Positions 1 through 64,000 of a DNA stretch of 64,000 bases are shown one piece after another. Made by a program: the position numbers and the translations under genes. Within the stretch, counting starts at the first letter, position 1; every line of letters starts with the position of its first letter. The stretch lies in NCBI RefSeq assembly GCF_058153355.1, contig NZ_CM177019.1; one strand, given 5' to 3'. A model generated the notes under the pieces. That model made no database searches. It saw only the letters and a program-made list of their open reading frames with translations, and was not told the DNA's origin.

Positions 1-185
1 TCCGGGCTGACTCCAGACTGGTAGTGAAATGCGCAATTTTGTAGAATTGCGCCTCCTCGCGACCTCCCCAGTGAATCTGTTGCCTCATTTTTTACATACT
101 GCGTATTCGACTTCTCCACCTGTTGCGCAAGAGAAACTGGGTTTATTCATTTTTGCGAGGCCGACTTCTTTCTGGACAGGACTTT

Positions 186-1457
186 ATGCAGCACAACACA
201 CTACCGAAACACGATCAGAAAATGCCGTTTACACGCTACGACTTCGGCTGGGTTTTATTATGCATAGGCATGGCGATTGGTGCCGGAACCGTGCTGATGC
301 CAGTACAAATTGGCTTGAAGGGAATTTGGGTATTTATTACCGCAGCGATCATTGCTTATCCTGCCACCTGGGTAGTGCAGGACATTTATTTAAAAACCCT
401 TTCTGAAAGCGATTCCTGTAATGACTACACCGATATTATCAGTCATTACCTGGGGAAGAACTGGGGAATTTTCCTCGGGGTTATCTACTTTTTGATGATT
501 ATCCACGGGATTTTTATCTACTCTCTCTCCGTGGTTTTCGACAGCGCCTCGTACCTGAAAACCTTCGGTTTAACCAATGCCGATCTTTCACAATCTCTAC
601 TTTATAAAGTCGCCATTTTCGCCGTACTGGTGGCAATTGCGTCTGGTGGTGAACGATTACTGTTTAAGATTTCCGGGCCAATGGTGGTGGTCAAAGTAGG
701 GATTATTGTCGTCTTCGGTTTTGCGATGATCCCGCACTGGAATTTCGCCAATATAACCGCCTTCCCGCAAGCCTCCGTCTTTTTCCGCGATGTCCTGCTT
801 ACCATTCCCTTTTGCTTCTTTTCTGCGGTATTTATTCAGGTACTTAACCCAATGAATATTGCCTATCGTAAACGGGAAGCGGATAAAGTACTGGCAACCC
901 GGCTCGCGCTGCGTACCCACCGAATTAGTTATGTCACGCTCATCGCGGTGATCCTGTTTTTTGCCTTTTCGTTTACCTTCTCAATTAGCCACGAAGAAGC
1001 CGTTTCTGCCTTTGAACAAAATATCTCGGCACTGGCACTGGCCGCGCAGGTGATCCCTGGGCATATCATTCATATCACCTCTACGGTGCTGAATATCTTT
1101 GCCGTACTGACCGCATTCTTTGGCATTTATCTCGGTTTCCACGAGGCCATTAAAGGCATTATTCTCAATCTGTTAAGCCGAATTATTGATACCAAGAAAA
1201 TTAACTCACGCATGCTGACTCTGGCGATCTGCGCTTTTATCGTCATTACGTTGACGATTTGGGTTTCGTTTCGTGTATCGGTGCTGGTGTTCTTTCAGTT
1301 GGGAAGCCCGTTATATGGCATTGTGTCGTGCCTCATTCCATTTTTCCTGATCTATAAAGTCTCACAACTGGAAAAACTTCGCGGGTTTAAAGCCTGGATG
1401 ATTCTGCTGTACGGCATTTTGTTATGCTTGTCGCCACTGTTGAAGCTGATTGAGTAA
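186..1457 (+). CDS. yhjV: HAAAP-family amino acid permease-like inner membrane transporter
   Basis: ORF 123-1457; recalled YhjV N-terminus [12 protein letters not shown] starts at internal ATG 186; hydrophobic multi-TM protein; convergent with dppF. Confidence 0.85.
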
Positions 1458-1486
1458 ACCGGAGCGCATGGCCCCGGTTTTGTGAG

Positions 1487-2491
1487 TTACCGCTGCGGAT
1501 TTTCATCCTGATCAACAGCAAAACAAGCTACCAGTTGACCGCCGTAGTCTTTTAGCTGCGGCTGCAACTGGGTGCAGGGGCCGAAGCGCCGACGACAGCG
1601 GGCGTTAAACGCGCAGCCCGGCGGTGGATTGAGCGGGCTTGGCAGTTCACCGGTGAGCTTGATGCGCTCGCGGCGATCGTCCGGGTTCAGGCGCGGCGTC
1701 GCGGAGAGTAGCGCCTGGGTGTACGGATGACGCGGGTTATTGAAGATTTGGTCCTTCGTTCCCTTCTCCACGCAGCGGCCCAGGTACATCACCATCACTT
1801 CATCAGCAATATGCTCCACCACCGACAGGTCGTGGGAGATAAAGACATAAGAAAGCCCCAACTCCTGCTGCAAATCCATCATCAGATTCAGCACCTGCGC
1901 ACGCACTGAAACGTCCAGCGCGGAAACCGGTTCATCGGCAATCACCACATCCGGGTCGAGCATCAGACCACGGGCAATGGCGATACGCTGACGCTGACCG
2001 CCGGAGAACATATGCGGGTAGCGGTCGTAATGCTCGGTTTTTAGGCCAACTTTTGCCATCATCGACAACGCTTTTTCCCGACGCTGTTCTTTGCTTAAAC
2101 TGGTGTTAATAAGCAGCGGCTCTTCAAGAATTTGCCCAACTTTTTTACGCGGATTTAGCGAACCATAGGGATTCTGGAAGACGATCTGGATTTTCTGCCG
2201 ACGCAACTTCTGCGCCTGCGGATCGTGCTTGAGCAGATCCTGCCCCTGGTAATACAGTTCGCCACCGGTCGGCGTTTCGATCATCGTCAGCAACCGACCG
2301 AGGGTCGACTTACCGCAGCCAGATTCACCCACTACTGCCAGCGTTTTGCCACGTTCAAGATTAAACGAAACGCCATCCAGCGCCTTTACAAGACGTTCCG
2401 GCGCGAACATGCCTTTCTTCACCGGATAATGTTTTTTCAGGTCGATAGCCTGCAACAGCGGTTGTTGCAGGGTGGCCTCTTGCGTACTCAT
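1487..2491 (-). CDS. dppF: dipeptide ABC transporter ATP-binding protein DppF
   Basis: 334 aa; Walker [13 protein letters not shown] signature LSGGQRQR; 4-bp overlap with dppD. Confidence 0.95.
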
Positions 2492-3471
2492 AGTGTGGGC
2501 CTCCCGGCATCATCAAGTGGGTAATGGCATTTGGACTGACGCCCGTCAGCGAGCATATTCAGCGCCGGTTCTTCAGCACGGCATCTGTCAGTGGCATAGG
2601 GGCAACGCGGGTTAAGCAGGCAGCCATTCGGACGGTCGTATTTGCCAGGAACGACGCCAGGCAATGACGCCAGACGTTCTTTGTCCTGGGCAAATTCCGG
2701 CAGCGCGCGCAGCAATGCCTGAGTATACGGATGACGCGGTGCATGGAAGATGGCGTGGGCATCGCCCGTTTCCACCACCTGGCCTGCATACATGACGATG
2801 ATTTTATGCGCCGCTTCCGCCACCAGCGCCAGGTCATGGGTAATCAACACCAGCGCCATGTTCTCTTTCTGCTGCAGCTCCAGCAGCAGTTCGATGATTT
2901 GTGCCTGAATGGTCACGTCCAGCGCGGTGGTCGGCTCATCAGCAATCAGCAGTTTTGGCCGACAGGCAATCGCCATGGCGATCATCACACGCTGGCTCAT
3001 GCCGCCAGAAAGCTGATGCGGGTAAACATCCAGACGCGAAGCCGGATCGGGAATACCGACCTGATTCAGCAGGTCAATCGCCCGCTGACGGCGAGTGCTC
3101 TTATTACCGCCCTGATGCACCTTAATCGCTTCCATGATCTGGAAACCAACGGTGTAGCATGGGTTAAGGCTGGTCATCGGGTCCTGAAAGATCATCGCCA
3201 CTTCGGCACCCACCAGGTTGCGGCGCTCTTTTTCCGAGATACACTGCAAATCCTGGCCGTTAAACTCCAGCTTTTCTGCCATCACGCGGCCCGGATAATC
3301 AATCAGCCCCATAATCGCCAGTGAACTGACCGACTTACCGGAGCCAGACTCACCCACAATTCCGACCACTTCGCCTTGTTTCACGCTGTAGCTGATACGG
3401 TCTACGGCGCGGAACGGTGCGCTTTCGTCACCGAAATGCACCGATAATTTATCTACATTTAATAACGCCAT
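2488..3471 (-). CDS. dppD: dipeptide ABC transporter ATP-binding protein DppD
   Basis: 327 aa; Walker A GESGSGKS, signature LSGGMSQR; operon position. Confidence 0.95.
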
Positions 3472-3481
3472 CTCGAACCTC

Positions 3482-4384
3482 TTACTGCTTCAGTTTGGGA
3501 TCGAGCGCGTCACGCAGACCGTCACCCATCAGGTTAAATGCCAGCACCGTCAGCAGGATCGCCAGACCCGGGAAGGTCACGACCCACCAGGCGCTTTGCG
3601 CGAACTGCAACACGTCAGAGAGCATGGTGCCCCACTCCGGCGTTGGCGGCTGCGCTCCCATGCCAAGGAAGCCAAGGGCGGCCATATCGAGAATGGCGTT
3701 AGAGAAACCGAGCGACGCCTGAACAATCAGCGGCGCAAGGCAGTTCGGGAAGATGTTAATAAACATCTGGCGCATCGCCCCGGCACCCGCCACGCGAGAC
3801 GCGGTAACGTAATCGCGATTCACCTCCACCAGCACGGCGGCGCGGGTTAAGCGCACATAGTGTGGCAAGGCAACGAAGGTTAGCGCCAGCGCGGCGTTAC
3901 CAATCGACGGGCCGAAAATCGCCACCAGCACCAGTGCCAACAGCAGACTTGGCAGCGCCAGCATGATATCGACCACGCGCATGATGATGTTATCGACCAG
4001 ACCGCCAAAGTAACCAGCGATCAGGCCGAGAATAACGCCCATAATCAGCGATAACACAACTACCAGACAGCCAACCAGCAGCGACAAGCGCGCGCCGTAC
4101 ATCAGCCGCGACAGCACATCACGGCCTACGTCATCGGTGCCAAGCAAGTGCGCCATGCTGCCGCCTTCCTGCCAGGCTGGCGGGGCGAGCAGTGCATCGC
4201 GGAACTGTTCCGCCGGGTTATACGGCGCAATCCAGTTGGCAAAGATCGCGATAAACAACACGATGACGACGTAAACCAGCCCGACGACCGCGCCTTTGTT
4301 GCGTTTAAAATAGTGCCAGAACTCCTGTAACGGGGTCATCGGCACCGGTGCGCTAATCACTTTATTTTCAGTAACCTGTGACAT
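3482..4384 (-). CDS. dppC: dipeptide ABC transporter permease DppC
   Basis: 300 aa multi-TM permease; operon position between dppB and dppD. Confidence 0.95.
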
Positions 4385-4393
4385 GATGTCCCC

Positions 4394-5413
4394 TTACTTC
4401 TTATGACGAATACGCGGGTTCACCACGCCGTACAGCAGATCGACCAGCAGGTTGACGAGGATAATCATCGTCGCCACCAGCAATACGCCACCCTGCACTA
4501 CCGGATAATCGCGGCGTTGCAGTGCGTCAATCAACCAGCGCCCCAGACCGGGCCACGAGAAGATGGTTTCGGTCAGAATCGCGCCTGCCAGCAATGTTCC
4601 CACCTGCAGGCCGATAACGGTCACCACCGGCAGCATGGCATTACGCAGCGCATGGACGATAATCACCCTAAGGCGGGTCAGCCCTTTGGCACGCGCGGTG
4701 CGGATGTAATCCTCGCCCAGCACTTCCAGCATCGAGGAGCGCGTCATACGTACAATGACCGCCAGCGGGATAGTACCCAGCACAATGGCGGGCAAAATCA
4801 TATGGGCGACAGCATCAATAAAGTTGCCGTCTTCACCCCAGATGGCGGTGTCGATCAGCATAAAACCGGTTAACGGATTGGAGTCATCGAGGAACACCAT
4901 GTCGCTCACGCGACCGGAGACGGGCGTCAGGTTCCAGTGCACTGAAACCAGCATGATCAACATCATGCCCCACCAGAAGATCGGCATGGAGTAGCCGGTC
5001 AGCGCCAGACCAACCGCCGTGTGATCGAAAATAGAACCGCGTTTAACCGCAGCCAGCACACCAACCGGAACACCGACCGCGGTCGCAAAAATCATCGCGC
5101 AGACGCCAAGTTCCAGCGTGGCCTGGAAGCGCGGCACGAACTCTTCCCATACCGGAATTCGGCTTTTCATCGAAATGCCTAAATCACCGTGCATTACGCC
5201 CCAAATGTAATGGAGATACTGCTGCCACATCGGTTTATCCAAGCCGAGTTCTGCCAGCAATTGCGCGTGACGCTCTGGGGAGATCCCACGTTCACCCGCC
5301 ATGATCATCACCGGATCGCCCGGGATCATGTGGACAAAGGCAAATGTGAGAAGGGTAATACCGATAAACGTGGGGATGACGAGTCCCAAACGTCGGAGAA
5401 TAAACTGCAACAT
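4394..5413 (-). CDS. dppB: dipeptide ABC transporter permease DppB
   Basis: ORF 4394-5476; recalled DppB start MLQFILRRLG at internal ATG (5411-5413 on minus strand) gives 339 aa. Confidence 0.9.
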   Translation of the reverse strand: MLQFILRRLGLVIPTFIGITLLTFAFVHMIPGDPVMIMAGERGISPERHAQLLAELGLDKPMWQQYLHYIWGVMHGDLGISMKSRIPVWEEFVPRFQATLELGVCAMIFATAVGVPVGVLAAVKRGSIFDHTAVGLALTGYSMPIFWWGMMLIMLVSVHWNLTPVSGRVSDMVFLDDSNPLTGFMLIDTAIWGEDGNFIDAVAHMILPAIVLGTIPLAVIVRMTRSSMLEVLGEDYIRTARAKGLTRLRVIIVHALRNAMLPVVTVIGLQVGTLLAGAILTETIFSWPGLGRWLIDALQRRDYPVVQGGVLLVATMIILVNLLVDLLYGVVNPRIRHKK

Positions 5414-5584
5414 AACCCGGATTCTCTGTAGTGACCCGCAGCCTGGAACTGCGAGTCTGTATTGCTCACAAATCAATTCCCGCCCTTATAGGACAAGGAA
5501 TTAAGTATTGCTGCCGGATGGCGCTGCACTTAAAGGCACAGCACCACCGGGTATGCAGATTGTTGACAAAGTACGCTTTGGTCA

Positions 5585-5680
<96 letters not shown>

Positions 5681-5720
5681 AGCAGTTTTGCATTTGCCAT
5701 CAACCTTGTATGGCTTTTAA

Positions 5721-7328
5721 TTATTCGATAGAGACGTTTTCGAAGTGATGTTTGCCTAATGGATCAACCACATAGCCTTTAACTTCTTTGCGTACCGGTT
5801 CAAACACGGTGGAGTGAGCGATGATCAGTGCCGGAGCCTGATCGTGCATCACGACCTGTGCTTGTTTGTACAGTTCAACACGCTTGTTGTGGTCGTCGGT
5901 AGCACGCGCCGGTTGAATCAGATCTTCAAACGGTTTGTAGCACCATTTTGAGTAGTTGGAGCCTTGTTCAGAGGCAGCGCAGCTAAACAGGGTAGCGAAG
6001 AAGTTATCCGGATCCCCGTTATCGCCAGTCCAGCCCATCATTACCGTCTGGTGCTCGCCATCTTTTGCACGCTTGAGGTACTCACCCCATTCGTAGGTAA
6101 CGATTTTCGCTTGTACGCCGACTTTCGCCCAGTCTGCCTGAATCATCTCTGCCATACGACGAGCGTTCGGGTTATACGGACGTTGTACCGGCATTGCCCA
6201 CAGGTCGATGGAGAAGCCTTTTTCCAGACCCGCTTCTTTCAGCAAGGCTTTCGCTTTTTCAGGATCGTAGGTGTAGTCCTGAACATCATCGTTATAGCCC
6301 CACATGGTTGGCGGGATCAGGTTTTTCGCTGATACGCCAGCGCCCTGATACACTGCTTTGATAATCGCGTCTTTGTTCACCGCATAGGTCAGTGCCTGGC
6401 GAACTTTCACGTCATCCAGTGGTTTTTTCTGCACGTTATACGAGAGATAGCCGACGTTCAGCCCCGGCATTTCCATCAGGTTGATGGATTTATCCTGCTT
6501 CATGCGGGCGATATCTGCCGGGTTCGGGTACGGCATCACCTGGCATTCATTTTTCTGCAATTTAGCGTAACGCACGGAAGCGTCAGGGGTAATAGAGAAG
6601 ACCAGCGTATCGATCTGTGGTTTGGTGCCCCAGTAGCCATCAAACGCTTTGTAGCGAATACGGGAATCTTTTTGATATTGCTGTAACTGGAACGGGCCGG
6701 TGCCGATTGGGTTGAGGTCCAGTTTTTCCGGCGTACCGGCTTTCATCATCGCGTCAGCATATTCTTTTGACAGAATAGAGGCGAAGTCCATTGCCAGGTC
6801 AGCAAGGAACGGCGCTTCCGGGCGAGTCAGCACAAACTGAACGGTGTTGTCGTCCACCTTTTTCACTTCGCTGATCAGCTCCGGCAAGCCCATACCTTCG
6901 AAGTATTCGTAGCTGCCGCCAGAAACTTTATGGTACGGGTTTTGCGCGTTTTTCTGACGATCGAACGAGAACACCACGTCATCGGCATTCAGTTCGCGCG
7001 TCGGTTTGAATTCTTTGTTGTTATGCCACTTCACACCTTTACGCAGATGGAAGGTATAGGTTTTACCGTCTTCGCTGACTTCCCACTTTTCAGCGAGGCC
7101 CGGAATCACTTCAGTGGTGCCGATTTTAAATTCAACCAGGCGGTTATAAAGCGGTACGGAAGAGGCGTCATAGGTGGTGCCGGAGGTAAACAGCTGCGGG
7201 TTAAACCCTTCCGGAGAGCCTTCTGAGCAATAAACCAGAGTTTTAGCCTGAACACTTGCTGCGACGGTCATAGCCACCAGGCTGAGACCAAGCTTCAGCA
7301 TCCCTGACTTTTTCAAGGAAATACGCAT
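5721..7328 (-). CDS. dppA: periplasmic dipeptide-binding protein DppA
   Basis: 535 aa; signal peptide MRISLKKSGMLKLGLSLVAMTVAASVQA; family 5 solute-binding protein. Confidence 0.95.
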   Translation of the reverse strand: MRISLKKSGMLKLGLSLVAMTVAASVQAKTLVYCSEGSPEGFNPQLFTSGTTYDASSVPLYNRLVEFKIGTTEVIPGLAEKWEVSEDGKTYTFHLRKGVKWHNNKEFKPTRELNADDVVFSFDRQKNAQNPYHKVSGGSYEYFEGMGLPELISEVKKVDDNTVQFVLTRPEAPFLADLAMDFASILSKEYADAMMKAGTPEKLDLNPIGTGPFQLQQYQKDSRIRYKAFDGYWGTKPQIDTLVFSITPDASVRYAKLQKNECQVMPYPNPADIARMKQDKSINLMEMPGLNVGYLSYNVQKKPLDDVKVRQALTYAVNKDAIIKAVYQGAGVSAKNLIPPTMWGYNDDVQDYTYDPEKAKALLKEAGLEKGFSIDLWAMPVQRPYNPNARRMAEMIQADWAKVGVQAKIVTYEWGEYLKRAKDGEHQTVMMGWTGDNGDPDNFFATLFSCAASEQGSNYSKWCYKPFEDLIQPARATDDHNKRVELYKQAQVVMHDQAPALIIAHSTVFEPVRKEVKGYVVDPLGKHHFENVSIE

Positions 7329-7560
7329 TATTCTGCTCCAATTGTGATGTTTGTTGTTTTAACCCTTTGCAGTGGGTTGTCGCTGCCTGACCTTTTTTGT
7401 TTTTTACCCGGTCGGGTCAACGTTATGAGGTGGGGATGCCGTACTAATTAACATCAGTGTAACAGTGCGGATCCTCCATAAAATGCCCCTCGTGACCTAC
7501 AATCTGTCAACAGAATGTGAAAACGTCAATACAGCCAACCGGGATTTACATCAACGGTGA
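7329..7560 (-). promoter_or_regulatory. dppA promoter and long 5' leader (known sRNA-regulated leader in E. coli)
   Basis: Non-coding region immediately upstream of dppA start; assignment by position and established knowledge, motifs not individually mapped. Confidence 0.35.
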
Positions 7561-7897
7561 GAATCCACAAACAAAGATTAAAAAAACTTCAAACAGCTAT
7601 TTGCAGCAGAGAAATTTGTGCTACGCCAACATAACCAGAACAATCAGCGTAATATTTAGCAACATTTGGTGATTAAGTTTTATGCATTTAATGAAAAAAA
7701 TCTGAGGAAAAGGTGGATATCTGAGCGATTAATACCATGAAAGCTAAAACGCACAGCGGAAAATGCCAGCGCCAGCCATAAGTAACGCAAAAAAAAGATT
7801 TAAGCAAATATAAAAAAGACAATGGATTCTGTCACAAATCCGTTAATGGATAGTGAGATGTGGGGCGCAAATTTGGCAGGGAAATATGTGGTGTGTC

Positions 7898-9202
<1,305 letters not shown>

Positions 9203-9402
9203 CATGCCTGCAATCTGGGAAACCGGGGTAGAAAAAAACTTGCAGGCCATAACAGTATCTACGTTCAGATTTGGTCGGTGCCAGAGGATTACTCGCCACT
9301 GCGTGGCTCGCCCTGCGGGCCGTTGCTGACGCAACGTTCTCTCGCTTTGCTCGAGTCGAACCTCTCTGCCCCCGGAGGTTCTTATCCTCTTCAGGTCGCA
9401 GA

Positions 9403-9433
9403 AAGCAAAAAACCAGCCCGTAGGCTGGTTTTT
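9403..9433 (-). terminator. intrinsic terminator downstream of proK
   Basis: Hairpin ccagcccgtaggctgg flanked by A-run and T-run (bidirectional). Confidence 0.6.
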
Positions 9434-9439
9434 CTAAAT

Positions 9440-9516
<77 letters not shown>

Positions 9517-9607
9517 AATGCGGGGCGCATCTTACTGCGCAGATACGCCCTCGTCAATCCCTTAATAGCAAAATGCCTTTTGATCGGCGAGAAAGTCAGC
9601 AGGCTTC

Positions 9608-11299
9608 TTAGTTAGCCGCTGCCTCTTTTGCCTGCGGGATGTGGCACCAGTTGTTGTTTTCGTTAATTCCACCATCCGGTGAAGTATAGCCAAGACAACC
9701 CATGATGGTGTCGTACAGCTCTACGTGACGGCGTGGCACTTTCATATCAGCTTCTTTTTTCAACTGCGCAAATGCCTGCGCGTTGGCTGGATTTTCCAGA
9801 TATTTATCCGACATCCAGACCATCATCGGTACGCGGAACTGCTCCGGCGGTGCCAGTTCACGCGGTGTGCCGTGCAGGTGCTCGCGTTCGTTAATTGACT
9901 CACCGTGGTCAGCTGCGTAGAACACAATCGCTTTCTTATCGCGAACCTGATCAATCACGCTGGAAATAAAGTGATCCACATAGGTCACCGAGTTGTCGTA
10001 GGAGTTGATCATCTGCGCTTTGGTACAGCCGCTATCAACACCAATACATTCTGGCTTCCACTGCGCAAAGCTGCGCGGGTAACGCTGGGTGTAGTTAAAG
10101 TGCGACCCCTTGGTATGCAGAATGATCAGATGCTTACCATCCGGGTTGCGCCCCAGCGATTGCTGCATTTCGTCTACCAGCAACATATCATCTACCGGCT
10201 TGCCGCGGTTACGCGGTTCCGCACCAATCTGCTCACGATAAGCAATGTTGTCTGCCATCGTGTTGCTGTAGAACCACATTTCGCTTTGCATAGCGTAGAG
10301 ATCAGAACTGAATCCTAACTGCTTCAATACCGCGAAAATGTTCTGTTCTTTTAATGTGCGCTGCGGATTATCTTCTGCTCCACCCTGACGCACAAACATG
10401 CAACGCAGAGAAAGTTTGGTCGCCGTGTCACAAGAATAGCCACGAAACGCCGCCAGATTTTTCTCCTGAGCCAGTTTCGGTGTGGTATTGCGTTCATAGC
10501 CGAAAATGCCCATATGATCCCAGCGCGTGGTTTCACCAATAATGAAAACGACATATGTATCATCAACGTTTTGTGGAGCCTGGTACGTAAACTTCTTCGC
10601 AGGGTTAAGGAGAGAATTGTTATCGGAAGATTCATCGACCCGCGCCCAGGCATAAAGACCTAACGCCGAAAGCCAGTTTGATGGCAGATAAGAGTTCGCG
10701 ACAACGCCACCATAACTCGGCAAATCAACACCTGTCGCCCTCTCCACTTTCTTCTGCTGGATATCCAGCAAACGAATCGGTGCCCAAACCATAATACCTG
10801 CCAGTACGACGACCGCCAGACTCCGAATACGTTGCCCTGGGGTTCGCAGTTGTCGGAGCAAGGTGTAGCGACAGCGGTTATTCCAGATAAGGATAAGAGG
10901 CAATGCGCTTACGGCGATTAACCAGAGAATAAAGTTCAGACCAACAACTTCTTTTGACAGGTCGATATCGGTGGTCATGACGGATGCGATGATGCCATAA
11001 CCAATGACCACATTAAGGAAAGTCATGTAATAGCTGGCACCTGCAGAAAAGAGCACCACCAGCGATGCCAGAATTCGCCAGCTGCGGCGGCCAAACAGCG
11101 AAAGCAGACGCAGTAAAAAGAAGGTCACCAGTACGGTAGCGACCAGTTCAACAACAGCAGAAACGCCTTTCCAGACGGTAAAATCGTGCGCATAGCTGCC
11201 GAAGCGGCGGTAAAAAACCGCGCCATTCATAAAAAGGCCAATATAGATTGCAAGCAAAAAGCTCAGCTTCTGCTGTGTAATCGATTTGATGTATCTCAT
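9608..11299 (-). CDS. eptB: Kdo2-lipid A phosphoethanolamine transferase EptB
   Basis: ORF 9608-11332; recalled EptB start [10 protein letters not shown] at internal ATG gives 563 aa; N-terminal TM domain plus sulfatase-like domain. Confidence 0.9.
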
Positions 11300-11622
11300 G
11301 CAAACAAACCCTGGACAAACAGGTGATAACACCCTGCTTAGTGGCTTTTCAGGCCCGGCAGGGGAAAAGTGCGGAGGTAGTCAGATTAGTAAAATCTACA
11401 CGCGCGAATAAGTAGACCACAGCAAAGGGAAAAAGTGTGGGGAAAGAGTGTGCATGAAGCACAAATTTACAAAAATGCAAGTTTGAAAAGAGACTATAGC
11501 GTTACAAAAAGCAGTAAAAAGGGCCAGTTCACTGGCCCAAATTTTACGCGTCATTGTTTATACATTGCGTTGAAGCGTTTGATTTACACTAAGGCTAAAG
11601 CCCAGTAGCTCGCGGCAGGTCA

Positions 11623-12831
11623 TTAAAGGGAGCCATGCGCCTCACGCAACATTTTCTGCTCTGGCTGGCGAATCGTCGTAGAAAGCGCCAGTGACAGAAT
11701 CAGCAGGGCGAAAATCACGTAGAATGTCACATAGAATCCGCCAAACAGTGAAGCGATAATCGAACCACAAATGCTGCCGATACCGAAACCGAGGTAAATC
11801 ACACCGTAGTTTTTTGCCAGATTATTTAGGCCGAAGAACTCACTGACCAGTGACGGGAACACAGTGATAGTGCCGCCGAAGTTAAATGCCACGCAGGCAA
11901 TCGCTGCAAAGAACGTCACTGCATTCAATGGGGCAAACAGCAGGGCCGCCATGCCCACCAGCGAAATGACCTGACCAATGGTGATAACACGGATACGGGC
12001 GATTTTGTCAGACAGAATGCCCAGCACCAGACGACCAGAAAGGTTGGCGATGGAAATAACCGTCACAGCATTGGCTGCGGAAATTGCATCAAGATGCGCC
12101 AGACTTTGAGCGATATCTTTCGCCACGCCAATCACATACAGGCCACTCATGCAGGCGGTCAGGAACATAACTGCTAACATCCAGTACTGCGGTTTACGCA
12201 TCGACTCTGCCAGCGTGTAATCCTTCTCCACCACGCCATTGCTGGTTTTCACTTCCTGCTTCGGCGCATCTTTCATTAATGTTGCGCCAAAGACAATCAT
12301 CACCAGTACAATCGCGCCCCAAATAACAAAGGTTTTTTCCAGACCGACCGTTTCCAACAGTTGCGTATCGATAAATTTGAAACCCAGACTACCAAGTCCA
12401 TAAGAACCAATAGCGAACGCAGAGATGAGTCCCTTACGCTCCGGGAACCACTTCACGCAGTTAGAGAGCGTCAACAGGTAACCCGCACCATCCGCCAGAC
12501 CAACCAACACACCGGCGCTTAACCACAGCATCATCAGGTTGTTGGAATGTGCTGTCAGGAAGAAACCTAATCCCAGCAAAATGCCGGAAGCCATAGTGAC
12601 GCGTTTAACACCAAAACGTTCTTGCAATTTGCCCGCAACAGAAGACGAAATTGCCAGCCCCAGACTTAACAAGCCGAAAGAGAAAGCAACCTGGCTTACC
12701 GGAGCCCCCAGCTTGGCAGAAAGCGCGCCGTTAAACAGACTCCAGGTATAAACCGACCCCAGGGCAAACTGGGTAATGATAGTACCGATGAGTGTCAGCC
12801 AGCGAGTACGCTGATAATTTGAAGGTGTCAT
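11623..12831 (-). CDS. yhjX: MFS transporter YhjX (oxalate/formate antiporter family)
   Basis: ORF 11623-12876; recalled start MTPSNYQRTRW at internal ATG gives 402 aa; 12 TM MFS protein. Confidence 0.85.
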   Translation of the reverse strand: MTPSNYQRTRWLTLIGTIITQFALGSVYTWSLFNGALSAKLGAPVSQVAFSFGLLSLGLAISSSVAGKLQERFGVKRVTMASGILLGLGFFLTAHSNNLMMLWLSAGVLVGLADGAGYLLTLSNCVKWFPERKGLISAFAIGSYGLGSLGFKFIDTQLLETVGLEKTFVIWGAIVLVMIVFGATLMKDAPKQEVKTSNGVVEKDYTLAESMRKPQYWMLAVMFLTACMSGLYVIGVAKDIAQSLAHLDAISAANAVTVISIANLSGRLVLGILSDKIARIRVITIGQVISLVGMAALLFAPLNAVTFFAAIACVAFNFGGTITVFPSLVSEFFGLNNLAKNYGVIYLGFGIGSICGSIIASLFGGFYVTFYVIFALLILSLALSTTIRQPEQKMLREAHGSL

Positions 12832-13059
12832 GGCAGTATTCCTGCAGTAATAAAAAGGAAAAATCTCTGCTGACAACCATAACGAAGTGCACTTTATGCC
12901 TGGGGAAAAACGGCATGAAATGCCATCAGAACGGAATGAAATGCATTAGTTCAGGAATGAATGACTCGACGATTATTCATCAAATTTATTATTTAGTAAG
13001 TTAGTCCCCACTATCGCCACATTAGTTGTTATTTATGGGTTTCAATTGTATCTATAACG

Positions 13060-13765
13060 TTAAAATCTGGCACTAACCCCCATCGTATACAGATAGTCGC
13101 TATTGTTAGTGGTATTTTCTGCCTGAGATAGCGCCGCATAGGCGGCAATATTTTGATTGAGCAACATATCAGCGCCTAAGGTGACATCCAGCCAGTTGCC
13201 GTTCTGGTTTGTCGCCGTCATCCGGCTTAAGCCTGATTGCGCCTTCCAGATATTCTCGCCAAATTGCTGGTTATAGCTGATTTGCGCCCAGGGTCGGAGA
13301 TCGCCAAGCCGGGAGTCAACACGCCAGCCTAAGGTACTCACACTGGCATGCCATAACGGATCAGTCAGTGTAGTAGTACTGTCGCCAAACTCGTTATACA
13401 TCGAGGTGGTTGTACCATCGTAATGTAATGCCGCGACCGGGCCGGTTGTAACCTGTTCATATAAAGGAAAATTCCAGCCCATACTCATACTGCTGGTCAC
13501 ATCCACAGGGGTTTCTTCCGCCAGATTGACTTCCAGTCCCAGCGCCCTTTGGCTACTTTGAATACGTTGCGACAGAATATCTGTTGTAATCAGGTTGATG
13601 ATCGCTATCCCAGGTGTAGCGCTCTGTGGAATGTCCGGGTTGCGTATCAACGATATATTCTTGTTGCCAGGCGTAAGCTGTGTTGAGAAAAAAGGCACTG
13701 ATTACCACGCTCGCCAGCAGGCTTAACTGCCAGCGACCACCGCTTTTTTTTATGATCATTAACAC
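13060..13765 (-). pseudogene. yhjY: autotransporter beta-domain protein YhjY, apparent +1 frameshift
   Basis: Signal-peptide N-terminus (ORF 13553-13765) and beta-domain C-terminus (ORF 13060-13698) lie in different frames; the junction near 13573-13591 restores a 232-aa protein if one base is removed. Confidence 0.6.
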
Positions 13766-13916
13766 GACTCCAGGGAAGAGCCGAATTCGGCAATATTATT
13801 GTCATTGTATGAAGGATATCGGGCATAGTAGCCCTGTATTAAATATTGACTTTTTCACCGATGCGTCAAGAAAAGGGGCTGAAATTTTTACGATCGGGTA
13901 CATAGCGAGGGAAAGT

Positions 13917-14480
13917 ATGGAACGTTGCGGCTGGGTGAGTCAGGACCCGCTTTATATTGCCTACCATGATAATGAGTGGGGCGTGCCTGAAACTGACAGT
14001 AAAAAACTGTTCGAAATGATCTGCCTTGAAGGGCAACAAGCAGGGTTATCGTGGATCACCGTCCTCAAAAAACGCGAAAACTATCGCGCCTGCTTTCATC
14101 AGTTCGATCCGGTGAAGGTGGCTGCAATGCAGGAAGAGGATGTCGAAAGACTGGTACAGGACGCCGGGATTATCCGCCATCGCGGGAAAATTCAGGCAAT
14201 TATTGGTAATGCGCGGGCGTACCTGCAAATGGAACAGAACGGCGAACCGTTTGCCGACTTTGTTTGGTCGTTTGTCAATCATCAACCACAGGTGACACAA
14301 GCCACAACGTTGAGCGAAATCCCTACATCTACGCCCGCCTCCGACGCTCTATCTAAAGCCCTGAAAAAGCGTGGTTTTAAGTTTGTTGGTACCACAATCT
14401 GTTACTCCTTTATGCAGGCATGTGGGCTGGTGAATGATCATGTGGTTGGCTGCTGTTGCTATCCGGGAAATAAACCATGA
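13917..14480 (+). CDS. tag: 3-methyladenine DNA glycosylase I
   Basis: ORF 13680-14480; recalled Tag start MERCGWVSQDPLY at ATG 13917 gives 187 aa. Confidence 0.9.
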   Translation: MERCGWVSQDPLYIAYHDNEWGVPETDSKKLFEMICLEGQQAGLSWITVLKKRENYRACFHQFDPVKVAAMQEEDVERLVQDAGIIRHRGKIQAIIGNARAYLQMEQNGEPFADFVWSFVNHQPQVTQATTLSEIPTSTPASDALSKALKKRGFKFVGTTICYSFMQACGLVNDHVVGCCCYPGNKP

Positions 14481-14917
14481 TTCGGGAAGCGCAACGTTCA
14501 GAACTCCCCGCGATCCTCGAATTGTGGCTGGAAAGTACAACCTGGGGGCATCCCTTTATAAAAGCGAATTACTGGCGTGATTGCATTCCGCTGGTGCGGG
14601 ATGCCTATCTTGCCAACGCGCAAAACTGGGTCTGGGAAGAAGACGGTAAGCTTCTCGGTTTTGTCAGCATTATGGAAGGCCGATTTCTGGCTGCAATGTT
14701 TGTCGCACCGAAGGCCGTCAGACGCGGTATTGGTAAGGCGCTAATGCAGTATGTGCAGCAGCGCCATCCCCATCTGATGCTGGAGGTTTATCAAAAAAAT
14801 CAACCGGCGATAGATTTTTACCATGCGCAGGGTTTTCACATTGTCGACTGCGCATGGCAGGATGAAACCCAACTACCCACCTGGATTATGAGCTGGCCGG
14901 TGGTTCAAACGCTGTAA
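14477..14917 (+). CDS. yiaC: GNAT family N-acetyltransferase YiaC
   Basis: 146 aa; 4-bp overlap with tag; acetyltransferase fold motifs. Confidence 0.88.
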
Positions 14918-17219
14918 GTGTCAGTTCCGGACCGTTGTATTTTTCCAGCCATGCCAGCGCCGTATTACCCGCACAGCCATTCCCCAGCCGCGAGCTGGGG
15001 AGATCTTTGGTCAGAACGTTCACCGCGCCGTTTTTACAAATACCGTCAGCGGTTAAATCCAGATCCGGCCATGCCCCTTCATGAATGCAAATCACGCCAG
15101 GTTTAATTCCCTCGCTAATGACCGCTCCGGCAAGAATTTGCCCGCGTGCGTTCCACAACCGAACAATATCGCCATCTTGTATGCCGCGCGCCTGGGCATC
15201 GTCAGGATGAATGGTGACAGGCTCACGATTTGCCACCGCGTACAATTCGCGCAGAGAACTGTAATTCAGCTGGCTGTGCAGACGATGTGCCGGATGAGCA
15301 GAAAGTACCTGCAACTGTTCCGGTTCGGCATTGCCCTGCCATTCGTCCGGCTCCAGCCACATTGGATGCCCAGGGCAATCCGGATAAGCGTAATCGGCAA
15401 TACGCTGCGAGAAGATTTCAATCTTGCCGCTGGCGGTTTTTAATGGATGCGCCTGCGGATCGCGGCGAAAATCAGCGAAGCGAATAAACCGCTCACTGTC
15501 CGGGTTTTCCGGCATCTCAATTAACTGGTTGGCCTGCCAGAATTCAGCAAAAGGCGGCAATTCAACCCGCTGGCTTGTCCCACGTTGCCGGGCGACGTTA
15601 TAAAACGTTTCCAGCCATTGCAGCTCACTTTTCCCTTCCGTAAACCGCGCATAGCCGCCCTTCTCCCAACGTTCACTCAACTCGGCAAAGACATCAAAAT
15701 CATTACGCGCTTCATAACGTGGAGGCACCACTTGCTTCATCGGCATCAGATGCTGATTACTGTAATCGCCGGTCATGGTGAGGTCATTACGCTCAAACGA
15801 GGTGGTTGCAGGGAGGACGATATCGGCGTGTTTCGCCGCTGCCGTCCAGAAGCATTCGGAGATCACCACCAGCTCCGGTTTTTGCCAGGCACGAATCAGA
15901 CGATTGGTATCCTGATGATGAGTAAAGTTGGCGCCGCCCGCCCACCAGATAAAACGAATATCCGGGAAGTGACGATTCATGCCATTGTGTTGGTATGCAC
16001 CGCCAGGGTTTTCCAGAGCTTCAACAATACGGGCTACAGGGATTTTATCTACCGCATCGGTGCCACCTGGCAAGCTGCCCTGCATAGATGAAAGCACCGC
16101 AGCGCGGCGCGTAGGGTTACCACCATTGGCAAAATGGTAAGAAAGACCAAAGCCCCCGCCAGGCGTGCCGATTTGCCCTAACATTGCTGCCAGGGTGACG
16201 ATCATCCAGTGTTTTTGCTCACCAAACTGCTGGCGCTGCATTCCCCAGCCAGCCATCAGCATGGTGGTATTTTGGTGAAAAATAGCCGCCAGTTCGCGGA
16301 TTTTCTCTGCGTTAATCCCACAAATCTCTGCCGCCCATTCGGCATTTTTCGCTATTCCGTCACTCTCGCCCAGCAAATAAGAGGCGAAGACGTCATAACC
16401 TGTGGTGCAACGCGCCAGAAACGCTTCGTCGTGCCAGCCATTTTCCACCAGCGTATGGGCGATCCCCAGCATCAGCGCAACATCGGTGCCCATGTGCGGT
16501 GCCACCCACTCCATTTTATCGCCAAAGAAATCGACGGTTTCCGATCGCATTGGATCAATGCAGATCAGCTTTTTCCCGCTGTCACGCAGTGCGGAAAAGT
16601 AAGAAAGCCCCTGCTCATCGGATGCATTCCACGCAATTTTCAGCGTATTGAGTGGGTTAGCACTCCATAGCACCACGACATCGCTATGTTCCAATACCAA
16701 CGGCCAACTGGTTTGCTGTTGATAAACTTCGCTGCCCCCCACGACATACGGCATGATCGCCTGTGCTGCACCGGTCGAATAATCCCCCAGATGCCCAGTA
16801 TAACCGCCTGCCAGCGCCATATAGCGTTGTAATAATGTCGAGGCCTTATGCAGCACGCCGTTTGAACGCCAGCCGTAGGAACCAGCAAAAATCGATGCCG
16901 GACCATAAGCCTCACGAATACGTTTATGTTGTTGGTGAATAAGCTCCAGCGCCTCATCCCAACTCACGCGAACAAATTCATCCTGCCCACGAATGCCTTG
17001 CGGGTTTTCCGGTGACGCGAGAAAGCCCTTGCGCACCATTGGAAATCGTACCCGTGTTTTGCTGTGAACCTGGTCGCGAACCGCACTCTGCAAGGAGTTT
17101 TTCATTTCTGTGACTAACGCGCCACGCGAGCTAAACACGGTTTCGCCGTCGGTTTCAACCAGCATGGGCCCCCAGTGAGCGGCAGTAAGAACAGAATAAC
17201 GTGAGGATGAGTTGGCCAA
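14886..17219 (-). CDS. bisC: biotin sulfoxide reductase (molybdopterin oxidoreductase)
   Basis: 777 aa; DMSO reductase-family molybdopterin enzyme. Confidence 0.9.
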
Positions 17220-17371
17220 ACCGAAGGCTCCTGAAAGATTAGATGTATTGAGCAGTTAAATATTACTTACAAATTTCCGAGTATTCCCAGGAATAATCTT
17301 CATGTTCACGCGGCATAATCTCCCGCCACGGAACCCGTGGCAAAGAATAAAAAGGTTATTAAGGATTAACA

Positions 17372-18031
17372 ATGAAGAAACGTGTTTATCTTATTGCCGC
17401 CGTAGTGAGTGGCGCTCTGGCGGTATCTGGCTGCACCACTAACCCTTACACAGGTGAACGCGAAGCAGGTAAATCTGCTATCGGTGCAGGTCTGGGCTCT
17501 CTCGTTGGCGCGGGTATTGGTGCGCTCTCTTCTTCGAAGAAAGATCGCGGTAAAGGCGCGCTGATTGGCGCAGCAGCGGGTGCAGCTCTGGGCGGCGGCG
17601 TTGGTTATTACATGGATGTGCAGGAAGCGAAGCTACGTGACAAAATGCGCGGCACTGGTGTTAGCGTAACCCGCAGCGGGGATAACATTATCCTCAATAT
17701 GCCGAACAATGTAACCTTCGACAGCAGCAGCGCGACCCTGAAACCGGCAGGCGCTAACACCCTAACCGGCGTGGCAATGGTGCTGAAAGAGTATCCGAAA
17801 ACGGCGGTTAACGTGATTGGTTATACCGACAGCACGGGTGGTCACGACCTGAACATGCGTCTCTCCCAGCAGCGTGCGGATTCCGTTGCCAGCGCGTTGA
17901 TCACCCAGGGCGTGGACGCCAGCCGCATCCGTACTCAGGGCCTTGGCCCGGCTAACCCAATCGCCAGCAACAGCACCGCAGAAGGTAAGGCGCAAAACCG
18001 CCGTGTAGAAATTACCTTAAGCCCGCTGTAA
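17372..18031 (+). CDS. yiaD: OmpA-family outer membrane lipoprotein YiaD
   Basis: 219 aa; lipobox LAVSGC; C-terminal OmpA-like domain (NRRVEI). Confidence 0.9.
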   Translation: MKKRVYLIAAVVSGALAVSGCTTNPYTGEREAGKSAIGAGLGSLVGAGIGALSSSKKDRGKGALIGAAAGAALGGGVGYYMDVQEAKLRDKMRGTGVSVTRSGDNIILNMPNNVTFDSSSATLKPAGANTLTGVAMVLKEYPKTAVNVIGYTDSTGGHDLNMRLSQQRADSVASALITQGVDASRIRTQGLGPANPIASNSTAEGKAQNRRVEITLSPL

Positions 18032-18040
18032 TCCCTTTCA

Positions 18041-18080
18041 TGCCAGGTGATGCAAAAATCACCTGGCATTCTTCAGTTTT
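18041..18080 (+). terminator. intrinsic terminator after yiaD
   Basis: Hairpin tgccaggtgatgcaaaaatcacctggca followed by T-rich tract. Confidence 0.55.
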
Positions 18081-18134
18081 CCTTCATCATATTTCAGGCT
18101 AAGGTGATCGCCTTATCAGTGAATGGAGAGAAGA

Positions 18135-19109
18135 ATGAAGCCGTCCGTTATCCTCTACAAAGCCTTACCTGATGATTTACTGCAACGCCTGCAAGAGCAT
18201 TTCACCGTTCATCAGGTGGCAAACCTCAGCACACAAACCGTCGAACAAAATGCAGCAATTTTTGCCGAAGCTGAAGGTTTACTGGGTTCAAACGAGAATG
18301 TTGATGCCGCATTGCTGGAAAAAATGCCGAAACTGCGTGCCACATCAACGATCTCCGTCGGCTATGACAATTTTGATGTCGATGCGCTTACCGCCCGAAA
18401 AATTCTGCTGATGCACACACCAACCGTATTAACAGAAACCGTCGCCGATACGCTGATGGCGCTGGTGTTGTCTACCGCTCGTCGGGTTGTGGAGGTAGCA
18501 GAACGGGTAAAAGCAGGCGAATGGACCGCGAGCATAGGCCCGGACTGGTACGGCACTGACGTTCACCATAAAACACTGGGCATTGTCGGGATGGGACGGA
18601 TCGGCATGGCGCTGGCACAACGTGCGCACCTTGGCTTCAACATGCCCATCCTCTATAACGCGCGCCGCCACCATAAAGAAGCAGAAGAACGCTTCAACGC
18701 CCGCTACTGCGATTTGGATACACTGTTACAAGAGTCAGATTTCGTTTGCCTGATCCTGCCGTTAACTGATGAAACGCATCATCTGTTTAGCGCAGAACAA
18801 TTCGCCAAAATGAAATCCTCCGCCATTTTCATTAATGCCGGACGTGGTCCAGTGGTTGACGAAAATGCACTGATTGCAGCATTGCAGAAAGGGGAAATTC
18901 ACGCTGCCGGGCTGGATGTATTCGAACAAGAGCCACTGCCCGTAGATTCTCCGTTGCTCTCAATGGCCAACGTCGTCGCCGTACCGCATATTGGTTCTGC
19001 CACCCATGAGACGCGTTATGGCATGGCCGCCTGCGCCGTGGATAATTTGATTAATGCGTTACAGGGAAAAGTTGAGAAGAACTGTGTGAATCCGCACGTC
19101 GCGGAATAA
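18135..19109 (+). CDS. ghrB: glyoxylate/hydroxypyruvate reductase B (2-ketogluconate reductase)
   Basis: ORF 18123-19109; start MKPSVILYK at ATG 18135 gives 324 aa; D-2-hydroxyacid dehydrogenase NAD-binding motif GIVGMGRIG. Confidence 0.9.
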
Positions 19110-19124
19110 CCGCGACTGCGGGAA

Positions 19125-19160
19125 GTAAAGCCCGATAATCGCCCGGGCTTTTACTCTTTA
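19125..19160. terminator. bidirectional terminator between convergent ghrB and yiaF
   Basis: Hairpin aaagcccgataatcgcccgggcttt with flanking T/A runs. Confidence 0.5.
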
Positions 19161-19868
19161 TTGGGTTGCAGTGACTGCTGTAGTCCAGGCCTGATTAAAC
19201 GCCTGATGCTGTGCCGGTAATGGCGCAATCAGTTTGTTATATTCACTTGCCTGCTGCGAAGTCGGGAACTGGATGCCATTTGCGACAAAACTCACCTGAG
19301 TACCTTGCTGAGCAATGTAGTCTCCAACCATCACCAGTTGTTGCGTGAAAGTTTGTGCCGCCGGAATCAACGGTTGCAAAGCATCAGCTGGCGTCGTTAC
19401 CACTTTGGTGAATGCCTGATCAAAGACCGGTTTCAGGTCATCGCTCTGTTTTAGCGCAGAGTGCGCAGCATCGGCCTGCAACTTCGCATTTTGCAACTGT
19501 TGCGCCAGTACGCCCAGAGAACCGTTCATTTCACGCAGTGGGCCGCTTTGCGTAACGTAATCCTGCGGTACGCGAATTGCGTTAACGCTGTCTACAACCG
19601 GGCGCAGACCGGAATCCATCGCCTGATTCACCTGCTGTGAATAACCATACAGAATCGCGTAATCAGAGACAAAAGGACCAAACTGTTTTTTCTGATCGGC
19701 AGTCAGGGTTGGTAGACGTTCACCGCTACGCATCACTGTATTCTGCAGGAAGTCGATAAACGCTTTACGCTGATCGCCTTCTTTATCAAAACACCCACTC
19801 AGGCTAACTACCATTAATAACGCCGCAAGAGGCGCAAACCAGCGAGAGCAGGACTTTCCTGTCGCCAT
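19158..19868 (-). CDS. yiaF: DUF3053 lipoprotein YiaF
   Basis: ORF 19158-19988; start MATGKSCSRWF at internal ATG gives 236 aa; lipobox LSGC. Confidence 0.85.
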   Translation of the reverse strand: MATGKSCSRWFAPLAALLMVVSLSGCFDKEGDQRKAFIDFLQNTVMRSGERLPTLTADQKKQFGPFVSDYAILYGYSQQVNQAMDSGLRPVVDSVNAIRVPQDYVTQSGPLREMNGSLGVLAQQLQNAKLQADAAHSALKQSDDLKPVFDQAFTKVVTTPADALQPLIPAAQTFTQQLVMVGDYIAQQGTQVSFVANGIQFPTSQQASEYNKLIAPLPAQHQAFNQAWTTAVTATQ

Positions 19869-20301
19869 TTTCTTACTCCTTTCACCCAAAAAAAGCGCAC
19901 AACGACACACGCGTGTCTGACGTGACAAGGATAGTCCAGGACAGGCTTGCAGGATACCCTTTCTACGTAATCTTCCTGGTAAAATCATGGAGAAAATGAA
20001 ACAAGGTTAATTTGTTGTTTCATTGTTAAAAAATGATAGTGCCGTTGCTTTTTTTGTAGCCAGAGATTTACGCCTTCTCAGAACGTTAGATTTTCGAAAT
20101 CTTTACAAACCGGGAGTGGTAAGAGATATATCGGCATTTATCAGATCGTTAGGTGGCTATAAGTCACGCTAAATGACTGGCTGAATCGAATCATAGCCAG
20201 AGCATGCCCTGACTACACCCCGCTGTGTCTGTTTTTCCCGACTATTCTTAATGAGCTTCGATGCAATTCACGATCCCGCAGTGTGATTTGAGGAGTTTTC
20301 A

Positions 20302-20592
20302 ATGGAATATAAAGATCCCATGCATGAGCTGTTGAGCAGCCTGGAACAGATTGTTTTTAAAGATGAAACGCAGAAGATTACTCTGACGCATAGAACAACG
20401 TCCTGTACCGAGATTGAGCAGTTACGTAAAGGTACGGGGTTAAAAATCGATGATTTCGCTCGGGTTTTGGGCGTTTCCGTCGCCATGGTAAAGGAATGGG
20501 AATCCCGACGCGTTAAGCCTTCAAGTGCCGAACTAAAATTGATGCGTCTGATTCAAGCTAACCCAGCGTTAAGTAAGCAGTTGATGGAATAG
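20302..20592 (+). CDS. yiaG: putative HTH (XRE-like) transcriptional regulator YiaG
   Basis: 96 aa; helix-turn-helix region LRKGTGLKIDDFARVLGVSVAMVKEWE. Confidence 0.85.
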   Translation: MEYKDPMHELLSSLEQIVFKDETQKITLTHRTTSCTEIEQLRKGTGLKIDDFARVLGVSVAMVKEWESRRVKPSSAELKLMRLIQANPALSKQLME

Positions 20593-20699
20593 ACTTTTAT
20601 CCACTTTATTGCTGTTTACGGTCCTGATGACAGGACCGTTTTCCAACCGATTAATCATAAATATGAAAAATAATTGTTGCATCACCCGCCAATGCGTGG

Positions 20700-20872
20700 C
20701 TTAATGCACATCAACGGTTTGACGTACAGACCATTAAAGCAGTGTAGTAAGGCAAGTCCCTTCAAGAGTTATCGTTGATACCCCTCGTAGTGCATTTCCT
20801 TTAACGCTTCAAAATCTGTAAAGCACGCCATATCGCCGAAAGGCACATTTAAATTATTAAAGGTAATACACT
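20700..20872 (+). promoter_or_regulatory. cspA promoter and long 5' UTR (cold-box leader)
   Basis: Region immediately upstream of cspA ATG; known about 160-nt leader in E. coli; motifs not individually mapped. Confidence 0.5.
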
Positions 20873-21085
20873 ATGTCCGGTAAAATGACTGGTATCGTAA
20901 AATGGTTCAACGCTGACAAAGGCTTCGGCTTCATCACTCCTGACGATGGCTCTAAAGACGTGTTCGTACACTTCTCTGCTATCCAGAACGATGGTTACAA
21001 ATCTCTGGACGAAGGTCAGAAAGTGTCCTTCACCATCGAAAGCGGCGCTAAAGGCCCAGCAGCTGGTAACGTAACCAGCCTGTAA
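20873..21085 (+). CDS. cspA: major cold shock protein CspA
   Basis: 70 aa, [21 protein letters not shown]...; RNP1/RNP2 motifs. Confidence 0.97.
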
Positions 21086-21111
21086 TCTCTGCTTAAAAGC
21101 ACAGAATCTAA

Positions 21112-21141
21112 GATCCCTGCCAAATGGCGGGGATTTTTTTA
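21112..21141 (+). terminator. cspA intrinsic terminator
   Basis: Hairpin atccctgccaaatggcgggga followed by ttttttt. Confidence 0.65.
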
Positions 21142-21273
21142 TTTGTTTATTCAGGAAATGAATAATCGTTCGCGTAATAAAATCTATTATTATTTTTGTG
21201 AAGAATAAATTTGGGTGCAATGAGAATGCGCAACGCCGTAAGAAAGGCGGGAATAACTTCCCGCCGAAGACTC

Positions 21274-21426
21274 TTACTCTTTCAATTTGCAGGCTAAAAA
21301 CGCCGCCAGCTCATAATTCTCCTGTTTAATATGCAATTCACACAGTGAATCTCTTATCATCCAGGTGAAAAATAAAAGCGTGAAACAAATCACTATTAAA
21401 GAAAGTAATCTATATTTCTGCGGCAT
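21274..21426 (-). CDS. hokA: Hok-family type I toxin HokA
   Basis: 50 aa MPQKYRLLSLIVICFTLLFFTWMIRDSLCELHIKQENYELAAFLACKLKE; single TM; the ORF track extends it upstream in-frame. Confidence 0.85.
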   Translation of the reverse strand: MPQKYRLLSLIVICFTLLFFTWMIRDSLCELHIKQENYELAAFLACKLKE

Positions 21427-21703
21427 TCCCAGCCTCCTGTGTTGATTTCCAACGAGTAAGAGGCTAACCTTATGGTGTTCAGGCATAGGGTAGCCTCACT
21501 TTGATTTATAGTCAGGTGGGGCTTTTCTCTGTCTGCCTTTCGGTGAATACCTGAGACAAACAGTCTCAAGCACCCGTGGCTATTCTAGCTTAATAAGTTC
21601 TTTTCTTCTCCTTGATATAATCCTAAAAAAATCTCATAAAATTAATATATGAGACAATCTTTATTCAGCAGAAGATTATTAAAGGTTGCTCTATTATTTA
21701 GCG

Positions 21704-21731
21704 ATAAAAAAGCCTGCCAGATGGCAGGCTT
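21704..21731 (-). terminator. glyQS operon intrinsic terminator
   Basis: Hairpin gcctgccagatggcaggc immediately after glyS stop with a T-run on the minus strand. Confidence 0.65.
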
Positions 21732-21747
21732 TTTAATAACGACGTTA

Positions 21748-23817
21748 TTACTGCAACAGCGAAATATCCGCAACTCGCAGGAATAATTCGCGCAGTTTCT
21801 CCAGCATGGTAAGACGGTTGATTCGCAATTCTTTGTCATCAACCATGACCATCACTTTATCGAAGAAGGCATCAACCGGTTCACGCAGCTCAGCCAGTTC
21901 GACCAGCGCATCCTGGTAACGACCTTCAGCAAAGTACGGCTCTAGCTTGTCACGTAGCACCACAACCTGCATCGCCAGTTTAATTTCTTCCGGCTCTTTC
22001 AGAGTAGAGGCATTCACGCGGTCGCTCAGCACTTCGTCAGATTTCGCCAGAATGTTAGATACACGCTTGTTCGCCGCCGCCAGTGCTGCAGCTGCATCCA
22101 GGGTACGGAAGTGCGATACCGCTTTCATTCGGGCATCGAAATCAGCCGGACGAGTCGGACGACGCGCCAGTACCGCCTGGATGGTGTCAACGGTGTAACC
22201 TTCGTCCTGATACCAGGCGCGGAAGCGACCGAGCATAAAGTCGATAACATCATCAACCACGTTGGCATTAGTCAGCTTATCGCCATACAGACGCACTGCT
22301 TCTTCGGTCAGGGTTTGCAGGTCAAGATTGAGGTTCTTCTCAACGATAATACGCAGCACGCCAAGTGCGGCACGACGCAACGCAAACGGGTCTTTGTCGC
22401 CTTTCGGATGCTGGCCGATACCGAAGATACCCGCCAGAGTATCCATCTTGTCAGCTATCGCCAGCGCACAGGCTACCGGGTTAGACGGCAGGTCATCACC
22501 GGCAAAGCGCGGCTGATACTGCTCGTTCAGCGCCACTGCGACATCTTCCGCTTCACCATCGTGACGCGCGTAGTGCATACCCATAACGCCCTGAGTGTCG
22601 GTGAACTCGAAGACCATGTTAGTCATCAGGTCACACTTAGACAGCAGGCCCGCACGGGTGGCATGATTCACGTCAGCGCCAATCTGTTCAGCAATCCAGC
22701 CAGCCAGCGCCTGAATGCGGTCAGTTTTGTCGCGCAGCGTACCCAGTTGTTGCTGGAACAGCACGGTTTGCAGGCGCGGCAGGTTATCTTCCAGACGTTT
22801 TTTACGGTCGGTATTGAAGAAGAACTCGGCATCCGCCAGACGTGGACGAACGACTTTCTCGTTACCAGAGATAATTTGCTGCGGATCTTTCGATTCGATA
22901 TTGGCAACGAAGATAAAGTTCGGCAGCAGTTTGCCGTCGTTCGCATACACCGGGAAGTATTTCTGGTCACCTTTCATGGTGTAAACCAGCGCTTCAGACG
23001 GCACCGCGAGGAATTTCTCTTCGAATTTTGCGGTCAGCACAACCGGCCATTCCACCAGCGAAGCGACTTCTTCCAACAGGCTTTCGCTTAAGTCAGCGTT
23101 ACCGCCAATCTTACGCGCCGCTTCTTCGGCATCGGCTTTAATCTTCGCCTTACGTTCTTCGTAATCGGCGATGACTTTCCCGCGCTCACGCAGAATTTCC
23201 GGATACTGATCAGCATTGTCGATAGTGAATTCCGGCTCGCCCATAAAGCGGTGGCCGCGAATCACGCGATCGGACTGAATGCCCAGAATGGTTGCCGGAA
23301 TGACTTTGTCGCCCAGCAGCAGGGTCACGGTGTGCACCGGACGCACGAAGTGCACGTCGCTTGCACCCCAACGCATCAGTTTCGGGATCGGCAGTTTCGC
23401 CAGCGAAGTCGCAACCATATTCGGCAACAGTGCTTCAGTGCTTTCGCCCTTCACGTGGGCGCGATACAGCAGCCATTCGCCTTTATCGGTAGTCAGACGC
23501 TCAGCCTGGTCAACGGTAATACCGCAACCACGCGCCCAGCCTTCTGCCGCTTTGCTCGGTTTGCCTTCAGCGTCGAACGCCTGGGCAATCGCCGGGCCGC
23601 GTTTTTCGATTTCACGATCCGGTTGTGCTTCCGCCAGGTTAGCTACTTTCAGCGCCAGACGACGCGGAGCAGCAAACCATTGAACGGTGCCATGTGCGAG
23701 GCCAGCGTTATCCAGCTCCGCAGTAAAGTTCGCAGCAAAGGACTCAGCCAGGCTGCGCAGTGCTTTTGGTGGCAGCTCTTCAGTGCCGATTTCCACCAGA
23801 AAAGTTTTCTCAGACAT
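21748..23817 (-). CDS. glyS: glycine--tRNA ligase beta subunit
   Basis: 689 aa; downstream of glyQ in operon. Confidence 0.95.
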
Positions 23818-23826
23818 AGCCGCCTC

Positions 23827-24738
23827 TTACTTATCTTTGTTGCACATCGGGAAGCCGAGGGCTTCACGGGAAGCGTAGTATGCTTCTGCCACTGCTTTGG
23901 TCAGGGTGCGAATGCGCAGAATATAGCGCTGACGCTCAGTGACGGAGATGGCTTTACGCGCATCCAGCAGGTTGAAGCTGTGGGCGGCTTTCAGAATACG
24001 CTCGTAGGCTGGCAGCGGCAGCGGATTTTCCAGCGCCAGCAGCTGCTGCGCTTCTTTCTCGTATTGCTCGAAGCAGGTGAACAGGAAGTCCACATCCGCG
24101 TATTCGAAGTTGTAAGTGGACTGCTCCACTTCGTTCTGATGGAACACGTCGCCGTAGGTGGTTTTACCCAGCGGGCCGTCGCTCCAGACCAGGTCGTAAA
24201 CGCTGTCTACGCCCTGAATGTACATTGCCAGACGTTCCAGACCGTAGGTGATCTCGCCGGTAACCGGTTTACACTCCAGACCACCAACCTGCTGGAAGTA
24301 AGTGAACTGCGTCACTTCCATGCCGTTCAGCCACACTTCCCAGCCCAGCCCCCAGGCACCCAAAGTCGGGTTTTCCCAGTTATCTTCCACGAAACGGATA
24401 TCGTGGATAGTCGGGTCCATGCCCAGCTCTTTCAGAGAACCAAGGTACAGCTCCTGAATATTGTCCGGCGATGGCTTAATGACCACCTGGAACTGATAGT
24501 AGTGCTGTAAACGGTTGGGGTTTTCGCCGTAGCGACCATCGGTCGGGCGACGAGAAGGCTGAACATAAGCAGCCGCCATCGGTTCTGGCCCCAGCGCGCG
24601 CAGACAGGTCATTGGGTGAGAGGTTCCCGCGCCGACTTCCATGTCCAATGGTTGAACAATGGTGCAGCCCTGGCGAGCCCAGTAATCCTGTAAGGTCAGG
24701 ATCAAGCCCTGGAAGGTCCTGGTATCAAACTTTTGCAT
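23827..24738 (-). CDS. glyQ: glycine--tRNA ligase alpha subunit
   Basis: 303 aa, [25 protein letters not shown]... Confidence 0.95.
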
Positions 24739-24832
24739 ATTATTTCGTGCTGGATACGTGTGGATTTAAAGGAAGGGATCAGTATACCCGCTGGATGGAA
24801 GATATACAGTACGAAACGGGAAAAAGCAGGGC

Positions 24833-25141
24833 TTAACGCATGGAAAGATGCAAAAAATGGCCATCCGCGTCAAAAGAACAGACAAACTGCTCTTTCCGGA
24901 AGGTATAACCACGCATTTCGTAGCTTCCCTGGAACTGTTCGAAGGCGGTGACGTCGATTTTTTGCTCGCCGGTGTTATAACGTTTTGCCGCCTGATCCTT
25001 GCATAACGCTTCCATATTCAACGAACGCAGAGGATCAACCTTTACCCGTTGTGCTTTCTGCACGGGTGGCGGTGTAGAACAACCCACTAGCGCCATAAGC
25101 ACTATAAGCGCCATTGCCGGAAAGAAAGAGTTCATCATCAT
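24833..25141 (-). CDS. ysaB: small lipoprotein YsaB
   Basis: About 100 aa with signal peptide and lipobox LVGCS; exact start uncertain. Confidence 0.7.
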   Translation of the reverse strand: MMMNSFFPAMALIVLMALVGCSTPPPVQKAQRVKVDPLRSLNMEALCKDQAAKRYNTGEQKIDVTAFEQFQGSYEMRGYTFRKEQFVCSFDADGHFLHLSMR

Positions 25142-25315
25142 TAAATTACCGTCTGGTTTGCAGGTGAGTCTTATTATTTATATCGGTATAGTGGCTGATA
25201 TCTTACGAATTTCCTTAAGCCTCTATAAGCTGTAGTGATAAAACTCAGATTATTCCAGTGCGCCAACCGAATGATTTATCGGTCAGACTTTTTTTAACCA
25301 GATACAGAGACACAG

Positions 25316-26311
25316 ATGCAGCCCAAAATTTACTGGATTGATAACCTGCGAGGGATAGCGTGTTTAATGGTGGTGATGATTCACACCACAACCTGGTATG
25401 TGACCAATGCTCATAGTGTTAGCCCCGCTACCTGGGATATCGCCAATGTTCTGAATTCTGCCTCTCGTGTCAGCGTGCCGCTATTTTTCATGATTTCCGG
25501 CTATCTCTTTTTTGGCGAACGCAGCGCCCAGCCGCGCCATTTCTTACGTATCGGCTTATGTCTGCTTTTTTATAGCGCAATCGCACTGCTCTACATTGCG
25601 CTGCTTACCTCCATCAATGTGGAGTTAGCGCTGAAAAACCTGCTGCAAAAGCCAGTGTTTTACCACTTATGGTTTTTCTTCGCGATTGCGGTGATTTATC
25701 TGGTTTCACCGCTGATTCAGGTGAAGAACGTTGGCGGAAAAATGTTGCTGGTACTAATGGTGGTGATTGGTATTATCGCTAACCCAAACACAGTGCCGCA
25801 GAAAATTGACGGTTTTGAATGGCTGCCAATTAACTTATATATCAATGGCGATACTTTTTACTACATCCTGTATGGCATGTTGGGCCGCGCTATAGGGATG
25901 ATGGACACACAGCATAAAGCACTGTCGTGGGTGTGCGCCGCACTGTTTGCGACGGGGGTTTTTATTATCTCTCGCGGGACATTATATGAATTGCAGTGGC
26001 GCGGAAATTTTGCCGATACCTGGTATCTTTACTGTGGGCCGATGGTTTTTATCTGCGCAATCGCACTATTGACTCTGGTTAAAAATACGCTGGATACACA
26101 CACTGTTCCCGGGCTTGGGCTGATATCACGCCATTCTTTAGGTATATACGGGTTCCACGCATTGATTATCCATGCGCTGCGTACCCGGGGGATTGAGCTT
26201 AAAAACTGGCCAATACTGGATATTATTTGGATCTTTTGCGCGACGTTGGCAGCGAGTTTGTTACTTTCTATGCTGGTACAACGAATCGACAGAAACAGAC
26301 TAGTGAGTTAA
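25316..26311 (+). CDS. wecH: membrane O-acetyltransferase WecH (acyltransferase 3 family)
   Basis: 331 aa multi-TM acyltransferase-3 protein. Confidence 0.85.
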
Positions 26312-26314
26312 ATA

Positions 26315-26346
26315 AAAGCCCGGTCACATTGGACTGACCGGGCTTA
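26315..26346. terminator. bidirectional terminator between wecH and yiaA
   Basis: Hairpin aaagcccggtcacattggactgaccgggctt. Confidence 0.5.
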
Positions 26347-26352
26347 TGTGAA

Positions 26353-26782
26353 TTATTCGCTGTATTCTTCCTGGGTAACCTGTGTTTCTTTTGGTGGGTT
26401 TATTCCGGCATCACGAATATTCTTCTGCACCGCTACTGCACCAAACAAGCTTAAGAAGAAAGCCAGTCCATAAAAACCTTTCTCGCTGAGTAATAACGTC
26501 GCATTCCACAGACCTACCATCAGTAACGCAACAGAGATAATAAAGACAGTCAGGCAGGTCATATAATAAATGGAGGTGGTCGGTATGCCTTCATACTTGT
26601 CCCGAACGGTCTTTTGATAAGATGCCGCAGAAAACAGTCCTAGCACCAGCACGGCAAAATAATATCCTTTTTCATTTAACTGCATCTCTGCATTCCATAG
26701 CCCTAACAGATAGGTAACGATACCACCAACAAGAGCTATCCATGACACAATACTAAATGCCGGAGAATAGGTTGATATTTTG
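26353..26782 (-). pseudogene. yiaA: yiaA inner membrane protein gene, 5' end severed by IS66-family insertion
   Basis: Encodes YiaA from residue 6 (KISTYSPAF...) to the C-terminus; codons 1-5 (ATG GAC AAC AAA ATA) lie on the other side of the IS at 29253-29267. Confidence 0.75.
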
Positions 26783-26857
26783 GTAAGCGTCTTATCAGGA
26801 CCGTCTGGCAAATTCCCGATGCTTTGGACAAAGTATCCACCACTAAATTAATAGTGG

Positions 26858-27286
26858 GTGATAAAAATGTCAGATATACAAAAAAATGCCTCTCCGGGAA
26901 GGCCTAAAGGGTGCCTGAATTATCCTCCTGAATTCAAACAACGACTCATAGAAGCATCATTCCAGCCAGGTGTTTCAATTTCCAGACTGGCCCTGGACAA
27001 TGGTATTAATGCCAATCTGTTGTTCAAATGGCGTCAGAAATGGCGGCAGGGGAAGATAAAATTGCCATCATCAGAATCAGGCAGAGAATCTCAGTTAATT
27101 CCTGTCACTATTGATGCCCAACTCCCAACTGCTCCGGCTAATGAGCCACTGACCGCAAGACCGTCAGTAACACCGGAAATACACAGCATCTCCTGTGAGA
27201 TTACGTTCAGAAACGGCACCCTTCGGTTGAACGGGGCAGTGAATGAAAATCTGCTGTCCTTGCTTATACAGGAGCTGAGACGGTGA
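26858..27286 (+). CDS. IS66-family accessory protein TnpA (orfA)
   Basis: 142 aa; small HTH-like first ORF of the IS66 operon; 4-bp overlap with orfB. Confidence 0.8.
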   Translation: MIKMSDIQKNASPGRPKGCLNYPPEFKQRLIEASFQPGVSISRLALDNGINANLLFKWRQKWRQGKIKLPSSESGRESQLIPVTIDAQLPTAPANEPLTARPSVTPEIHSISCEITFRNGTLRLNGAVNENLLSLLIQELRR

Positions 27287-27630
27287 TATCTCTCCCTGCA
27301 GGTTCGCGTATCTGGCTGGTTGCAGGTATCACCGATATGCGAAATGGCTTTAACGGCCTGGCCTCAAAAGTTCAGAACGTCCTGAAGGATGACCCGTTCT
27401 CCGGGCATCTGTTCATCTTCCGCGGACGCCGGGGTGACCAGATAAAAGTGTTGTGGGCTGACAGTGACGGACTGTGCCTCTTCACCAGACGCCTGGAGCG
27501 GGGCCGCTTCGTCTGGCCGGTCACCCGTGACGGCAAGGTGCACCTTACTCCGGCCCAGTTATCCATGCTTCTTGAGGGCATCGACTGGAAACACCCGAAA
27601 CGAACGGAACGCGCTGGCATCCGCATATAA
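27283..27630 (+). CDS. IS66-family accessory protein TnpB (orfB)
   Basis: 115 aa, MISLPAGSRIWLVAGITDMRNGFNGLA..., typical IS66 Orf2. Confidence 0.85.
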   Translation: MISLPAGSRIWLVAGITDMRNGFNGLASKVQNVLKDDPFSGHLFIFRGRRGDQIKVLWADSDGLCLFTRRLERGRFVWPVTRDGKVHLTPAQLSMLLEGIDWKHPKRTERAGIRI

Positions 27631-27649
27631 CCCGTTGTAAAGTGAGGAT

Positions 27650-29221
27650 ATGGACACCTCACTTGCTCATGAGAATGCCCGCCTGCGGGCACTGTTGCAG
27701 ACGCAACAGGACACCATCCGCCAGATGGCGAAATACAACCGCCTGCTCTCACAGCGGGTGGCGGCTTATGCTTCCGAAATCAACCGGCTGAAGGCGCTGG
27801 TTGCAAAACTGCAGCGCATGCAGTTCGGTAAAAGCTCAGAAAAACTTCGTGCAAAAACCGAACGGCAGATACAGGAAGCACAGGAGCGAATCAGCGCTCT
27901 TCAGGAAGAAATGGCGGAAACGCTGGGTGAGCAATATGACCCGGTACTGCCATCTCCCCTGCGCCAGTCTTCAGCCCGTAAACCGTTACCTGCCTCACTT
28001 CCCCGTGAAACCCGGGTCATCCGTCCGGAAGAGGAATGCTGCCCGGCCTGTGGTGGCGAACTCAGTTCTCTGGGATGTGATGTGTCAGAGCAACTGGAGC
28101 TTATCAGCAGCGCCTTTAAGGTTATCGAAACACAACGTCCGAAACTGGCCTGTTGCCGGTGCGACCATATCGTGCAGGCTCCGGTGCCTTCAAAACCCAT
28201 TGCACGCAGTTATGCCGGAGCGGGGCTTCTGGCCCATGTTGTCGCTGGAAAATATGCAGACCATCTGCCGTTATACCGCCAGTCAGAAATATACCGTCGT
28301 CAGGGCGTGGAGCTGAGCCGTGCCACACTGGGGCGCTGGACAGGTGCTGTTGCTGAACTGCTGGAACCGCTGTATGACATCCTGCGCCAGTATGTGCTGA
28401 TGCCCGGTAAAGTCCATGCCGATGATATCCCCGTTCCGGTCCAGGAGCCGGGCAGCGGTAAAACAAGGACTGCCCGGCTGTGGGTCTACGTTCGTGATGA
28501 CCGTAACGCCGGTTCGGAAATGCCTCCGGCGGTCTGGTTCGCGTACAGCCCGGACCGGAAAGGTATCCATCCACAGAATCATCTGGCCGGTTACAGCGGA
28601 GTGCTTCAGGCCGATGCTTACGGTGGTTACCGGGCGTTGTACGAATCCGGCAGAATAACGGAAGCCGCATGTATGGCTCATGCCCGGAGAAAAATCCACG
28701 ATGTGCATGCAAGAGTGCCCACCGACATCACCACGGAAGCCCTGCAGCGTATCGGTGAACTGTATGCCATCGAGGCAGAGGTCCGGGGCTGTTCAGCAGA
28801 ACAGCGTCTGGCGGCAAGAAAAGCCAGAGCCGCGCCACTGATGCAGTCACTGTATGACTGGATACAGCAACAGATGAAAACACTGTCGCGTCACTCGGAC
28901 ACGGCAAAAGCGTTCGCATACCTGCTGAAACAGTGGGATGCACTGAACGTGTACTGCAGTAATGGCTGGGTGGAAATCGACAACAACATCGCAGAGAACG
29001 CCTTACGGGGAGTGGCCGTAGGCCGGAAAAACTGGCTCTTCGCGGGTTCTGACAGCGGTGGTGAACATGCTGCGGTGTTGTACTCGCTGATCGGCACATG
29101 CCGTCTGAACAATGTGGAGCCAGAAAAGTGGCTGCGTTACGTCATTGAACATATCCAGGACTGGCCGGCAAACCGGGTACGCGATCTGTTGCCCTGGAAA
29201 GTTGATCTGAGCTCTCAGTAA
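27650..29221 (+). CDS. IS66-family transposase (orfC)
   Basis: 523 aa; N-terminal coiled coil/leucine zipper, CxxC zinc motifs (CCPACGG, CCRCDH), DDE domain. Confidence 0.88.
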
Positions 29222-29312
29222 ATATCAATACGGTTCTGGCGAGCCGCTTACATATTTTGTTGTCCATCACAGTATTCCTTTCATTCCTGAATGTGTAAGA
29301 GCTTTATGTTGC

Positions 29313-29654
29313 TCATGCCGGGCGAAACAAACGCATTTGACCAAACAAGCAGACAAAAAAGGCGATAGGGTAGATCACCATTTCATAAGCATTGATAGGT
29401 GCGTTTAAAACACCGATAAACAAGAGACCGATAGTGATTAACGCAACTAACTGGCAGATGTGAATAAAAAAATCATCCAGTTGCCCGAGTTTTTCTGCGC
29501 GAAGATATGCATAGTTGCTAAAAGTTGCCGTCATTAACACGCCAAGAAAATAGCCTTTTCCACTTAACAATGGGCATGAGATCCATAGCCCAAGCAGATA
29601 AACCAGCGCCCCGACAACAAATAATAGTTTTGCCACAGTCTTTGAGGTTTTCAT
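29313..29654 (-). CDS. yiaB: inner membrane protein YiaB (YiaA paralog)
   Basis: ORF 29313-29696; start MKTSKTVAKLLFVVG at internal ATG gives 113 aa. Confidence 0.8.
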   Translation of the reverse strand: MKTSKTVAKLLFVVGALVYLLGLWISCPLLSGKGYFLGVLMTATFSNYAYLRAEKLGQLDDFFIHICQLVALITIGLLFIGVLNAPINAYEMVIYPIAFFVCLFGQMRLFRPA

Positions 29655-29821
29655 AACGATCTCCATATCTACCAGCGATACATTACGAGTAACCAACGAA
29701 AGACAAAACTGAAAAATGCCATTAACAAATGATTTCAGAATAAATTCATACTAAATATTAATTAATTACTGATATATATAGATGTGAATTATCCCCCACC
29801 CGGTCAGGCAGGGGATAACGT

Positions 29822-31276
29822 TTACGCCATTAATGGCAGAAGTTGCTGATAGAGGCGACGGAACGTTTCACGTCGTGGCTGATAAGTGGCATAACGCTGC
29901 GCATCTGGTAAATGCGACTGTTCTAACGGCAGTTGTGGCAACAACTCAATGAGCGATTTCTCTGGATTCGCCACAATCTGCGCCAGCCTTGCTGCGCCCA
30001 GTGCTGGCCCCACATCCCCCCCCGTGCGGTAATCGAGTTGCTGACCGCTGATATCCGCCAGCATCTGACGCCAGTACTCACTACGCGCCCCGCCACCAAT
30101 CAACGTAACACTTTGCGGTTTAATGCCGCAGGCATGCACGACATCCATGCCATCTGCCAGCGCATAACCCACGCCTTCCAGCACTGCTCGCGCCAGTTCA
30201 TTGGGGCCATGTTGATGAGTCAAACCAAAGAAAACCCCCTTCGCCTGGGGATTATTGTGTGGTGTACGCTCGCCGGAAAGATAAGGCAGAAACCAAACTG
30301 GCTCGGCACTTTCATCAGCCTGTTGAGCAGCCGCGATTAAAGCTGGGACATTGTTCAGGCCCGTTAATTTCGCGGCCCAATCCAGACACGACGCTGCACT
30401 CAGCATCACAGACATTAAATGCCAACGCTGCGGGAGCGCATGGCAAAAGCTGTGTACGGCGCTTTCTGGCTTGCTTAAGAACCCTTCGCTGACAGCAAAA
30501 TAGACCCCCGACGTCCCCAGCGATAACATTGCCTGATTAGCATCAACCATTCCTACACCAACCGCACCAGCTGCATTATCACCACCGCCTGCGACAACTG
30601 GCACTGCCGCCATACCCCACGCTTTCGCAACTTCAGGTAGCAAAGCACCAGTAATTTCGCTGCCTTCGTATAATGCGGGCATCTGGTCACGAGATAAGTG
30701 GCAAGCCTGCAGCATGACGTCACTCCAGTCACGCTTTGCGACATCCAGCCACATGGTGCCAGCTGCGTCAGACATATCGCTGGCAAACTCCCCCGTCATA
30801 CGCAGACGCAAGTAATCTTTCGGTAATAATACTTTGTCGATTTGACGGAATATCTCCGGCTCATGCCGCTGAACCCATAGCAATTTAGGCGCAGTAAATC
30901 CGGGCATCATCAGGTTACCGGTAATCACCCGTGATTGCGGAACTCGCGCTTCCAGCAAAGTGCACTCTTGCGCACAGCGCCCGTCGTTCCACAAAATGGC
31001 AGGGCGTAATACCCGTTGCTGGGCATCCAGTAAGGTTGCACCGTGCATCTGGCCGGCAATACCCAATGCTTTAACGTCCTGCAGAGAATGCTGATCGCCC
31101 AGAGCTTTCATTGCGCGATCAGTTGCCTGCCACCACTGTTCCGGGTCTTGTTCCGACCAGAGTGGATGCGGGCGCGAAACGGTCAGCTTTTCCGTTTGCG
31201 AAGCAACCACCTCACCCTGCTCGTTGAGCAAAATAACTTTTACGCCCGAGGTGCCAAGATCTATCCCGATATACAT
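29822..31276 (-). CDS. xylB: xylulokinase
   Basis: 484 aa FGGY-family kinase, MYIGIDLGTSGVKV... Confidence 0.95.
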   Translation of the reverse strand: MYIGIDLGTSGVKVILLNEQGEVVASQTEKLTVSRPHPLWSEQDPEQWWQATDRAMKALGDQHSLQDVKALGIAGQMHGATLLDAQQRVLRPAILWNDGRCAQECTLLEARVPQSRVITGNLMMPGFTAPKLLWVQRHEPEIFRQIDKVLLPKDYLRLRMTGEFASDMSDAAGTMWLDVAKRDWSDVMLQACHLSRDQMPALYEGSEITGALLPEVAKAWGMAAVPVVAGGGDNAAGAVGVGMVDANQAMLSLGTSGVYFAVSEGFLSKPESAVHSFCHALPQRWHLMSVMLSAASCLDWAAKLTGLNNVPALIAAAQQADESAEPVWFLPYLSGERTPHNNPQAKGVFFGLTHQHGPNELARAVLEGVGYALADGMDVVHACGIKPQSVTLIGGGARSEYWRQMLADISGQQLDYRTGGDVGPALGAARLAQIVANPEKSLIELLPQLPLEQSHLPDAQRYATYQPRRETFRRLYQQLLPLMA

Positions 31277-31347
31277 ATCGATCGTTCCTTAAAAAAATGC
31301 CCGGTATCGCTACCGATAACCGGGCCAACGGACTGCACAGTTAGCCG

Positions 31348-32670
31348 TTATTTGTCGAACAGATAATGGTTTACCAGATTTTCCAGTTGCTCCTGGCGAC
31401 CACTCTGATGCACCGGAGACAAATTATGTTCCTGAGCATATTTGGCTAAATCTGCCAGTGACATTTGGCCTTTCAGGATTTGCTGGCCTAATTCGCTATT
31501 CCAGCCGGAATAACGCTGCGCGATGCGTTTATCCAGCTCGCCATCTTCAATCATGCGTGCTGCAATTTTCAGCGCCAACGCCATCGTATCCATCGCGCCG
31601 ATATGACCGTAAAACAGATCATATTTATCAGTACTTTGACGACGGACTTTGGCATCGAAGTTCAGACCGCCGGTGGTGAAACCGCCTGCTTTGAGAATTT
31701 CATACATCACCAGCGCATTCTCTTCCACACTGTTCGGGAACTGGTCGGTGTCCCAGCCCAGTTGTGCATCGCCACGGTTGGCGTCGACAGAACCGAACAG
31801 GCCAAGCGCAATGGCGGTGGCTATTTCATGATGGAAAGAGTGACCTGCCAGCGTCGCGTGGTTAGCTTCAATGTTCAGTTTAATCTCTTTTTCCAGACCA
31901 AACTGTTTCAGGAAGCCATACACCGTCGCGGCATCGTAATCATATTGATGTTTAGTCGGTTCTTGCGGTTTCGGTTCGATAAGCAACGTCCCCTGGAAAC
32001 CGATTTTATGTTTATGCTCAACCACCATTTGCATAAAGCGGCCCAGTTGTTCACGCTCCTGACGCAAGTCGGTATTTAACAGCGTTTCGTAACCTTCACG
32101 ACCGCCCCACAGGACATAGTTTTCACCGCCCAATTTATGGGTTGCTTCCATCGCTGTAACAACTTGAGTTGCCGCCCAACTAAAGACTTCTGGATCTGGG
32201 TTCGTCGCCGCACCCGCACCGTAGCGAGGGTTTGTAAAGCAGTTAGCGGTTCCCCACAGCAGCTTCACGCCGCTCTCTTCTTGCTTGCCTGCCAGGACAT
32301 CAACCATTTGCGCAAAATTATTGATGTACTCTTTTAACGACGCGCCCTCAGGGGAAACATCCACATCGTGGAAGCAATAAAATGGCACATGTAATTTGTG
32401 GAAAAACTCAAATGCGACATCTGCTTTACGCTTCGCCAACGACAGTGCCTCACCAGGCTGCTGCCACGGACGATTAAACGCCCCCACACCAAACATGTCC
32501 GCCCCGTTCCAGCAGAAGGTGTGCCAGTAGCAGGCGGCAAAACGCAAGTGCTCTTCCATACGCTTGCCCAACACCAGTTCGTCGGGATTGTAGTGACGGA
32601 ATGCTAACGGGTTAGTGGATTTTGAGCCTTCATAACGAACGCGATCGAGCTGGTCAAAATAGGCTTGCAT
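31348..32670 (-). CDS. xylA: xylose isomerase
   Basis: ORF 31348-32682; start [15 protein letters not shown] at internal ATG gives 440 aa. Confidence 0.95.
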
Positions 32671-33035
32671 ATTGAACTCCATAATCAGGTAATGCCGCGG
32701 GTGATGGATGATGTCGTAATATTGGGCACTCCCTTTCAGTTGCTCAATTATGTTATTTCACACTGCTATTGAGATAATTCACAAGTGTGCGCTCGCTCGC
32801 AAAATAAAATGGAATGATGAAACTGGGTAATTCCTCGAAGAGAAAAATGCAATAAGTACAATTGCGCAACAAAAGTAAGATCTCTGTCATAAATCAAGAA
32901 ATAAACCAAAAATCGTAATCGAAAGATAAAAATCTGTAATTGTTTTCCCCTGTTTAGTTGCTAAAAATTGGTTACGTTTATCGCGGTGATTGTTACTTAT
33001 TAAAGCTGTCCTCTAACTACAGAAGGCCCTACACC
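32671..33035. promoter_or_regulatory. divergent xylAB / xylFGH promoter region (XylR and CRP control)
   Basis: 365-bp AT-rich divergent intergenic region; assignment by position and established xyl regulon architecture; sites not individually mapped. Confidence 0.5.
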
Positions 33036-34028
33036 ATGAAAATAAAGAACATTCTACTCACCCTTTGCACCTCACTTCTGCTTACCAACGTTGCGGCGCA
33101 CGCCAAAGAAGTCAAAATAGGTATGGCGATTGATGATCTCCGTCTTGAACGCTGGCAAAAAGATCGAGATATCTTTGTGAAAAAGGCAGAATCTCTCGGC
33201 GCGAAAGTATTTGTACAGTCTGCAAATGGCAATGAAGAAACACAAATGTCGCAGATTGAAAACATGATTAACCGGGGTGTCGATGTTCTTGTCATTATTC
33301 CGTATAACGGTCAGGTATTAAGTAACGTTGTAAAAGAAGCCAAACAAGAAGGTATTAAAGTATTAGCTTACGACCGTATGATTAACGATGCGGATATCGA
33401 TTTTTATATTTCTTTCGATAATGAAAAAGTCGGTGAACTGCAGGCAAAAGCCCTGGTCGATATTGTTCCGCAAGGTAATTACTTCCTGATGGGCGGTTCG
33501 CCGGTAGATAACAACGCTAAGCTGTTCCGCGCCGGACAAATGAAAGTGTTAAAACCTTACGTTGATTCCGGAAAAATTAAAGTCGTTGGTGACCAATGGG
33601 TTGATGGCTGGTTACCGGAAAACGCACTGAAAATTATGGAAAACGCGCTGACCGCCAATAATAACAAAATTGATGCCGTGGTTGCCTCAAACGATGCCAC
33701 CGCCGGCGGGGCAATTCAGGCATTAAGCGCGCAAGGTTTATCAGGGAAAGTAGCAATATCCGGCCAGGATGCGGATCTCGCAGGTATTAAACGTATTGCT
33801 GCCGGTACGCAAACTATGACGGTGTATAAACCTATTACATTGTTGGCAAATACTGCCGCAGAAATTGCCGTTGAGTTGGGCAATGGTCAGGAACCAAAAG
33901 CAGATACCACACTGAATAATGGTCTGAAAGATGTTCCCTCCCGCCTGCTGACACCGATCGATGTGAATAAAAACAACATCAAAGATACGGTAGTTAAAGA
34001 CGGATTCCACAAAGAGAGCGAGCTGTAA
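33036..34028 (+). CDS. xylF: D-xylose ABC transporter periplasmic binding protein
   Basis: ORF 32958-34028; start MKIKNILLTLCTSLLLTNVAAHA (signal peptide) at ATG 33036 gives 330 aa. Confidence 0.93.
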   Translation: MKIKNILLTLCTSLLLTNVAAHAKEVKIGMAIDDLRLERWQKDRDIFVKKAESLGAKVFVQSANGNEETQMSQIENMINRGVDVLVIIPYNGQVLSNVVKEAKQEGIKVLAYDRMINDADIDFYISFDNEKVGELQAKALVDIVPQGNYFLMGGSPVDNNAKLFRAGQMKVLKPYVDSGKIKVVGDQWVDGWLPENALKIMENALTANNNKIDAVVASNDATAGGAIQALSAQGLSGKVAISGQDADLAGIKRIAAGTQTMTVYKPITLLANTAAEIAVELGNGQEPKADTTLNNGLKDVPSRLLTPIDVNKNNIKDTVVKDGFHKESEL

Positions 34029-34105
34029 GCGTTACGCCCCGGCACAGAGCGGGGGCGTGATTTCTCTCCATGCCGTGTAAATTAATTGGCTTAGGTGGAG
34101 TCGTT

Positions 34106-35647
34106 ATGCCTTATCTACTTGAAATGAAGAACATTACCAAAACCTTCGGCAGTGTGAAGGCAATTGATAACGTTAGCTTGCGGTTGAATGCCGGCGAAAT
34201 CGTCTCACTCTGCGGGGAAAATGGGTCTGGTAAATCAACGCTGATGAAAGTGCTGTGTGGTATTTATCCCCATGGCTCCTACGAAGGCGAAATTATTTTT
34301 GCGGGAGAAGAGATTCAGGCGAGTCACATCCGCGATACCGAACGCAAAGGTATCGCCATCATTCACCAGGAATTGGCCCTGGTGAAAGAATTGACCGTGC
34401 TGGAAAATATCTTCCTGGGTAACGAAATAACCCATAATGGCATTATGGATTATGATCTGATGACGCTACGCTGTCAGAAGCTGCTCGCACAGGTCAGTTT
34501 ATCCATTTCACCAGATACCCGCGTTGGCGATTTAGGGCTTGGGCAACAACAACTGGTTGAAATTGCCAAGGCACTTAATAAACAGGTGCGTTTGTTAATT
34601 CTCGATGAGCCGACAGCCTCATTAACTGAGCAGGAAACGTCGGTTTTACTGGATATTATTCGCGATCTACAACAGCACGGTATCGCCTGTATTTATATTT
34701 CGCACAAACTCAACGAAGTCAAAGCGATTTCCGATACGATTTGCGTTATTCGCGACGGTCAGCACATTGGTACGCGTGATGCTGCCGGAATGAGTGAAGA
34801 CGATATTATCACCATGATGGTCGGGCGAGAGTTAACCGCGCTTTACCCTAATGAACCACATACCACCGGAGATGAAATATTACGTATTGAACATCTGACG
34901 GCATGGCATCCGGTTAATCGTCATATTAAACGAGTTAATGATGTCTCGTTTTCCCTGAAACGTGGCGAAATACTGGGTATTGCCGGACTCGTTGGTGCCG
35001 GACGTACCGAGACCATTCAGTGCCTGTTTGGCGTGTGGCCCGGACAATGGGAAGGAAAAATTTATATTGATGGCAAACAGGTAGATATTCGTAACTGTCA
35101 GCAAGCCATCGCCCAGGGGATTGCGATGGTACCCGAAGACAGAAAGCGCGACGGCATCGTTCCGGTAATGGCGGTTGGTAAAAATATTACCCTCGCCGCA
35201 CTCAATAAATTTACCGGCGGTATTAGCCAGCTTGATGACGCGGCAGAGCAAAAATGTATTCTGGAATCAATCCAGCAACTCAAAGTTAAAACGTCGTCCC
35301 CCGACCTTGCTATTGGACGTTTGAGCGGCGGCAATCAGCAAAAAGCGATCCTCGCTCGCTGTCTGTTACTCAACCCGCGCATTCTCATTCTTGATGAACC
35401 TACCAGGGGTATCGATATTGGCGCGAAATACGAGATCTACAAATTAATTAACCAACTCGTCCAGCAGGGTATTGCCGTTATTGTCATCTCTTCCGAATTA
35501 CCTGAAGTGCTCGGCCTTAGCGATCGTGTACTGGTGATGCATGAAGGGAAACTAAAAGCCAACCTGATAAATCATAACCTGACTCAGGAGCAGGTGATGG
35601 AAGCCGCATTGAGGAGCGAACATCATGTCGAAAAGCAATCCGTCTGA
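34106..35647 (+). CDS. xylG: D-xylose ABC transporter ATP-binding protein
   Basis: ORF 34070-35647; start [12 protein letters not shown] at ATG 34106 gives 513 aa; duplicated ABC domains. Confidence 0.93.
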
Positions 35648-36806
35648 AGTGAAATTGGCCGTACCGACATCCGGTGGCTTTTCCGGGCTGAAGTCACTGA
35701 ATTTGCAGGTCTTCGTGATGATTGCAGCTATCATCGCAATCATGCTGTTCTTTACCTGGACCACCGATGGTGCCTACTTAAGCGCCCGTAACGTCTCCAA
35801 CCTGTTACGCCAGACCGCGATTACCGGCATCCTCGCGGTAGGAATGGTGTTCGTCATAATTTCTGCTGAAATCGACCTTTCCGTCGGCTCAATGATGGGG
35901 CTATTAGGTGGCGTCGCGGCGATTTGTGACGTCTGGCTAGGCTGGCCTTTGCCACTTACCATCATTGTGACGTTGGTTCTGGGACTGCTTCTCGGTGCCT
36001 GGAACGGATGGTGGGTTGCATACCGCAAAGTCCCTTCATTTATTGTCACCCTCGCGGGCATGTTGGCATTTCGCGGCATACTCATTGGCATCACCAACGG
36101 CACGACTGTATCCCCCACCAGCGCCGCGATGTCACAAATCGGGCAAAGCTATCTACCCGCCAGCACCGGCTTCATCATTGGCGCGCTTGGCTTAATGGCT
36201 TTTGTTGGCTGGCAATGGCGCGGAAGAATGCGCCGTCAGGCTTTGGGTTTGCAGTCTCCGGCCTCTACCGCAGTTGTCGGTCGCCAGGCATTAACGGCGA
36301 TTATCGTCTTAGGCGCAATCTGGCTGTTGAACGATTACCGTGGCGTTCCCACTCCTGTTCTGCTGCTGACGTTGCTGTTACTCGGCGGAATGTTTATGGC
36401 AACGCGGACGGCATTTGGAAGACGCATTTATGCCATCGGCGGCAATCTGGAAGCAGCACGGCTCTCCGGGATTAACGTTGAACGCACCAAACTTGCCGTG
36501 TTCGCTATTAACGGATTAATGGTAGCCATCGCCGGATTAATCCTCAGTTCTCGACTTGGCGCAGGTTCACCTTCTGCGGGAAATATCGCCGAACTGGACG
36601 CAATTGCCGCATGTGTGATTGGCGGCACCAGTCTGGCAGGCGGAGTCGGGAGCGTGGCCGGAGCAGTAATGGGGGCATTCATCATGGCTTCACTGGATAA
36701 CGGCATGAGTATGATGGATGTACCGACCTTCTGGCAGTATATCGTTAAAGGTGCGATTCTGTTGCTGGCAGTATGGATGGACTCCGCAACCAAACGCCGT
36801 TCTTGA
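35625..36806 (+). CDS. xylH: D-xylose ABC transporter permease
   Basis: 393 aa multi-TM permease overlapping xylG stop. Confidence 0.93.
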
Positions 36807-36825
36807 TTTTGATAAAAATTTTCTC

Positions 36826-36859
36826 AAAACCGGTAACGTATTACCGGTTTTGAGTTTTT
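36826..36859 (+). terminator. xylFGH intrinsic terminator
   Basis: Hairpin aaaaccggtaacgtattaccggtttt followed by gagttttt. Confidence 0.6.
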
Positions 36860-36883
36860 GCATGATTCAGCAGGAAAAGAACC

Positions 36884-38062
36884 ATGTTTACTAAACGTCA
36901 CCGCATCACATTGCTGTTCAATGCTAATAAAGCCTATGACCGTCAGGTAGTAGAAGGCGTAGGGGAATATTTACAGGCGTCACAATCGGAATGGGATATT
37001 TTCATTGAAGAAGATTTCCGCGCCCGCATTGATAAAATCAAGGACTGGTTAGGAGATGGCGTCATTGCCGACTTCGATGACAAACAAATCGAGCAAGCAC
37101 TGGCTAACGTCGACGTCCCCATTGTTGGGGTTGGTGGTTCGTATCACCTTGCCGAAAGTTACCCACCCGTTCATTACATTGCCACCGATAACTATGCACT
37201 GGTTGAAAGCGCATTTTTGCATTTAAAAGAGAAAGGCGTTAACCGCTTTGCTTTTTATGGTCTTCCGGAATCCAGCGGCAAACGTTGGGCCACTGAACGC
37301 GAATATGCATTCCGTCAGCTTGTCGCCGAAGAAAAGTATCGCGGAGTGGTTTATCAGGGGTTAGAAACAGCGCCAGAGAACTGGCAACACGCGCAAAATC
37401 GGCTGGCAGACTGGCTACAAACGCTGCCGCCGCAAACCGGGATCATTGCCGTTACTGACGCCCGGGCGCGGCACATTCTGCAAGTATGCGAACATCTGCA
37501 TATTCCTGTGCCGGAAAAATTATGTGTGATTGGCATCGATAACGAAGAACTTACCCGCTATCTGTCGCGTGTCGCTCTTTCTTCGGTCGCTCAGGGCGCG
37601 CGGCAAATGGGATATCAGGCGGCAAAACTGTTGCATCGATTATTAGATAAAGAAGAAATGCCGCTACAGCGGATTTTGGTCCCACCAGTTCGCGTCATTG
37701 AACGGCGCTCAACAGATTACCGTTCGCTGACCGATCCCGCCGTTATTCAGGCCATGCATTACATTCGTAATCACGCCTGTAAAGGGATTAAAGTGGATCA
37801 GGTACTCGATGCCGTCGGGATCTCTCGCTCCAATCTTGAGAAGCGTTTTAAAGAAGAGGTGGGTGAAACCATCCATGCCATGATTCATGCCGAGAAGCTG
37901 GAAAAAGCGCGCAGTCTGCTGATTTCAACCACCTTATCGATCAATGAGATATCGCAAATGTGCGGTTATCCATCGCTGCAATATTTCTACTCTGTTTTTA
38001 AAAAAGCATATGACACGACGCCAAAAGAGTATCGCGATGTAAATAGCGAGGTCATGTTGTAG
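36884..38062 (+). CDS. xylR: xylose operon AraC-family transcriptional activator
   Basis: 392 aa; periplasmic-binding-like sensor domain plus C-terminal AraC HTH. Confidence 0.93.
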   Translation: MFTKRHRITLLFNANKAYDRQVVEGVGEYLQASQSEWDIFIEEDFRARIDKIKDWLGDGVIADFDDKQIEQALANVDVPIVGVGGSYHLAESYPPVHYIATDNYALVESAFLHLKEKGVNRFAFYGLPESSGKRWATEREYAFRQLVAEEKYRGVVYQGLETAPENWQHAQNRLADWLQTLPPQTGIIAVTDARARHILQVCEHLHIPVPEKLCVIGIDNEELTRYLSRVALSSVAQGARQMGYQAAKLLHRLLDKEEMPLQRILVPPVRVIERRSTDYRSLTDPAVIQAMHYIRNHACKGIKVDQVLDAVGISRSNLEKRFKEEVGETIHAMIHAEKLEKARSLLISTTLSINEISQMCGYPSLQYFYSVFKKAYDTTPKEYRDVNSEVML

Positions 38063-38077
38063 CGATGATGAGAATTG

Positions 38078-38160
38078 TCGGCGTCGCATCAGGCAACGCT
38101 GCGTGGTTGTCGCATGCGACGTGAACGCCTTATCCGACCAACAAGTCGGATAAGGCTTCA
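38078..38160. repeat. REP elements between xylR and bax
   Basis: Palindromic units gcgtcgcatcaggcaacgctgcg... / gcgacgtgaacgccttatccgacc. Confidence 0.6.
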
Positions 38161-38170
38161 GGGAATACAA

Positions 38171-38995
38171 TTACATATGCGCCGCGATTAACCGTTGGTT
38201 ATCCTGGTACATTGCGAACAGGTAGTTGTTATAACTCTTCCCTTTGGTCGAGTAGCCCTTCAGCTTGTGAATCATCGCTGTGGCAGTCACTTCCTGATCC
38301 GCTTTACGCAGTTGTGCACGCGATTTACGGAACGAAGAGTAAGCCGGGTGAGTATTCAGGTTAGTGACATAGGCGCTCACCGATTCTTTGACAGAACTAA
38401 ACTGTGAGTACCCCTTCACTTTACCCGGCGCATTGGTACAACGTCCTTTCATGCACTTCATGCCGAATAGGTTGTTGTTGCTACGCGCCAGCTTCGACGT
38501 TCCCCAACCGCTTTCTGCTGCAGCCATCGTCGCCACCATACTGGTAGGAATAATGTCTACGCGTTCCAGCAAGGTATTCCACGGGATTTTTCGCGTATTA
38601 CCAGACCACTTCACCTTGTAGCGTTTGGCGATGTCTTTCAGACGCGCACGCTCAGCAGGTGACCATTGGCCCTGATACTGTTTTGAAATGAGCCAGTTAC
38701 GTTCCTCAGTAATGGCCGCATTTTGGCTGGTAATGTAAGGCATTACGGTCCGGAGAAACGCTTTTTTCCTTGGTGTTCCGGAAGGGTATTTTCGCAAATC
38801 AGGAAGTGAACTACTCTTTGCACTATTGCGAGAATACTCTTGTTTACTGCTTACCTGTTTATTACTAGCTTTAATTAAGTGGGACTTTTGACTCGCTGTT
38901 GTTGTGTGCGTCTTCGCTAACACCTCACTCGAAAACACCAGAGTGAGTAACATAAGAATCATCGCCCCATATCGTCGTATGGGAGTCAAAATCAT
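38171..38995 (-). CDS. bax: Bax protein (putative glucosaminidase domain)
   Basis: 274 aa with signal peptide and C-terminal glucosaminidase-like domain. Confidence 0.85.
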   Translation of the reverse strand: MILTPIRRYGAMILMLLTLVFSSEVLAKTHTTTASQKSHLIKASNKQVSSKQEYSRNSAKSSSLPDLRKYPSGTPRKKAFLRTVMPYITSQNAAITEERNWLISKQYQGQWSPAERARLKDIAKRYKVKWSGNTRKIPWNTLLERVDIIPTSMVATMAAAESGWGTSKLARSNNNLFGMKCMKGRCTNAPGKVKGYSQFSSVKESVSAYVTNLNTHPAYSSFRKSRAQLRKADQEVTATAMIHKLKGYSTKGKSYNNYLFAMYQDNQRLIAAHM

Positions 38996-39219
38996 CAGGT
39001 CTCCTGGTCGGATTTAATCATTCCAACACCTTATATTTTTCACAAATTTGAGAGTTGAATCTCAAATCATATCAAAAATAGCCGTCAAGAGCACCCCAAG
39101 GAATAGTCCAAATCTGAAACTATGTCACGTGTTAACGATTCAGATTGGCGCTAAATCGCAGAAAATGTGGGGTTTATCGCAAAATTCAGCCGTTTTTTGC
39201 GCGCGATCGCTCACCCTTG

Positions 39220-39256
39220 CTTCTCATCCTGTGGACTTACCGCTCAGGGATGAGTT
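39220..39256 (+). promoter_or_regulatory. malS promoter region with MalT-box-like GGATGA motifs
   Basis: ctcatcc (39223-39229, reverse GGATGAG) and gggatgag (39248-39255) 60-90 bp upstream of the malS ATG. Confidence 0.45.
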
Positions 39257-39314
39257 TTGTCTAGCTTATCGCTGGCAAACTGTCTGAAATCGCAGCAATA
39301 AGGACTCATCCGCC

Positions 39315-41345
39315 ATGAAACTCGCCGCCTGTTTTCTGACACTCCTTCCTGGCTTCGCCGTTGCCGCCAGCTGGACTTCTCCGGGGTTCCCTGCCTTTAG
39401 CGAACAGGGAACGGGAACATTTGTCAGCCACGCGCAGTTGCCCAAAGGTACGCGTCCACTAACGCTAAATTTTGACCAACAGTGCTGGCAGCCTGCGGAT
39501 GCGATAAAACTCAATCAGATGCTTTCCCTGCAACCTTGTAGCAACACGCCACCTCAATGGCGATTGTTCAGGGACGGCGAATATACGCTGCAACTAGACA
39601 CCCGCTCCGGTACACCAACATTGATGATTTCCATCCAGAACGCCGTCGAACCGGTAGCAAGCCTGGTCCGTGAATGCCCGAAATGGGATGGATTACCGCT
39701 CACACTGGATGTCAGCGCCACTTTTCCGGAGGGAGCCGCAGTCCGGGATTATTACAGCCAGCAAATTGCGATAGTGAAGAACGGTCAAATAACGTTACAA
39801 CCCGCTGCCACCAGCAACGGTTTACTCCTGCTGGAACGGGCAGAAACTGACACATCCGCCCCTTTCGACTGGCATAACGCCACGGTTTACTTTGTGCTGA
39901 CAGATCGTTTCGAAAACGGCGATCCCAGTAATGACCAGAGTTACGGACGCCATAAAGACGGTATGGCAGAAATTGGAACTTTTCACGGCGGCGATTTACG
40001 CGGCCTGACCAACAAACTGGATTACCTCCAGCAGCTGGGCGTCAATGCTTTATGGATAAGTGCCCCATTTGAGCAAATTCACGGCTGGGTCGGCGGCGGT
40101 ACAAAAGGCGATTTCCCGCATTATGCCTACCACGGTTATTACACACAGGACTGGACGAATCTTGATGCCAATATGGGCAGCGAAGCCGATCTCCGGACGC
40201 TGGTTGATAGCGCGCATCAGCGCGGTATTCGTATTCTCTTTGATGTCGTGATGAACCACACCGGCTATGCCACACTGGCGGATATGCAGGAGTATCAGTT
40301 TGGCGCGTTATACCTTTCTGGTGATGAGCTGAAAAAAACGTTAGGTGACCGCTGGAGCGACTGGAAGCCCGCCGCCGGGCAAACCTGGCATAGCTTTAAC
40401 GATTACATTAATTTCAGCGACAAAACAGGCTGGGATAAATGGTGGGGAAAAAACTGGATCAGAACGGATATCGGCGACTACGACAATCCTGGATTTGACG
40501 ATCTCACCATGTCGCTGGCCTTTTTACCGGATATCAAAACCGAATCAACTACCGCTTCTGGCCTGCCAGTGTTCTATAACAACAAAACGGATACCCACGC
40601 TAAAGCCATTGACGGCTTTACCCCTCGAGATTACTTAACCCATTGGTTAAGCCAGTGGGTCCGTGACTACGGAATTGATGGTTTTCGGGTCGATACCGCC
40701 AAGCATGTTGAGTTGCCCGCCTGGCAGCAACTGAAAACCGAAGCCAGCGCCGCACTTCGCGAATGGAAAAAAGCGAATCCCGATAAAGCGTTAGATGACA
40801 CACCGTTCTGGATGACCGGTGAAGCCTGGGGCCACGGCGTGATGCAAAGTGACTACTATCGCCACGGCTTCGATGCGATGATCAATTTCGATTATCAGGA
40901 GCAGGCGGCTAAAGCAGTCGATTGTCTGGCGCAGATGGATACGACCTGGCAGCAAATGGCAGAGAAATTGCAGGATTTCAACGTGTTGAGCTATCTTTCG
41001 TCGCATGATACCCGCCTGTTTCGTGAAGGGGGCGACAAAGCAGCAGAGTTATTGTTATTAGCGCCAGGCGCAGTACAAATCTTTTATGGTGATGAATCCT
41101 CTCGTCCGTTCGGTCCTACCGGTTCTGATCCGCTGCAAGGCACGCGTTCGGATATGAACTGGCAGGATGTTAACGGTAAATCTGCCGCTAGCGTCGCGCA
41201 CTGGCAGAAAATCAGCCAGTTCCGCGCCCGCCATCCCGCAATTGGCGCGGGCAAACAAACGACACTTTCGCTGAAGCAGGGCTACGGCTTTGTTCGTGAG
41301 CATGGCGACGATAAAGTGCTGGTCATCTGGGCTGGGCAACAGTGA
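39315..41345 (+). CDS. malS: periplasmic alpha-amylase
   Basis: 676 aa; signal peptide; GH13 catalytic motifs (GFRVDTAKH, FDVVMNHTG). Confidence 0.95.
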   Translation: MKLAACFLTLLPGFAVAASWTSPGFPAFSEQGTGTFVSHAQLPKGTRPLTLNFDQQCWQPADAIKLNQMLSLQPCSNTPPQWRLFRDGEYTLQLDTRSGTPTLMISIQNAVEPVASLVRECPKWDGLPLTLDVSATFPEGAAVRDYYSQQIAIVKNGQITLQPAATSNGLLLLERAETDTSAPFDWHNATVYFVLTDRFENGDPSNDQSYGRHKDGMAEIGTFHGGDLRGLTNKLDYLQQLGVNALWISAPFEQIHGWVGGGTKGDFPHYAYHGYYTQDWTNLDANMGSEADLRTLVDSAHQRGIRILFDVVMNHTGYATLADMQEYQFGALYLSGDELKKTLGDRWSDWKPAAGQTWHSFNDYINFSDKTGWDKWWGKNWIRTDIGDYDNPGFDDLTMSLAFLPDIKTESTTASGLPVFYNNKTDTHAKAIDGFTPRDYLTHWLSQWVRDYGIDGFRVDTAKHVELPAWQQLKTEASAALREWKKANPDKALDDTPFWMTGEAWGHGVMQSDYYRHGFDAMINFDYQEQAAKAVDCLAQMDTTWQQMAEKLQDFNVLSYLSSHDTRLFREGGDKAAELLLLAPGAVQIFYGDESSRPFGPTGSDPLQGTRSDMNWQDVNGKSAASVAHWQKISQFRARHPAIGAGKQTTLSLKQGYGFVREHGDDKVLVIWAGQQ

Positions 41346-41521
41346 CTTTCCGGCTTCCCGTTCGTCAGTACCTCGGGAAGCCGCCAACCAGGATAAAATG
41401 TCAGCCCTAATCAGAGTTGCAGGATAAAGCACCGCTCCCTCTTCAACAGAGCGATTTGCACCCCAGCAAATGTAGCGTTATTGTTACCTTCCTTGCTACA
41501 GAGTTCGACAGATATCCCGCT

Positions 41522-42775
41522 ATGACATTCTCCCTTTTTGGTGACAAATTTACCCGCCACTCCGGCATTACGCTGCTGATGGAAGATCTGAACGACGGTT
41601 TACGCACGCCTGGCGCGATTATGCTCGGCGGCGGTAATCCAGCGCAGATCCCGGAAATGCAGGACTACTTCCAGACGCTACTGACCGACATGCTGGAAAG
41701 TGGCAAAGCGACTGATGCACTGTGCAATTACGACGGTCCACAGGGGAAAACGGAGCTACTCACACTGCTTGCCGGAATGCTACGCGAGAAGTTGGGTTGG
41801 GATATCGAACCACAGAATATTGCACTAACAAACGGCAGCCAGAGCGCGTTTTTCTACTTATTTAATCTGTTCGCCGGACGCCGTGCCGATGGTCGGATCA
41901 AAAAAGTGCTGTTTCCGCTGGCACCGGAATACATTGGCTACGCTGACGCCGGACTGGAAGAAGATCTGTTTGTCTCTGCGCGTCCGAATATTGAACTGCT
42001 GCCGGAAGGCCAGTTTAAATACCACGTTGATTTTGAGCATCTGCATATTGGCGAAGAAACCGGGATGATTTGCGTCTCCCGGCCGACGAATCCAACAGGC
42101 AATGTGATTACTGACGAAGAGTTGCTGAAGCTTGACGCGCTGGCGAATCAACACGGCATTCCGCTGGTGATTGATAACGCTTATGGCGTCCCGTTCCCGG
42201 GTATCATCTTCAGCGAAGCGCGCCCGCTGTGGAATCCGAATATCGTACTGTGCATGAGTCTTTCCAAGCTGGGTCTACCAGGCTCCCGCTGCGGCATTAT
42301 CATCGCCAATGAAAAAATCATCACCGCCATCACCAATATGAACGGCATTATCAGCCTTGCACCTGGCGGTATTGGTCCAGCGATGATGTGTGAAATGATT
42401 AAGCGTAACGATCTGCTGCGCCTGTCTGAAACAGTCATCAAACCGTTTTACTACCAGCGTGTTCAGGAAACTATCGCCATCATTCGCCGCTATTTACCAG
42501 AAGATCGCTGCCTGATTCATAAACCCGAAGGGGCCATTTTTCTCTGGCTATGGTTTAAGGATTTGCCAATTACGACCGAGCAGCTTTACCAGCACCTGAA
42601 ATCGCGCGGCGTGCTAATGGTACCGGGGCACAACTTCTTCCCAGGGCTGGATAAACCGTGGCCACATACACATCAATGTATGCGCATGAACTACGTGCCG
42701 GAGCCGGAGAAAATTGAGGCGGGTGTGAAGATTCTGGCAGAAGAGATAGAAAGAGCCTGGGCTGAAAGTCATTAA
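41522..42775 (+). CDS. avtA: valine--pyruvate aminotransferase
   Basis: ORF 41417-42775; start MTFSLFGDKFTRHSG at ATG 41522 gives 417 aa; PLP aminotransferase motif SLSKLG. Confidence 0.93.
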   Translation: MTFSLFGDKFTRHSGITLLMEDLNDGLRTPGAIMLGGGNPAQIPEMQDYFQTLLTDMLESGKATDALCNYDGPQGKTELLTLLAGMLREKLGWDIEPQNIALTNGSQSAFFYLFNLFAGRRADGRIKKVLFPLAPEYIGYADAGLEEDLFVSARPNIELLPEGQFKYHVDFEHLHIGEETGMICVSRPTNPTGNVITDEELLKLDALANQHGIPLVIDNAYGVPFPGIIFSEARPLWNPNIVLCMSLSKLGLPGSRCGIIIANEKIITAITNMNGIISLAPGGIGPAMMCEMIKRNDLLRLSETVIKPFYYQRVQETIAIIRRYLPEDRCLIHKPEGAIFLWLWFKDLPITTEQLYQHLKSRGVLMVPGHNFFPGLDKPWPHTHQCMRMNYVPEPEKIEAGVKILAEEIERAWAESH

Positions 42776-42780
42776 AAATT

Positions 42781-44029
<1,249 letters not shown>

Positions 44030-44059
44030 CATGCCTGCAATCTGGGAAACCGGGGTAGA

Positions 44060-44090
<31 letters not shown>

Positions 44091-44124
44091 TCATTTCTGC
44101 AATATATTGAATTTGGAATAATTT

Positions 44125-44158
44125 GTAGGCCGGATAAGGCGTTTAAGCCGCATCCGGC
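44125..44158. repeat. REP element downstream of IS621 copy 2
   Basis: gtaggccggataaggcgtttaagccgcatccggc palindromic unit. Confidence 0.6.
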
Positions 44159-44206
44159 ATAAACAAAGCGCACTATTCCTGCGTTAAAAAACGCCGGAAA
44201 AACGTT

Positions 44207-44680
44207 TCAAACAGACTGCTGCCGTAGCCGATGCCGCTGCACTTTCTCGACATCCATGCATTGCAACGCTTGTGTTGGGCAAGCTTCAACACAAGCCGGT
44301 CCCGTCGCCCGATGCCAGCACAGATCGCACTTAATCGCCCTCGCCTTTGTGCGTGAAGAAACGACCTCCATCGCACCAAACGGGCAAGCCAGCATACAGC
44401 TTTTACAGCCAATACAACGTGATTGTTCAACGAAAATATGCCCATGTTCGCGACTTATCGCGTCAACAGGGCACACATTTGCGCTCGGTGCATCTTCACA
44501 CTGATGACAGGCTACTGCCGTGGTGTAAGTATGATCTTTAATGACACGAATACGCGAAATAAACTCACCGGGTGACAACGCAGCGCAATCCTGATTCTCC
44601 TGATGCGACACTGCGCAAGCCACTTCACAGGTACGGCAACCGATACATTTCGTCGCATCCGCAATAATAAACCGGTTCAT
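44207..44680 (-). CDS. ysaA: 4Fe-4S ferredoxin-type protein YsaA
   Basis: 157 aa; four CxxCxxCxxxCP cluster motifs. Confidence 0.85.
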   Translation of the reverse strand: MNRFIIADATKCIGCRTCEVACAVSHQENQDCAALSPGEFISRIRVIKDHTYTTAVACHQCEDAPSANVCPVDAISREHGHIFVEQSRCIGCKSCMLACPFGAMEVVSSRTKARAIKCDLCWHRATGPACVEACPTQALQCMDVEKVQRHRLRQQSV

Positions 44681-44781
44681 GATCACTCCTTTGCACTAAA
44701 ACAGCAGAGTGCCAGAGAGCGCGTCTCTACTGCTTTGATCCAACGAAGGAAATGTTAAAGTTTTGGCACTTGTCCAGAGCG

Positions 44782-45630
44782 TTATGTGATCGCGCCCTGG
44801 TCGTCCCTGACAGTAAATCCCAGTTCATTAGAAATAGCCTGCGCGGTTTCACGCAGTGGTTTCAGGAGATTTTTCTCCCCCACCTGTTTCAGACGTGATG
44901 TCGAAAGCGAAATCGACACGGCGTACGGCACCCGCCCATGAATATCAAACACCGGAACAGCAATACAGGAGACGCCGAGTTCGTTTTCTTCTCTGTCCAT
45001 CGCCGCTCCGCTTTCACGAATGTGCGCCAGTTCGTCGAACATCGCGGGCAGCTCGGTAATGGTATTGCGGGTTAACGGCTGGATCTCATGCTGATGGCTT
45101 TCCCAGTATGACTTCACGTAGTCCGGGTGACCAAACGCCATGTAGATCTTGCCCATTGCGGAACAGTAGAGCGGCATATGCTGGCCTATATAAGCTCGGG
45201 TTCGCAGCATCCCGGTCGTGGGTTCCAGCTTATAAATCAAAATAGCGTGATCGTCTTCGCGGCTGGAGAAGTTAATGGTTTCACCAGTGTCGATGTTCAG
45301 TGCCTCAAGATGCGGAGCGGCGATATGAATGATATTCAGCGAAGACAGCGCCTTCTGCCCGACGGCAATAAATTTGGTAGTCAGGCGGTAACTCCCTGCG
45401 GCGGGCGCGGTGGTCACATAGCCGCAGGATTGTAATCCCTGCAATAAGCGATGGACGGTACTCTTATTTAAACCAGCCAGCTCCGAAAGATGCGCCAACG
45501 GACAACCGTTTGGATAGTTGCTCAAAATCTCAATCAGCATCAACCCGCGAAACAGACTCTGGCTTCCGGCTGGACGCTCTTTTTCCTGCGCCATCTCGTT
45601 CTCTTTTTTTCCCATCACTTCTTTCCCCAT
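44782..45630 (-). CDS. yiaJ: IclR-family transcriptional repressor of the yiaK-S operon
   Basis: 282 aa; N-terminal IclR HTH, C-terminal effector domain; divergent from yiaK. Confidence 0.88.
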   Translation of the reverse strand: MGKEVMGKKENEMAQEKERPAGSQSLFRGLMLIEILSNYPNGCPLAHLSELAGLNKSTVHRLLQGLQSCGYVTTAPAAGSYRLTTKFIAVGQKALSSLNIIHIAAPHLEALNIDTGETINFSSREDDHAILIYKLEPTTGMLRTRAYIGQHMPLYCSAMGKIYMAFGHPDYVKSYWESHQHEIQPLTRNTITELPAMFDELAHIRESGAAMDREENELGVSCIAVPVFDIHGRVPYAVSISLSTSRLKQVGEKNLLKPLRETAQAISNELGFTVRDDQGAIT

Positions 45631-45831
45631 TTTGTCGCGTCCTGATGGTAGCGCAAAGTGTGTCGTAGTTCACGATCTCGACAGATAATTTATAACCACT
45701 TGATTTTTAAGTTTTTTGAAATTCATCAATCAGATTGCTTTGTTAAAAAGCGATCGATATATTTGAAATCAGATTTCACATATTGAAATTTTAAGCCAAA
45801 AAAAGCGTTCAAAAAAATAAGGAAGCCAGGG

Positions 45832-46830
45832 ATGAAAGTCACATTTGAGCAGTTAAAAGCAGCCTTTAATCGGGTCTTAATTTCACGCGGTGTTGACAGC
45901 GAAACGGCTGATGCCTGTGCAGAGATGTTCGCCCGCACCACCGAATCCGGTGTTTATTCTCACGGTGTTAACCGCTTCCCACGCTTCATCCAACAATTGG
46001 ATAATGGCGATATCATTCCTGACGCCCAAGCCAAACGTATAACCAGCCTCGGCGCAATTGAACAGTGGGACGCCCAGCGTTCGATCGGTAACCTGACAGC
46101 GAAAAAGATGATGGATCGCGCCATTGAACTGGCTGCCGATCACGGTATTGGTCTGGTGGCGTTGCGTAATGCCAACCACTGGATGCGCGGCGGCAGCTAC
46201 GGCTGGCAGGCGGCGGAAAAAGGCTATATTGGCATTTGCTGGACCAACTCCATCGCCGTAATGCCGCCGTGGGGCGCAAAAGAGTGTCGCATCGGCACTA
46301 ACCCGCTGATCGTCGCCATTCCTTCTACCCCAATCACCATGGTCGATATGTCGATGTCGATGTTTTCCTACGGCATGTTAGAAGTTAACCGCCTTGCAGG
46401 TCGTCAGCTCCCGGTCGATGGCGGCTTTGACGATGAAGGCAATCTCACCAAAGAACCTGGTGTAATCGAGAAAAATCGCCGTATTTTGCCAATGGGTTAC
46501 TGGAAAGGTTCCGGTATGTCGATCGTATTGGATATGATCGCTACTCTTCTTTCTGACGGCGCGTCAGTTGCTGAAGTCACCCAGGATAACAGCGACGAAT
46601 ACGGTGTTTCGCAAATCTTTATCGCCATTGAAGTGGACAAGCTTATCGACGGCCCCACCCGCGATGCCAAGCTGCAACGCATCATGGATTATGTTACTAC
46701 CGCTGAACGCGCCGATGAAAACCAGGCCATTCGCTTACCCGGCCACGAATTTACCACCCTGCTGGCAGAAAACCGCCGTAACGGTATTACCGTTGATGAC
46801 AGCGTATGGGCAAAAATCCAGGCGTTATAA
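45832..46830 (+). CDS. yiaK: 2,3-diketo-L-gulonate reductase
   Basis: 332 aa Ldh_2 family oxidoreductase; first gene of the operon. Confidence 0.88.
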
Positions 46831-46838
46831 GGAGATAA

Positions 46839-47309
<471 letters not shown>

Positions 47310-47426
47310 TCGAATAATCGTCTACGCCAGAACGCCTGGGTAATGTTATTGCTCTAACTATATTAATAATTCAGGTTGCTGCACATGCAACTTGAATTAT
47401 GACAAACATAGCCTCAAGGAATAGCT

Positions 47427-47901
47427 ATGAAAAAAAATACTTGAAGCAATACTGGCGATTAATCTCGCCGTACTTTCCTGTATTGTGTTTATAAACATTA
47501 TTTTAAGATATGGTTTTCAGACAAGTATTTTATCTGTAGATGAATTGTCGCGTTATTTATTTGTCTGGTTAACCTTTATTGGCGCGATTGTGGCTTTTAT
47601 GGATAACGCCCACGTTCAGGTTACCTTTCTGGTGGAGAAACTCTCCCCCGCGTGGCAGCGACGAGTCGCTCTGGTTACCCACGCCTTAATATTATTTATT
47701 TGTGGCGCACTGGCCTGGGGCGCAACGCTAAAAACAATTCAGGACTGGAGCGATTATTCACCGATCCTCGGCTTGCCCATCGGCCTGATGTATGCCGCTT
47801 GTCTGCCCACCAGCCTCGTTATCGCATTCTTTGAGCTGCGCCTTTTATATCAACTCATCACGCGTAGCAATTCTCTAACGCCGCCACCGCAAGGAGCTTA
47901 A
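47427..47901 (+). pseudogene. yiaM: TRAP transporter small permease YiaM, apparent +1 frameshift in A-run at codon 2-4
   Basis: ATG 47427 followed by 8 A (47430-47437) leads to a stop at 47442-47444; with 7 A the frame reads [15 protein letters not shown]... continuous with ORF 47485-47901. Confidence 0.65.
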
Positions 47902-47903
47902 TC

Positions 47904-49181
47904 ATGGCTGTGCTGATTTTTCTGGGCTGCCTGTTGGGTGGCATTGCCATCGGTTTGCCTATTGCCTGGTCGCTACTGTTGTGCGGGGCGGCGCTTATGT
48001 TCTGGCTGGATATGTTTGATGTCCAGATCATGGCGCAAACGCTGGTAAACGGTGCTGACAGCTTCTCCCTGCTGGCGATTCCGTTCTTTGTACTGGCGGG
48101 TGAAATCATGAATGCGGGCGGCTTATCAAAACGCATTGTTGACCTGCCGATGAAACTGGTCGGGCATAAACCAGGCGGGTTGGGCTACGTAGGCGTGCTG
48201 GCGGCAATGATTATGGCGAGCCTTTCCGGTTCTGCTGTTGCGGATACCGCCGCCGTTGCCGCGCTACTGGTGCCGATGATGCGCAGCGCTAACTACCCGG
48301 TCAACCGTGCTGCGGGGCTGATTGCCTCTGGCGGGATTATCGCGCCAATTATTCCCCCTTCCATTCCGTTTATTATCTTCGGTGTTTCCAGCGGATTATC
48401 CATCAGTAAGTTGTTTATGGCGGGAATTGCCCCAGGCATTATGATGGGCGCAACGCTGATGCTCACATGGTGGTGGCAGGCCAGTCGTCTTAATTTACCC
48501 CGTCAGCAAAAAGCAACGAAACGAGAAATCTGGCACTCTTTTGTTTCCGGTATCTGGGCGCTATTTCTTCCGGTCATTATTATTGGCGGCTTTCGCTCCG
48601 GTCTGTTTACCCCTACCGAAGCCGGGGCCGTTGCTGCTTTCTATGCGTTATTTGTCGCCACGGTTATTTACCGTGAAATGACCTTCGCCACACTTTGGCA
48701 TGTACTTATTGGCGCGGCGAAAACCACCTCAGTGGTAATGTTTCTGGTAGCTTCGGCACAAGTTTCCGCCTGGCTAATTACCATTGCTGAACTGCCAATG
48801 ATGGTTTCTGATTTACTGCAACCGTTAGTGGAATCACCGCGTCTGCTGTTTATCGTTATTATGCTGGCGATTTTGATAGTCGGTATGGTAATGGATTTAA
48901 CGCCGACGGTGTTAATTCTTACCCCGGTATTAATGCCTTTAGTTAAAGAGGCAGGAATCGATCCGATTTACTTCGGAGTCATGTTTATCATCAACTGCTC
49001 AATCGGCTTAATTACACCGCCTATCGGTAATGTGCTTAACGTTATTTCAGGGGTGGCTAAACTCAAATTCGATGATGCAGTCAGAGGCGTTTTCCCTTAC
49101 GTCCTGGTTTTATATTCCTTATTAGCCTTATTTGTTTTTATTCCCGATCTCATCATCCTCCCGTTGAAATGGATTAATTAA
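47904..49181 (+). CDS. yiaN: TRAP transporter large permease (DctM-like)
   Basis: 425 aa multi-TM DctM family protein. Confidence 0.9.
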   Translation: MAVLIFLGCLLGGIAIGLPIAWSLLLCGAALMFWLDMFDVQIMAQTLVNGADSFSLLAIPFFVLAGEIMNAGGLSKRIVDLPMKLVGHKPGGLGYVGVLAAMIMASLSGSAVADTAAVAALLVPMMRSANYPVNRAAGLIASGGIIAPIIPPSIPFIIFGVSSGLSISKLFMAGIAPGIMMGATLMLTWWWQASRLNLPRQQKATKREIWHSFVSGIWALFLPVIIIGGFRSGLFTPTEAGAVAAFYALFVATVIYREMTFATLWHVLIGAAKTTSVVMFLVASAQVSAWLITIAELPMMVSDLLQPLVESPRLLFIVIMLAILIVGMVMDLTPTVLILTPVLMPLVKEAGIDPIYFGVMFIINCSIGLITPPIGNVLNVISGVAKLKFDDAVRGVFPYVLVLYSLLALFVFIPDLIILPLKWIN

Positions 49182-49193
49182 AAGGAAAATATA

Positions 49194-50180
49194 ATGAAAT
49201 TACGCTCTGTAACCTACGCATTATTCATTGCTGGCCTCGCTGCATTCAGTACGTCTTCGCTGGCGGCACAATCATTACGTTTCGGTTATGAAACCTCACA
49301 AACCGACTCACAACATATTGCAGCGAAAAAATTTAATGAATTATTACAGGAGAGAACCAAAGGCGAGCTGAAATTAAAACTGTTCCCGGACAGTACTCTC
49401 GGCAACGCACAAGCGATGATCAGCGGCGTGCGTGGCGGCACTATTGATATGGAGATGTCTGGCTCGAATAACTTTGCCGGATTATCACCTGTGATGAACC
49501 TGCTGGATGTTCCTTTCCTGTTCCGCGATACCGCCCACGCGCATAAAACACTCGACGGCAAAGTCGGCGATGAACTGAAGGCCTCCCTTGAAGGTAAGGG
49601 ACTGAAAGTACTGGCCTACTGGGAAAACGGCTGGCGCGATGTCACCAACTCACGCCAACCGGTTAAAACGCCTGGCGACCTGAAAGGGCTGAAAATCCGC
49701 ACCAACAACAGCCCGATGAATATCGCCGCATTTAAAGTATTTGGCGCTAACCCTATCCCGATGCCGTTTGCCGAAGTCTATACCGGACTGGAAACACGCA
49801 CTATCGACGCTCAGGAACATCCCATCAACGTCGTCTGGTCGGCAAAATTTTATGAAGTGCAGAAGTACCTATCTCTGACTCACCATGCCTATTCCCCGCT
49901 TCTGGTAGTGATCAACAAAGCGAAATTTGATGGCTTAAGCCCGGAGTTCCAGCAAGCGCTAATTTCATCTGCGCAAGAAGCGGGTAATTACCAGCGCAAA
50001 TTGGTCGCCGAAAATCAGCAAAAAATCATCGACGGCATGAAAGACGCTGGCGTGGAAGTCATCACCGAACTTGATCGCAAAGCCTTTAGCGACGTACTGG
50101 GTACTCAGGTCCGCGACATGTTTGTAAAAGATGTTCCGCAGGGCGATGAACTGCTGAAAGCCGTGGATGAGGTGCAATAA
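49194..50180 (+). CDS. yiaO: TRAP transporter periplasmic solute-binding protein (2,3-diketo-L-gulonate)
   Basis: 328 aa; signal peptide; DctP family. Confidence 0.9.
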   Translation: MKLRSVTYALFIAGLAAFSTSSLAAQSLRFGYETSQTDSQHIAAKKFNELLQERTKGELKLKLFPDSTLGNAQAMISGVRGGTIDMEMSGSNNFAGLSPVMNLLDVPFLFRDTAHAHKTLDGKVGDELKASLEGKGLKVLAYWENGWRDVTNSRQPVKTPGDLKGLKIRTNNSPMNIAAFKVFGANPIPMPFAEVYTGLETRTIDAQEHPINVVWSAKFYEVQKYLSLTHHAYSPLLVVINKAKFDGLSPEFQQALISSAQEAGNYQRKLVAENQQKIIDGMKDAGVEVITELDRKAFSDVLGTQVRDMFVKDVPQGDELLKAVDEVQ

Positions 50181-50183
50181 GCC

Positions 50184-51680
50184 ATGACGCAATACTGGCT
50201 GGGGTTAGATTGTGGCGGAAGCTGGCTAAAAGCCGGACTGTATGACCGCGAAGGCCGGGAGGCAGGCGTGCAGCGCCTGCCGCTGTGCGCATTAAGCCCG
50301 CAGCCAGGCTGGGCAGAGCGCGATATGGAAGAACTGTGGCAATGCTGCATGGCTGTCATTCGCGCCCTGCTTACCCATTCCAGCGTTAGCGGGGAGCAAA
50401 TTGTCGGCATCGGTATCTCCGCACAGGGAAAGGGCTTGTTTTTGCTGGATAAAAACGACAAGCCGCTCGGTAACGCCATTTTGTCCTCGGATCGCCGGGC
50501 GATGGAAATCGTTCGTCGCTGGCAGGAAGATAGCATCCCGGAAAAACTCTACCCGCTGACCCGACAAACCTTGTGGACCGGGCATCCGGTGTCGCTGTTA
50601 CGCTGGCTGAAAGTGCACGAACCAGAACGCTACGCGCAAATTGGCTGCGTGATGATGACGCACGACTACCTGCGTTGGTGTTTAACCGGCGTCAAAGGCT
50701 GTGAAGAGAGCAATATTTCCGAATCCAATCTCTACAACATGAGTCGCGGGGAATATGACCCGTGCCTCACCGACTGGCTGGGGATCAGTGAAATCAATCA
50801 CGCCCTGCCGCCTGTTGTTGGATCTGCCGAAATCTGCGGGGAAATCACCGCTCAGACAGCCGCACTGACCGGTCTGCAAGCGGGTACGCCCGTTGTCGGC
50901 GGCCTGTTTGATGTGGTTTCTACCGCACTCTGCGCCGGAATCGAAGACGAATTTACCCTCAATGCGGTGATGGGGACCTGGGCGGTGACCAGCGGCATAA
51001 CCTGCGGTTTACGTGACGGTGAAGCGCATCCGTATGTCTATGGTCGCTACGTTAACGATGGTGAATTTATCGTTCACGAAGCCAGCCCTACCTCTTCCGG
51101 CAATCTCGAATGGTTTACCGCGCAGTGGGGAGAAATCTCGTTTGCAGAGATCAACCAGGCTGTTGCCAGCTTACCGAAAGCCGGTGGCGATCTCTTTTTC
51201 CTGCCGTTCCTGTACGGCAGCAACGCCGGACTCGAGATGACCAGCGGTTTCTACGGGATGCAGGCCATTCACACCCGCGCACACCTGTTGCAGGCCATTT
51301 ATGAAGGCGTGGTGTTCAGCCATATGACCCACCTCAACCGGATGCGCGAACGTTTTACTGATGTGCACACCCTGCGCGTCACTGGCGGCCCGGCGCACTC
51401 CGATGTCTGGATGCAAATGCTGGCGGACGTTAGCGGACTGCGTATCGAACTGCCGCAGGTGCAAGAAACGGGCTGTTTTGGCGCGGCGCTTGCCGCCCGC
51501 GTCGGCACCGGAGTTTATCGCGATTTCAGCGAAGCCCAGCGCGATCAACAGCACCCGGTGCGTACCCTGTTACCGGATATGACCGCCCATCAGCTTTACC
51601 AACAAAAATACCAACGCTATCAGCACCTCATTGCCGCACTACAGGGCTTTCATGCCCGCGTTAAGGAGAACACATTATGA
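50184..51680 (+). CDS. lyxK: L-xylulose/3-keto-L-gulonate kinase
   Basis: 498 aa FGGY-family carbohydrate kinase. Confidence 0.9.
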   Translation: MTQYWLGLDCGGSWLKAGLYDREGREAGVQRLPLCALSPQPGWAERDMEELWQCCMAVIRALLTHSSVSGEQIVGIGISAQGKGLFLLDKNDKPLGNAILSSDRRAMEIVRRWQEDSIPEKLYPLTRQTLWTGHPVSLLRWLKVHEPERYAQIGCVMMTHDYLRWCLTGVKGCEESNISESNLYNMSRGEYDPCLTDWLGISEINHALPPVVGSAEICGEITAQTAALTGLQAGTPVVGGLFDVVSTALCAGIEDEFTLNAVMGTWAVTSGITCGLRDGEAHPYVYGRYVNDGEFIVHEASPTSSGNLEWFTAQWGEISFAEINQAVASLPKAGGDLFFLPFLYGSNAGLEMTSGFYGMQAIHTRAHLLQAIYEGVVFSHMTHLNRMRERFTDVHTLRVTGGPAHSDVWMQMLADVSGLRIELPQVQETGCFGAALAARVGTGVYRDFSEAQRDQQHPVRTLLPDMTAHQLYQQKYQRYQHLIAALQGFHARVKENTL

Positions 51681-52339
51681 GCAGACCACTTCTGCAACTG
51701 GCCCTCGACCACTCATCACTTGAAGCCGCACAGCGCGACGTTACGCTGTTAAAAGACAGCGTCGATATCGTCGAAGCAGGCACTATTCTCTGTTTAAACG
51801 AAGGGCTTGGCGCGGTGAAAGCCTTGCGCGAACAGTGCCCGGACAAAATCATCGTTGCTGACTGGAAGGTCGCCGATGCTGGTGAAACGCTCGCGCAACA
51901 GGCGTTTGGCGCAGGCGCTAACTGGATGACCATCATCTGCGCCGCACCGCTCGCGACGGTGGAAAAAGGCCACGCGATGGCGCAACGCTGCGGTGGTGAA
52001 ATCCAGATAGAGCTTTTTGGTAACTGGACGCTGGACGACGCCCGCGACTGGCATCGTATTGGCGTGCGGCAGGCGATTTATCATCGTGGTCGTGACGCGC
52101 AGGCCAGCGGGCAACAGTGGGGCGAAGCCGATCTGGCACGCATGAAGGCGCTTTCCGATATCGGCCTTGAGCTTTCCATTACCGGCGGGATTACGCCTGC
52201 TGACCTGCCGCTGTTTAAAGATATCCGCGTGAAAGCGTTTATTGCCGGGCGGGCGCTGGCAGGCGCAGCAAATCCGGCACAGGTAGCTGCCGACTTCCAT
52301 GCGCAAATCGACGCTATCTGGGGAGGCGCGCGTGCGTAA
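51677..52339 (+). CDS. sgbH: 3-keto-L-gulonate-6-phosphate decarboxylase
   Basis: 220 aa OMP-decarboxylase-like family member. Confidence 0.9.
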
Positions 52340-53192
52340 TCATCCGTTAGGGATTTATGAAAAAGCGCTGGCGAAAGATCTCTCCTGGCCGGAGCGGCTG
52401 GTGCTGGCAAAAAGCTGCGGTTTTGATTTTGTCGAAATGTCGGTGGATGAAACCGACGAGCGTCTGTCGCGCCTTGACTGGAGCGCCGCACAAAGGACTT
52501 CGCTGGTTGCCGCGATGATCGAAACGGGTGTTGGGATCCCGTCGATGTGCCTGTCCGCACATCGTCGTTTTCCCTTTGGTAGCCGTGACGACGCGGCACG
52601 CCAGCGAGCACGGGAGATCATGAGTAAAGCAATTCGTCTGGCGCGCGATCTCGGTATTCGCACCATTCAACTGGCGGGCTACGACGTCTATTACGAAGCC
52701 CATGACGAAGGCACGCAGCAACGTTTTGCCGAAGGGCTGGCGTGGGCGGTTGAACAGGCAGCCGCCGCGCAGGTGATGCTGGCGGTGGAGATTATGGATA
52801 CTGCGTTTATGAACTCCATCAGCAAATGGAAAAAATGGGACGAGATACTCGCTTCGCCGTGGTTCACCGTCTACCCGGACGTCGGCAACCTTAGCGCCTG
52901 GGGCAATGATGTTCCCGCTGAACTGAAACTGGGCATTGACCGTATCGCCGCCATCCACCTGAAAGATACCCAGCCAGTGACCGAGCATAGCCCCGGACAG
53001 TTCCGCGACGTGCCGTTTGGCGAAGGCTGCGTCGATTTCGTTGGTATCTTCAAAACGCTGCATGAACTGAACTATCGCGGATCATTTCTGATTGAGATGT
53101 GGACCGAAAAAGCCAAAGAGCCGGTGCTGGAGATTATTCAGGCGCGGCGCTGGATTGAAGCGCGTATGCAGGAGGCCGGATTTATATGTTAG
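52332..53192 (+). CDS. sgbU: L-ribulose-5-phosphate 3-epimerase
   Basis: ORF 52299-53192; start [12 protein letters not shown] at GTG 52332 gives 286 aa; xylose-isomerase-like TIM barrel. Confidence 0.88.
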
Positions 53193-53680
53193 AGCGATTG
53201 AAAGCCGACGTGCTGGCGGCGAATCTGGCGCTTTATCGTCGCTATGCAGAAATTGGCGGTATTGTGCATACCCACTCGCGCCACGCCACCATCTGGTCAC
53301 AGGCCGGGCTGGATCTCCCCGCCTGGGGCACCACGCACGCCGATTATTTCTATGGTGCCATCCCCTGCACGCGACAGATGACCGCAGAGGAGATTAACGG
53401 CGAATATGAATATCAGACCGGCGAAGTGATCATTGAAACTTTCGAAGAACGCGGCAGGAGTCCGGCACAAATCCCGGCGGTATTGGTGCATTCTCACGGT
53501 CCGTTCGCCTGGGGCAATAACGCCGCCGATGCGGTGCATAATGCCGTGGTACTCGAAGAGTGCGCCTATATGGGCCTGTTCTCGCGCCAGCTTGCGCCGC
53601 AGCTTCCTGCGATGCAAAACGAACTTCTGGATAAGCATTACCTGCGTAAGCATGGGGCCAATGCCTATTACGGGCAGTAA
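53186..53680 (+). CDS. sgbE: L-ribulose-5-phosphate 4-epimerase SgbE with 67-codon in-frame internal deletion
   Basis: 164 aa instead of about 231; N-terminus [16 protein letters not shown] joins directly to [17 protein letters not shown], omitting the conserved N-terminal class II aldolase segment. Confidence 0.75.
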
Positions 53681-53688
53681 TCTATCAC

Positions 53689-53710
53689 GCCGGGGCTTCA
53701 TTGCCCCGGC
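53689..53710. terminator. bidirectional hairpin between sgbE and convergent AraC-family gene
   Basis: gccggggcttcattgccccggc. Confidence 0.45.
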
Positions 53711-53711
53711 A

Positions 53712-54527
53712 CTACGAATTGATATGTTCCTTGCTGTAACGTCGCTTCCACGCAGCTGGCGTTAAACCGGTGTGTTTGCGAAAAATCTGTCGGAAATAGC
53801 CAACGTCATTAAACCCGCACAACGCCGCCACTTCCGTGAGCGATCGCGCTTCGCTAATTAACAGCTTTTCGGCTTCGCGCACTCGCTGGCGGTGGATTGC
53901 TTCTGTTAACGTCAGATGAAACACCCGCCGATAGACACGCCCAAGATAATCGGCATTGCAGTACAGCTCGCGGGCTAAAAGCGCCGTAGAAAGCGGGCGA
54001 TGATATTGCGTGCGGATCAGTTTCTGCGCTTTCCAGGCAAGCGTGGTACCTGCGGCATCGGCCTGTTCATCAAGACGCGCGTCACGGGTGAGTTGCTGCA
54101 AAATCAGCAGCACAATAAACTCCAGCGCCGGAGTGCGTTGATGCTTTTCCTGTTCGCTTAAGAACTGGCGAAACAGGGCCACCAGCGCCTGCGGATCGGC
54201 AACCTTCGTTTGTTGCGGCACGCTAAGATGAGTGAGCCAGCGCGGGTCGCTATCCGGCGCTTTAACCTCAAAATGCAGCCAGTAAAATTTGAGATCGGCG
54301 GGAAAATCCTCTACCCCAACATGCTGTCGGTTCGGCCAGAGTAATAAACTCTCTCCCGCATCGACCAGAAATATCCGCTCTTCTTCCTGAATCGTTAATC
54401 GACCTTTTTCGACAAAGATAATTTCCCATGACTCCAGCCGCCTTGCCGGATGCCTCCCTACGCCACGGGAAATAAATAATCCACCATTTTGCACTTTAAT
54501 CGGTAACGTCATGGATAATTCGAGCAT
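53712..54527 (-). CDS. AraC-family transcriptional regulator (cupin sensor domain plus HTH)
   Basis: 271 aa; C-terminal AraC HTH signature (GFNDVGYFRQIFRKHTGLTPAAWKRR); divergent from transporter gene. Confidence 0.85.
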   Translation of the reverse strand: MLELSMTLPIKVQNGGLFISRGVGRHPARRLESWEIIFVEKGRLTIQEEERIFLVDAGESLLLWPNRQHVGVEDFPADLKFYWLHFEVKAPDSDPRWLTHLSVPQQTKVADPQALVALFRQFLSEQEKHQRTPALEFIVLLILQQLTRDARLDEQADAAGTTLAWKAQKLIRTQYHRPLSTALLARELYCNADYLGRVYRRVFHLTLTEAIHRQRVREAEKLLISEARSLTEVAALCGFNDVGYFRQIFRKHTGLTPAAWKRRYSKEHINS

Positions 54528-54752
54528 TGATATGTAATTTCCCGCTTATTCATTAATGATTAAACACATTACCTTTTGATTATTAATCAAAAACATTAAT
54601 TTCACCTGATCCAATTCACACTTTTAAATTCAGGTCGGAATCGTCACCTTTTTTTACTCTTTTCTCGCCTTGTTGATATTCCCGTTCACGGCAGAATTAA
54701 TCATGTCATTTCAATAAAACTAAAAATTGCTCCCTATGCACGAGGAATATCT

Positions 54753-56153
54753 ATGACCTCTACACCGATTACTACCGCTGATATCGCTAAAGGTAAAATT
54801 GACGATGCGTTATCTGTACGGGAAAAAATAGGCTACGGCCTGGGTGACGCAGGCGGCACCGTAATAACTTGCCTGATCATGAACTTTCTCACCTTTTTCT
54901 ACACCGACGTTTTTGGCTTAACTCCGGCGCTGGTCGGCACGCTGTTTATTGCACTGCGCGTGTTTGATGCCATCTCCGACCCGGTGATGGGCGTCATTGC
55001 CGACCGGACGCAAAGCCGCTGGGGGCGTTTTCGTCCGTGGCAGCTATGGATTGCCGTCCCTATTGGCATTATCGGCATCCTGACGTTCACCGTACCGGAC
55101 GCCAGTATGGGGGTGAAGATCGCCTGGGCGTTCGGCACCTATCTGCTGCTTTCCGTCGGTTATACCGCCATCAACGTGCCGTACTGCGCGCTGATCAACA
55201 CCATGACGACCCGCCACAATGAGGTAATTTCGTGCCAGTCCTGGCGATTCGTTCTCTGCGGCGTAGCGGGATTTCTGGTTTCGGTTGGCCTGCCGTGGAT
55301 GGTAGATCTCTTCGGTCAGGGTAATGCCGCGCGCGGCTATCAACTGGGCGTCGGCGTGCTGTGCGCCATCGCTGTGGTGATGTTCCTGTGCTGTTTCTTC
55401 TGGGTTCGTGAACGGGTGCCACTCTCCACAATGGGGAAATTTACCCTGCGCGAACATCTTGCCGGGCTGCGAAACAACGACCAACTGCTGCTGATGCTGG
55501 TCATGTCTTTCCTGCTGATTAACGTCTTTAATATTCGCGGCGGTGGGTATATGTACTTCATTACCTACGTCTTACAAGGCAGTACGGGCTACACGTCGCT
55601 GTTCTTCACTATGGTCACCTTCGCCTCCATTATCGGCTCGGTGATTGTCAGCCCGTTAACGCGACGTTTCGATACCGTCAAAATTTACTACTACACCAAC
55701 CTGCTCCTCGCCGCGCTGGCGGTGTTGATGTGGTTCCTGCCTTCTGGCCCGGCTTATCAAACGCTGTGGCTGGCGGTGATCCTTGGTAATGGCGTGATTC
55801 TTGGCTTCACATTGCCATTGCACTTCTCATTGATGGCCTTTGCCGATGACTACGGCGAGTGGAAAACCCGCGTACGTTCTTCCGGCATGAACTTCGCCTT
55901 CAATCTGTTTTTCATCAAGCTGGCCTGGGCCTCCAGCGCCGGGATCATCAGCCTGCTGTTTATTTTTGTCGCCTACCAGCCTGGCGTGGAAAACCAGACC
56001 GCCAGTTCGCTTGGCGGGATCGCGGCGATGGAAACATTGCTGCCTGCGCTGTTCCACCTGCTGCTGGCGATGGCGATCCGCTTTTGCAAACTCAATAACC
56101 CTATGATGTCACGCATTGCTAGCGACCTGCGTCAGCGTCATGTACAGCCTTAA
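54753..56153 (+). CDS. GPH-family glycoside-pentoside-hexuronide:cation symporter
   Basis: 466 aa, 12 TM; MelB/YicJ-like N-terminal motif ([24 protein letters not shown]). Confidence 0.85.
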
Positions 56154-56163
56154 GGAGCACAAG

Positions 56164-58134
56164 ATGAACATTTCGGAAGTCGATCTGCATAAACTGACGG
56201 TCAGCGATCCGTTCCTCGGTCAGTACCAACAACTGGTCCGCGACGTGGTGATTCCTTATCAGTGGGATGCCTTGAACGATCGTATCCCAGAAGCGGAACC
56301 CAGCCATGCGATTGAAAACTTTCGCATTGCCGCAGGACTGCAAGACGGTGAATTTTACGGGATGGTGTTTCAGGACAGCGACGTCGCCAAATGGCTGGAA
56401 GCGGTAGCCTGGTCGCTGTGCCAGAAGCCGGATGCCGAACTGGAAAAAACTGCTGACGAGGTAATCGAACTGGTCGCTTCCGCCCAGTGCGAAGATGGCT
56501 ATCTCAATACTTACTTTACGGTAAAAGCGCCCGAAGAACGCTGGAGCAATCTGGCGGAGTGTCATGAACTTTACTGCGCCGGTCATCTGATTGAAGCCGG
56601 AGTCGCCTTCTTCCAGGCCACGGGCAAGCGGCGCTTGCTGGAAGTGGTTTGCCGTCTGGCCGATCATATCGACAGCGTATTTGGTCCAGGTGAAAGTAAG
56701 TTACACGGTTATCCTGGTCATCCGGAAATTGAACTGGCACTGATGCGCCTGTATGAAGTGACCGAAGAGCCGCGCTACCTGGCGCTGACGAACTATTTTG
56801 TCGAACAGCGTGGTGCGCAACCGCACTATTACGACTAGGAATATGAAAAGCGCGGGCAGACCTCGCACTGGCACACCTACGGCCCGGCGTGGATGGTGAA
56901 AGACAAAGCCTACAGCCAGGCACATTTGCCCATCGCACAGCAGCAAACCGCCATTGGTCACGCGGTACGTTTTGTCTACCTGATGACCGGCGTCGCGCAT
57001 CTCGCGCGTTTAAGTCACGATGAAAGCAAGCGTCAGGACTGCCTGCGGCTGTGGAACAATATGGCCCAGCGTCAGTTATATATTACCGGCGGCATTGGCT
57101 CACAAAGCAGCGGCGAAGCGTTCAGCAGCGATTACGATCTGCCGAATGACACGGTATACGCCGAAAGCTGTGCTTCCATCGGCCTGATGATGTTCGCCCG
57201 GCGAATGCTGGAAATGGAAGGCGACAGTCACTATGCCGATGTGATGGAGCGCGCACTGTACAACACCGTGCTCGGCGGCATGGCGCTGGATGGCAAACAT
57301 TTCTTCTATGTGAATCCGCTGGAAGTACATCCAAAATCGCTGAAATTCAACCATATCTACGATCACGTTAAGCCGATCCGCCAGCGTTGGTTTGGTTGCG
57401 CTTGTTGTCCGCCAAATATCGCCCGCGTGCTAACCTCGATTGGTCATTATCTCTACACGCCGCGTGAAGATGCGTTGTATATCAACATCTACGCAGGAAA
57501 CAGCATGGAAGTGCCGGTAGAAAATGGCACGCTGCGTCTGCGGGTTAGCGGAAACTATCCGTGGCAGGAACAGGTGACAATTGCGGTTGAATCGCCCCAG
57601 CCGGTGCGTCATACGCTGGCTTTACGTCTGCCGGACTGGTGCACACAGCCGCAGATTACATTGAATGGGGAAGAGGTCGAGCAGGATATTCGTAAAGGGT
57701 ATTTGCACATTACCCGCGAATGGCAGGAGGGCGACACGCTGAATCTGACTTTGCCAATGCCGGTACGTCGCGTTTACGGTAACCCGCTGGTGCGTCACGT
57801 CGCCGGAAAAGTGGCGATTCAGCGCGGCCCGCTGGTGTATTGCCTGGAACAGGCCGACAACGGCGAGTCACTGCATAACCTGTGGCTGCCCGCCGATGCG
57901 CCATTTACGACATTTGAAGGTAATGGATTGTTCCGCCATAAGATCTTAATCCAGGCACCGGGTTACCGGTATGAACAGAGCAATCCAGAGCAGCAACCGC
58001 TGTGGCATTACGACAGCGCGCCAGCCAAACGCCAGCCGCAAACTCTGACATTTATCCCGTGGTTTAGCTGGGCTAACCGGGGTGAAGGCGAAATGCGGAT
58101 CTGGGTGAATGAGGAAAACCAGTGCCATCCGTAG
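56164..58134 (+). pseudogene. GH127-like (DUF1680, beta-L-arabinofuranosidase family) glycoside hydrolase interrupted by in-frame TAG
   Basis: ORFs 56116-56838 and 56893-58134 are in the same frame, separated by TAG at 56836-56838; combined about 655 aa; RBS aaggag before ATG 56164. Confidence 0.7.
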
Positions 58135-58215
58135 GTAGGATAAGGCGCTCGCGCCGCATCCAACCTAGGGTGCACATTGCCTGATGCGACGCTTAACGCG
58201 TCTTATCAAGCCTGA
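58135..58215. repeat. REP elements between GH127 gene and yiaT
   Basis: ggataaggcgctcgcgccgcatcc and gcctgatgcgacgcttaacgcgtcttatcaagcct units. Confidence 0.6.
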
Positions 58216-58263
58216 AGGTCAGTGCGAGAGCGTAGGCCAGCCGCACCGACATCCACCGGTAAA

Positions 58264-59004
58264 TTAAAAACGCCAGCTCACGCCGGTGACAAAGGTAAAA
58301 CTCTCATTACGATCAATCATCGGGCTGTCGGTAATCTCTTCCGGCAGCTCGCTGTATCCGGCACTCGCCATCAATACGATGTGCTCTCCTATCGGGTATT
58401 TTGCCGTCAGGCTGACATAGGGCACCCAGGCATCCTGCGCGGAATAACTTGCCAGACCGCTACGACGGGACTCACTCTCTGAAATGCCATAGTAATAGTC
58501 ACTGAAATTCTCGTCATAATAGAGAACGCCCAGTGCAGGTGTCAGCGACAGGCGACCTATCTGCATTTTGTGAAATACCGATAGCTCCCCCACCCAGCCG
58601 TTGCTGTTATCCAGAACGTCCGCAGCCGCAGAGGCTTTCACGGTTCCCCAACGCTCGTGGTGATACCAGGCAACCCCCGCCATAGCCGTACTATCACGCT
58701 TATCAAGCTGTTGCATGGCATGATCGTCATTATCTGCAGGGTCAAATTCCAGCGGCATCCAGGATGCGGTCAGGCTAAGTTCATTTTTTTCACTTTGCGA
58801 CAGAATAAAACCTAACGTGGTCTGACGAACATAAAAAGAATCACCTTCATAACTAATCAGCGGAATTGCCTTTGTATTTTCATTATAACCACGATAAGGC
58901 GATTCATTATAAGCTGCACCAGCACCAATGGATAATTCAGAAGCAGTAGCGCTTGCCATAAAAGGCAACGTAAATAACGCCACAATATTGCGGTTAATTA
59001 ACAT
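58264..59004 (-). CDS. yiaT: MipA/OmpV-family outer membrane protein YiaT
   Basis: 246 aa; signal peptide; beta-barrel C-terminal F. Confidence 0.85.
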   Translation of the reverse strand: MLINRNIVALFTLPFMASATASELSIGAGAAYNESPYRGYNENTKAIPLISYEGDSFYVRQTTLGFILSQSEKNELSLTASWMPLEFDPADNDDHAMQQLDKRDSTAMAGVAWYHHERWGTVKASAAADVLDNSNGWVGELSVFHKMQIGRLSLTPALGVLYYDENFSDYYYGISESESRRSGLASYSAQDAWVPYVSLTAKYPIGEHIVLMASAGYSELPEEITDSPMIDRNESFTFVTGVSWRF

Positions 59005-59127
59005 GTCCGGTATTCCATTTTAAAATAAGATAAAAAAGAGTCGGCATAATAATGCTTACAATTTCTCCGGTGCAAGATTCATATTTATATAGTAATATAT
59101 AAAATTATATATAATTGGGCTGTTGCG

Positions 59128-60102
59128 ATGACAAAATTACAACTTAAGTACCGGGAGTTAAAAATTATCTCGGTAATCGCTGCCAGTGAAAATATCAGCC
59201 ATGCCGCGACTGTACTTGGATTCGCACAGGCCAACGTCAGCAAATATCTTGCTGATTTTGAATCAAAAGTAGGTTTAAAAGTCTTTGACCGAACCACCCG
59301 GCAGTTGATGCTCACACCTTTTGGTACCGCGCTGTTACCGTACATCAACGACATGCTGGACAGAAACGAGCAACTTAATAATTTTATTGCAGATTATAAG
59401 CATGAGAAACGTGGTCGGGTCACCATCTACGCCCCAACCGGCATAATTACCTATTTATCCAAACATGTTATCGATAAAATTAAAGATATCGGTGATATCA
59501 CCTTATCGCTAAAAACCTGCAATCTTGAGCGTAATGCCTTTTATGAAGGTGTCGAATTTCCCGATGATTGTGATGTTTTAATCAGCTATGCTCCACCAAA
59601 AGATGAATCGCTGGTTGCCAGTTTTATTACGCAATATGCCGTAACCGCTTATGCCAGTCAGCGCTATCTTGAGAAACATCCCATTAGCCGTCCTGACGAA
59701 CTCGAACATCACTCCTGTATTTTGATCGACTCGATGATGATCGACGACGCGAATATCTGGCGCTTCAACGTCGCCGGGAGTAAAGAGGTGCGGGATTATC
59801 GCGTGAAGGGAAATTACGTTTGCGACAACACGCAATCGGCGCTGGAGCTGGCACGAAATCACCTGGGGATTGTGTTTGCGCCAGACAAAAGTGTGCAGAG
59901 CGACCTGCAAGACGGCACGCTGGTGCCCTGCTTTCAGCAACCGTATGAATGGTGGCTGGATCTGGTGGCTATCTTCCGTAAACGGGAATACCAGCCCTGG
60001 CGGGTCCAGTATGTGCTGGATGAAATGCTGCGTGAAATTCGCCACCAGCTTGCTCAGTCGCAGCAACTGCGGCCTGAACAAGCGGCGGAAAGCGAAGATT
60101 AA
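59128..60102 (+). CDS. yiaU: LysR-family transcriptional regulator YiaU
   Basis: 324 aa; N-terminal LysR HTH. Confidence 0.85.
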
Positions 60103-61235
60103 TGATCGAGATAAAGGTAATGCACCCAACTGGTCATGCGTAACAGCACTTTGCGCATCACCGAGACATGGCTGAAATGATCAGAGTAAACCGCCACCTG
60201 GGCGTAAATACCGTCTGGTAAAGCGCTCAACTCAGTGTGCTCATCCAGTTCAATGGTCGCGATAACGCCATCTGAACCCGGTGCTGTGTTTAACGTCTGT
60301 AAGGTGCCGGTCGACTGATAAGCTCCGCCGGGAACAGCTGGGCTAATGGCTGCCAGCTTACCGCTGAATACCTTACCTGGCAGAGCATTAAACACCACTT
60401 CCGCATCATCGCCGGGAGCCAGTCGCAGCAAGGAGTTCTGACGGAACTGCGCCACAATTTGTCGTTTCTGATCGGGTATAAACACCATCACAGGACGTAG
60501 CGGCAGCGATGCGGCATAGGTACCCGGACGAATCAGCACTTGCGTCACATAACCATCGCTCGGCGCACGCACTATCGTCTGCTCAAGGTTATATTTTGCT
60601 TCCGCGAGCTGCGCTTTCAGGCTGGCGATTTGAGAATGTTCACCCAACACCAGGCTATCCAGCTGGCTCTGGATCTGTTTTTGTTCCGCCGCCGATGACT
60701 TTACGGAGGCTTCCTGCGCCAGATAATTTTGCCGCGCCACATCAATATCGCGTTCTGAAAACGGGTTTACTTTCGCCTGGCTGCCGCGTGCGTAACGCTG
60801 GTACTCTTTAGCGAATTTATCCCGCGTGGCCTTTGCCTGCTGAGTATTCGCCGCCATCTCATCTAACTCTGCGCCCAACGCCCGCTGTTTATGTTCTGCG
60901 GTAACGATATCCGCCATCAGCCGATCCACCCGCGCCTGATAACGCGTCGGGTCCAGTCGAAATAGCACCTCACCTTTTTTAATCAGCGTATTTTTCTTGT
61001 CCGTCACTTCGATCACCACGCCTGTCACCTGCGGGACAACAGGAATAGAAATAACTGCTTTTTGCGCTTTAAAGGTATACGGATGGTTATAGTTCATTAA
61101 CAGAATTAGACCGCTGACAATAAATATGCCACCCAGGGCCGCGGTGGGAATGGTCCATTTATTTACAGGAATTTTGAAGATCTTAAACATTGCCCATGCG
61201 AAAGCCACATAGGTCAAAATAATCAGTAAATCCAT
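60099..61235 (-). CDS. yiaV: HlyD-family membrane fusion (periplasmic adaptor) protein YiaV
   Basis: 378 aa; N-terminal TM, coiled coil, barrel-sandwich domain. Confidence 0.85.
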
Positions 61236-61240
61236 AAGTA

Positions 61241-61564
61241 TTACTCGGCAGAAGAGGATTTGATGTCGGCGAGCTGTTTCTCCAGCCCGGCAATACGCTG
61301 TTGTAGTTGCACAACGGAGGAGTCATGGTTTTGCATTCCCCATCCCCGCTCCGGGCGATAAAGCGTGGCCCAAATCCACAAAAATGGCCAGATAACATGC
61401 AGCGTAAAAAGACTCACCCAACCAGCAACATGAATGGCGTCGGCATGAGGATGATTACGTTTTTTAGCAATCAGGTAGGGAATATCATGTAAAATAATAA
61501 TCCCATAGAATATCACCAGAAATACAAAAATAAGCACTCCCAGTGCAAAATAGTCCAGGAACAT
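61241..61564 (-). CDS. yiaW: DUF3302 inner membrane protein YiaW
   Basis: ORF 61241-61594; start [11 protein letters not shown] at internal ATG gives 107 aa. Confidence 0.8.
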
Positions 61565-61725
61565 ATTTCCCTCAGAGAATATAAAAAAGAACAATTAACG
61601 CATATTATGAAATGCCATGATGCAGTGCAATTTCCTTATTTATATAACGACATATTGTTTTTTATATACTTTCCGAAGTGTGCTACCTGGCTTTTCAACA
61701 GGTCGAGGTTTATCATATTGAAATA

Positions 61726-62061
61726 ATGGAACTATTGACCAAACTAATGAATAACCCCAGTAAAACATCCACAGTACAGATAAAGCGTATTAAACCTTCA
61801 ATTATCTACCGTTTATTGCTGATTGGCCTCGGAACACCAATGGTGATTTACGGTCTGGTTTGCGGCGTTTTAGGCATATTTGGCTACGATCAGGTGAGAT
61901 GGAACGACACCGTGATCCACGGCCTGCTGGCCCTGCCTGCGGGATTGCTTGCAGGCCTGTCAGTCAGTGTGTTCCTCACCGTGGTGATTGGCACCATCGC
62001 TTGTTTTGGTCTGTGGCTGTACAGCCTGGTCCGCCCGCTCACCATCGAAACGCGAGATTAA
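61726..62061 (+). CDS. hypothetical small inner membrane protein (3 predicted TM helices)
   Basis: ORF 61678-62061; likely start MELLTKLMNNPSK at ATG 61726 (111 aa); hydrophobic segments; tail-to-tail 4-bp overlap with hicB-like gene. Confidence 0.5.
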   Translation: MELLTKLMNNPSKTSTVQIKRIKPSIIYRLLLIGLGTPMVIYGLVCGVLGIFGYDQVRWNDTVIHGLLALPAGLLAGLSVSVFLTVVIGTIACFGLWLYSLVRPLTIETRD

Positions 62062-62468
62062 ACGCCCGGCAATACACGCCGGGCGGCTTCCGCCAGAAAC
62101 GCACTTCTGTTGGCGTAGTCTGGGTTATTGCGCACGTAGGTATCAATCTTGTTCAGTAATCTTTTCGGCATCGTAATATTGATACGTTCAGCCCGACCTT
62201 CGAACTGATTCATATTGATATCCACCAGCAACCATTGCCCGCCAATAAAGTCCTGCGCACGCTGGACCAGATGTGTTTCCACAGAGCCTGGAAGCGGCAA
62301 CTCTTCATTCATCTCGCATAAGGTTTCGAAGTGCGCGACCAGTGCACTTCGCGCATCCTGGAAAGCGTTGTCCAGCGTATCACCAGCAAAATAACAGCCT
62401 GGAACATCAGGGAAAAAACCGCTGGCGCTGCCGTCAGGATCACTGTGGATATAGGCGGGATAAAACAT
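62058..62468 (-). CDS. hicB: HicB-family antitoxin (RNase H-like fold plus C-terminal ribbon-helix-helix)
   Basis: 136 aa; C-terminal RHH motif ERINITMPKRLLNKIDTYV...RSAFLAEAA; immediately downstream of hicA-like gene. Confidence 0.75.
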   Translation of the reverse strand: MFYPAYIHSDPDGSASGFFPDVPGCYFAGDTLDNAFQDARSALVAHFETLCEMNEELPLPGSVETHLVQRAQDFIGGQWLLVDINMNQFEGRAERINITMPKRLLNKIDTYVRNNPDYANRSAFLAEAARRVLPGV

Positions 62469-62484
62469 ATTGCCTCCTGAAATT

Positions 62485-62670
62485 TTAAAATGTTAAACCA
62501 GCCTGACGCCCAATTTGCGCCAGCGTACCGGGCTTAATATCTTTTTTAGGGTGCGGAACCGTCACCAGACCCGGATGAACAGGGTGGCGGAACTGATGAT
62601 GACTACCACGGGTTCGAATATGTTCCCAGCCATGCTGCTTCAGGATGGCGATCACGTCTGCACTTTTCAC
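62485..62670 (-). CDS. hicA: HicA-family toxin (YcfA-like mRNA interferase)
   Basis: 61 aa; dsRBD-like motif with conserved GSHHQF...PGLVTVPHPKKD. Confidence 0.8.
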   Translation of the reverse strand: MKSADVIAILKQHGWEHIRTRGSHHQFRHPVHPGLVTVPHPKKDIKPGTLAQIGRQAGLTF

Positions 62671-62947
62671 ATCCCTGCCCTTCCATGATTATACACACGA
62701 TACACACACATTTAGCAATAACAATCACGATAGCGCGATTTATATGGGCCGTCAGGGGGATAAAGTTGACTCAGGAATGCCGTTCGGAAGAAGAATAACG
62801 GTGTGCAGTAACTTGTTGAAAAGATGTGAGGAGACTCGTAATTAAGTTCAATCAATATTCAGTCATTCAAGACGTAGACATTTGAATTGGTAAAACGCGA
62901 AAGCGTCGCATCAGGCAATGAATACCCGATGCGACCAGCTTCTTACA

Positions 62948-64000
62948 TCAGAACAGCCCCAACGGTTTATCTGAGTAGCTCACCAGCAGGCACTTGGTTT
63001 GCTGATAATGCTCAAGCATCATCTTATGGGTTTCGCGCCCAATACCCGACTGCTTATAGCCACCAAACGCCGCATGTGTCGGGTAAGCGTGATAACAGTT
63101 GGTCCACACTCGCCCGGCCTGAATGCCGCGCCCCATCTTATAGGCCAGATTACCGTTGCGGCTCCAGACACCAGCCCCCAGACCATATTGCGTGTCGTTC
63201 GCCAGCTCCAGCGCTTCTTCCATCGTTTTGAAGGTGGTTACCGCCAGCACCGGACCAAAAATTTCTTCCTGGAACACGCGCATATTATTCTGACCAAACA
63301 GAATCGTCGGTTCGAGGTAGTAGCCGTCTTTCAGTTCGCCTTCCAGCAGCTTGCGCCGCCCACCGGTGAGCACGTCTGCGCCCTCTTTTTTACCGATATC
63401 AATGTAGTTGAGGATGGTTTCCAGTTGCCCGTGCGAAACTTGCGCCCCCATTTGCGTCACGCTATCGAGCGGGTTACCGCTGCGAATGCTTTCGACACGG
63501 CGGATGGCGCGTTCCATAAAGCGTTCGTAGATAGACTCCTGCACTAAAGCACGGCTTGGACAGGTGCAAACTTCGCCCTGGTTAAAGGCAAACAGTGCAA
63601 AGCCTTCCAGCGCTTTATCGAAAAAGGCATCTTCTTCATCCATCACATCAGCAAAGAAGATATTGGCGACTTGCCGCCCAGCTCCAGGGTTACCGGAATA
63701 ATATTTTGCGTGGCGTACTGCATAATTTGTTGGCCCACTTCCGTTGAGCCGGTAAACGCCACTTTAGCGATGCGTTTCGAGGTCGCCAGATATTCGCCAA
63801 TTTCCCCACCAGCACCGTTGACCACGTTCACCACGCCCGGCGGCAGTAAATCACCGACGATTTCCATTAGCAGCAGTACAGAAAGCGGGGTAAGACGTGC
63901 GGGTTTCAGCACCACACAGTTGCCCGCCGCCAGCGCGGGAGCCATTTTCCAGCTCGCCATCAGCAGCGGGAAGTTCCACGGAATAATCTGCCCCACCACG
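62948..64000 (-). pseudogene. aldB: aldehyde dehydrogenase B, 3' portion, with -1 frameshift
   Basis: C-terminal 232 aa (ORF 62948-63646) and upstream segment (ORF 63643-63999) are in different frames; the frame breaks after LELGGKSP where the plus strand reads gatattggcga (TT at 63663-63664) instead of an expected TTT; gene continues beyond the window. Confidence 0.7.

Follow-up and report, generated by a model that had tools for sequence, protein, structure and literature searches.

A single amber codon at a probable Dcm hotspot splits a GH127 glycoside hydrolase gene in an accessory sugar islet of Escherichia coli

The two open reading frames that lie downstream of the transporter gene in an accessory sugar islet of E. 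coli are the two halves of one glycoside hydrolase family 127 (GH127) gene, which is interrupted by a single amber codon. In the window, by which we mean the whole 64,000-nucleotide stretch that was analysed (contig NZ_CM177019.1 of assembly GCF_058153355.1), codon 225 of this 656-codon gene reads TAG (56836–56838), in the context CAC TAT TAC GAC TAG GAA TAT GAA AAG. This TAG differs from the codon of intact alleles by a C>T transition at 56836: the seven E. coli alleles that were aligned all have CAG (Gln) here. We consider it likely, with a probability of about 0.8, that the amber codon arose by deamination of 5-methylcytosine at a Dcm site through a single C>T change, that the enzyme was thereby lost, and recently so, and that the gene has been hit independently at Dcm sites several times, this event included. 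As judged from the sequence comparisons, what is added here to the preliminary description of this DNA is the position of the stop on a Dcm-hotspot site, its recurrence on other haplotypes, and the presence of lesions in the neighbouring yiaK-S operon.

The interrupted gene and its product

Translation of positions 56116–58134 in a single frame gives ...PHYYD*EYEKRG... with no second internal stop, which bears out the earlier statement that an in-frame TAG is the sole separator of the two hydrolase frames. The mechanically delimited ORFs span 56116–56838 and 56893–58134. The gene itself starts with the ATG at 56164 and ends with a natural TAG stop at 58132–58134, which is followed by a G. An AAGGAG Shine-Dalgarno sequence at 56152–56157 is located six bases ahead of this ATG and overlaps the TAA stop of the transporter gene, and for this reason the transporter and GH127 genes are probably co-transcribed and translationally coupled. 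The gene is equal in length (1971 bp) to its intact orthologues of 656 aa and aligns with the seven E. coli alleles with 0 gaps and 7–66 substitutions, so that it presents an in-frame stop at a sense codon of the orthologues in an otherwise collinear gene, as expected of a nonsense pseudogene. The preliminary description had also proposed a single nonsense mutation, and the alignment with these alleles confirms a change of one base, from CAG to TAG. The features of the gene are as follows.

56164–58134, plus strand: 656-codon gene of the GH127 (beta-L-arabinofuranosidase) family, reduced to a pseudogene by its single internal amber codon (aligned without gaps to intact orthologues of 1971 bp; Pfam; PDB)
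56836–56838, plus strand: amber codon TAG at codon 225, ancestral CAG (Gln) (seven aligned E. coli alleles; 63-bp probe)
56835–56839, no strand assigned: former Dcm site, CCAGG to CTAGG, with the mutated base 56836 as inner cytosine (orthologue context; hotspot rule in PMC12606429)
56164–56838, plus strand: 224-aa N-terminal ORF, which covers the first half of the (alpha/alpha)6 catalytic barrel and contains no catalytic residue (PF07944 model positions 3–212 of 376)
56893–58134, plus strand: C-terminal ORF of 413 aa starting from Met244, containing E318, E334, C336, C414 and C415 and two beta-sandwich domains and lacking residues 1–243 (Pfam; PDB alignment)

Comparison of the two ORFs with Pfam places model positions 3–212 of PF07944, the (alpha/alpha)6 barrel, in the 224-aa fragment and positions 212–375 in the 413-aa fragment, whereas PF20736 (middle domain) and PF20737 (C-terminal domain) are both found in the 413-aa ORF. 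The three-domain architecture of GH127 is thus present, with its first domain split over both ORFs, and since both halves match the same catalytic-domain model end to end, the two ORFs do not lie side by side by chance. When codon 225 is repaired, the protein aligns over its full length with PDB entries 4QJY (E=2e-236), an enzyme of Geobacillus stearothermophilus, and 3WKW (E=4e-153), the HypBA1 enzyme of Bifidobacterium longum. The likeness to these GH127 enzymes extends to full-length collinear homology, the three domains and the conserved Glu, Cys and Zn-site residues; the difference is that the copy in the window ends at residue 224. By sequence homology the product is a glycoside hydrolase of family GH127, and among characterised enzymes its closest relatives are beta-L-arabinofuranosidases. 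A search of the literature for the E. coli GH127 islet or the substrate of its enzyme returned nothing specific.

In the alignment to 3WKW, residues E318, E334, C336, C414 and C415 correspond to E322, E338, C340, C417 and C418 of HypBA1, which we take to provide the Glu acid/base, the Cys nucleophile and the Cys/Glu zinc ligands. All five are invariant or nearly so across 120 orthologues, as expected of a GH127 catalytic and zinc site, and all five are encoded 3' of the amber codon. Translation would therefore end with residue 224, halfway along the catalytic barrel, before the nucleophilic Cys, the acid/base Glu and the Zn ligands are reached. Because the stop precedes every catalytic residue and splits the barrel, the truncated enzyme is almost certainly inactive, a loss predicted from the position of the stop. 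The next in-frame start after the stop is Met244 (ATG 56893), and no convincing Shine-Dalgarno sequence is found in the sequence upstream of it, GGCCCGGCGTGGATG.

The best 120 homologues, which come from Escherichia, Salmonella, Klebsiella, Kluyvera, Citrobacter, Enterobacter, Kosakonia and Scandinavium, have Q at position 225 in E. coli and I, E, D, V or L elsewhere, between flanking Y-D and E-Y residues that are invariant. Counts of nonsynonymous and synonymous differences between intact alleles and the window, with the stop excluded, are 10/23 and 17/48, which as a rough estimate suggests purifying selection on the gene where it is retained.

Position of the mutation on a Dcm site and its recurrence

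The wild-type context GAC CAG GAA contains the pentamer CCAGG (56835–56839), and the surrounding sequence reads GACCAGGAA in orthologues and GACTAGGAA in the window. The ancestral site is thus a CCWGG in which the C>T change falls on the inner cytosine, converting CCAGG to CTAGG. Dcm methylates the inner cytosine of CCAGG to 5-methylcytosine, and deamination of 5-methylcytosine gives thymine in a T:G mismatch that is normally restored by very-short-patch repair. The changed base is the cytosine that Dcm methylates, and sites of this kind are known hotspots of mutation, so that the gene is best seen as an ordinary young pseudogene. The proposed course of events is that hydrolytic deamination of 5-methylcytosine at 56836 would have produced thymine, that the resulting T:G mismatch would have escaped very-short-patch (Vsr) repair, and that CTAGG would then have been fixed. 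The dcm and vsr genes fall outside the 64-kb window, and an active Dcm in the strain is assumed from the norm of the species; dcm is missing from some E. coli, for example B strains.

In lacI the amber hotspots result from GC>AT transitions that affect the second C of CCAGG (Coulondre et al. 1978, reviewed in PMC12606429), and very-short-patch repair works on CTWGG/CCWGG (PMC2715241). The present allele resembles the lacI hotspots Am6, Am15 and Am34 (Coulondre, Miller, Farabaugh and Gilbert 1978; reviewed in PMC12606429) in being a CAG>TAG change at the second C of CCAGG and in the repetition of hits, and differs from them in that it is found in natural isolates and in an accessory sugar gene, whereas the lacI alleles come from a laboratory mutant collection, and in that methylation here is presumed. 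The wild-type GH127 gene contains nine CCWGG sites. There are 258 single-base paths to a nonsense codon, 71 of them transitions, and only 5/258 (5/71 transitions) lie on Dcm-methylated cytosines, namely those at W83, Q151, Q225, Q252 and Q597. Of the CAG codons of the gene, four (151, 225, 252 and 597) are thus of the CCAGG type and 25 are not.

A second 224-aa fragment of different sequence, P0146, is found among the 40 of 105 cluster members listed. The contigs that encode it (L022/L024 and L023/L027) carry TAG at codon 225 and are 51–59 substitutions (~3%) away from the window allele. TAG225 therefore occurs on two clades with CAG alleles between them, the pattern expected of recurrent, independent mutation at a hotspot, with a conversion tract of <162 bp as a possible alternative. 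Recombination from the second TAG225 haplotype is not supported, since neither L022 nor L023 has the window-private synonymous SNPs at 56721 and 56742. Between 56743 and 56903 the window does not differ from L023, and because the two SNPs are not common to the second haplotype, a single origin of TAG225 would need a tract below 162 bp; TAG225 could thus have arisen once, without recurrence, and been moved by a very short conversion event.

It was predicted beforehand that amber alleles would occur at the next in-frame CCAGG, at codon 252, and these were then found in L030, L031 and L032, which encode 251-aa fragments and have the sequence AGC TAG GC around codon 252, with CAG retained at codon 225. 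L032 is one base apart from the wild-type L019, the difference being the codon-252 change itself, and L030 and L031 are >45 substitutions from L032 and from one another, so that TAG252 is present on two or three backgrounds. Nonsense alleles of the gene are also found away from Dcm sites. One of these is Q219* (CAA>TAA), and the other is a natural allele in L053 (positions 1501–3471) that combines Y272* (TAC>TAG) with CAA at codon 225; the latter codon is the synonymous product that would be expected from bottom-strand deamination at the same Dcm site. Exact look-ups of Q151* (Dcm site) and Q215* (non-Dcm control) returned contig ends only. Dcm sites account for at least 4 of 6 independent nonsense origins, with P ~3e-4 against all transition paths and ~9e-3 within codons 200–275. 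These values come from a post hoc test with a conservative count of origins among the 40 of 105 cluster members listed, and on that account the enrichment is supportive and not decisive.

A plain replication error giving C>T in a CCAGG, with no part played by Dcm methylation, is an unlikely origin for the allele. The same base change would be expected from it, C>T transitions are the commonest substitutions, the Q219* and Y272* alleles demonstrate nonsense mutation outside Dcm sites, and Q151, the one further Dcm amber site that was looked up by exact match to the window-type sequence, yielded no truncated allele. Against such an error, however, the same base is changed on at least two diverged haplotypes and the codon-252 CCAGG on two or three more, although Dcm paths make up only 2–7% of the nonsense target. 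Deamination of 5-methylcytosine is thus most likely the origin of the stop, as far as the distribution of alleles can tell.

A 63-bp probe with the TAG at its centre finds 2,298 complete E. coli genomes, each with exactly one mismatch, so that TAG225 is present in 0/2,298 of these; TAG252 is likewise present in 0/1,848 complete RefSeq E. coli genomes, and no genome of the species-representative set contains a 33-mer that includes the TAG. By these counts TAG225 and TAG252 are rare, young alleles. The nearest alleles to that of the window are 7–10 substitutions away and all have CAG at codon 225. The lineage-private changes in the GH127 gene comprise two synonymous substitutions (56721 and 56742), the stop, and two non-synonymous substitutions in the last five codons. 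Inactivation therefore appears to be recent, because there is no further stop or frameshift and there are only four other lineage-private substitutions. Relaxed selection after inactivation was considered as well, and the changes (two synonymous, the stop and two non-synonymous) are too few to assess it. The two non-synonymous changes, K652N and H653Q, are adjacent to each other at 58119–58122, and REP-like palindromes are located at 58140–58215, 3' of the GH127 stop.

Read-through and the reality of the stop

A leaky "pseudo-pseudogene", in which a near-cognate tRNA-Gln or a suppressor would read UAG at low frequency and give some full-length active enzyme, is doubtful. Read-through is typically low in wild-type cells, the base at position +4 is G and not the favoured C, and the only tRNA gene within the 64-kb window is that for tRNA-Pro(CGG), which leaves no suppressor tRNA there. 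On the other hand, position -1 is C, insertion of Gln would restore the exact ancestral protein, and because residue 225 is variable (I/E/D/V/L/Q) among orthologues, any residue inserted at this position should be tolerated. Read-through of Salmonella pseudogenes mostly concerns UAG, which is usually decoded as Gln, and C is enriched at position -1 (PMC9122581). The UAG pseudo-pseudogenes of Salmonella Typhi and Paratyphi A described in the same work resemble the GH127 gene in having an in-frame UAG produced by C>T, C at position -1 and Gln as the likely residue on read-through; the window gene differs from them in having G at position +4 and in that its read-through is hypothetical.

Vsr activity has been reported to stimulate CTAGG-to-CCAGG changes (PMC2715241). 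One might therefore imagine a weak, reversible switch for this enzyme, formed by the two in-frame CCAGG sites (codons 225 and 252), in which deamination would turn the gene off, Vsr-stimulated reversion would turn it on again, and a leaky state would lie between, with UAG read as Gln and the exact wild-type protein restored. We regard this as highly improbable; if it were true, the recurrent amber alleles would be transient "off" states and no dead ends.

A sequencing or assembly error, with a strain that truly has CAG, is very improbable. The absence of TAG from all 2,298 complete E. coli genomes would fit an error, as would the homopolymer-length change (A7 to A8) that the window also has in yiaM, a type of site that is prone to errors. 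Substitution errors are rare in finished assemblies, however, and a Logan contig from SRR31441161, a read set that may be the window's own source, is 100% identical to window positions 46893–58206 (11,314 bp), including the TAG, the A8 tract of yiaM and the sgbE deletion described below. The identity of the allele in this independently assembled read set makes a sequencing error unlikely, the exact 413-aa C-terminal product is present on three Logan contigs, and the same TAG is found in many other read sets on the other haplotype. The 11.3-kb contig and these three contigs indicate that the stop is real and no artefact. Short Logan contigs were rejected as additional support for the TAG, because 9/10 places listed for the exact 224-aa product are contig-end truncations; in the 13 contigs that were read, the next base, where present, opens a sense codon (C in five, A in one).

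That the enzyme is naturally split into two subunits, or that the UAG is a site of programmed recoding, is hardly credible: both halves do stay open and gene callers annotate two genes, but the best 120 orthologues are all single proteins of 649–656 aa with three GH127 domains each, the PDB homologues are single chains, the break falls in the middle of one barrel domain, close alleles have CAG, the second ORF is devoid of a ribosome-binding site of its own, and the UAG is not conserved among orthologues, being present in 0/2,298 genomes at a residue that is otherwise Q, I, E, D, V or L. The lengths of the orthologues are by themselves sufficient to refute this explanation at the level of sequence, and with them the possibility, envisaged in the preliminary description, that orthologues are naturally two proteins.

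The islet, its neighbourhood and its distribution

The islet consists of three genes located between sgbE (annotated araD) and yiaT, which encode an AraC-family regulator, an MFS transporter and the GH127 enzyme. The first two are as follows.

53712–54527, minus strand: AraC-family regulator, intact, 271 aa, divergently transcribed (Pfam; alignment to orthologues)
54753–56153, plus strand: MFS/GPH-type sugar transporter, intact, 466 aa (Pfam; alignment to orthologues)

Both proteins are full length, with 1 and 0 lineage-private substitutions, respectively, and neither is an enzyme. The earlier claims that the regulator and transporter stay intact and that the hydrolase is the only enzyme of the islet are therefore upheld. 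As no gene follows GH127 in its unit, and yiaT is transcribed towards it, no polar effect of the stop on other genes is expected.

The window was compared gene by gene with the closest complete genome for further lesions, and the following were found.

47428–47440, plus strand: yiaM (TRAP small permease, yiaK-S operon), frameshift from A7 to A8
53186–53680, plus strand: sgbE (L-ribulose-5-phosphate 4-epimerase, annotated araD), 201-bp in-frame deletion
About 13582 (gene 13060–13759), minus strand: yhjY, +1 frameshift through a one-base insertion (A) after codon 59
About 63664 (gene 62948–64000+), minus strand: aldB, -1 frameshift through a one-base deletion in an AAA run
About 26790–29312: IS66-family element at the 5' end of yiaA, whose first codons are replaced
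About 42776–44206: IS110-family element between avtA and ysaA

In yiaM the extra A lies directly after the start codon (ATG AAA AAA AAT ACT TGA), which leads to a stop at codon 6. The deletion in sgbE removes residues 17–83 between two copies of an 11-bp direct repeat, ATCTGGCGCTT, and leaves 164 aa of the normal 231. Both of these lesions are also present in Logan contig L014. Since both fall within the yiaK-S operon, which directly precedes the islet, the sugar-catabolic neighbourhood appears to be decaying in this lineage. The frameshift in yhjY leads to a first stop at codon 69, the intact protein having 232 aa, and in aldB the change from GTCGCCAAATATC to GTCGCCAATATC results in an apparent shift of frame in a gene that extends past the end of the window. 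The IS66-family element comprises TnpA (26858–27286), TnpB (27283–27630) and a transposase (27650–29221). The 326-aa transposase of the IS110-family element (43000–43980) matches the NCBIfam model "IS110 family RNA-guided transposase", and the element presumably resembles IS621.

Among 5,426 complete E. coli genomes, none exceeds 99.0% identity to the segment from xylB to avtA (window positions 29800–42700, 12.9 kb). Together with the absence of the TAG-containing 33-mer from the representative genomes, this suggests that the source is an under-sampled E. coli or Shigella-like lineage. Contigs L022–L024, L027, L030 and L031 belong to a separate E. coli lineage in which yiaT-yiaW is deleted, so that GH127 abuts hicB/hicA. 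In this lineage the C-terminus of GH127 is changed to ...NEETSA*, and the amber codon is number 225 in some samples and number 252 in others.

By megablast the GH127 gene is present at ≥80% coverage in 2,314 of the 5,426 complete E. coli genomes, with a best identity of 99.5%, and in these it is always annotated as "glycoside hydrolase family 127 protein" and located beside an "MFS transporter". About 2,445 of the 5,426, including MG1655 derivatives of K-12, have only a remnant of ~190 bp, which indicates that the islet is an accessory trait that has already been deleted in large parts of the species. The corresponding interval of MG1655 contains a 102-bp fragment of the AraC gene and a 189-bp fragment of GH127, which we take to be ysaC and ysaD. 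The K-12 remnant and the window share inactivation of the same islet at the same chromosomal position; K-12 has kept only fragments, whereas in the window strain the islet is still complete, carries one point lesion and so stands earlier in the process of loss.

For annotation, the ORFs of 224 and 413 aa should be joined as a single GH127 pseudogene that contains an internal stop, rather than listed as two proteins. The allele is a clean natural case of the textbook Dcm hotspot; it belongs to a well-known category of event and opens no new question. In wild E. coli this accessory gene has been inactivated repeatedly, at two bases that can be predicted. It is intact in every complete genome in which it occurs, wholly deleted in K-12-like strains and amber in wild isolates, so that the wild isolates represent an early, point-mutation stage of its loss, and the pattern of point lesions together with deletion marks the plant-glycan utilisation islet as dispensable.

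Follow-up and report, generated by a model that had tools for sequence, protein, structure and literature searches.

[quoted passage not shown] In HicAB of B. pseudomallei (structures 4C26, 6G26 and 6G1N), residues Gly22, Ser23 and His24 of HicA are required for toxicity (PMC11594946). In the RHH-type HicA3B3 of Y. pestis (4P78, 4P7D), hicA3 and hicB3 are 174 bp apart, and the main operator of HicB3 overlaps the -10 box (PMC11594946). E. coli K-12 has a HicAB (hicA/yncN and hicB/ydcQ; structure 6HPB) beside yncJ/ydcR, whose HicB carries a helix-turn-helix DNA-binding domain and which belongs to class 3 (PMC10865869). The HicA(T)B system of IncI2 mcr-1 plasmids has the toxin gene first in its operon and an internal terminator (Lin et al. 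2025, PMC11878559).

We analysed a locus between yiaW and aldB in a 64,000-nucleotide stretch of E. coli DNA (RefSeq assembly GCF_058153355.1, contig NZ_CM177019.1; hereafter the window), of which the region 61200-63000 is 99.7% identical to E. coli strain R32_14_1F. Three ORFs lie between the two flanking genes: a convergent plus-strand ORF for a membrane protein, hicB and hicA. The same three genes are annotated by RefSeq in the near-identical strain R32_14_1F, where the products are named 'type II toxin-antitoxin system HicA family toxin' (WP_000833473.1), 'HicB family antitoxin' (WP_000499744.1) and, for the 104-aa membrane gene product, 'hypothetical protein'. An earlier note on this DNA had described minus-strand genes for a 61-aa HicA-type and a 136-aa HicB-type protein, with a 4-bp overlap between the hicB stop and the membrane gene. 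All three ORFs are present at the coordinates given there, and the TTAA at 62058-62061 is common to the converging stops of hicB and the membrane gene, giving the overlap of 4 bp. The features of the locus are:

61241-61564, minus strand: yiaW
61747-62061, plus strand: membrane-protein gene, 104 aa from its likely start, predicted inner-membrane protein
62058-62468, minus strand: hicB, ATG start, 136 aa (ORF list; RefSeq WP_000499744.1)
62485-62670, minus strand: hicA, GTG start, 61 aa (ORF list; RefSeq WP_000833473.1)
62893-62945, no strand: REP-like palindrome separating the region upstream of hicA from the aldB stop
from 62948, minus strand: aldB 3' end

The REP-like element contains an inverted repeat with arms at 62905-62915 and 62925-62935, and is conserved in K-12, E. 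ruysiae and GH127-type E. coli; we take it to be one of the repetitive extragenic palindromes (REP) of E. coli. Two further genes of the window are interrupted. In aldB, a 1-nt deletion at 63656-63675 (minus strand; GCCAAT, against GCCAAAT in other strains) splits the gene into ORFs 62948-63646 and 63643-63999; either aldB is truly a pseudogene or the assembly is wrong here. Upstream of yiaT, an in-frame stop at 56836-56838 interrupts the gene for a GH127 glycoside hydrolase (56116-58134, plus strand), leaving ORFs 56116-56838 and 56893-58134, which share one frame. R32_14_1F has this gene intact, and the two sequences do not differ by an indel.

The pair in the window shares the order hicA then hicB with HicAB of B. 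pseudomallei. The B. pseudomallei HicA is likewise about 60 aa long with Gly22-Ser23-His24, about half of the residues being identical in alignment. The HicB proteins agree in their two domains, RHH tail included, and are 35-36% identical from end to end. The two systems differ in organism and locus, and the palindromic sites of B. pseudomallei have no known match in the E. coli motif described below. The Y. pestis HicB is also matched over its full length, and we propose for the E. coli pair the same overlap of operator and -10 box. The Y. pestis system differs in the distance between its genes (174 bp, compared with 16 nt in the window) and in its operators, which are 15-bp inverted repeats, whereas the window has a direct repeat and a separate imperfect palindrome; the HicA proteins have weak similarity (E 1e-4).

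HicAB of K-12 shares superfamily, gene order and species with the window pair, but is found at another locus and has a helix-turn-helix domain where the window HicB has an RHH domain. The earlier note had held that the window proteins differ from K-12 HicAB, and this was borne out. K-12 and window HicA could be aligned over only 21 residues (38% identity, E 0.011) and the HicB proteins over the N-terminal residues 1-66 only (33% identity), and the K-12 HicB structures 6HPB and 6U0I matched our model of the window HicB over only about 88 columns (Foldseek). A close relation extending to the C-terminal domain of HicB was looked for and not found; the window pair is not of the K-12 type (class 3). 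A search of the literature library available to us returned no experimental paper clearly on the window hicAB locus. A hicAB deletion in ExPEC was reportedly studied by Hou et al. in 2023 (cited in PMC11594946).

Family, fold and toxicity residues of the pair

The family of both proteins, which the earlier note had proposed for checking by Pfam search, is supported by matches far beyond chance. HicA matched HicA_toxin (PF07927) at 2.1e-23, with residues 4-59 of 61 covering model positions 2-58 of 58, and PHROG 353 'toxin' at 8.7e-23; HicB matched HicB_lk_antitox at 9.1e-36 over residues 3-129. Neither protein was matched in PADLOC or NCBIfam. The nearest solved structures to HicA are those of B. 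pseudomallei HicA (4C26 and 6G26, 1e-16), in which G-S-A-H, where the alanine is the H24A mutation, aligns with G22-S23-H24-H25 of the window protein. The residues needed for toxicity in the B. pseudomallei toxin, Gly22-Ser23-His24, are thus present in the sequence of HicA. The hicA product is predicted to be a small RNase with the fold of a double-stranded-RNA-binding domain.

For HicB, the nearest solved structures over the full length are 6G1N and 6G26 (2.8e-25) and Y. pestis HicB3 (4P78/4P7D, 1.6e-21). An RHH domain at the C-terminus of HicB had also been claimed, and three results agree with it: residues 93-133 could be aligned with the RHH part of 6G1N and 4P7D, an AlphaFold2 model (pLDDT 88, built from 26 homologues) ends in two helices, at 102-114 and 121-135, and Foldseek matched this model to the RHH-type structures 6G26, 6G1N and 4P7D over 132-134 columns. 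The ribbon strand is not formed in the monomer model. In the N-terminal part, model residues 2-83 have the order of strands and helices expected for a partial RNase H-like domain, and the match to the N-terminal domain structure 6G1C has an rmsd of about 2 A. Alignment and model together give HicB a predicted N-terminal partial RNase H-like domain (approximately residues 1-90) and a predicted C-terminal ribbon-helix-helix (approximately 93-135). One source names a C-terminal HicB fragment 'CopG family transcriptional regulator'.

As in classical hicAB, hicA is upstream of hicB on the same strand with a short spacer, here of 16 nt. The pair is a classical hicAB of class 4. This confirms the observation itself, and the pair is an ordinary one, already named in public genome annotation; since it belongs to a well-studied family and RefSeq names both proteins, it matters little for discovery.

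Candidate expression signals and proposed mechanism

The candidate expression signals of the pair are:

62063-62085, minus strand: GC-rich hairpin, CGCCCGGCgtgtaTTGCCGGGCG then TTTAATCT (terminator scan)
62469-62484, minus strand: hicA-hicB spacer of 16 nt with AGGAGG (62473-62478), a strong Shine-Dalgarno sequence 4 nt before the hicB ATG (read from the sequence)
62688-62707, minus strand: candidate hicAB promoter/operator, GTGTGTATCGTGTGTATAAT (conservation between genera; putative function)
62724-62735, minus strand: second upstream box, CGCTATCGTGAT (putative function)

The sequence GTGTGTATCGTGTGTATAAT contains two TGTGTAT repeats 9 bp apart, a direct repeat also picked up by a repeat search, and the second of these runs into a perfect TATAAT (62688-62693) which ends 17 nt before the hicA start codon. 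Read as the motif GTGTGTATnnTGTGTATAAT (62707-62688), it is the same at 18 of 20 positions in E. coli, Enterobacter, Pseudescherichia and Trabulsiella. The second box, with the pattern CGCTAnnGTGnT (62735-62724), is invariant in the same four genera and is located inside an imperfect palindrome, AATCGCGCTATCGTGATT (62723-62740). The non-coding DNA around both boxes has diverged among the four genera. This pattern suggests that 62688-62707 is likely to hold a candidate -10 box with an overlapping HicB operator, and that the second box may serve as a further operator or as an upstream element of the promoter. A scan for sigma-70 consensus promoters upstream of hicA called none, and the best candidate for a -35 box, TTGCTA, would require a spacer of 19 nt; the candidate hicA promoter therefore rests on conservation between genera.

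Two hairpins were predicted in the putative operon. The hairpin at 62063-62085 has 9 pairs, 8 of them GC, spans the last eight codons of hicB and starts 1 nt (62062) past the stop codon of the membrane gene. Its folding energy is -23 kcal/mol, z being -3.8 for the plus and -1.7 for the minus strand, and it looks like a candidate operon terminator. At the 3' end of hicA (62490-62540, minus strand), a GC-rich hairpin followed by UUUAACAUUUU (UUUAAC in the predicted transcript) stands just before the ribosome-binding site of hicB. This arrangement recalls the internal terminator of HicA(T)B, in which the toxin gene likewise comes first (PMC11878559). The window hairpin differs in its setting, as it is inside the coding end of hicA, and its predicted fold is no better than that of shuffled sequence (z = -1.3). 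The HicB proteins of IncI2 plasmids are less than 60% identical to the window HicB, and the likeness of the window pair to HicA(T)B is not established. No part of the locus was matched in Rfam.

Taking toxicity, neutralisation and the operator and promoter roles from characterised relatives, we consider it highly probable that the two genes form a functional type II toxin-antitoxin module, a classical hicAB with an RHH-type HicB, which is an old resident of the aldB/selAB neighbourhood and to which the membrane gene is a separate neighbour. HicA would be a small RNase which cleaves RNA independently of the ribosome and arrests growth. The N-terminal partial RNase H-like domain of HicB would bind HicA and cover its catalytic histidine, while HicB dimers formed through the RHH tail would repress the operon, probably at GTGTGTATnnTGTGTATAAT overlapping the -10 box; HicA in excess would lift this repression. 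The hicA gene has a weak GTG start and upstream of it only GGAAGG (62679-62684), compared with the ATG and AGGAGG of hicB, so that synthesis of the antitoxin would be favoured and the antitoxin kept in excess. The module would have resided for long in this chromosomal neighbourhood of the Enterobacteriaceae and have been lost in many E. coli lineages including K-12.

Distribution and history of hicAB

The hicAB pair, scored as present where at least 80% of a 643-nt query was matched, was found in 505 of 5426 complete E. coli genomes (9%). In about 3400 further E. coli genomes, including MG1655, only a 49-bp piece of the hicB 3' end was matched. Pairwise alignment with K-12 showed that 62024-62080 and 62093-62148 are kept there, corresponding to the end of the membrane gene and the last codons of hicB, while REP-type repeats stand in place of the rest of hicB, all of hicA and the hicA promoter. 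The earlier note knew of no toxin-antitoxin module at this position in K-12; there is indeed no intact module, and K-12 keeps a relic of the hicB 3' end. The flanks vary among E. coli strains, as follows:

sgbE-AraC-MFS-GH127-yiaTUVW-membrane gene-hicBA-aldB: strain R32_14_1F, the window type and the fullest
sgbE-AraC-MFS-GH127-hicBA-aldB: strain RIVM_C037884
AraC-MFS-GH127-aldB, with a frameshifted GH127 gene and without hicAB: strain A1.S1.18
sgbE directly beside aldB: strain FDAARGOS_1256

Two E. coli backgrounds with differing flanks encode identical HicA and HicB. Linkage of hicAB and aldB is also seen outside E. coli, in E. albertii and E. ruysiae/marmotae, and all Escherichia copies examined keep approximately 25 bp of the membrane-gene 3' end beyond the hicB stop. 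Orthologues with 75-80% identity occur in the same neighbourhood in three other genera:

Enterobacter: aldB-yiaU-yiaT-hicAB-HSDR_N-GH127
Pseudescherichia: selB-ROK-aldB-hicAB
Trabulsiella: selAB-hicAB-HSDR_N-GH127

The neighbours of hicAB in other genera include defence-like genes, for an HSDR_N-domain protein and a Fic protein. The stretch from sgbE/malS to aldB/selAB is a mosaic, in which AraC-MFS-GH127, yiaTUVW, hicAB, the membrane gene and genes for a ferredoxin-like, an HSDR_N-domain and a Fic protein occur in combinations that vary between strains and genera. Its appearance is that of a variable hotspot of long standing. The aldB 3' end (62948-63630) is itself unusually diverged and mosaic among E. 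coli, with synonymous differences of 0.13-0.23 between backgrounds and blocks of 0 to 10 mismatches per 100 bp, which suggests old alleles shuffled by recombination.

Comparison between genera gives hicAB a pN/pS of about 0.2, with synonymous sites as saturated as those of the adjacent aldB, which fits long vertical residence under purifying selection. Within Escherichia, three E. coli copies (of two flank types) and one of E. albertii differ from each other at 2-5 of 613 hicAB positions, whereas synonymous differences in the neighbouring aldB 3' end are 0.21-0.31 in the same comparison. From this contrast, one hicAB allele seems to have spread recently by recombination. The hicAB of E. ruysiae has diverged as much as its aldB.

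These data bear on whether hicAB was acquired recently and horizontally as a strain-specific element. Its presence in only 9% of complete E. coli genomes and the near-identity of copies beside diverged aldB ends would fit such an event, which we nevertheless judge unlikely: the relic of the hicB 3' end is found at the same site in K-12 and in about 3400 further genomes, the E. ruysiae copy matches its aldB in divergence, and the orthologues of the three other genera share the neighbourhood and are saturated at synonymous sites. Plasmids and phages gave no close copy of hicAB, the best being less than 58% identical. An origin from plasmid or phage was rejected, as two near-identical 'plasmid' records are about 4.9 Mb long and the other copies are below that 58%. 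A model in which hicAB was inserted between the membrane gene and aldB in the Escherichia lineage was abandoned because of the orthologues in the same neighbourhood in three other genera. Of the description 'strain-specific' in the earlier note, the variable presence therefore stands, but the module is old and fixed in position. We conclude that hicAB is an old, position-conserved accessory module which has been lost from most E. coli and which persists in K-12 as a relic.

Changes that affect HicA were seen in two other lineages. E. ruysiae/marmotae has lost 68 bp between two CGTGAT repeats, and with them the conserved -10 motif, the ribosome-binding site and the first five hicA codons; the annotated HicA begins MKRAIV at a non-standard ATA codon, so that the toxin gene of this lineage is probably silent. 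The HicA of Pseudescherichia vulneris reads R-E-S-H-H, with Glu in place of the window Gly22; since Gly22 is needed in B. pseudomallei HicA (PMC11594946), this toxin may be attenuated. The repeated loss of hicAB in E. coli, together with the 5' hicA deletion in E. ruysiae, indicates that the module is dispensable.

Could the window pair then be a decaying relic, annotated but no longer toxic or expressed? The many independent losses in E. coli, the E. ruysiae deletion and the Glu of the Pseudescherichia toxin would fit such decay. However, both ORFs in the window are intact and the toxicity residues are present, there are zero non-synonymous changes relative to other E. coli copies, and between genera the pair is under purifying selection with a conserved promoter motif; we regard inactivity as improbable. 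We also considered that hicAB is a long-kept, vertically inherited resident that benefits its host, for example by phage defence, and not a drifting selfish element. This has a small probability. If it were true, the convergent overlap could couple hicAB and the membrane gene by transcriptional interference.

Three points are of modest use. E. coli has a second hicAB, of the RHH type, which K-12 has lost apart from a relic, and this loss makes K-12 a natural clean host for testing the pair. Chromosomal toxin-antitoxin pairs do not usually stay in one neighbourhood across genera as this one has, and this conserved position provides a clear phylogenetic footprint of the promoter/operator. The many natural configurations of the locus offer a ready series in which to study if such a chromosomal pair has a stabilising effect on its surroundings.

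The convergent membrane-protein gene

The ORF convergent to hicB is a real, conserved gene, as judged against its homologues in S. bongori, Klebsiella sp. RIT-PI-d and other enterobacteria, which are 103-105 aa long and 49-63% identical to it; relative to these, non-synonymous differences are 0.16-0.28 and synonymous differences saturated at 0.71-0.83. The length of the homologues and the onset of conservation at MNN make ATG 61747 (104 aa) the likely start, and not 61726 (111 aa). Hydropathy and an AlphaFold2 model (pLDDT 75) give two long hydrophobic helices, at 17-44 and 59-95, and as the second is long enough for two transmembrane segments, a protein with three is possible but not supported. 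The earlier description of a convergent 111-aa protein with three transmembrane segments was thus right in the convergent gene, while the length is likely to be 104 aa and the prediction is of two long helices. The protein had no family match in Pfam, NCBIfam, PHROGs or PADLOC.

The earlier note had listed the membrane protein together with the pair, and the membrane protein, HicB and HicA might form one three-gene unit, in which the membrane protein is a sensor or second effector or convergent transcription controls hicB. The 4-bp overlap of the stops, the hairpin common to the junction, and the last approximately 25 bp of the membrane gene kept at every Escherichia hicAB locus examined are in keeping with such a unit. 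Across genomes, however, the membrane gene and hicAB do not regularly occur together. In S. bongori, Klebsiella sp. RIT-PI-d and another enterobacterium, the membrane gene is convergent to aldB at 43-60 bp with no hicAB between them; Pseudescherichia vulneris has aldB-hicA-hicB without the membrane gene, and hicAB has other neighbours in Enterobacter and Trabulsiella as well. An intact membrane gene is found in 27 of the 5426 complete E. coli genomes, compared with the 505 that have hicAB. The window-type arrangement is complete from yiaW to aldB, with membrane gene and hicAB, in 15 of these 27, that is in 15 of the 505 hicAB-positive genomes, and the other 12 have no hicAB annotated beside the membrane gene. 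The gene thus occurs without hicAB, and most hicAB-positive E. coli are without the gene. This distribution largely refutes a three-gene unit, which we hold to be very improbable indeed, and indicates that the two are independent occupants of one slot. The membrane gene has long been a neighbour of aldB in its own right and abuts hicB by chance.

A shortened form of the gene is found in K-12 and most E. coli, where a 47-aa 'hypothetical protein' (WP_001066080.1) is annotated between yiaW and aldB. Two other names were considered for ORFs at this place: identity of the K-12 47-aa ORF with ysaE was rejected, as ysaE pairs with hokA elsewhere, and a placement of the K-12 pseudogenes ysaC and ysaD between yiaW and aldB was dropped, as a strain table puts both between yiaS(sgbE) and yiaT. 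Relative to the window, the K-12 gene has an in-frame 171-bp deletion (61853-62023), which in WP_001066080.1 is a loss of 57 codons between the repeats ...GLV and ...SLV. The first hydrophobic helix and the last 10 residues are kept, and WP_001066080.1 could still be made as a small membrane protein.

Follow-up and report, generated by a model that had tools for sequence, protein, structure and literature searches.

The closest described counterpart of the locus analyzed here is AldB of E. coli (b3588), an ExaC-type acetaldehyde dehydrogenase of the ALDH superfamily, whose gene stands in the chromosomal order selB-yiaY-aldB-hicAB-yiaW. AldB is reportedly a non-essential, RpoS-dependent aldehyde dehydrogenase of stationary phase, and E. 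coli possesses paralogous aldehyde dehydrogenases beside it, so that loss of the gene should be tolerated. The paper that we consulted for AldB function used aldB merely as an expression marker, and a literature search on aldB pseudogenes returned nothing relevant. Related arrangements are known from gene-decaying E. coli and Shigella-like lineages, in which single-base indels create lineage-restricted frameshift pseudogenes in dispensable metabolic genes; in Shigella, expansion of IS1, IS600, and IS629 is typical. They are also known from the programmed frameshift genes of E. coli (dnaX, -1; prfB, +1), in which two overlapping frames jointly encode one family domain.

The locus described here occupies the same chromosomal position as E. 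coli aldB but differs from it in that the protein is truncated at 280 aa, 231 C-terminal codons are out of frame, and a private A470T replacement is present. It resembles the frameshift pseudogenes of gene-decaying lineages in being a dispensable metabolic gene broken by a single-base indel in a restricted lineage, and, as in Shigella-type decay, the lesion is accompanied by nearby pseudogenes and IS insertions. Unlike in Shigella, those insertions amount to just three copies in 64 kb, of IS621 and an IS66-family element rather than an expansion of the Shigella elements. As in dnaX and prfB, two overlapping frames together encode one family domain, but the slippery site, stimulatory structure, and conserved shifted arrangement of those genes are missing from aldB. 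As a frameshift pseudogene, the broken aldB is unremarkable and belongs to a kind that annotation pipelines flag as a matter of routine.

The window, the 64,000-nucleotide stretch of DNA that we analyzed, carries aldB on its minus strand at its very end, and the gene continues past position 64000. The in-window part, assigned by blastn to annotated aldB, spans 62948..64000 (minus strand) and comprises the final 1,053 nt, corresponding to nt 486 to 1538 of the 1,538-nt broken gene. We took the 5' 485 nt that lie beyond position 64000 from a Logan contig of run SRR31441161 (locus L006), which is 100% identical to the window over the 5,822 bases that they have in common. We identified the gene from the syntenic RefSeq annotation "aldehyde dehydrogenase AldB," flanked by yiaY and hicA. 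The neighborhood, selB-yiaY-aldB-hicA-hicB-yiaW-yiaV-yiaU, matches annotated E. coli chromosomes, and the order from yiaY to yiaV is that of annotated RefSeq genomes, which places aldB at its conserved position. Nucleotide identity to intact aldB alleles is 96.6 to 98.5%. Against the ExaC acetaldehyde dehydrogenase model of NCBIfam (NF050026; cut-off, 900 bits), the 512-aa protein obtained by restoring the reading frame reaches 915.5 bits over profile positions 2 to 503 of 503, a match that holds only for the restored sequence. The restored protein also aligns end to end with the solved ALDH structures 9fm9 and 9koi and is one residue apart from WP_000183978.1. By descent and position the locus is aldB, yet what it encodes falls short of a complete member of the ALDH family.

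The ORF list, Rfam, and a promoter and terminator scan gave no sign of another feature on the opposite strand or in the flanks of the aldB site. Near the deletion described below, the promoter and terminator scan returned nothing meaningful, its sole report being a hairpin of 5 bp (GGCG...CGCC) located immediately 5' of the deletion. Directly downstream of aldB lies an intact hicA/hicB type II toxin-antitoxin pair (62058-62670, minus strand), as in the closest E. coli genomes.

The lesion consists of one missing base. From 63690 to 63641, the gene strand reads ACC CTG GAG CTG GGC GGC AAG TCG CCA ATA TCT TCT TTG CTG ATG TGA, with CCA-ATA in place of the CCA-AAT-ATC of intact E. coli aldB genes. 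We aligned window positions 62900 to 64000 with two intact, RefSeq-annotated E. coli aldB genes (L001 and L002), and the single gap within the coding sequence was one A lost from CCAAAT. This 1-bp deletion lies at 63663..63664 (minus strand) in codon 275 (Asn), where the gene strand has AA versus AAA (plus strand, TT versus TTT) and CCA AAT becomes CCA AT. A premature TGA stop follows six codons past the deletion, at 63643..63645 (minus strand), and the gap and early stop together disrupt the frame relative to intact orthologues. Re-adding one A yields a continuous 512-aa frame that joins the open reading frame at 62948-63646. The difference from the conserved gene is deterministic rather than statistical. 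A sequence-only reading of the same DNA had reported that the frame breaks after LELGGKSP, and the alignment bears this out; its placement of the break at TT in 63663-63664, the base that it restored, and its restored peptide all proved correct by alignment and translation. It had not spelled out that the gene lies on the minus strand or that its first 485 nt are outside the window. It had proposed comparison with aldB from relatives, and the intact genes indeed differ at the site by exactly the extra base.

The deletion separates the two halves of the enzyme. The in-window part of the N-terminal fragment occupies 63643..63999 (minus strand) in the ORF list and matches Pfam Aldedh positions 1 to 242 of 461 as well as PROSITE PS00687. 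In full, this fragment has 280 aa, namely, native residues 1 to 274 followed by ISSLLM. It carries the glutamate active-site motif LELGGKSP (PS00687), with the Glu268 codon at 63682-63684, and the last codon of this motif directly precedes the deletion. The out-of-frame C-terminal remnant (62948..63646, minus strand; also from the ORF list) matches Pfam Aldedh positions 247 to 459 of 461 and carries the cysteine active-site motif (PROSITE PS00070), with the Cys307 codon at 63566-63568. It has 232 aa if counted from the GTG at 63646-63644 or 231 aa from the ATG at 63643-63641, and it ends in ...KPLGLF. A single Pfam Aldedh domain (PF00171) is divided between the fragments, and the glutamate and cysteine motifs are not found on one polypeptide: E268 and C307 are in different frames, with the frameshift and the stop between them.

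Translation from the native start would yield 280 aa, ending at the TGA. Such a product would retain the cofactor-binding half and the catalytic Glu268 but would be without the strand NIFFADV, whose native residues, located after the catalytic Glu motif, are replaced by ISSLLM, and without the whole catalytic-cysteine half from Cys307 onward. Since both would be missing, no aldehyde dehydrogenase activity is expected. From the separation of Glu268 and Cys307 and the loss of NIFFADV, we infer that AldB activity is lost in carriers of the deletion.

Our searches found the broken allele in very few data sets. The deletion was absent from complete E. coli genomes when these were queried with 81 nt around the site: the best of the 5,178 matching genomes reached 98.8% over the query, with every base identical but the one gap. 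Exact and degenerate pattern scans did not find the allele in GTDB species representatives, nor did a pattern scan find it in JGI metagenome contigs. Exact look-up located both fragment proteins on Logan contigs of 12,025 nt that stem from two sequencing runs, and a look-up via neighboring genes added run SRR8656992 and the GenBank assembly GCA_015332025.1 (contig AAXEGZ010000069.1). All 1,538 nt of the broken gene are the same in SRR31441161 (L006), SRR8656992 (L021), and GCA_015332025.1 (L020). The GenBank contig AAXEGZ010000069.1 aligns with window positions 44093-63680 with 0 gaps and 4 mismatches and reads GATATTGGCGAC across the deletion site. Over ~26 kb of flanking DNA, the genotype of the window and SRR31441161 differs from that of GCA_015332025.1 and SRR8656992 by 5 SNPs, four in the window (44485, 46805, 47683, and 61232) and the fifth in yiaY, outside the window. 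We count the independent isolates as two, not four, because SRR8656992 and GCA_015332025.1, and likewise SRR31441161 and the window genome, may be pairs. The flanks of the two genotypes differ by SNPs, and so at least two separately sequenced isolates inherited the deletion; the lesion is real and shared across data sets, and a sequencing error is effectively excluded.

The alternative, an intact aldB with TTT in the true genome (gene strand, AAA), is thus extremely unlikely, although several observations would suit it. The missing base lies within a short homopolymer (3 A), the deletion occurs in no complete RefSeq E. coli genome, and another single-base indel of the window, an A7 to A8 change in yiaM, sits in a long homopolymer. 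However, runs of only three bases are not prone to error, and the deletion recurs: an independent NCBI assembly has it, as do the k-mer-based assemblies built for two SRA runs with widely separated accession numbers, and these data sets differ by flanking SNPs. Two other lesions of the window, a nonsense substitution and a deletion of 201 bp, are also atypical of sequencing errors. We dropped sequencing error as an explanation once independent assemblies and runs with differing flanks had proved to share the deletion exactly. The sequence-only reading had left the choice between a pseudogene and a sequencing error, of which the pseudogene stands and the error does not, since GCA_015332025.1, SRR8656992, and SRR31441161, representing two genotypes, all have the same TT. 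It had named reads with TTT as the observation that would overturn it; the assemblies built from reads show TT instead. The NCBI record shows no protein call between yiaY and hicA, as would be the case if the annotator already regarded aldB as a pseudogene.

Two further readings concern the expression of the broken gene. A programmed -1 ribosomal frameshift or transcriptional slippage might restore full-length AldB: a shift of -1 following CCA would make AAT the next codon and give the exact wild-type protein, and both frames are open over a 121-nt stretch. Yet that overlap has neither a slippery heptamer of the form X XXY YYZ nor a homopolymer of at least 5 bases, the downstream RNA fold is ordinary (z = -1.08), and there is no Rfam match. 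The shifted arrangement is, moreover, limited to one small lineage (0 of 5,178 complete E. coli genomes have it, and the best-matching ones are identical over the 81-nt stretch bar the extra base), which is the opposite of what is expected for a programmed event. With slippery heptamer, long homopolymer, special fold, Rfam match, and conservation all lacking, we reject recoding and regard its likelihood as very small. Alternatively, the 280-aa and 231-aa fragments might both be made and reassemble into a partly active dehydrogenase, in which case the lineage would keep some AldB function despite the frameshift. The second fragment would arise by termination-reinitiation at TGATG, where the TGA (63645-63643) and the ATG (63643-63641) overlap by one base in a classic coupling arrangement that could permit some synthesis of the C-terminal fragment. 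Each fragment is still a strong match to its own half of the Aldedh profile, and neither half has an additional stop or frameshift. Against reassembly, no Shine-Dalgarno-like sequence precedes the ATG, the seven native residues NIFFADV in the motif after the catalytic Glu are exchanged for ISSLLM, and the stop/start overlap is a mere by-product of the wild-type GATGTGATGG read in the shifted frame. A young deletion would explain the absence of further lesions equally well, and the A470T replacement at a conserved position hints at relaxed constraint, though as a single event only. We therefore consider a functional split enzyme very unlikely.

We conclude, with a probability of about 0.93, that aldB here is a genuine, inherited loss-of-function pseudogene, created by the loss of one A (CCAAAT to CCAAT) in the ancestor of a small E. 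coli-type lineage. No data contradict the pseudogene reading. Replication slippage in the 3-A run of codon 275 would be the most likely origin. Setting the deletion aside, comparison with L001, the nearest intact allele, reveals 20 codons with synonymous changes and a single replacement, A470T. This ratio of 20 synonymous to 1 non-synonymous change shows that purifying selection acted until recently and that the lesion is young, and so the codon comparison points to a recent inactivation. The replacement is located in codon 470 (63077..63079, minus strand), within a conserved block, and reads ACC (Thr) versus GCC (Ala) in the nearest intact alleles. Ala is also found at this position in 9fm9, a solved homologue with ~75% identity. 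No complete E. coli genome matched the 71-nt stretch around codon 470 exactly. We also considered an intact sister allele carrying T470, but exact look-up of the restored 512-aa protein with T470 in the protein collection found none on record. A470T is compatible with relaxed constraint after inactivation; as a single event, it proves nothing.

To place the aldB lesion in its genomic context, we compared the 56 reference coding sequences of a syntenic annotated genome with the window. All 56 matched, and most are intact and gap-free, so indels are not widespread in the assembly. The window has four disrupted genes other than aldB: yiaM, sgbE, a GH127 gene, and yhjY. In yiaM, which encodes the small permease of the 2,3-diketo-L-gulonate TRAP transporter, A8 replaces the A7 of the reference right after the ATG (47427-47442, plus strand), giving ATG AAA AAA AAT ACT TGA and a stop after five codons. 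The A8 is also present in GCA_015332025.1 and in the contigs of SRR8656992 and SRR31441161, in alignments with zero gaps. The L-ribulose-5-phosphate 4-epimerase gene sgbE (53186-53680, plus strand) has a 201-bp in-frame deletion that leaves 164 aa versus 231; the deletion is bounded by two copies of the 11-bp direct repeat ATCTGGCGCTT, and the exact shortened product was found on only 4 contigs in the public collection. Together, sgbE and yiaM represent two lesions within the yiaK-S operon. The GH127 glycoside hydrolase gene (56164-58134, plus strand) is interrupted by a CAG-to-TAG change at codon 225 of 656 (56836-56838). In yhjY, encoding an autotransporter beta-barrel protein (13060-13759, minus strand), one base is added at 13582, changing ACAACGAT to ACAACAGAT in a non-homopolymer context and dividing the gene into open reading frames of 70 aa and 212 aa. 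Because these lesions are of several mutational types, real gene decay fits them better than a sequencing-platform artifact.

Further differences were seen in these comparisons. Nine short Logan contigs from other, unrelated samples (~98% identical) all stop one base before GH127 codon 225, a pattern suggestive of a break in the assembly graph at a polymorphic position. In ysaB (24833-25141, minus strand), a 9-bp in-frame insertion relative to the reference forms a duplication-like GCTTATGGC in the signal-peptide region.

Three IS copies are present in the window, two of IS621 and one of an IS66-family element. The IS621 (IS110 family) transposase open reading frames are located at 8173-9153 (copy 1), between dppA and eptB near the reference tRNA-Pro site, and at 43000-43980 (copy 2), between ysaA and avtA at the same site as in strain MFDS1022581; both copies are 98.6% identical to the annotated copy in that strain. 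The IS66-family element (26858-29221, plus strand) lies between yiaA and yiaB, an interval of 45 bp in the reference, and its three open reading frames match HTH_Tnp_1, TnpB_IS66, and DDE_Tnp_IS66. Over its last 25 kb, the window has at most ~98.1 to 98.7% identity to any complete RefSeq E. coli, and the lineage is thus unrepresented among 5,426 complete genomes. Gene by gene, identity to a single reference spans 93% to 100%, and this spread is that of a recombination mosaic. The four further disrupted genes and the three IS copies fit a gene-decaying lineage.

For annotation, aldB should be recorded in these genomes as a frameshifted pseudogene, neither "corrected" as an assembly error nor entered as two short dehydrogenase genes. 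Because the deletion is absent from the 5,178 complete E. coli genomes, the GTDB representatives, and the JGI contigs, it is usable as a marker of a small lineage. The lesion may interest those who type or trace isolates that carry it, and it has little significance beyond annotation. Taken with the lesions in yiaM, sgbE, the GH127 gene, and yhjY and with the IS copies, the broken aldB suggests a lineage that is shedding accessory catabolic functions.
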